A stretch of DNA of 29,855 nt from a virus (lineage: Duplodnaviria > Heunggongvirae > Uroviricota > Caudoviricetes). The position numbers were made by a program, and so were the translations under genes. The notes under the pieces were generated by a model, which searched no databases, had not been told where the DNA came from, and was given only the letters and a program-made list of their open reading frames with translations. Below are positions 1 through 29,855 of this stretch, piece after piece (positions within the stretch are counted from its first letter, which is position 1; every line of letters begins with the position of its first letter). The DNA lies in IMG/VR virus record IMGVR_UViG_3300033463_000034. One strand, 5' to 3'.

Positions 1-1
1 T

Positions 2-133
2 GAATTACAAAATGCTAATGAAGATTTAAAAGAATTAAGCAACCAAAAAATGAGTGCTTTATTAAAACAATTAGTAGATAATGGAATTGTTAAAAAACAA
101 GTAGATAAGAAAAAAACTTACTTTGGTATTTAA
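2..133 (+). CDS. 3' end of winged-helix family A paralog (partial)
   Basis: Frame from nt 2 reads ELQNANEDLKELSNQKMSALLKQLVDNGIVKKQVDKKKTYFGI*, closely matching the C-termini of 1221-1586 and 7409-7768. Confidence 0.85.
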   Translation, partial: ELQNANEDLKELSNQKMSALLKQLVDNGIVKKQVDKKKTYFGI

Positions 134-334
134 CAAGTCGGGACTTGATAAGTTAAAATCAAGTCCACTTTTTTTATTCTAAAATGAAACGCCTGGGTGC
201 GTTGCGTGGGCCGCTGACGCTCACTTTGTTTCGCTGCGGCCCAAGTTTACAAATGGTTTACACTTTAGAAATTTGCGGAGGAAGCGGTACTGGCTGCTGC
301 CGCATTTATTTTTCCTAAAATTATTATTTTGCTA

Positions 335-363
335 TTGACAAAATATTTTATTTATAGTATAAT
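335..363 (+). promoter_or_regulatory. sigma70-type promoter
   Basis: TTGACA-17 nt-TATAAT upstream of ORF 394. Confidence 0.75.
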
Positions 364-393
364 AATTATAGAAACAAAGGAAAAGTGATAAAA

Positions 394-570
394 ATGGAAG
401 AAAGAGATTTTATTTTTACAGTTTACGCAAGGGTTTATTATACTGGAGTTGTTACTGCAACAAATGAAGAAGAAGCAAAAGAAAAATGCTTTAATAATGG
501 AGATTTTCAAATAATAGATGAATGTCCTTGTGAAATTGACTGGGATACAATAGAAATCGAGGAAGATTAA
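394..570 (+). CDS. small acidic hypothetical protein
   Basis: ORF with GGAAAAG RBS and TAA stop; ATG at 394 preferred over GTG at 385. Confidence 0.7.
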   Translation: MEERDFIFTVYARVYYTGVVTATNEEEAKEKCFNNGDFQIIDECPCEIDWDTIEIEED

Positions 571-572
571 AA

Positions 573-785
573 ATGGAAAAAATTTACGCCGTAAAATTAA
601 AACAACAAAATAACATACAAATATTAAACTTTACTCTACAATTAGACCAAGCAAATGCTATTGTTCGCCAAGTATTAAGCGGAAATCCGCAACTTAAAAC
701 TGAAGATATTTGGGTTGATGAATTTACTTATCAAAAATCTATAAAAACACTTGACAATACCAAAGAAGAAGAAGGCAATAATTAA
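573..785 (+). CDS. hypothetical protein
   Basis: ORF coupled to the upstream gene; followed by the AAGAAGAAGG/CCTTCTTCTT hairpin. Confidence 0.7.
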   Translation: MEKIYAVKLKQQNNIQILNFTLQLDQANAIVRQVLSGNPQLKTEDIWVDEFTYQKSIKTLDNTKEEEGNN

Positions 786-939
786 CCTTCTTCTTTACAT
801 TTATTTGACAGCGGCCGGCGCACGGTTGTTCTTCTTCGGGGGAGGCCGAATGTCAAGAAAGTGTCAACCTTACGGAATTTTACACTAGCATTTCCGCATT
901 TTACATTTTAAATTTTTTTCCTAAAATTAAAAAAAACTA

Positions 940-1167
940 TTGACTTTTTTAATTTAATTTGATATAATTATTATAGAAATAAAGAAAAGAAACAAAAAAA
1001 ATGTAAAAAATAAAAAAATATTTAAAAAAATTAAAAAAACTATTGACAAAAGTAAATAAAAATGATATAATTAATATAGAAAAAAACAAAAAAGGTTATA
1101 ACATAACTAAAAAAAATTAAAAAACTTTTAAAAAAGTATTGACAATTTAAATTAGTTATGATATAAT
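940..1167 (+). promoter_or_regulatory. three tandem near-consensus extended -10 sigma70 promoters
   Basis: TTGACT/TTGACA-17-TATAAT at 940-968, 1043-1071 and 1139-1167, each with TG before the -10 box and A-tracts upstream. Confidence 0.8.
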
Positions 1168-1220
1168 ATAAATGTAATAAAGAAAAGATACTTTATTACC
1201 ACAGTCAAAAGAAAGGGAGA

Positions 1221-1586
1221 GTGATTACAATGACTGAAAAAAAATTAACTAAAAGAGATGTTTTAAACTATATAATTGAAACATACTCAAATGATGAAAA
1301 GGTAGTTGAATATGCTACACACGAAATTGAACTTTTAGACAAAAAAGCATCATATAAAGGTGAAACAAAAGTTCAAAAAGAAAATGTTGCTATTATGGAA
1401 ACAATAGTTGAAACATTAGGCGAATTAGCAAAACCTTCAAGAATTGCCGATATTCAAGGTGCTAATGAAACATTATCTACTTTATCAAATCAAAAAATGT
1501 CTGCATTATTAAAGAAATTAGTTGATAATAAAACAATAGTAAAAACAACTGATAAAAAAGTAACTTATTTCTCTATTGCTGAATAG
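1221..1586 (+). CDS. winged-helix family A protein
   Basis: N-terminal KLTKRD helix and C-terminal LSNQKMSALLKKLVD...KVTYF wHTH-like motif shared with four other ORFs in the window. Confidence 0.85.
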   Translation: MITMTEKKLTKRDVLNYIIETYSNDEKVVEYATHEIELLDKKASYKGETKVQKENVAIMETIVETLGELAKPSRIADIQGANETLSTLSNQKMSALLKKLVDNKTIVKTTDKKVTYFSIAE

Positions 1587-1699
1587 TAAAGGCGGAAATA
1601 GTCGGTTAAAGCGGTAGTTAACCGACTTCCCGCAAAAAACTATTGACAAATTAATTTAAAAGTGATATAATTAAAGTGTAATAGAAAAGGAGTGATATT

Positions 1700-2140
1700 A
1701 TGAAATATTTAGACTGGGACTACATAAAAGAAAAAGACAAGTATATTATAACATTTGAAAATGGAAAAAAATATTTTGTTAAGGAAAAAGATATTGACAA
1801 TTTACAAGCACATTTAAAAGTTAGTGTATTTGAAGCAATAGAGTTATGGCTTGAAGATAATAACTACATACAAAACGATATTCAAAACGAATTAGATAAA
1901 CAAGCAAAAGAAAATAAATCAAAAGTAGTTGCAAAATCTAGCACTGAAAAAAAGAAAGTTGTTAGAGAAAGAAAACCAAACCCTACAAAAGAAAATATAA
2001 TAAAATCACTTGCCGAATATCTAAACACTATTGCTACTGATATAATTGTAGAAAATGTCGGTAAGATAATCACTTTTAAAGTAGATAATAAGGAATTTAA
2101 AATTGACTTAACAGAAAAAAGACAACCTAAAGTAAAATAG
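1700..2140 (+). CDS. family B hypothetical protein
   Basis: Own promoter (1643-1671) and RBS; shares RERKPNP and GKIITFK...FKIDL motifs with 5102-5518. Confidence 0.85.
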   Translation: MKYLDWDYIKEKDKYIITFENGKKYFVKEKDIDNLQAHLKVSVFEAIELWLEDNNYIQNDIQNELDKQAKENKSKVVAKSSTEKKKVVRERKPNPTKENIIKSLAEYLNTIATDIIVENVGKIITFKVDNKEFKIDLTEKRQPKVK

Positions 2141-2151
2141 GTTGTCTTTTA
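2119..2151 (+). terminator. intrinsic terminator
   Basis: AGACAACCT / AGGTTGTCT inverted repeat followed by a T run. Confidence 0.7.
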
Positions 2152-3132
2152 TTTTACATTAAAAATGTCAAGTTTACATTTACTTTACAGCGACGGCATG
2201 CGGGCGATCGCCAGGAGCCGAAAATTTTTATTATACCACATTTTTGTGATTTTGTCAAGTAAAAATTCAAAATTTTTTAAAAAAATTTTTTTCCCGAAAA
2301 AGCGAACAAATGTTCACATCCTAAGCGGCGGGACCCATTCCATCCGTATATGGCCAAGATTAATCCGTAAAGTCGACCGCGTTCATATGGCAAAATTTTC
2401 TGAGTAAAGTTGAGCGACCGCGATCCTTCATATGATTTCCCAAAATAATGAAAGATGAATTTGACTCACAAAAAATTTTTGATTATACTGTAAAAAAAAC
2501 CCTCATAAAAAACCGCTTTTCTTTTCTGAGGGACGGGAACCGCTCTGCCGCATTCCTTTTTTATATATTAGGCAATATTTGCCAATCTGAGCCGTTTTAT
2601 CTTAAAAATGATAAAATATTCATGAAGACAATAGTCAAGCAAAATGTAGGATAATTAGCTTATATACAGTAGCAAAAAGTAAATGTCAGAGAGTTAAAAT
2701 TTTCATCATTGATTTTTTTAATAAATTATATTATAATTATAATAGGGAAGTATTATTATTATATATTATTATTATTCTCTCCCATTATATTATATCATAA
2801 AATAAAAATAAAATCAATAGCAAAAATAAAGATGCGGCAAAAGCTGCCAAAATTAGCCATTTTTATATAAAAAGTGATAAAGGTTTCATAACAATAGCAA
2901 AGTAATAAAATGAGGGCAAATTAACTATGATAGACAATAGCAAAAAGAAAAAGAGAGGTTGAAAAATCTCTCCTTTTTATGAAATTAATTTTTACTATGC
3001 GGCAACCGCAATTCGTTTTTTGAAATTATATATGGTGTAGGACGCGGTCGGTGCCACGCACATAACACCAAATTACAAATTATTAAATTACAACTACTAA
3101 ATTACTAAACTATATATATTATATACTACCTA

Positions 3133-3483
3133 TTATACTGAAATCAAATCAGAAGATTCATTTAATATATTATTATAATTATATAATATATTATTATAAT
3201 GATATCTAGGTTTAAACCATTTTATATATCTATCCATTTCCTCTTTAGCTTCATATTCATTATCTAATACTTCTAATATCACTACTTCAATAGGTTTATT
3301 CTCATATATATTAACTAAATCTCTCCAATAAGGATTTTCTGCATACTGCATATTTTCAATAGCATTATCTAAAAAGACTTTATCTTCTTTATAGATATAA
3401 TTTTCATTATCTACATAAAAATCTATATACACTATTTTTCTTGTTTCTGGTTCTATCATACCATATATTACTCATTTATCCAT
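3133..3483 (-). CDS. degenerate GIY-YIG-like domain protein; TGA=Trp at codon 4
   Basis: RBS GAAAGGA precedes ATG at 3483. Reads MDK(TGA)VIYGMIEPETRKIVYID, i.e. the VIY..x..VYI pattern of GIY-YIG folds, which is lost if the ORF starts at 3459. Confidence 0.6.
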
Positions 3484-3583
3484 TTATATTTCCTTTCAAT
3501 TATTAAAATTAGGACCGCAAAGTTTTTCACTTTAACAGCCTGTAAGGATGTTTTGTGAAAAACATATTTATATTTAGGCTTTC

Positions 3584-3677
3584 TCACAATCTCACATTTC
3601 ACAAAAATCTCACAATATTATTCACATTTTCTCACAAATATTGTTCACAACTAACAATTTATTTCTCACATTTCACA
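3584..3677. repeat. nine TCACA repeats (iteron-like)
   Basis: TCACA at 3584, 3592, 3599, 3610, 3622, 3632, 3645, 3666 and 3673. Confidence 0.75.
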
Positions 3678-3684
3678 ATTTTTG

Positions 3685-4125
3685 TTAGAAACCGTGAGTA
3701 TCGTAAATTACATCAATATCACTAATAATCACATCTTTATTTTTTCAAGGTTCCCTTTGTCTTATAGAATCCCCCGACATTCCTAATATAGCCCCCAATT
3801 CAGAATTACTTGGTAATTTTTTATGCTCCTTGAAAAACTCTCTTATAGCCTCCGTCATTTCTTCATCAGATATTTTAGGTTTACGCCCTCCTTTTTTACC
3901 TTTTTCAGATTGATTACTATTTCAATCATGGGAACCTTCTATTAAAGCTTTTACACTAGTAATAAAAAGTTTAGATACATCTCCTGAATCAGGCGGAAGT
4001 TCACCATATACTCCATAATAACATAAATCATAATTTAATTTATATCTTAATTGTTCATCTTGTATTTCATTTACTGCTTCTAGATATCTTTCATTATATG
4101 TAAAAGTAGTGCCTAATTTTCCCAT
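3685..4125 (-). CDS. DUF6291-like / replisome-organiser-like protein with HTH; two in-frame TGA=Trp
   Basis: FTYNERYLEAVNEIQDEQLRYKLNYDLCYYGVYGELP...GKKGGRKPK resembles the DUF6291 region of phage replication proteins. The GKKGGR motif and HTH lie beyond TGA 3922-3924; second TGA at 3745-3747; TAA at 3685. Confidence 0.65.
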
Positions 4126-4134
4126 ACTAAACAC

Positions 4135-4380
4135 CTACCCCTCGATACCTTCAAAGTATTCTTTTACGGCGGGATGCGTCTCTAAAAACTCATGTAATTC
4201 TTTCATTTGCTGTTCTTCACTTTTATTAATTTTTTCTATATAAATTGCTTTTTTACCTTTCCCTATTTTTTCTATTAATACTCCAGTTTTTCTAAGTATA
4301 TTATATTGTACAGAAGGAAAGTTTTTATAAATTGAATTTACACTATATCCATATTTATTTGCTAATTCTTCTTGTGTCAT
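4135..4380 (-). CDS. small HTH DNA-binding protein
   Basis: MTQEELANKYGYSVNSI is an HTH-type N-terminus. Confidence 0.7.
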   Translation of the reverse strand: MTQEELANKYGYSVNSIYKNFPSVQYNILRKTGVLIEKIGKGKKAIYIEKINKSEEQQMKELHEFLETHPAVKEYFEGIEG

Positions 4381-4569
4381 ATTTTCCCTCTTTTCTTATT
4401 ATACTTATATTATAATTAAAATTTTTCTCATTTGCAAATTCTTTTTGAATATTATTTCCGACTTTTTTCGCCTTATTTTCCAAAATACCATTTGACTTTA
4501 TTGACATTATCTTAATATGGAATGCGGAAATGTCTGCTTTATCAAAGATTAACCACGAAAAAAAGAGCA

Positions 4570-4827
4570 TTAAACATGCTCTATCATATATGAAATCATA
4601 TCCTCTGCATTATCAAAGAAATATTCTTCTTCTGCATTAGACCATCTATCAAAAGTAGTTTTAAGATTTATTCTTAACATATAGCGGAAATCGTTACCTT
4701 TATGCGGCATTACTGCAAGATAATATTTATCTTCAAAAGACCAATAAATATGACTAAGTTCTCCATCATTTTTTACTATTTCTATATTTTCTCCCCAACC
4801 ACTTACATAATTAAAAACTTTATTCAT
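4570..4827 (-). CDS. hypothetical protein
   Basis: ORF with GGAGA RBS before ATG 4827. Confidence 0.7.
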   Translation of the reverse strand: MNKVFNYVSGWGENIEIVKNDGELSHIYWSFEDKYYLAVMPHKGNDFRYMLRINLKTTFDRWSNAEEEYFFDNAEDMISYMIEHV

Positions 4828-4831
4828 ATTC

Positions 4832-5095
4832 TTATCTCCTTCCGCATTTATATTCATAAGAAACTACTCTTATATGTTTAGTTGCGGCAATAGTACAATA
4901 CTTACCCCCTAAAGTACCTTCACCACATCTTTGTGTTTCTCCAATTTCCCCTTCTTCAGTTTGATAAGTATAATTACATATATAAGGATGTTTAAAAGAA
5001 TAATTTAAATAAAATAACAATAACATAAATCCAATAAGTGCGGCAGACCCCGCAATTATTATTATATAGTTAAGTATTTTAAATATTTTTTCCAT
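4832..5095 (-). CDS. single-pass membrane protein with four Cys
   Basis: Hydrophobic N-terminal helix followed by a small Cys-containing domain. Confidence 0.65.
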   Translation of the reverse strand: MEKIFKILNYIIIIAGSAALIGFMLLLFYLNYSFKHPYICNYTYQTEEGEIGETQRCGEGTLGGKYCTIAATKHIRVVSYEYKCGRR

Positions 5096-5101
5096 ATTTT
5101 A

Positions 5102-5518
5102 TTAATTTTTGACTCTAGTTTCTATAAGGTCTAATTTAAAATTTTTTCCATTATATTTGAATGTAATTATTTTACCTATATTTTCAATAACTCCATCAGA
5201 ACAGCCATTTGTATTACCTAATGCATCAAATAATGTTTGAATTAAAAATTCTTTATCTGGGTTAGGTTTTCTTTCTACTTTTTTGCGTTCTTTATTTTTA
5301 CCTTCAGCTTTATGTATAGATGCAGTTATTTTATTATTTTTGGCTTTTTTAGTTAATTCTTCTTGTTCTTCATTAACTTCATATCCTTCATCCTCAAGAT
5401 ATACTTGAATAGCATCTTCTTTAGTTAAATCTAATTGTTCCATTAAATTTTCAATAGTCTTCTCATTAATTCTAATTATTTTTCCATTTTCTAATTTATA
5501 ATCAAACATTCTAATCAC
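5102..5518 (-). CDS. family B hypothetical protein
   Basis: Paralog of 1700-2140 (ERKPNPDKE; ENIGKIITFKYNGKNFKLDL). Confidence 0.85.
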   Translation of the reverse strand: MIRMFDYKLENGKIIRINEKTIENLMEQLDLTKEDAIQVYLEDEGYEVNEEQEELTKKAKNNKITASIHKAEGKNKERKKVERKPNPDKEFLIQTLFDALGNTNGCSDGVIENIGKIITFKYNGKNFKLDLIETRVKN

Positions 5519-5533
5519 CTTATCCCTTTCTAA

Positions 5534-5755
5534 TTATTCTAAGCAACTTTCTATTTTAAATTGCGGATTTGGGTCTCCATCCTTGCAAGTTAAATTATAT
5601 AAAGATATTTCTTGTTTTACAATATTTGCGGCAGTATCAATAGTATCATAACTACCTATCAATATCCAACTATTTGCAGGATATATAATATAACCTTCCA
5701 TATCTCTTATTTCTTTTTCTGTCCATTCAAATACTTTCCACATATCAATCACCAC
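5534..5755 (-). CDS. hypothetical protein
   Basis: ORF with AAGGAG RBS and an upstream promoter. Confidence 0.65.
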   Translation of the reverse strand: MVIDMWKVFEWTEKEIRDMEGYIIYPANSWILIGSYDTIDTAANIVKQEISLYNLTCKDGDPNPQFKIESCLE

Positions 5756-5880
5756 TCCTTTAAAAATTTTTTTCTTTTTTATTTATTTTCTATATATATT
5801 ATATCATAAAAAATTAAAAAAATCAAGTAGTTCGTCTAAAAAATTATTAATTTATTATGTGCGGCAATCAATAAAAAAAT

Positions 5881-6732
5881 CTATGCGGCGTCAGCCATAT
5901 AGATTTTTAATTGTTCACTTCTTATAGGATTTCTCATTTTCCTTAAAGCTTTTTCTTCAATTTGTCTTATACGCTCTCTAGATAATCCCATTTCTTCGCC
6001 TATTTCTTCAAGAGTCATAGGTTCTTCAGTTTCTAACCCATATCTTTTAATTAATACAGTTTTTTCTCTAGGTTCTAAACTATCCATAACTTTTAATAGT
6101 TGTTCTTTTAAATCTATCTTAGCCAATGCTTTAGAAGGACTTTCAAAATGAGTATCCTCTACAAAATCCATTATACAATCATCTTCTTCATCTCCAACAG
6201 GAGTATCTAATGATAATGTATTTAAACCTATATCTTGAATATCTTTTACTTCTTGTGCGGAAATCCCCATTTTTTCTGCTATTTCCTCAACAGTAGGTTC
6301 TCTATTTAATTCAAGTGATAACTGTCTTTCAACTTTTTTAATTTTATATAATCTATCATTTATATGAGCAGGTAATCTAATTGCTCTAGTTTTATTAATT
6401 ATTGCTTTAGTTATTGCTTGTTTTATCCAATATGTTGCATATGTTGAAAATCTATAACCAAGTTTATAATCAAATTTATCTACTGCCGCCATTAAACCAA
6501 AACTACCCTCTTGAATTAAATCTATTAATCCTAATCCAGTACATTTATATTTTTTAGCAATAGCAACAACTAATTTTAAATTATGATTTATAATATCATT
6601 GCGGGCATCTGGATCTCCAGCCTCCATTTTCTGGAATGCTTGAATTTCTTGTTCTGGAGTATATATTTCATAATCTCCAATTCTTTTTAAATATTCTTGA
6701 AAACCATTAACATAATTTACAGGACTTTTCAT
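5881..6732 (-). CDS. RpoD/SigA-like sigma70 factor lacking region 1.1
   Basis: NLKLVVAIAKKY, DLIQEG.FGLM.AV.KFDY..GYRFSTYATYWIKQAI, RAIRLPAH, SLDTPVG, TLEEIG..MGLSRERIRQIE.KALRK. Confidence 0.95.
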   Translation of the reverse strand: MKSPVNYVNGFQEYLKRIGDYEIYTPEQEIQAFQKMEAGDPDARNDIINHNLKLVVAIAKKYKCTGLGLIDLIQEGSFGLMAAVDKFDYKLGYRFSTYATYWIKQAITKAIINKTRAIRLPAHINDRLYKIKKVERQLSLELNREPTVEEIAEKMGISAQEVKDIQDIGLNTLSLDTPVGDEEDDCIMDFVEDTHFESPSKALAKIDLKEQLLKVMDSLEPREKTVLIKRYGLETEEPMTLEEIGEEMGLSRERIRQIEEKALRKMRNPIRSEQLKIYMADAA

Positions 6733-6789
6733 AATATCACCCTTTCTTTTATAAAGTTAAATGGGGAAATTGCTTTCCCCTTAGATATA

Positions 6790-7131
6790 TTAATCAGCAA
6801 TTACATAAATTGTTTTTTTGCCATCTTTATCTCTATTAACTTTACCAGCATCAACTAATTTTTTGATTAATGCAGATGTTTTTTGATTTGAAGTTAATTC
6901 AAATTTTGCTTGAACATCAGCTGCTGTAACTGGTCCATTTACTTCTACCATATATTCATAGATTTTTTCAACAATTTCAGCATTTTCTTTTTGTGCTGGT
7001 GTTAATGATGTTCTTTTCTTAGAAACTAATTCAATTTGTTTATCTAAGAATTCTACCATTTCAGGATTAGCTTTAACTCCTTCTACATTTTTGATTGCTT
7101 CAAACATTTCTCTTTTAGTCATATATTCCAC
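6790..7131 (-). CDS. winged-helix family A protein
   Basis: MTKREMF..., TSNQKTSALIKKLVDAGKV...KTIY. Confidence 0.85.
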   Translation of the reverse strand: MEYMTKREMFEAIKNVEGVKANPEMVEFLDKQIELVSKKRTSLTPAQKENAEIVEKIYEYMVEVNGPVTAADVQAKFELTSNQKTSALIKKLVDAGKVNRDKDGKKTIYVIAD

Positions 7132-7408
7132 TCTCCTTTTCCATTTTGACTTTTAAAAGAATTATTCTTTTTTCTTTTTCTATAATAATTATATAATATT
7201 TTTTAATAAAAATCAATAAATAAGGTTGAGGCTCAGGACAATCTTTTTATCCTCATTCTGCTATATGCACCCTGATTACCATCTGCAACTTTTGGTTTGC
7301 GTTCCCTCTCTTACGAACGGATTAGCTAACGCGGGAATGTTGCTATACCATTTCTATATAGAACCAGTCTTTTATTAAAAGGGAGACTGTTTTAAGAACC
7401 CTTAATTA

Positions 7409-7768
7409 TTATTCAGCTATTGAGAAATATGATTTACCTTTTTCAGTAACTTTTACTACTCTATTGCTATCAACTAATTTCTTTAATAAAGCAGATACTT
7501 TTTGATTAGATAATTCACCTAATTCATTATTTGCTTCTTGAATTTCAGTTATAGTAACTGGTTTAGCTAATTCAGTTAAAGTATCATATATAACTTCTAT
7601 TGTTTCTAAGTTTTCTTTTTGTGTTTTTGTTAATGTATTACGATTAGCTCTATTATCTAATAATTCTAATTCATGATTAATGAAGTTAATTAAATCCCCT
7701 CTACCTAATTCAGTTACTATTGATAACAATTCATTATAGTTATCTCTTTTAGTTATTCTTTTTTCCAT
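7409..7768 (-). CDS. winged-helix family A protein
   Basis: ITKRDNY..., LSNQKVSALLKKLVD...KSYFSIAE. Confidence 0.85.
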   Translation of the reverse strand: MEKRITKRDNYNELLSIVTELGRGDLINFINHELELLDNRANRNTLTKTQKENLETIEVIYDTLTELAKPVTITEIQEANNELGELSNQKVSALLKKLVDSNRVVKVTEKGKSYFSIAE

Positions 7769-8184
7769 AATATCAATTCCTTTCTAAATATTTTATTTGA
7801 GTTTTTACCGACCTCCACCTCAGAACTCTAACTGAACTAATTTAATTAAACTTTTTCGGCGGCTAGGGATACTAATTAGTCAACATTACCTAGCTATCCT
7901 TGCTCGTGTTTTGCAACCAGTTCTGCTGTTCTTTATTTTAAGTTGCAGCCCCTAACAACTAACTCATTTTGCTACTAAGTAGCAAGGGATTAGTTCACCT
8001 TCGGTTCTTTCTAAGTAGTACCGAAAACTTAACTATATATATAAAACAAGGACTTTTCAACCTTCGCACGATATTAATTGATTAAACTGGATTTGCACCA
8101 TCGCACAGTTTTATTTTTGTTTTATTTTTTTCTTTTTCTATAATAATTATATAATAATTTTTATAGAAAATCAAAAGTTATTCT

Positions 8185-8625
8185 TTACTTTACTTTAATT
8201 AGTATTTCAACTGTAACCAACAGATATTTACTTTAATTAGTAGTAAATAAACTAGGCTTGTTTTCGAGTTCCCCTAAGGCAGTATACCACTCGACGGGAT
8301 TATCAGCCATTCCATTAAAACTCCACCGCGCCCATATTTATACTGTGCCATCGGCCCACAGTCCTATATGTTTCTTCTTACAGAAGACATCCATAGATTT
8401 TTTTATTACCTACATTTTCATTAAACCACATTCTCTGTCACATACTAGAACTTAATCAGTATGACGGGTTCGGGCCCGCGTGAGGATTTCTCAATTTGAT
8501 TGCCTCAGGTAATATATAAGCCATTTATCTCACAGAATCTTGGACACTTCCCACTTACTTACAGCCTTTGTGTCGTTACCCTATTTTATATTATGATTCC
8601 CAATCCCTCGGCTTATTTTTTATTT
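8185..8625 (-). ncRNA. candidate ~440-nt structured ncRNA
   Basis: No credible ORF; upstream promoter; closing helix 8602-8610 with 8292-8301; hairpins ACTGTG/CACAGT, TCTTCT/AGAAGA, TGAGG/CCTCA, TCGAGT/ACTCGA. Confidence 0.55.
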
Positions 8626-8680
8626 TATTTTTTTCTTTTTGTTAATATAATTATATAATATTTTTTATAAAAAATCAATA

Positions 8681-8953
8681 TTAATCTTTTTTCTTAGTAC
8701 CTAAGAAAGTTACTTTTTCAGCAAAAATTTTATTTCCGCCTCTAATGCTTCCTCTTATTCCTACTAAATCACCTTTTGTACAGAAATCTTTTAAATTTTC
8801 TGCTATTTTACCTTTTATTTCAATATTAATCATATCAGTTTCATATATACCCTTTTCATTTTTAAAAGAGCGATTAATTGCAAGAGTTAATGTTTCATCT
8901 TTAAAATCTTTTATTCTACCTACTAATATACATTGATTTAACATATTTAACAC
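8681..8953 (-). CDS. ssb: single-stranded DNA-binding protein (short, no acidic tail)
   Basis: LNQCILVGRI...LAINRSFKN..G.YETDMI...KGDLVGIRGSI...AEKVTFL is an SSB OB fold. Confidence 0.9.
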   Translation of the reverse strand: MLNMLNQCILVGRIKDFKDETLTLAINRSFKNEKGIYETDMINIEIKGKIAENLKDFCTKGDLVGIRGSIRGGNKIFAEKVTFLGTKKKD

Positions 8954-9103
8954 TCCCTTTCCATTTTTTAATATGTTTTTTTCTTTTTGTTATATATATT
9001 ATATAATAATTTTTATAAAAAATAAAGAGAAATGCGGCAACCGCGGTCCATCATTTGATAGAACTGGGTTATATATGGCAGCCATATATAATCGGTTCCC
9101 GCA

Positions 9104-10843
9104 TTATCTTATATTTGATTTAACATAATCAAAAACTAATTCTTGGTTATTTATAATTTCTTTTGGTATTGCTACATTAAGTCTTTCAAGTTTATTAAAA
9201 TTAGATAACTCATAAATCATATAATTTGGATTAATTGGATCTTCATATATTCTTTCTAATGCTGTATTAAAATCATCTATTGTAAAATCTTGCTTACCTA
9301 TTATTTTATAAAAAGCTAAATCTTTATTTATTTGGTTTATATTAATACTAGCAGCACTTGATACTATTGTAGGAGGAGTAATTAATCCATTATCAATATC
9401 TATCGGTAAAGATTTTATTGTGTAAGTAACTGCATCTGGAATATCATTATTAGGTTCTTTTTCTTCTTCTTCAATTTCTTCAGGATGGTGTAATTTATAT
9501 AATGGACATTCTGCACAATGTTCTGGATTACATCTTACAACATTATTTTCATATGAATCAAAATCGCCCTCATCTTCTGCATCCCAACAATTTCTATCAT
9601 AACATCTTTCATTTTCATCTAATTCACAAACCATATTATTTCTATTATATGTTGGGCAATTTATACAATCTCCATCACATTCTTCATATTCTTCGGTATA
9701 TTCACAATATGTACCTCTTTCTTCATAATTATCATTAGTATGACCATATCCATTATACCAATAATTATCATCAGATCCTGTTCCTATATATTGATCACCG
9801 CATCCGCATGGACATAATATAGGTTCATTATATACCATTAAATCTCCATATTCTTTTTCATCTTTTATAGCCCATACATTACTATCAGAATATTCACTAT
9901 ATCCATATTGACTATAACAACGAATAGCATTTAAATCAATTCTTTTATTCCAGAAATTTATTTTACTAGTTTTTCCACAAATATAATCTTCAACTTTAGT
10001 TCTTAATAATTTATAAAAATCATCACTTAAATTTCCTTTACCTGGATATATTGTATTAAAATGTACTGCGTTAAAAGTTTTATTAATAGCAATAGTCATT
10101 CTCATCATTTTATATCTAATTTTTTTAAATTCATATTTATCATATAAATCAAATTTACCTTCTTTATTCCAAATATAAGTAATTAATGTTTTATTATCAA
10201 GTACTCCTGCTAAACATCCATCTGCATGACTTTCTTCAAAATCATTTTCAAGTCTATAACAAGATGTCCAATTATAAGGATTTTCACTTGCTAACATTAT
10301 ATCAACTGGATCAATAGATATTGTAAATGTTGCATTTATAGAACTATGTTCCCATACTCTTCCAATAGCAGTAACTAATTCATCAGGAGCTTCTAATTTA
10401 GATTTAAAGAAATGTGTTAAAGATACTCCTTCTATATTATAATTAGGAAATGCTGAATTAATCATTTCTCTATTTGTATAATTAAGATTATTAAGTTGAA
10501 TTTTATTATTTTCAGTAGCTCTAAACATATGTAGCCATGGAAAATAAACAGGATATTCAATACCTAAATTTAAAATTTTTTCTCCATAGTTTTCATTTTC
10601 ATCAATAAAAGTGATAGGCATATCAACTCTTATATCGCCTAAAAAGTCAAATAAATGTTTTTTATTCCTAGCCCATTTTACTAAATAATCTTTTATAACT
10701 TCATCTTTTAAATATTGCAAGTCTATATTTGCATATTGAGCTATACATTTAGTGAAATCAGCAATATTAATTTTATTAATCATATTAATATATTCAGCAC
10801 CTAATTCTTTTATTAAATCATTTCTTTTTAACATATATATCAA
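9104..10843 (-). CDS. 579-aa phage protein with Cys-rich C-terminal region
   Basis: Long ORF; TISIDPVDIMLASENPYNWTSCY motif and clustered Cys (CPCGCG; C..C...C..C). Function not recognised. Confidence 0.8.
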   Translation of the reverse strand: MIYMLKRNDLIKELGAEYINMINKINIADFTKCIAQYANIDLQYLKDEVIKDYLVKWARNKKHLFDFLGDIRVDMPITFIDENENYGEKILNLGIEYPVYFPWLHMFRATENNKIQLNNLNYTNREMINSAFPNYNIEGVSLTHFFKSKLEAPDELVTAIGRVWEHSSINATFTISIDPVDIMLASENPYNWTSCYRLENDFEESHADGCLAGVLDNKTLITYIWNKEGKFDLYDKYEFKKIRYKMMRMTIAINKTFNAVHFNTIYPGKGNLSDDFYKLLRTKVEDYICGKTSKINFWNKRIDLNAIRCYSQYGYSEYSDSNVWAIKDEKEYGDLMVYNEPILCPCGCGDQYIGTGSDDNYWYNGYGHTNDNYEERGTYCEYTEEYEECDGDCINCPTYNRNNMVCELDENERCYDRNCWDAEDEGDFDSYENNVVRCNPEHCAECPLYKLHHPEEIEEEEKEPNNDIPDAVTYTIKSLPIDIDNGLITPPTIVSSAASININQINKDLAFYKIIGKQDFTIDDFNTALERIYEDPINPNYMIYELSNFNKLERLNVAIPKEIINNQELVFDYVKSNIR

Positions 10844-10917
10844 CCCTTTCCATAATTATAATTATCTTTTTGATTTACATATATATTATATAATAATTTT
10901 AATAAAAAATCAACAAA

Positions 10918-11301
10918 TTATTCATTTGTTGAATCTCGATTAATAAATTTTCTATCAAATAGCCCGAATTTGTTTTGAGTTTCCGCAGTAATAAAATATT
11001 GGTCTGTTTTTATTTTATGTGCGGGAATAACAATAGTATAATTAACCCCATATGAATTAATTATAGCTTGTCTATCTAAATAATCATCATATACTTCGTA
11101 TGAACCTTCCCATCTTTCTCCAGATTCATCATAAATATATGAGCCATCTCTATTTTTTTCTTTGATATTTCCATCTAACATAAACATATCTTCAATTTCT
11201 GCTAATGTTTTATGGCGGGAATAAGTATAATAAGTATTAAATGTATATCTTTCATGAACAACTTCTATTACTACCCAATTAGGTTTAAATATTTTTAACA
11301 T
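10918..11301 (-). CDS. hypothetical protein
   Basis: GAAGGAG RBS before ATG 11301. Confidence 0.7.
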   Translation of the reverse strand: MLKIFKPNWVVIEVVHERYTFNTYYTYSRHKTLAEIEDMFMLDGNIKEKNRDGSYIYDESGERWEGSYEVYDDYLDRQAIINSYGVNYTIVIPAHKIKTDQYFITAETQNKFGLFDRKFINRDSTNE

Positions 11302-11302
11302 A

Positions 11303-11494
11303 TTAATTATCTCCTTCATAAATACATTTTTCAAAAAAGCCAAAATAATCAGTAATAGCCTTGCCGCCATTATCTAAACATTTATTCATTCTTTCTTTAG
11401 AATTTGTAATTCCAATTCTAATAGCAAGACCTAATAAAATAATTATAAATAATGCAAATAAAAATTTTAATATTATTAAATTTTCTTCTTTCAT
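11303..11494 (-). CDS. small membrane protein
   Basis: Hydrophobic helix plus CLDNGG...C motif; AAAGGGGA RBS. Confidence 0.65.
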   Translation of the reverse strand: MKEENLIILKFLFALFIIILLGLAIRIGITNSKERMNKCLDNGGKAITDYFGFFEKCIYEGDN

Positions 11495-11570
11495 ATTTAT
11501 TTCCCCTTTCATTTTTTCTATATATATTATATTATAAATAATAAAAAAAATCAATAGAAGTTAATTTTTT

Positions 11571-12776
11571 CTATTGATTATTTCCATATTTTGAAGTAAG
11601 ATAAAAATTTGACACTGCTTTAAAAGAATTTACACCATCATAAGTTCTTAAAACAACTCCTTCTCTGTAATCGCCATCAACAACAGAATCTCCTTCTGCA
11701 TATGCAATCATTTCATCTATGCTATTAGGTAATTTAAAATGTTCATCTAATATAGGTACACAAGGTATTCCATATTGAGCTAAATAATTAACCATTATTC
11801 TTGGATTAAATCTTTGAACTCTACCATCATCATAACCAAATATTAAATTAAACACTTTTAAATCAATAGCTTCCATATGATAATCTCGATTTTGTATACC
11901 TTTTCCAAAAGTTTCTCCTTGAATAGTTACGAATTGTAAATCTTTATCTTTATCTAATATATCTTTTAATACTTCTTCTATATGATATTTTTCAGACATT
12001 TGAGTATAAACATTTGTTTCATAAAAACATTGTTTATCTGCTTTATCAAAACATACATTTCTTGAACATACATAGTATTCATATTTATTGCGGCGGCCTC
12101 GTTTCATAGTAAATGTAGTTGAGGTACCATCTATTTTTTCTGTAACAAACCATTCTGTGTTGTCGGGTGGAAATAATTGAGGTAGGTTTTGAACTCTTTC
12201 CTCATCTGTTTTTACTACCCATTCAGGCCAAAATGATGCTTTAGCGTCATGTCTATTTCCTAAGAATAAAAATAATATTTTTTTACCCCATTTTTTATTA
12301 TATAATTTATTTAAAAATTTATATTTAGTAAATAGTTTAGCATTTCTTTGCTTCATTCTTGCATATTTATTTACTGTTAATTTTCTTTTATTATCATCAG
12401 CAACAGAGTAAACAACACCTAATTCTTTAGTTAAGAAATCTCCAACTTCATATTTATCTTTATCCCAACCAAAATCATCAAAAGACATAAGTAAGCCTTG
12501 TGAAATAAAATTACCACGACCTCCAAATGTATATTTTTGAGTTTTAACTTTATAATGTTTAGAAGCTAAAAAAGCATATTGTTCTGTTTCAGGAACTTTA
12601 CTATCAATTTCAAAATAAACAGCTTTATCTCCTATTTGAAAAGTTCCTTTTCTAGTCATAATTTTCCATCCGCCTACAACAGCCGCTTCACAATTATCTG
12701 AACCAATTATAGGTTCTATTGCATCTATATGAACTATATAACAAAGTTCACGTTCTTTAGTTTTTGGGTTAAGCAT
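11571..12776 (-). CDS. ATP-dependent RNA ligase, DRB0094/Rnl5-like with N-terminal OB domain
   Basis: N-terminal I.AIEPI.GSD.CE.A.VGGW...KG.F..GD.AVYFEIDS; ligase motifs EKIDGTS (I), QGETFG (III), VFNL (IIIa), REGVV (IV), FKAVS (V). Confidence 0.9.
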   Translation of the reverse strand: MLNPKTKERELCYIVHIDAIEPIIGSDNCEAAVVGGWKIMTRKGTFQIGDKAVYFEIDSKVPETEQYAFLASKHYKVKTQKYTFGGRGNFISQGLLMSFDDFGWDKDKYEVGDFLTKELGVVYSVADDNKRKLTVNKYARMKQRNAKLFTKYKFLNKLYNKKWGKKILFLFLGNRHDAKASFWPEWVVKTDEERVQNLPQLFPPDNTEWFVTEKIDGTSTTFTMKRGRRNKYEYYVCSRNVCFDKADKQCFYETNVYTQMSEKYHIEEVLKDILDKDKDLQFVTIQGETFGKGIQNRDYHMEAIDLKVFNLIFGYDDGRVQRFNPRIMVNYLAQYGIPCVPILDEHFKLPNSIDEMIAYAEGDSVVDGDYREGVVLRTYDGVNSFKAVSNFYLTSKYGNNQ

Positions 12777-12792
12777 ATTTATACCTTCTTTC

Positions 12793-13011
12793 TTATTTTA
12801 TTTCTTCATATTCAGTTAATTCAATTTCTACTATATCTTCAAAATCACAATCAGTACATTCATCTTCAAAAAAGTCTGCAATATAATCATGTTTGTTTTC
12901 CATGTACCATTGCCAATTATCAACACCACCTGCATATAAACAATTTAAAATTTCATTATTATATAATAATGTTTTTAATTTTTCTTCACTTATTTTATAA
13001 AACTTTTCCAT
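12793..13011 (-). CDS. hypothetical protein
   Basis: Acidic ORF containing the LYAGGVDNWQWY motif. Confidence 0.75.
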   Translation of the reverse strand: MEKFYKISEEKLKTLLYNNEILNCLYAGGVDNWQWYMENKHDYIADFFEDECTDCDFEDIVEIELTEYEEIK

Positions 13012-13126
13012 AATACATCTTCTTTCTTATTTATATAAATATTATATAATATTTTTAAACAATAGTCAAATAAAAAAGAAATGCGGCGGACCTCGTCTAG
13101 TGTTTCTTAGGATCTGGTCCCGCGCA

Positions 13127-13816
13127 TTATTCTATTTCTATAAAATTATTATATAAGCATCTAAATTTATCATCTAACTGGACATCTGTGTGGTAATGTC
13201 CGAATAACCAATGTTTGAATTGAATATTTTTACTCATTTCTTCTAGTCTATCTTCACTAGTATGATCAACTATATCTTCATCAATCATACCTGCTAAAGT
13301 ACATAAAATGAATTTATTCTTATTAAATACTGAAGTTGGACAACAATGAGTTAAGACATAATCATAATTACCTTTAATTCCTTTTATATCTTCTTTGGTT
13401 ATTTGTTCATCTTTCCACCAAGTAAAATGTTCTTCTCTTCTAAATTTATCTATACTATCAGCTCCACCCATACATAAATATTTTTTACCACATAATTCAA
13501 ATGCGCAACCTCGAGGTAAATAATATATATGTTCAGATATTTTACTTAAACCATTTTCTCCCACTGGTATTTGTTTTAATCTATCAAAATTTTCGTGATT
13601 ACCATCTATAAACATTAAATTTACTTCATAATCTTTTTCATACATTTGAATAAAAGCTTTAGCATCTTTGCCATCTTTTCTCCAATATAATCCCATATCG
13701 CCTAATATAATAATAAAATCTCCATATCCTAATTCATATTTTTCAATAAAATTAATAATAGGATAGAAATCTCCATGCTTGTCTCCAGTAATAAATACTC
13801 TATTCATAATAATCAC
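13127..13816 (-). CDS. calcineurin-like metallophosphoesterase
   Basis: GDKHG, LGD, DGNHENF, THCCP and FGHYH motifs. Confidence 0.92.
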   Translation of the reverse strand: MIIMNRVFITGDKHGDFYPIINFIEKYELGYGDFIIILGDMGLYWRKDGKDAKAFIQMYEKDYEVNLMFIDGNHENFDRLKQIPVGENGLSKISEHIYYLPRGCAFELCGKKYLCMGGADSIDKFRREEHFTWWKDEQITKEDIKGIKGNYDYVLTHCCPTSVFNKNKFILCTLAGMIDEDIVDHTSEDRLEEMSKNIQFKHWLFGHYHTDVQLDDKFRCLYNNFIEIE

Positions 13817-13864
13817 TTTCCTTTCATATATATTATATTATAAAATATTAAAAAATTCAACCAA

Positions 13865-13966
13865 ATAAAAAAGTGCGGCCGAAGCCGCGTGGAAAGGGAT
13901 TGAATAGTAGATGAATTAATTCCCGAAGGAATATAGATATTAAAAATATCTCTTATCTCATCTACA
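13865..13966 (-). ncRNA. candidate ~100-nt sRNA with its own promoter and terminator
   Basis: Promoter TTGACT-17-(TG)TATAAT at 13972-14000; three-way junction; GCGGC-TTCG-GCCGC hairpin plus T run. Confidence 0.65.
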
Positions 13967-14044
13967 ATTATATTATATCAAAAATTTTTAGTTTAGTCAA
14001 AAAAATAAGCAAAAATTTTTGCTTATTTTTAAAAAAGAGTGATA

Positions 14045-15090
14045 ATTAATTTTTTGTATGCCTAACACTGGTACATACTTGACGAAACCCTTTAGTGAAC
14101 CAAGTAGTATTCTCATCCCGAGCACTCGATCATCTTGGTTTATACACTCAATTTCTATAGCGCCAGCTCAGTCCTATCAGCTGCGTATTGTTACTTCCCT
14201 TGACTTGAATTGAGGGGTAGCCGCGAGCACACTGTCGTCTTCCCTCTGGACCCGCTTTTATAATCGCGGTAAATGCGCACAATGCTTCCTTTTACCGTTT
14301 TATAATAAAATTGTAAGGGTAGGCATTTCACCTGTCCAACATATCTATTAGGGTTGCGGAGCCTTTATTAATTTGTTCATTGAGCTGCACGAAACGAATA
14401 CACAATTAAGTTATAATCCCTATAACACCCAACGCAGTGAGTACACCACTGGCGTCCCTACTTCGATACCTCTATTTTCTTTCGTCCGTTTATCTTTCGG
14501 CACTTACAATTTTAAATTAAATAATTCGTCTGAGACATATTTTTCCTAACGAGAGTCATGCATGTGAACTGACAGCTGGATTCTTTATTTAAAGACGCTT
14601 CTCCATTTACTCTCTGTTTGATTATAAGGTATGCCTATGAATAAATTATTACTCGCAAATGAGACTAATAGGGATAAACCACACGCTCGCAAATGAGATT
14701 TACATAATTTATTCATAGCCATATCTTATGATATAGCCCAGTATTCATTACTTTATTTTAGCATCTGAAGTTACTAAAATTCTTGTAATTTTCCTGCTCA
14801 TACTACTTCACTTCAGATTAGGGTTTACCAGCAGCTTTCCCTTTTTATAGAGTTTTTCAAAACTCCTTATAAATAAATTATTGCACGGGCGTCAGAGTTC
14901 TATCGAGAAAAGTCACTGACTAGCTTTTACCTTTTGATAATCTTCATCTCGATTGCTAATTGTATAGATTATCATATCAATAATTTATTTATAATGAGAT
15001 TTGAAATGTTCTCTAATAGACCCGAACCATACAAACAGTCTATGTATATCCCCAATATAGAACGATATAGCTTCCAAGAGTGATAATTAT
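14045..15090 (-). ncRNA. candidate ~1-kb large structured ncRNA
   Basis: No ORF; GC-richer than flanks; promoter 15119-15147; terminator ~14000-14030; 15-bp helix 14704-14718/14635-14649; 11-bp long-range helix 14503-14513/14307-14317; many hairpins. Confidence 0.7.
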
Positions 15091-15158
15091 TTTATATTTA
15101 TTTGTTTTTTCTATAATAATTATATAATAATTTTTATAAAAAATCAATTATAATCAAA

Positions 15159-15235
<77 letters not shown>

Positions 15236-15462
15236 ATATTAAGTCTAGATTTATTCAGCCCTAGACAAGCCCGGTTTCATGTTATTTTTGATAAAGGAGT
15301 TAAAACATCACCGCCGCAATCTCTCCTATATTATATATAAGTGGACTTATTGCCGTAGTTTTTAAAGAGAACCTCTGTTTAAGCATTACCCTGTTCACTT
15401 AGTGGGTTTCACAAACTCTTTATTTTCTTTTTTTTTATTACATTTATATTATATAATAATTT

Positions 15463-16014
15463 TTATAAATTATCAATAAAATTTTCCATTTCTTCAATAG
15501 ACATTACTTGATTTATATTTATAAAAGTTCCTTCTAGAAAATTTATCTTTAAATCAGGTATTTTTAATTTTAAATTATCATATATATAATGATTATATTT
15601 ATTATGAAAATAATAATCATTATTATTATAAGTAAATTTTACTGCATATACTTTTATTAAAAAACAATTTTTAATTTTATTTTTTAATTCTTTTAAATCA
15701 CTATCTTTATCAAAAGTATATATCTTTTGAACTTGAATATATGTAGATAAATTATAATCAGATATTTCATATTGTTGTTCTTTTAATTGATTAATTGTTT
15801 CATATAAAGTTTCATCAATTAAATTATTATTTTTAGAAATACCTAAAATAATTTGATTACCTTGATTATCTATTATAGTATATCTATACTTAATTTTAAT
15901 ATTTTTTAATATTAAACTCAAGCCACTTAATATTAATAATATAATTAATATTTTCTGTAATCTATATCTTTTTCTTTGAATTTGTTTTAAATTAATAGTT
16001 TCCATTTTATTCAT
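15463..16014 (-). CDS. membrane-anchored hypothetical protein
   Basis: GGAAAGG RBS; N-terminal basic plus hydrophobic segment. Confidence 0.55.
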   Translation of the reverse strand: MNKMETINLKQIQRKRYRLQKILIILLILSGLSLILKNIKIKYRYTIIDNQGNQIILGISKNNNLIDETLYETINQLKEQQYEISDYNLSTYIQVQKIYTFDKDSDLKELKNKIKNCFLIKVYAVKFTYNNNDYYFHNKYNHYIYDNLKLKIPDLKINFLEGTFININQVMSIEEMENFIDNL

Positions 16015-16138
16015 CCTTTCCTGAGGTAAAATGGAAGGGGAAATAATTTTCCCCAACCGCTTAATTTAATATATATTTTCTTTGGAAGAAATGAAAATAT
16101 GAAATTGATATTATTTAAAGCATTACAATTTCGCTTTT

Positions 16139-16217
16139 AAGTGCCGCGGTTGGAATTGCACCAACATTATAATAACCTAAAGGTTCTTCAATAGTCTTAC
16201 TATTAAACGACAGCGAC
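16139..16217 (-). ncRNA. tRNA-like element A with extended anticodon arm
   Basis: Acceptor GTCGC(T)G/CGCGGC, D stem GTTT/AGAC, T arm GTTGG-TGCAATT-CCAAC; long arm ending AACC-TTTA-GGTT; no CCA. Confidence 0.6.
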
Positions 16218-16436
16218 ATATGAGTGGGAGGTTTGATAAAGGACAACCTCACCGTAAACCTAATCAGAAATAATTAATTATTAATACAATAGCAATATTG
16301 AATTTTTATAACCTAGGCACTATTGTATTTTCGTAGAGCTCTACTACAGATCGCGGCCTCTGCTAAAACCACTATTTAAGGTTAGCCACCTTTAGAATGA
16401 TAATGAGTTTTAAACGATAACTCACAAACGAACGAC

Positions 16437-16519
16437 TAGTGGCGGAAACAAGAATTGAACTTATACCTTCTAATCTACTTATCATAGAAAAGAAATGCTA
16501 CCTTTACACCATTCACGCC
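16437..16519 (-). ncRNA. tRNA-like element B with extended anticodon arm
   Basis: Acceptor GGCG(T)GAA/TTCCGCC, D loop with GG, T arm ATAAG-TTCAATT-CTTGT; arm TCT-TT-TCTA-TGATAAG-TAGA-TT-AGA; ends ACTA. Confidence 0.65.
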
Positions 16520-16525
16520 ATATAA

Positions 16526-16582
16526 CAAGACAGAGTTATTTCTTAAAGCCAACTAGAAATTAAAAATTGCTGTATCTGTCTT
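16526..16582 (-). ncRNA. ACAGCAA stem-loop motif, copy 1
   Basis: AAGACAGA/TCTGTCTT stem enclosing ACAGCAA, directly after a promoter. Confidence 0.6.
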
Positions 16583-16626
16583 TTCTTATATATATTATAA
16601 AATAATTTTTATAAAAAATCAATTAC

Positions 16627-16703
16627 TGGTGGGTTGTCTGAGATTCGAACTCAGGACCCTTACATTAAAAGTGTAATGCTCTAGCCTACTGAGCTAACAA
16701 CCC
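16627..16703 (-). tRNA. tRNA-Lys(TTT)
   Basis: Cloverleaf; TTACA-CTTTTAA-TGTAA; CCA. Confidence 0.97.
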
Positions 16704-16704
16704 A

Positions 16705-17121
16705 TGGTGGACCTGATGGGACTCGAACCCATGTCTTATATACTTCAATTATTAAAAATCTCATTCTTACCTTACAAGTTTTGTATATATCGTTTTATCT
16801 TATTTCTTTACCATATATAAATCTCAAGAATAAGTTCTTATATATTATAGCTCACAATAGCAAATCTATAAGAAAAATTATACTATGCGGCAATCCTTGC
16901 TAGTTAATACGACTACACTTTTTCTGATTGCTTACTGATACTTATGTAGAAGTTACTTAACTTTACGCGAAAGCTACGCAATTAAATGCGAATAAAGATT
17001 TAACTTTATTAGTAATTTTTGAAAATAAGTTTCCATTTATTTTTATAAGTTGCCTTTTAGATAACTGCCTATCACTTGTATTCTAATACTTAAAATATAT
17101 AATCGAAACCAAAACAAGCCC
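16705..17121 (-). ncRNA. ssrA: tmRNA; tag (A)GNLFSKITNKVKSLFAFNCVAFA*
   Basis: Acceptor GGGCTTG/CAGGTCC with G3-U70; T arm and ACCA end; resume context ATAAAT-GGA; tag ORF 16963-17034 ending in hydrophobic/Ala residues. Confidence 0.93.
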
Positions 17122-17131
17122 AAAATTAAAA

Positions 17132-17206
17132 TGGCGGTTCCAGGGGGAATTGAACCCCCATCTCGACAGTGACAGTGTCGTGTCATAACCACTGGACCAT
17201 GGAACC
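17132..17206 (-). tRNA. tRNA-Asp(GTC)
   Basis: Cloverleaf; CGACA-CTGTCAC-TGTCG. Confidence 0.97.
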
Positions 17207-17213
17207 ATAATAA

Positions 17214-17291
17214 TGGTTGGGATGACAGGATTTGAACCTGCGACCTCGCGCTCCCAAGGCGTGCGCTCTAGCCAAACTGAGCCACATCCCA
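17214..17291 (-). tRNA. tRNA-Pro(TGG)
   Basis: Cloverleaf; loop CTTGGGA; T1-A72. Confidence 0.95.
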
Positions 17292-17294
17292 ATA

Positions 17295-17382
17295 TGGTGG
17301 GGAAGGTGGGACTTGAACCCACACGGAACTAAATTCCAACGGATTTTAAGTCCGTCCTGGCTACCAATTACAGCACTCCCCC
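17295..17382 (-). tRNA. tRNA-Leu(TAA)
   Basis: Type II cloverleaf; loop CTTAAAA. Confidence 0.96.
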
Positions 17383-17391
17383 TAATTATAA

Positions 17392-17468
17392 TGGCGCCTC
17401 AAGTAGGACTCGAACCTACGACCCCTTGATTAACAGTCAAGTGCTCTAACCGACTGAGCTATTGAGGC
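17392..17468 (-). tRNA. tRNA-Asn(GTT)
   Basis: Cloverleaf; loop CTGTTAA; G73. Confidence 0.97.
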
Positions 17469-17476
17469 AAATTAAT

Positions 17477-17552
17477 TGGTGACCCCAGCGGGATTCGAAC
17501 CCACGATGCAACCGTGAAAGGGTTGTGTCTTAAACCACTTGACGATGGGGCC
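17477..17552 (-). tRNA. tRNA-Glu(TTC)
   Basis: Cloverleaf; loop CTTTCAC. Confidence 0.97.
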
Positions 17553-17650
17553 ATGATCGCAGCTTTTTTAATAAAGGAGAAAGCTCCAATATACTCAAAC
17601 TCCTACTTTTCTTTTTTCTATAATAATTATATATTATTTTTTATAAAATT

Positions 17651-17884
17651 TCAAGTTTTTACTTTTTGTTTAGATTTTTCATCTTTTGGTCTTTCTATTG
17701 CTTGATAACCATATTGTTTTAACAAATCATCAAATAAAATTCCAGTATTTGGAATATAAGTTCTATAAGCAAGTTCATATGCAATATGATTTACTGTACT
17801 TTGGTCATTTGCTTTATCTGCTAAAATTAAATGATTTAAAAGGGCAACAGTAGACATTTCTCTTACATTTAAAACATCTTGCAT
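17651..17884 (-). CDS. hypothetical protein (ends at TGA; 8 aa longer if read as Trp)
   Basis: AAAGGAG RBS; the TGA overlaps the -35 box of the next promoter. Confidence 0.65.
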   Translation of the reverse strand: MQDVLNVREMSTVALLNHLILADKANDQSTVNHIAYELAYRTYIPNTGILFDDLLKQYGYQAIERPKDEKSKQKVKT

Positions 17885-17915
17885 ATTAATTCTCCTTTTA
17901 TTCTAATTAATTTTT

Positions 17916-18000
17916 TGGTGCGGGAAGCAGGACTTGAACCTGCACGAGCTAAGCTCACCAGTTTCTAAGACTGGAACGGCTACCATTACGCCATTCCCGC
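17916..18000 (-). tRNA. tRNA-Leu(TAG)
   Basis: Type II cloverleaf; loop CTTAGAA. Confidence 0.96.
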
Positions 18001-18003
18001 ATA

Positions 18004-18092
18004 TGGCGGAGAGTTAGGGACTCGAACCCTAAAGCCAGTTACCTGACCAACGGTTTTCAAGACCGCCCGACTACCAATTATCACAACTCTCC
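18004..18092 (-). tRNA. tRNA-Ser(TGA)
   Basis: Type II cloverleaf; loop CTTGAAA; G73. Confidence 0.96.
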
Positions 18093-18103
18093 AAAATTAT
18101 TTA

Positions 18104-18180
<77 letters not shown>

Positions 18181-18184
18181 ATAA

Positions 18185-18270
18185 TGGTGGGCAGGGATGG
18201 ATTTGAACCACCGTAGACCGAAGTCAAGGGATTTACAGTCCCCCGCAATTGACCGCTCTGCCACCTACCC
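18185..18270 (-). tRNA. tRNA-Tyr(GTA)
   Basis: Type II cloverleaf; loop CTGTAAA. Confidence 0.97.
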
Positions 18271-18283
18271 AATTAGAATAATG

Positions 18284-18634
18284 TTATTTATAATATACTG
18301 CATCATACATAGGTGCAAATTGTTTAATATGATTATGAGTTAAAATACCTAATATTTTTTCAGTTCCATCTATTTGTTTTATATAAATATTTGCTATATC
18401 AGTTGTTAAAGCAGACCTTCCTTTTGGAGAGGTCATATATTTAGCAGTTTCTTCTAATTCTTTCATATTAGTTGTATTAATTTCTACGAACCCCATTTTA
18501 CTACGAATAATAAATATTGGTTTACCATTCTCTATTTTTGGTTTAGTATCCATAATACTTCCACACCATCGTATATGATATTCTTCATGAATATCAGTTA
18601 TAATTAAATGAGTTTTAACTAATATTTCATTCAT
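18284..18634 (-). CDS. hypothetical protein
   Basis: Open frame coupled to the upstream ORF; AAGGAG RBS. Confidence 0.75.
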   Translation of the reverse strand: MNEILVKTHLIITDIHEEYHIRWCGSIMDTKPKIENGKPIFIIRSKMGFVEINTTNMKELEETAKYMTSPKGRSALTTDIANIYIKQIDGTEKILGILTHNHIKQFAPMYDAVYYK

Positions 18635-18837
18635 TAATTATTTTCTCCTTGTAAAGAATTAAAAAATTGTATCATATCTTTATTTATTTCAACTGTAGTT
18701 ATATTTTCACTATGAGGAGCTGGTTTAGATTTATGTTTAGGATTATTATTTTTCCAACATTTTAAAAAATGTTTAGAAACCTCTTTTTCCATATCAAATT
18801 CTTTATTACAAGTTGGACATATATATTTCATAATCAT
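18634..18837 (-). CDS. small zinc-finger-like protein
   Basis: CPTC-x12-H-x3-C pattern. Confidence 0.7.
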   Translation of the reverse strand: MIMKYICPTCNKEFDMEKEVSKHFLKCWKNNNPKHKSKPAPHSENITTVEINKDMIQFFNSLQGENN

Positions 18838-18856
18838 TATTCCCTTCCCTAATTAA

Positions 18857-18933
18857 TGGCGGCTCCAGGCTGAATCGAACAGCCGACACCAAGATTTTCA
18901 GTCTTGTGCTCTAACCTACTGAGCTACAGAGCC
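18857..18933 (-). tRNA. tRNA-Phe(GAA)
   Basis: Cloverleaf; loop CTGAAAA. Confidence 0.97.
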
Positions 18934-19012
18934 ATAAAAAGAAACAAGGCACAATTGTTATGATGGAATTGAACCATCTCTTTTTTAACTGAATTTTAAA
19001 AAATTTAACCAC

Positions 19013-19216
19013 TTATTTATTTGCTGTATATGCCTTTACTTCTTCTTTAGCTAATTTTTCTTTTTCCCTATTTTTTTTAGTTCTAGTATCATAGCACCAT
19101 TTACAAGAGCCATGATTACGACAAGTAGGATCAACCGCTTTACAATATGGTTGTCCTTTAGTTCCATATTTAATTCTTTTTTCTTTTCCACTTTTAATTG
19201 CTTTATATAGAGACAT
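19013..19216 (-). CDS. small basic Cys/His protein
   Basis: C-x6-CRNHGSCKWC motif; GGAGGTG RBS. Confidence 0.8.
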   Translation of the reverse strand: MSLYKAIKSGKEKRIKYGTKGQPYCKAVDPTCRNHGSCKWCYDTRTKKNREKEKLAKEEVKAYTANK

Positions 19217-19233
19217 AATGTCTCACCTCCTCA

Positions 19234-19494
19234 TTATGAGGCTGAAGCAACTTTTTCTTCTATTTTTTGCATATTTCTCTTATATCTTCTTCCACTTCCT
19301 GCTGGATGAGCTTCTGCATAAGCTTTTGCTTGTTCAATTAACTCTCTTCCTTTAGCAGATAAATATTTAGAAGCTAATGGGTTCTTTTTTATTTTTTTAT
19401 TTGTTTTTCCTTTTTTATCTAAGTTTGCTTGTGTAATTGTATATTGTCCTTCACCACTATGTGAAGCTCCTCTTCTTTTAGCCATATAAATCAT
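19234..19494 (-). CDS. small basic hypothetical protein
   Basis: Lys/Arg-rich ORF after a promoter; GAAGGA RBS. Confidence 0.7.
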   Translation of the reverse strand: MIYMAKRRGASHSGEGQYTITQANLDKKGKTNKKIKKNPLASKYLSAKGRELIEQAKAYAEAHPAGSGRRYKRNMQKIEEKVASAS

Positions 19495-19626
19495 TCCTTC
19501 TTTCTTTTTTGTTATATATATTATATAATAATTTTATATAAAAATCAATAAAAAATATGCGGCAGCAGGTTAGAGATGAAAAAACGCGAATTATCTTTAT
19601 TTAAGCTGAATCCCGCACATAATTAA

Positions 19627-19700
19627 TGGCAGCGCGACTAGGATTTGAACCCAGATACTCAGTTTTGGAGACTGAAGTCCTACCATTGGACGATCACGCT
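19627..19700 (-). tRNA. tRNA-Trp(CCA)
   Basis: Canonical 74-nt cloverleaf; TCAGT-CTCCAAA-ACTGA; A1-T72; G73. Confidence 0.96.
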
Positions 19701-19705
19701 ATATA

Positions 19706-19800
19706 TGGCAGGGGCTGTAGGATTCGAACCCACACCCACGGTTTTGGAGACCGTTACCCTGGTTTTGAAGACCAGTGTGCTACCCTTACACTAAGCCCCT
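19706..19800 (-). tRNA. tRNA-Trp with two anticodon arms: TCA (opal-reading) plus CCA
   Basis: AGGGGCT TA GTGT AAGGGTA GCAC A [CTGGT CTTCAAA ACCAG] GGTA [ACGGT CTCCAAA ACCGT] GGGT GTGGG TTCGAAT CCTAC AGCCCCT G CCA. Confidence 0.9.
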
Positions 19801-19819
19801 ATAGAATAGGCATTTCCGC

Positions 19820-20188
19820 CTACAACTCTATTAAATAGAAACATTCTTTTGAACAAGCAGTTAAGTGTTTTGGATCTTCTGCCCATTCTTTATAAGTTAT
19901 ATAATCAGATATTTCTACATAATCTTTTAAATCAATATTTAATTTATTTTCATTAATTATATTATAATAATTTTTTAATAAATAATCAAATAAAGATTCA
20001 TCTTTTGAAGTTCTTATTCCTATAGGATACTTTTTATTCATTTCTGCGATTATATCAAAAAATAATTCTTTCCAATAAGCTGTTAATTCATAAGAATATG
20101 ATAAATCATTTAAATCATATTTATTAATTAATAACTTTTTATCTTCTAATTCTTTTAATTGATAATTTTCAATTTTCTTAATTGTCAT
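19820..20188 (-). CDS. hypothetical protein
   Basis: AAGGAGAG RBS before ATG 20188. Confidence 0.6.
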   Translation of the reverse strand: MTIKKIENYQLKELEDKKLLINKYDLNDLSYSYELTAYWKELFFDIIAEMNKKYPIGIRTSKDESLFDYLLKNYYNIINENKLNIDLKDYVEISDYITYKEWAEDPKHLTACSKECFYLIEL

Positions 20189-20324
20189 ATTTTCTCTCCT
20201 TCTCTCTAAAAGTAAAAGGTGACTTAAGTCACCTTTATTTAAAAATAAAGACAACTTTTTTTAATATAAAATTTATTGTCTTTTTGCATTATATCTATAC
20301 ATAATATATTTACAGTTTATATTT

Positions 20325-20433
20325 CTAGACTCTACTTAAATATATTATTTAGTGTATAGACTGTTAAACTGTAACAAAAATACATTTTCTTTTTCCTAAG
20401 TAAACTACTGAATATTTTTGCTGTCTGAGTCTA
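20325..20433 (-). ncRNA. ACAGCAA stem-loop motif, copy 2
   Basis: TAGACTC/GAGTCTA stem enclosing ACAGCAA, directly after a promoter. Confidence 0.55.
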
Positions 20434-20469
20434 TATATATTATATTAAAAATTTTATTTTAAAACAAAT

Positions 20470-20547
20470 TGGAGTACCCAACAGGATTCGAACCTGTGAA
20501 TGCGGAAGTTGCAGTTCCGTGCCTTAAACCAACTTGGCTATAGGTAC
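20470..20547 (-). tRNA. tRNA-Cys(GCA)
   Basis: Cloverleaf; loop CTGCAAC; U73. Confidence 0.96.
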
Positions 20548-20550
20548 ATA

Positions 20551-20624
20551 TGGGGTGACTACTGAGACTCGAACCCAGATAACTAGAGTCACAATCTAGT
20601 GCGTTACCCTTACGCCATAGTCAC
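20551..20624 (-). tRNA. tRNA-His(GTG)
   Basis: Cloverleaf; loop TTGTGAC; C73; genomic -1 base is T. Confidence 0.95.
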
Positions 20625-20668
20625 ACCATTATATTCCAATTTCTTTAAAGATAATGGTCTAACTATTG

Positions 20669-21073
20669 CTAGTACCATAAGCTACCAAAATATTTAATAA
20701 ATAATCTCATTCCATATTTAATTTGTTTTTGTTTATTTTTTGATAATTTTTGCCATTCTTTTGTAGATTTAGATAAATCTGTTATTTGACTTTCATCTAT
20801 TAAATATAATTTGAATCCATTAATCATTTTTTGAATAATTTTTTCCCATTTATTAAAATCTATTCCCATCGGACATCCAATTAAACAATTATCTTGAAAA
20901 TAACGAAGTCTTGAATATATATATAAAGCAAGAGAATAATCTAAACTAAAAAATTCTATTTCAGAAAATCCTTCTTCATTTTCAATATTTCTATCACAAA
21001 TATCTTCACTTTTTTCAAAAGGAAAATCAGTTTCTTTTAAACCTAATTCTTTATAATAATGATTAAATTTCAT
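20669..21073 (-). CDS. hypothetical phage protein
   Basis: EFFSLDYSLALYIYSRLRYF...GMRLFIKYFGSLWY; GAAGGTG RBS. Confidence 0.8.
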   Translation of the reverse strand: MKFNHYYKELGLKETDFPFEKSEDICDRNIENEEGFSEIEFFSLDYSLALYIYSRLRYFQDNCLIGCPMGIDFNKWEKIIQKMINGFKLYLIDESQITDLSKSTKEWQKLSKNKQKQIKYGMRLFIKYFGSLWY

Positions 21074-21197
21074 TTTAACACCTTCTTTATATAATTAGAG
21101 GGCGGCAGACCTCGCTGTAAGTCCCTGGACTGGCGCCCGCGGTAATGCTTTGTACCTTATTTTAAACAAAACCCAACTCTAATTATTAACGCTTTTC

Positions 21198-21617
21198 TTA
21201 CAGATTAAAGGTTGCGTTATTAAAATATATTTTTAAAGGTAGGTATTCTTCTTCAGAAAACATACCACATAAATATTTTTCAAATAAATTATAATAACAT
21301 ATTTTTAAATATATATCATTCATTTTTTCTTTATATATTTCTTCAATAGGTAAAAAATTATAATCAGGTTTTAAACTAATTATTTTTTGCCATACTGAAT
21401 CCATAGTTCTTACTCCTCGAGCAGATAATTCTTCTCTAACAAATTTAGCATAAGAAATAAAATGGTCATAATCATAATCTAATACAAAATTTACTAAAAC
21501 ATGATTAGGAGTTCCATTTTTTTGAATTGCACCAGCTATTGCTGATAATTCTCTCCATTGTGCTTGTAAATGCATTTTTGGCAATGCAGGAATTAAATTT
21601 TTATGCCATAATCTCAT
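21198..21617 (-). CDS. denV: pyrimidine-dimer DNA glycosylase (T4 endonuclease V family)
   Basis: MRLWHKNLIPALPKMHLQAQWRE N-terminal signature; EELSARG. Confidence 0.85.
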   Translation of the reverse strand: MRLWHKNLIPALPKMHLQAQWRELSAIAGAIQKNGTPNHVLVNFVLDYDYDHFISYAKFVREELSARGVRTMDSVWQKIISLKPDYNFLPIEEIYKEKMNDIYLKICYYNLFEKYLCGMFSEEEYLPLKIYFNNATFNL

Positions 21618-21682
21618 AATTATTTCACTTCCTTTTATATAATAATTATATTATAATTTTATATAAAAATCAAATAAAATAA

Positions 21683-22234
21683 TTATTTTATTAACTTATG
21701 TAACAAAGCACCAATAGCATTTCCTATAATAACAATAATAATAAATATTAAAGTATCTAAATTAAGCATTTGACTATTACATATATAAAACATATCTGCA
21801 ATAGAATGCTCAAATCCAGATAATAAGAATGCGGTAACACCGCCAATAGTACCAATAAAGGTATTATATTTTTTATAAGTATCAACAGCAATAAACATTA
21901 AAAATCCACATCCTATAGCTTTTATAAAACTTAATCATAGCGGATTGGCTAATTTAGATAAAATTATAGTATCTGTATTTACTGTTGATGTAAAAGATAT
22001 TAATAATACACCTATTAGATTACCTAAAATATATAATAACATAATAGGAATTTCTTTATATGATTTAATATATCCTATTTTTCCAGTATATAAATTATAT
22101 CCTTGAGCAAGAATAATTATTAAACCAATAGAAAAAAGTAATGAGCCTATTCAAGATCCTCCTGCACCAATACTAGTAAGTGCGGCAATACCTATCATAA
22201 AACCTGCAAAAATTGCTTTGATAAATTTTTTCAT
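21683..22234 (-). CDS. formate/nitrite transporter (FNT) family channel, 183 aa; two TGA=Trp
   Basis: AIFAGFMIG, FSIGL, LYTGKIG, LGNLIG, KAIGCGFLM, GFEHSIADMF; a single frame through TGA 22151-22153 and 21935-21937. Confidence 0.88.
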
Positions 22235-22259
22235 TTTTATCTCCTTTTATCTCAAAAAA

Positions 22260-22351
22260 TGGCGCCCACTGAAGGACTTGAACCTTCGCGCCGATATTAT
22301 CGACCTAAGAGATTAGCAATCTCTCCTCTTCACCAACTTGAGTAAGTGAGC
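22260..22351 (-). tRNA. tRNA-Ser(GCT)
   Basis: Type II cloverleaf; loop TTGCTAA. Confidence 0.96.
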
Positions 22352-22363
22352 ATGTATAAAAAA

Positions 22364-22440
22364 TGGTCCTCGCTCAAGGACTCGAACCTAGGACTTCAAC
22401 CTTGTAAGGGTTGCACTCTAACCAACTGAGTTAAGCGAGG
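22364..22440 (-). tRNA. tRNA-Val(TAC)
   Basis: Cloverleaf; loop CTTACAA. Confidence 0.96.
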
Positions 22441-22450
22441 ATAATAAAAA

Positions 22451-22526
22451 TGGCTGCCGGGGTTGGATTCGAACCAACGCGTGTTACAGTCAAAGTGTAA
22501 TGTGTTACCCACTTCACCACCCGGCA
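22451..22526 (-). tRNA. tRNA-Gln(TTG)
   Basis: Cloverleaf; loop CTTTGAC; T1-A72. Confidence 0.96.
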
Positions 22527-22637
22527 ATAAAATGAAGTGACCCCGTGTTTAAAGAGCTTTCTGCACACTTCACTGACCAGCTCTATATGAGATTTTGCGC
22601 GGAACCCGGTTCAATTCTCCGTGAACCGCGACCGCCG

Positions 22638-22841
22638 CTAAATTTTTATACTGTTTAACTTTGTAATCCCATTCGCTTTTAACTCTCTTTTTATAAGAGC
22701 ATTAGCAAGTTTTTTCATATTGGTAATTTTTTTATATTTTCTATACCAATATAATGCAAGAATAAATCTTTTTTCCACCTTAAATTGGTGGTATTTCAGA
22801 TATGCTTCTGTTTCTTGCTTTAAAAGTTCATTGTTTTCCAT
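22638..22841 (-). CDS. hypothetical basic protein
   Basis: GAAAGTGAG RBS before ATG 22841. Confidence 0.6.
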   Translation of the reverse strand: MENNELLKQETEAYLKYHQFKVEKRFILALYWYRKYKKITNMKKLANALIKRELKANGITKLNSIKI

Positions 22842-22886
22842 AAGTCTCACTTTCTTTTGCTTATTAAGCATATATTTCAAAAATAA

Positions 22887-22963
22887 TGGTGGAGAATAAG
22901 GGACTCGAACCCTTGACCCCCTGCGTGCAAAGCAGGTGCTCTAGCCAACTGAGCTAATTCCCC
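22887..22963 (-). tRNA. tRNA-Ala(TGC)
   Basis: Cloverleaf; G3-U70; loop TTTGCAC. Confidence 0.97.
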
Positions 22964-23080
22964 ATAGATAAAAGTGCGAACTGTGGTTTCATGCCCTTTA
23001 GGTCAGTCTTTATCCTAGTCCTCACACTCCCTAAAGTCGACTGGGCTGACTTGGATACTAGGTTACACTTATATTTAAAA

Positions 23081-23157
23081 TGGTTGCGGCGGAGGGATTC
23101 GGACCCCCGACATATCGGGTATGAACCGATCGCTCTAGCCAACTGAGCTACGCCGCA
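23081..23157 (-). tRNA. elongator tRNA-Met(CAT)
   Basis: Cloverleaf resembling the Bacillota elongator Met tRNA (CGG-TTCATAC-CCG); T loop variant TCCGAAT. Confidence 0.9.
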
Positions 23158-23158
23158 A

Positions 23159-23542
23159 TTAGGCAGGCATTACCGCCTTTTTAATTATTTCTATTTTAAA
23201 TATAATATTATTATATTTAAAAGTTATAAACTTACCACTATTGATAGTATATTCTATTTTATTATCATTCAATTTTTTAACAATCTGTTCCACCACAAAG
23301 TCTTTATCAGCATCTCTAAATGCTTTTTTACCATCATTAACTAGTAAGTTTTTTGCAGTTTTTAAAGATATATCATAAATTTTATTATTAATAAAAATTA
23401 AATTATATATCCCATCTCCAATTAAAGAATATTTTCTTTTATAATTATCATTAAAAATAGATTGTAAAAAATCTTCTCCAAATGGATAATCATATTCCCA
23501 AGTATATTCATATTTTTCAAAAAATTTTCTCATATTTATCAC
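23159..23542 (-). CDS. hypothetical protein with family B C-terminal domain
   Basis: C-terminal DKDFVV...GKFITFKYNNIIFKIEI resembles 1700-2140 and 5102-5518. Confidence 0.7.
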   Translation of the reverse strand: MINMRKFFEKYEYTWEYDYPFGEDFLQSIFNDNYKRKYSLIGDGIYNLIFINNKIYDISLKTAKNLLVNDGKKAFRDADKDFVVEQIVKKLNDNKIEYTINSGKFITFKYNNIIFKIEIIKKAVMPA

Positions 23543-23615
23543 TTTCTTTCTATTAATATTATATAATATTTTTTATAAAAAATAAAGTAATAAATATTAT
23601 TTTGCAAAAATCATA

Positions 23616-23689
23616 TGGAGCGGGTAGCCGGATTCGAACCGGCGTCGTCTGCTTGGAAGGCAGAGGTCCTACCACTGAACGATACCCGC
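23616..23689 (-). tRNA. tRNA-Gly(TCC)
   Basis: Cloverleaf; loop CTTCCAA; U73. Confidence 0.97.
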
Positions 23690-23800
23690 ATATGGTGCCG
23701 AACCTTTTCAAAGCATGGGATCCTCTTGCTTAAGGAGAAGTGCAAGGTTAGGTCGTCATTATACCCCTAATAATCTATGTTTTTAAAATTATATTCAAAA

Positions 23801-23876
23801 TGGTGCCGGCGGTAGGAATTGAACCCACAACCTACTGATTACAAGTCAGTTGCTCTACCGATTGAGCTACGCCGGC
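23801..23876 (-). tRNA. tRNA-Thr(TGT)
   Basis: Cloverleaf; loop CTTGTAA. Confidence 0.97.
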
Positions 23877-23884
23877 ATGAGTGG

Positions 23885-24620
23885 TTTGTTTCTTTTTTTG
23901 GAAGAACAATCCGTAAGAAACCTAATATAATATTATATTATATTATACAACAGCAGTCTAGGCAACCTCAAAATTAGACTTTCTACTCGCACTTCTACTT
24001 TTTGTTTTACCTTATAGGTCGCCGAAGCTAAGCTGGGGCTGTTATCTCCCGTCATTATGGTGGAGTAGTTCACCGCCGCATATCAACACTAGGTTAATAA
24101 GCAAATGTAGAGCCACGCTCTCTACCTGTGCCTTTTAGAGATAAATCTCCTACGAGCCAGCCTTATAGTCTGTATAAAACAGCGAACTCGGTGTCGTGTT
24201 AATGTCAGCTTATATCTCGAACACTCTGACGAACGATTTGCACCCTAATTGGTGCTATTGAATAGATAAATAGGTATGCTCCTTATGGCGGCAGCACTCT
24301 TTTAACCCTATTGCTGTCACGGAGTTATCTACTCAATACCACCAATTAAGTTGGTATAGTAAGAAACTTTCCTAATTTATATTGCGGTATTCAGCCTTTC
24401 TTACCAAATGCCTGGTCCCGCATAAACATAAAAGCAATACTTTTATAAAATAGTTTTTACTATTCCTTCAGTTATGGATAAGCAATAGTCAAGCAACCAT
24501 CAGTCTCTCACACCACTGCGGCGATGAAATTTCTTACGCCCAAATTTCACAAAACGGTCTGGTCTATTTGGCAGAGAAAACTAAAACTTGCCGTGCGTGA
24601 GACAGCCCGCACAAATAACT
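23885..24620 (-). ncRNA. candidate ~730-nt large structured ncRNA
   Basis: No sense-strand ORF; GC-richer; hairpins GTAGAG/CTCTAC, GCACC/GGTGC, AGTCTA/TAGACT, GTGCT/AGCAC, GGTG/CACC; co-oriented with and just upstream of tRNA-Thr. Confidence 0.6.
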
Positions 24621-24627
24621 TAATACT

Positions 24628-24698
24628 CAAGACACTAAAATTAAAATTTAAATCATTTGGCAAATTTAATCTTATAATACTTTTGCTGTTCGTGTCTT
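24628..24698 (-). ncRNA. ACAGCAA stem-loop motif, copy 3
   Basis: AAGACAC/GTGTCTT stem enclosing ACAGCAA, directly after a TTGACA/TATAAT promoter. Confidence 0.6.
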
Positions 24699-24747
24699 AT
24701 TTAATTATCTATATATATTATACTATTATTTTTTTATTTTGTCAATA

Positions 24748-24939
24748 TTATTCATTTTCATCTTCATCTACTATTTTAGCAATTTTAAATTTTACTCCTG
24801 TAAAATCACTTGCATCTAAAATAATATCACAATCATTATATGCAGCTTCAACCTTAGCAATAGCTTCTTCTTCTGAATCTGCTTCTACAATAACTTTCTT
24901 TTTTAAAGTTTCTATTACTTTAACATAATAAGTTTTCAT
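24748..24939 (-). CDS. DpnD/PcfM-like small protein
   Basis: Y.VKVIETLKKKVIVEADSEEEAI.KV...Y....IILDASDF matches my recollection of that family. Confidence 0.7.
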   Translation of the reverse strand: MKTYYVKVIETLKKKVIVEADSEEEAIAKVEAAYNDCDIILDASDFTGVKFKIAKIVDEDENE

Positions 24940-25149
24940 ATTTATACACTCTCCTTTTCTTTTATATAAATATTATATAATATATTTATATAAAAATCAA
25001 TAAATTTAACAAAAGACTAAATAAATAGCCTTTTGTTAAATTTTAATAGAAAGAAGGCTTACGAATTCTAAATATTGAATTCGTTATATATATTTAAAAA
25101 TTGCTTATTAATATTTATAATTTTAGACCTTTTCTTTAAAACAAAAAAA

Positions 25150-25226
<77 letters not shown>

Positions 25227-25229
25227 AAT

Positions 25230-25600
25230 TGAGATCTGCGGAAGCATCCGTCTAAAGATTGATAAATCTCAACTTATATTGCATAGATCGATGCCACCGC
25301 AATGTATATTATAGGAAGTCTCCTTTTTTACTTTACGAATTAGCTTACTGCATAATGTAAGATATTTTTCTCAATTAGCTATTTTGTTACTCATTCTCTT
25401 ACTTATTGGAGAAAAGGTTTTATCTGCAGTTTTATCCTTTACCTTTAGCAATGTTTGATCCGCTGATCCAACGAACTAATTCAACCCATATACATTTGAG
25501 TAGATTTTCTTAATTTAGGACTATATAAATTTTTACCAAATCTACAAAGATTAATTTAGTCCTTATCAAAATTGATAATGTAAATATTACTTATTTATTT
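25230..25600 (-). ncRNA. candidate structured RNA upstream of tRNA-Ile
   Basis: No ORF; own promoter; crossed helices AGGACTA/TAGTCCT and GTAGATTT/AAATCTAC; TTGAGAT/ATCTCAA. Confidence 0.45.
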
Positions 25601-25650
25601 CATATTTACAATTTTATTATATAATATTTTTTTAAAATAATCAAATTTAT

Positions 25651-25971
25651 TTATAAACCTAAAGCATTTAACAAATCTCTAACATTTTGTTTTTCTTCTT
25701 CTGTAGGTTCTATTACTTTTTTTTCAGTTTGATTAAAATTAATACCCTCTTCTTGTTTATTTATAATTGTTTTTTCTCCAGGTAATGCATTATCATCGCC
25801 AGGAACAACATTTTCTTTTGCTGCTGTTAAAGTAACTTTTACTTGAATTTCTTCTCCATCTTCAACAGTAGGAATTCTTATTTCTTTTCCATCATTATAT
25901 AAAAATGCTCCATCAAAAGTAGAAAGTATTTTTTTAGTTATTTCTAATTTACTCGCTTGTCCCCTCGCCAT
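25651..25971 (-). CDS. hypothetical protein
   Basis: GAGGAGG RBS before ATG 25971 (MARGQASK...). Confidence 0.8.
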   Translation of the reverse strand: MARGQASKLEITKKILSTFDGAFLYNDGKEIRIPTVEDGEEIQVKVTLTAAKENVVPGDDNALPGEKTIINKQEEGINFNQTEKKVIEPTEEEKQNVRDLLNALGL

Positions 25972-26800
25972 TAGAATCTTCCTCCTCATTTTTTATATCA
26001 ATCATTAAATTTACTTTTTCTAAATTAACTGATAATTCTTTTATTCTATCACACATTTGACAATTTCCACCTTTAAGGCATTCGCGGCCGCATTTAACTC
26101 TTTTCTTAACAAATCTAGGTACAATATAACGGCTATCAAAAGTGTCTTTTAAACCAATAATAATTTCTTTTAAATCTCCAAACCATTTTTTATCTTTTTT
26201 ATATATACTATATAATAAATCAGAATTTTTATTATCATCAAAAAATTCACATACATCTATATATGGATTGTAAAATTCAATATCTTCAGGTCTAATCCAG
26301 AATTTTCGTAAATCATCTAATTCTTTTCAAGATGATTGTGCTACATTTGGGAAAACTCTAATTTGAACTTTATTTTTGTGAGCTATTGTTGATATTTTAT
26401 CTAATTCAAAACCTAATCCTTCAACAATATATATATCAGAAACACCATAATCAATTAAACCAACTACACGATCCCAATCATTTACTCTTATATTAAAATA
26501 AAAATTAGCTTCAGGATATTCATTTAAAATGACCCCAATTTCTTCATTTTTTCCACCTAAACGAATATAAAGTTTATATTCTTTTTGATATTTTTTTTGA
26601 ATATCTAATGCAGTTTTTATTCAATTATTATTAATTGCTTCTTCAATGTCATCCATACATAAATTAATTCTTTGGTCTTTATGTTTTTCACAAAATTGAA
26701 CTAAAGCATCTTCATTTTCTATTCTTCCATATTGAATATTAATTTCATCAACTTTATCTAAAATTTTGCTACCTCTGTTAAAATTTATACAATATTTCAT
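25949..26800 (-). CDS. 283-aa peptidase-U32-like (Fe-S) protein; two TGA=Trp
   Basis: One frame from ATG 26800 through TGA 26621-26623 and 26327-26329 to TAA 25949. RVFPNVAQSS(W)..FWIRPEDIEFY..YID and C-terminal CGREC-x5-CQMC. Confidence 0.75.
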
Positions 26801-26856
26801 TATTATATAACCTCCTAATAGCAAAAAAGACTTATATGTCTTATTTTACTTTATAA

Positions 26857-27234
26857 TTAAACTAATTTATATGCTTTTTTAGTTTTATTATCTTCAGTTT
26901 TAACATCAGCTTTTTCAACTTCACCTAAATTAACTAATTGTGTTAATCTAGCTCTTACTTTAGCAACTGATAAATCTTCACCATTTAATTGAACAAAAAT
27001 ATCATCAGCAGTTTGTAATTCACTTGTTAATACTGATTTAACAGCTTCTCTTAATGCATCTCCTTCTGCTTTTTTAGCAGCAGCTCTTTCTTTTGCTTTT
27101 TCAGCTTTTGCATCAATAGATGCTTTTTGTGCTTCAATGAAGTAGATTAATTCTTCTTTAATTTCACTATTTGATTCTCTTACAATATTTTCTAATTCAT
27201 TAAAATAATCTTTCTTTGTAAATTTCTTTTCCAT
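26857..27234 (-). CDS. winged-helix family A protein (more diverged)
   Basis: MEKKFTKKDYF..., LSVAKVRARLTQLVNLGEVEK...KKAYKL. Confidence 0.8.
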   Translation of the reverse strand: MEKKFTKKDYFNELENIVRESNSEIKEELIYFIEAQKASIDAKAEKAKERAAAKKAEGDALREAVKSVLTSELQTADDIFVQLNGEDLSVAKVRARLTQLVNLGEVEKADVKTEDNKTKKAYKLV

Positions 27235-27300
27235 AATATTTCCTCCTTCATTTAATTTACATTTACATTATACTATAAATTTTTTGAGTTATCAAATCTT

Positions 27301-27591
27301 TTACCCAATCCAGCTCATTCTTCTTTGAATTTCATCTAATATTTCATGTTCATCAGATATTGTTAAATCATTATCATTATATCCATAATCACTTAATATT
27401 AAATCTAATATTTTTATATTATTATCTATATTAAATTGTTTTGCTTTATATATTATATAATCTAAATTAGATAATATTTCTTCTTTAACACTTTCACTAT
27501 TCCTTATATGATAACGCACTCCATCTATAAATGGATTTCTTCCATCTTTACTTGGATCTAATGGATTCTCAAATCTAAGCATATATATCAC
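27301..27591 (-). CDS. hypothetical protein
   Basis: GAAAGGAAAGTG RBS; open frame. Confidence 0.65.
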   Translation of the reverse strand: MIYMLRFENPLDPSKDGRNPFIDGVRYHIRNSESVKEEILSNLDYIIYKAKQFNIDNNIKILDLILSDYGYNDNDLTISDEHEILDEIQRRMSWIG

Positions 27592-27601
27592 TTTCCTTTC
27601 T

Positions 27602-27811
27602 TTATTTTAATATCCTTTTAACATATTCTATCATTTGATCTTCATAATCCATATTTTCAACTTCTTCAAAGAATTTATTTAAATCAAAATCTTCATCTCC
27701 AATAAAATTATCAAAACCAAAATCACATTCAATAGCCCATTTTAATAAAATTCTTAAACATTTATTTTCTAATTCTAATTTAGAATATTTATATTTTAAA
27801 TTACTTATCAT
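27602..27811 (-). CDS. hypothetical protein
   Basis: AAGGAG RBS; LLKWAIECDFGFDN motif. Confidence 0.65.
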   Translation of the reverse strand: MISNLKYKYSKLELENKCLRILLKWAIECDFGFDNFIGDEDFDLNKFFEEVENMDYEDQMIEYVKRILK

Positions 27812-28113
27812 ATTTATTTTTCATCTCCTTTTTTTATTCAATTATATTTTATAATATTTTTTATAAATAATCAATAAAAAATATATTTGACTATTTTAAA
27901 ATTTTTAATATAATTTTTTAATTATCTTTATATATAAAGAAAAATATAAAAAAAGAAACTTGCGCGGCGGCCGATCAAGGCGCAGGAAAAGAGACTCTTC
28001 AAATGGTGAACCGGCGACCGCGTATTTTCTTTAGTTGCTTTTTAAAAAAATTTTTTATATAATTATTTTGAAATCAAAAGGAAAGGCATCTCGACAGAGA
28101 TGAAGGTGAAACT

Positions 28114-29622
28114 ATGGAAAATAATCCTTTTTTAAATGCATTAGTTAATGCAACAAATTATGGATATACAGAAAATGGTGGATTAAAACATAAGTCAACT
28201 AATTCTGCAGTATATGATATGTTTGCTTTAGGTGGGGCATATCGTAGTCGTCCAAATGAAGATTGTATCTTATTATTTAAAAATGCTTATGCAGAAGATA
28301 AAAATTTAGCATTAAAATGTTTATTTTATCTTCGTGATGTAAGAGGTGGACAAGGAGAAAGAAGATTTTTTAGAGTATGTTTTAAATGGTTATGTGAAAA
28401 TTATCCTGATGATGCTAGAAAATTAATTAAATATTTACCTGAATATGGTAGATACGATGATTTATGGCATGCAACTGAAGGAACTCAATTATTTAATGTA
28501 GCTTTAGCATTGGTAGAAGATCAATTACATCTAGATTTAGAATGTAAAACTCCAAGTTTATTAGCAAAATGGTTACCATCAATTAACACTTCAAGTTATG
28601 AAACTAGAAGAATGGCAAAAATAATTTGTAATGAACTTGAATATTCTAATAAACAATATCGTAAAAATTTATCATCTTTAAGAAATAAAATTAAAGTTGT
28701 TGAAAAATTAATGTCTGAAAATAGATGGGATGAAATCTATTTTGATGAAATTCCATCAAAAGCAGGTTTAATTTATAAAAATGCTTTCGCAAAAAGAGAT
28801 ATTACCGCCAAGAGATATGAACATTTCATTAAATCTGAAAAAACAACTGTAAATGCAAAAACATTATATCCATATGAAATTGTAGCAAAAGCAATTCAAT
28901 TAAGAAGATCTAGCAATATAATAGATAGAGAAGCTATCGAAAAATATTGGGATAATTTACCTAATTATTTAGAAGGCGGAAATAATCAATCTATTATGTG
29001 TGTTGTTGATACATCTGGATCAATGGTTAGATATGATGCAGCCGCACCTATTAATGTTGCAATATCACTTGGTATATATGCAGGTGAAAGATGTACAGGT
29101 CCATTCCAAAATCATTATATTTCATTTGCTTCTAGACCTCAATTAATTAAAATTGAAGGAGTAGATTTTGTAGATAAAGTTAGAAAAATATATGACACAA
29201 GTTTATGTGATAACACAGATTTATGTGCTGTATTTAATTTATTAAAAGAAACTGCATTATCTTCACCTTTAGCAGCAGAAAGTTTACCAAATACAATAGT
29301 AGTAATATCAGATATGGAAATAGATGAGGGAACTTCAAGTTGGAGAGTTAGAAATAAAGGTTGGACAACAGAAACTGCGGCAACTGAAATGGAAAAAATC
29401 AGAGAAGATTGGGTTAAATGTGGATTAAAACTTCCTAAATTAGTTTATTGGAATGTTGATGCAAGACATAATACAATTTTAGATTCTGGAGATAATGTAT
29501 CATTCGTATCTGGATGTTCACCTATATTATTTGAACAAGTATGTAAAGGTGTAAGTGGATATCAATTAATGTTAGATAAACTTTTAAATAAAAGATATGA
29601 AGTTATTACAATAGAAAAATAA
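28114..29622 (+). CDS. DUF2828-family protein (TROVE-like helical domain plus vWA/MIDAS)
   Basis: YTENGG..HKST.SAVYDMF; FYLRDVRGGQGERR; EYGRYDDL; AKWLPS; VVDTSGSM MIDAS; ISDMEID; VYWNV. Confidence 0.88.
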   Translation: MENNPFLNALVNATNYGYTENGGLKHKSTNSAVYDMFALGGAYRSRPNEDCILLFKNAYAEDKNLALKCLFYLRDVRGGQGERRFFRVCFKWLCENYPDDARKLIKYLPEYGRYDDLWHATEGTQLFNVALALVEDQLHLDLECKTPSLLAKWLPSINTSSYETRRMAKIICNELEYSNKQYRKNLSSLRNKIKVVEKLMSENRWDEIYFDEIPSKAGLIYKNAFAKRDITAKRYEHFIKSEKTTVNAKTLYPYEIVAKAIQLRRSSNIIDREAIEKYWDNLPNYLEGGNNQSIMCVVDTSGSMVRYDAAAPINVAISLGIYAGERCTGPFQNHYISFASRPQLIKIEGVDFVDKVRKIYDTSLCDNTDLCAVFNLLKETALSSPLAAESLPNTIVVISDMEIDEGTSSWRVRNKGWTTETAATEMEKIREDWVKCGLKLPKLVYWNVDARHNTILDSGDNVSFVSGCSPILFEQVCKGVSGYQLMLDKLLNKRYEVITIEK

Positions 29623-29724
29623 AAGATGAAACACAATAAAAGTTTCATCTTTTATTATTATAAAAAAATATTATATAATATATATGTAAGAAAATTTATA
29701 AAATAGAAAGGAGAAGATAATTAG

Positions 29725-29855
29725 ATGAAAATATCACAAAGTAGATTTTTTTGCACAAAATGTGGTCGAGAAGGTTTTCCTATAATCAGAAAAGCTGGAC
29801 AACAACGAGAACCAGGTCATTTAAAAAAATTATATTGTATATATTGTCAAGAAGA
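29725..29855 (+). CDS. bL33-like zinc-ribbon protein (partial)
   Basis: FCTKCG...IRK...REPGHLKKLYCIYC; GAAAGGAG RBS. Confidence 0.6.
   Translation, partial: MKISQSRFFCTKCGREGFPIIRKAGQQREPGHLKKLYCIYCQE

Follow-up and report, generated by a model that had tools for sequence, protein, structure and literature searches.

How does a tRNA that reads a stop codon become charged by a host synthetase that checks the anticodon? This question was raised by Borges et al. (10.1101/2021.08.26.457843), who noted that the structures of phage suppressor tRNAs may be non-canonical and said no more on this point. The locus described here gives the question a concrete form. In a stretch of viral DNA of 29,855 nucleotides, which is referred to below as the window, one tRNA gene holds two complete anticodon arms in tandem, the first with UCA in its loop and the second with CCA. 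The window is a phage sequence, as is seen from its tRNA array, its PHROG matches and its relatives among viral contigs. The question is then what each of the two arms does.

Structure of the Two-Armed tRNA

The gene lies at 19706..19800 on the minus strand and specifies a tRNA of 95 nt, which was delineated with ARAGORN, Rfam, RNAfold and RNAalifold. By sequence and fold its body is of the Trp type, with a first acceptor pair A1-U72, discriminator G73, an encoded CCA end, a 7-bp acceptor stem and a 5-bp T stem. The 5′ acceptor strand AGGGGCU (1-7) is followed by UA and then by the D arm, GUGU-AAGGGUA-GCAC, which has a 4-bp stem and is followed by A. After the D stem and N26 comes arm 1 (19775-19759, minus strand), CUGGU-CU[UCA]AA-ACCAG, in the canonical position of the anticodon arm, and then GGUA. 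Arm 2 (19754-19738, minus strand), ACGGU-CU[CCA]AA-ACCGU, occupies the variable-arm position and is followed by GGGU, the T arm GUGGG-UUCGAAU-CCUAC, and the 3′ end, which consists of AGCCCCU, G73 and CCA.

Each arm has a 5-bp stem and a 7-nt loop, and the loop of arm 2 is a copy of the tRNA-Trp anticodon loop. Two base pairs distinguish the stems, each of which is wholly Watson-Crick paired. A canonical tRNA-Trp has CCA at positions 34-36 and a short variable loop of 4-5 nt; here the anticodon position holds UCA, CCA is found solely in the extra arm, and the variable region is 25 nt long with a 17-nt hairpin inside it. The minimum-free-energy structure given by RNAfold consists of five helices, and 74 nt remain after either 21-nt unit is removed. 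The anatomy, coordinates and counts in an earlier reading of this DNA (the sequence-only reading) all proved correct when compared with the sequence and with the results of ARAGORN, Rfam and RNAfold. A pairing of the CCA of arm 2 with a UGG in the D loop was considered and ruled out, as the D loop in the window has GGG.

ARAGORN labels 19706-19800 as tRNA-SeC(tca), 95 nt, because the UCA anticodon and the long variable arm are both features of tRNA-Sec. These two features, together with G73 and the label itself, would also fit a class II tRNA of the Ser/Sec type that is charged by seryl-tRNA synthetase (SerRS), in which case UGA would stand for Ser or Sec. However, the acceptor and T stems are of 7 and 5 bp rather than 8 and 5, the D stem has 4 bp rather than 6, and Rfam assigns the molecule to the general tRNA family (RF00005, 58.2 bits) and not to tRNA-Sec. 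Moreover, the extra arm in the window, with its 5-bp stem, 7-nt loop and 4-nt linkers, differs from that of Sec-like tRNAs, in which stems of 6-8 bp carry loops of 4-5 nt between linkers of about 2 and about 1 nt.

The two-armed tRNA lies in an array of 24 tRNAs and a tmRNA-like gene. It is the one tRNA of the 24 with a UCA anticodon. Six nucleotides downstream of it is a canonical tRNA-Trp(CCA) of 74 nt (19627-19700, minus strand; ARAGORN, Rfam) with a 4-nt variable loop, which the sequence-only reading had overlooked. The anticodon loop of this tRNA, CUCCAAA, is the same as that of arm 2, and the extra arm is absent. A promoter-like site, TTGATT-17-TATAAT, was found by a consensus scan at 19961..19989 on the minus strand; it is one copy of a repeated element of 47-64 nt in the tRNA array (repeat families D2/D4), and it is a candidate promoter that might drive the tRNA pair.

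Presence of Both Arms in Independent Samples

It must be asked whether the two arms are joined in nature or only in the assembly. The stretch is present in 20 public runs from 11 studies, mainly of the bovine gut. Contigs from four independent studies, which comprise three DNA runs and one RNA library, were aligned to the region. In one DNA run (X4) the locus is tiled by contigs that cover 19400-19731, 19708-19772 (free of differences) and 19755-20099. A metatranscriptome contig of 218 nt covers 19638-19801, and its differences all lie outside 19706-19801, although DNA carry-over into the RNA library is possible. The independent contigs from bovine runs and the contig from the RNA library thus keep both arms, and the two-armed form is clearly real in independent samples and not an assembly error.

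The same contigs bear on the proposal that one arm is excised and the ends are rejoined by a phage RNA ligase and a phosphoesterase, so that the tRNA could be switched in a timed manner between Trp(UCA) and Trp(CCA). The window's RNA ligase gene (11571-12776) and its metallophosphoesterase gene (13127-13816) are 6-8 kb from the tRNA, and removal of either arm would leave a tRNA of 74 nt, as noted above. However, no junction that deletes either 21-nt unit was found among the contigs compared (three DNA runs and one RNA library), and the RNA-library contig keeps both units. In the relatives described below, the linkers and stems vary in length, share no common cleavage motif and do not form clean 21-nt units. 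Furthermore, three complete genomes with a two-armed tRNA, one of them from the window's own subgroup, lack the ligase family PF09414, and such ligases are found in hundreds of phages, counted irrespective of any two-armed tRNA. We know of no bacterial pathway of excision and religation of this kind. This model, which the sequence-only reading had put forward, finds no support here and is considered very improbable.

Meaning of UGA in the Window and Its Relatives

If arm 1 is the working anticodon, UGA should be read in at least some genes. The sequence-only reading held that UGA is Trp in the window; this applies to a few genes, and most of the window's genes need no recoding. Coding densities under codes 11, 4 and 15 are 0.41, 0.53 and 0.48, but they are noisy in a window that is AT-rich and dense in tRNAs. 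One gene that does need recoding (21686..22234, minus strand) encodes a small membrane protein of the FNT family (Pfam PF01226) and contains two in-frame TGA codons and no TGG. In an alignment of 119 homologues, the columns at which these two codons fall are the two richest in Trp (W 48 and Y 22 at one; W 43 and Y 31 at the second). A second gene, of 291 codons (25952..26824, minus strand), is identified through its homologues and has two in-frame TGA codons that are read through. The homologues, which come from five related loci, match the protein before and after these codons; at position 166 they have Y, Y, TGA, S and F. From the alignments, both genes are the predicted clients of the suppressor.

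The same pattern is seen more broadly. Across the two-arm loci, in codon alignments that were scored with TGA as W and are thus slightly biased on single columns, in-frame TGA aligns with TGA in 35% and with TGG in 21% of cases, and with each other residue in at most 6%; conversely, TGG aligns with TGA in 12%. TGA keeps company with Trp and aromatic residues, and Ser accounts for only 4%, which speaks against charging by SerRS. It has been reported that all 13 of 13 tested phage tRNA(UCA), which need not be two-armed, insert Trp in E. coli extract (PMC12636597); the screen in that work comprised 31 phage tRNA(UCA), 9 of them highly active and 11 inactive ('orthogonal'). With these results added to the stem lengths given above, a Ser or Sec identity becomes barely credible.

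The occurrence of TGA at Trp columns and the insertion of Trp by 13 of 13 phage tRNA(UCA) together point to a Trp opal suppressor and not a Ser/Sec tRNA, with charging and suppression activity as predictions. The features of an opal suppressor are present in the locus, namely a UCA anticodon, a phage genome and in-frame TGA at Trp positions. The label of a genetic-code switch, which the sequence-only reading attached to the tRNA, is overstated, since any suppressor tRNA supplies such a switch, with or without a second arm.

A Conserved Family with a Covarying Second Arm

Relatives of the tRNA were collected in two ways. A pattern that required both loops was run on viral contigs and found 18 contigs besides the window, or 19 loci in total. 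Their arm-2 stems differ and include ACGGU/ACCGU, ACCGU/ACGGU, CGGGU/ACCCG, GGGGU/ACCUC, UAGGU/ACCUA, AAGGU/ACCUU, CCGGU/ACCGG and others. As this pattern presupposes the second loop, a blind scan was also carried out, in which only arm 1, the T loop and the presence of a long variable region were required and the sequence of the extra arm was ignored in order to avoid circularity. The 68 distinct tRNAs obtained were divided by acceptor stem (7-bp versus 8-bp), a feature that is independent of the extra arm. The class was called from the distance between the T loop and the discriminator rather than from acceptor pairing, because the base that precedes A1 can pair with G73.

The Sec-like tRNAs make up a class of their own. 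UCCA is present in the loop of the extra hairpin in 42 of the 44 tRNAs with a 7-bp acceptor and G73 (43 of 44 if one tRNA that the parser misfolded is included), compared with none of the 24 tRNA-Sec-like molecules with an 8-bp acceptor (Fisher p 2e-16). The extra arms with UCCA span 37 distinct stems, and the tRNA bodies that carry them are very different from one another. Their loops are CUCCAAA (18), GUCCAAA (13), UUCCAAC, GUCCAUA and a few variants.

The stem beneath this loop is maintained by pairing. Among 32 aligned 17-mers of arm 2, in which UCCA is invariant by construction so that the unbiased figure is the one from the blind scan, 96.3% of stem cells are paired, and compensatory double changes occur at all five of the five pairs. 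In none of 500 shuffles was the observed paired fraction or covariation score matched. RNAalifold gave the same five-helix consensus for 23 full-length members, and A1-U72, G73, the 7-bp acceptor and the 5-bp T stem are kept in the alignment of these 23. In arm 1, pairs 27-43 and 28-42 also covary among the relatives. The homologues thus keep both arms with covarying stems, and the earlier claim that the two arms are not a fresh duplication is borne out by the UCCA counts and the five covarying pairs.

The shape of arm 2 is less uniform than its loop. The stems of relatives range from 4 to 7 bp and are mostly of 5-6 bp; the loops are mostly of 7 nt, and the linkers range from 0 to 9 nt, with about 4-6 and 3-4 nt being typical. 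Because 24 of the 44 stems are not 5 bp long and some loops have 6, 8 or 9 nt, the conserved feature of the family would be the display of UCCA and not an arm that is ready for the ribosome. These same departures tell against the idea that alternative stacking lets either arm decode, so that one tRNA reads both UGA and UGG. Such a decoder would fit the window's own arms, which are both perfect 5-bp/7-nt hairpins with 4 nt after each, and the loops of most relatives can be drawn as 7-nt NUCCANN. However, the window has its own tRNA-Trp(CCA) 6 nt away, and 11 other two-arm loci have one likewise. We regard dual decoding as quite unlikely.

It may also be supposed that the extra arm is mainly structural or directed against unwanted partners, in that it stabilizes folding, leads other synthetases to reject the tRNA, or tunes its use by EF-Tu and the ribosome in competition with RF2, and that its CCA-like loop was simply inherited from a duplicated arm. 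The window's two 21-nt units do resemble a tandem duplication, and the long variable arms of Ser, Leu and Tyr tRNAs serve as identity or anti-identity elements (PMC9976931). Inheritance nevertheless leaves unexplained a nearly invariant UCCA over 37 stems and differing bodies, and the Gln-type motif of CUA suppressors described in the next section is likewise left without an explanation. A mainly structural role is therefore held to be unlikely.

Under otherwise identical constraints, 78 viral tRNA(UCA) loci have a long variable region, compared with 18 that have a short one; the bodies of the short-loop set are mixed, and about two-thirds of the distinct tRNAs in the 78 loci are Trp-bodied. 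A scan of genome contigs yielded three true two-armed tRNAs (L194, L290 and L291) among the 120 matches listed. When the tRNA region was compared with deposited phages by BLAST, only generic tRNA-Trp matches and phage phAss-1 were found, and the latter match led to examination of a parallel among amber suppressors.

A Proposed Pseudo-Anticodon Handle for the Host Synthetase

In bacteria, the major identity elements of tRNA-Trp are the anticodon CCA, discriminator G73 and the first acceptor pair (PMC9976931). A UCA suppressor would retain G73 and the first pair and lose part of the CCA element. We propose that arm 1, which lies where the anticodon arm normally does, reads UGA on the ribosome, with the result that Trp is inserted, and that arm 2 is probably a pseudo-anticodon arm, a handle that serves for charging by the host TrpRS. 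Arm 2 would show the tRNA-Trp sequence U33-C34-C35-A36-A37 on a stem of about anticodon length, between flexible 4-nt linkers, and would thereby offer to the anticodon-binding domain of TrpRS the CCA that arm 1 has lost. It might swing round to where arm 1 lies while the tRNA is being charged, or it might serve as the first docking site. Both the contact of TrpRS with arm 2 and its geometry are drawn from comparison of tRNA sequences and should be read in that light.

Several comparative observations favour such a handle. No match to PF00579 (Trp/TyrRS) was found in 10 phage genomes with a two-armed tRNA, 9 of which are at least 90% complete, so these phages rely on the host enzyme. A normal tRNA-Trp(CCA) of 74-76 nt without the extra arm coexists with the two-armed tRNA in 12 loci, the window included, and is adjacent to it in 6. 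The extra arm thus tracks the changed anticodon and not Trp tRNAs in general.

A parallel comes from tRNAs with a different working anticodon. Long-arm CUA suppressors were collected with the same kind of blind pattern, and YUGA, the core of a Gln anticodon-like loop, was found in the variable arm of 53 of 64 of them, compared with none of 45 tRNAs in the UCA set. Conversely, UCCA was found in the extra arm of 44 of the 45 UCA tRNAs and 3 of the 64 CUA suppressors. In one relative (L392), a handle of the Trp type accompanies a working anticodon of CUA. By these counts the motif of the extra arm goes with the amino acid that each suppressor is expected to insert, which is Trp in the case of UCA and Gln in the case of CUA.

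These recodings draw on GlnRS and TrpRS, both of which are strongly dependent on the anticodon. GlnRS is a monomer with a single anticodon site. Because the Gln version exists and GlnRS has one anticodon site, arm 2 is more likely to enter the normal anticodon pocket, through alternative stacking or as a first docking site, than to bind the spare domain of a TrpRS dimer.

An invariant loop on covarying stems implies recognition by some factor, but it does not name that factor. Arm 2 could be a decoy, a shield or a binding site for something other than TrpRS, such as an anticodon-loop nuclease or other defence factor directed against tRNA-Trp, a modification enzyme, or a controlling phage protein. 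The window encodes a Ro-like RNA-binding protein in addition to the RNA ligase and the metallophosphoesterase, a set often seen in phages whose hosts cleave tRNA. However, there would be no need to build a decoy into the suppressor alone, and the tRNA-Trp(CCA) copies of the same phages lack it. A Trp motif in UCA tRNAs and a Gln motif in CUA tRNAs also fit two anticodon-dependent synthetases better than two nuclease specificities. The nuclease decoy suggested by the sequence-only reading is thus a possible role that accounts for less than a handle does, and a factor other than TrpRS is rated as rather unlikely.

Charging through arm 2 also has points against it. The tip of a variable arm normally lies far from the place of the anticodon. 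The 4-7-bp range of arm-2 stems is unexpected for a strict distance ruler and is a further observation against a handle. In addition, short-variable-loop Trp-like tRNA(UCA) also occur in phage contigs without a TrpRS match; because of these, the handle is helpful and not essential. A PF00579 enzyme is present on 3 of the 18 contigs with short-loop tRNA(UCA), compared with 0 of the 10 two-arm genomes, numbers that are too small for significance.

The sequence-only reading had already offered the CCA arm as a charging handle. Of its three models this is the one that the comparative data favour, namely the UCCA loop, the covariation, the lack of a phage TrpRS, the armless tRNA-Trp(CCA) and the Gln parallel. 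On balance, there may also be a wider class of phage tRNAs in which decoding is split from identity, a stop-reading arm being combined with a cognate pseudo-anticodon arm (CCA for TrpRS, CUG/UUG for GlnRS); this generalization we find slightly easier to accept than to doubt. The window's tRNA would belong to it, as its variable-arm hairpin shows the cognate anticodon on a covarying stem and its working anticodon reads a stop codon.

Comparison with Known Systems

The closest biological setting is that of gut phages in which TGA is reassigned to Trp, such as the cattle 'Agate' lineage (Borges et al.; Seki et al., PMC12636597). The window shares with them a UCA anticodon within a phage tRNA array, early genes in the standard code, TGA read as Trp in some genes, and reliance on TrpRS. 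Its origin in the cattle gut and its TGA recoding fit kinship with 'Agate', to which the phage may be related. The extra arm with its CCA loop goes unmentioned in both papers (10.1101/2021.08.26.457843 and PMC12636597).

The same problem of charging with Trp is solved in Mycoplasma and Spiroplasma (code 4), which have a tRNA-Trp(UCA), and by the phage-encoded 'code-change' pairs of TrpRS and tRNA(UCA) (AP1 and HF2; PMC12636597). Those systems appear to adapt or supply the enzyme and to leave the tRNA with a short variable loop, whereas the tRNA in the window has a long arm.

The sequence-only reading knew of no precedent for two anticodon arms in one tRNA. Full-text searches and the main papers on phage recoding and unusual tRNAs brought up no natural tRNA that has a pseudo-anticodon arm, and the two-armed tRNA can be regarded as a structural variant of the phage suppressor tRNA. 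A synthetic precedent does exist. Mukai 2020 (PMC7590224, sections 2.5-2.6) describes allo-tRNAs that were engineered as amber suppressors and bear a pseudo-anticodon arm where the variable arm normally lies. As in the window's tRNA, the normal arm carries the suppressor anticodon, and a copy of the cognate anticodon arm serves as the variable arm and is meant to recruit a synthetase domain. These tRNAs keep translation activity, and the efficiency and specificity of their charging can rise (PMC7590224). However, the design mostly required an extra anticodon-binding domain fused to HisRS and had a modest effect, and the effects of loop sequence with wild-type HisRS did not strictly track the anticodon; it is also remarked there that the arm's tip is remote from the CCA end (PMC7590224). 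Mukai's tRNAs are synthetic, are built on a 9/3 chassis and accept His, whereas the tRNA in the window is natural, has a 7/5 Trp body, belongs to a widespread form and is presumably charged by an unmodified host enzyme.

The long variable arm of class II tRNAs (Ser, Leu, bacterial Tyr and Sec) is likewise an extra helix between the anticodon and T arms; there it serves a synthetase as an identity element, a use that is presumed here. Class II synthetases read the length and orientation of the arm, whereas in two-armed tRNAs it is the loop sequence that is conserved. The typical linkers of two-armed tRNAs are also longer than those of the Sec-like set (about 4-6 and 3-4 nt compared with about 2 and about 1 nt).

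Mimics of anticodon arms are also known outside tRNA, in the E. coli thrS operator, which is bound by ThrRS, and in the pseudo-anticodon loops of plant-virus tRNA-like structures (PMC9976931). They have in common with the window's tRNA a copy of an anticodon loop that is recognized by the cognate synthetase, as is presumed for the window. Those mimics, however, lie in mRNAs or at the ends of viral genomes and serve regulation or 3′-end charging, whereas the copy described here lies inside a decoding tRNA, next to a different working anticodon.

Significance for Recoded Phages

Among the phage tRNA(UCA) scanned, the two-armed form would be a main route to UGA decoding and not a curiosity, because loci with a long variable region outnumber those with a short one by 78 to 18, and some two-thirds of the distinct tRNAs in the long set have a Trp body. 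If arm 2 is indeed a spare cognate anticodon for the synthetase, it would answer the question of how such a tRNA is charged and would add a new kind of identity element to tRNA biology. It would also explain why tRNA finders mislabel such genes as tRNA-Sec or miss them. For code engineers, it would provide a ready suppressor design, tested by evolution, that works with unmodified synthetases. For the phages themselves, it would be a natural and modular means of codon reassignment that leaves the host synthetase untouched.

Genes and repeated elements around the tRNA array

The phage tRNA array contains a tmRNA-like gene at window positions 16705-17121 on the minus strand. Its tag peptide is predicted by ARAGORN to end in ...CVAFA, and the Rfam tmRNA model matches it over its full length with 32.9 bits (E 2e-11), below the gathering score of 47. 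An AT-rich element of 47-64 nt recurs in 9-10 copies across 15085-25645, for example at 19502-19548 and 19943-19989, and reads TTGATT-17-TATAAT on the minus strand. The repeats are probably copies of a phage promoter and would divide the tRNA array into units. In every bovine run compared, contig depth is very high over these short stretches.

Taken together, three other genes in the window resemble a repair set for RNA or tRNA. These encode an RNA ligase (11571-12776, minus strand; PF09414, phrog_968), a metallophosphoesterase (13127-13816, minus strand; phrog_1649) and a DUF2828/DUF7788 "RNA-binding protein" (28114-29622, plus strand; phrog_850). The window also encodes a formate/nitrite transporter family (FNT) protein at 21686-22234 on the minus strand, in which both Trp residues are encoded by TGA. 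At 183 residues it is below the usual length for the family, and more than 1900 similar short homologues were found, mainly from metagenomes.

Relatives of the two-armed tRNA

In several relatives found by database pattern scans (L063, L121, L128/L130), the two-armed tRNA is separated from tRNA-Trp(CCA) by some 125 conserved nucleotides (for example L121:833-959), with the sequence …GCACGAAACUGAACCGC…GACGGGGAA…. This spacer has no match in Rfam and is not present in the window.

True two-armed tRNA(UCA) genes also occur, among the matches listed for genome_contigs, on at least three contigs binned into bacterial MAGs (L194, L290 and L291); L194, 6.6 kb long, comes from a Phoenicibacter sp. MAG. 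Each of these genes may belong to the bacterium itself, to a prophage or to a phage contig placed in the wrong bin.

The sole clear exception is at L168:2905-3002 (plus strand), where a Trp-like body and UCA arm are joined to a 28-nt variable region without the UCCA hairpin; ARAGORN mis-calls this gene as tRNA-Phe(aaa). Three phage contigs with short-variable-loop tRNA(UCA) (L394, L395 and L398) encode a PF00579 (TrpRS/TyrRS family) synthetase (loci L411-L413), and two of their three tRNAs have A73. They resemble the published phage "code-change" TrpRS:tRNA pairs.

Amber suppressors with an extra arm

Among 64 distinct long-variable-arm phage amber suppressor tRNA(CUA) sequences (L314-L392 and L001), 53 have a Gln-anticodon-like loop in the extra arm. 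These Gln-like loops include CUCUGAA, CUUUGAA and UCUGA. One such gene belongs to phage phAss-1 (OQ749652; L001:3051-3141), and its structure is passed over without comment in the phAss-1 paper (PMC10607447).

A different combination is seen at positions 7827-7880 (plus strand) of the viral contig IMGVR_UViG_3300028805_000058 (L392), where the match is to a tRNA whose Trp-like body bears a CUA working anticodon and a Trp-type extra arm, GAGGU-GUCCAAA-GCCUC. This mix suggests that the working and extra arms can be recombined as modules. If the extra arm, or handle, sets identity, the L392 tRNA would decode UAG as Trp.
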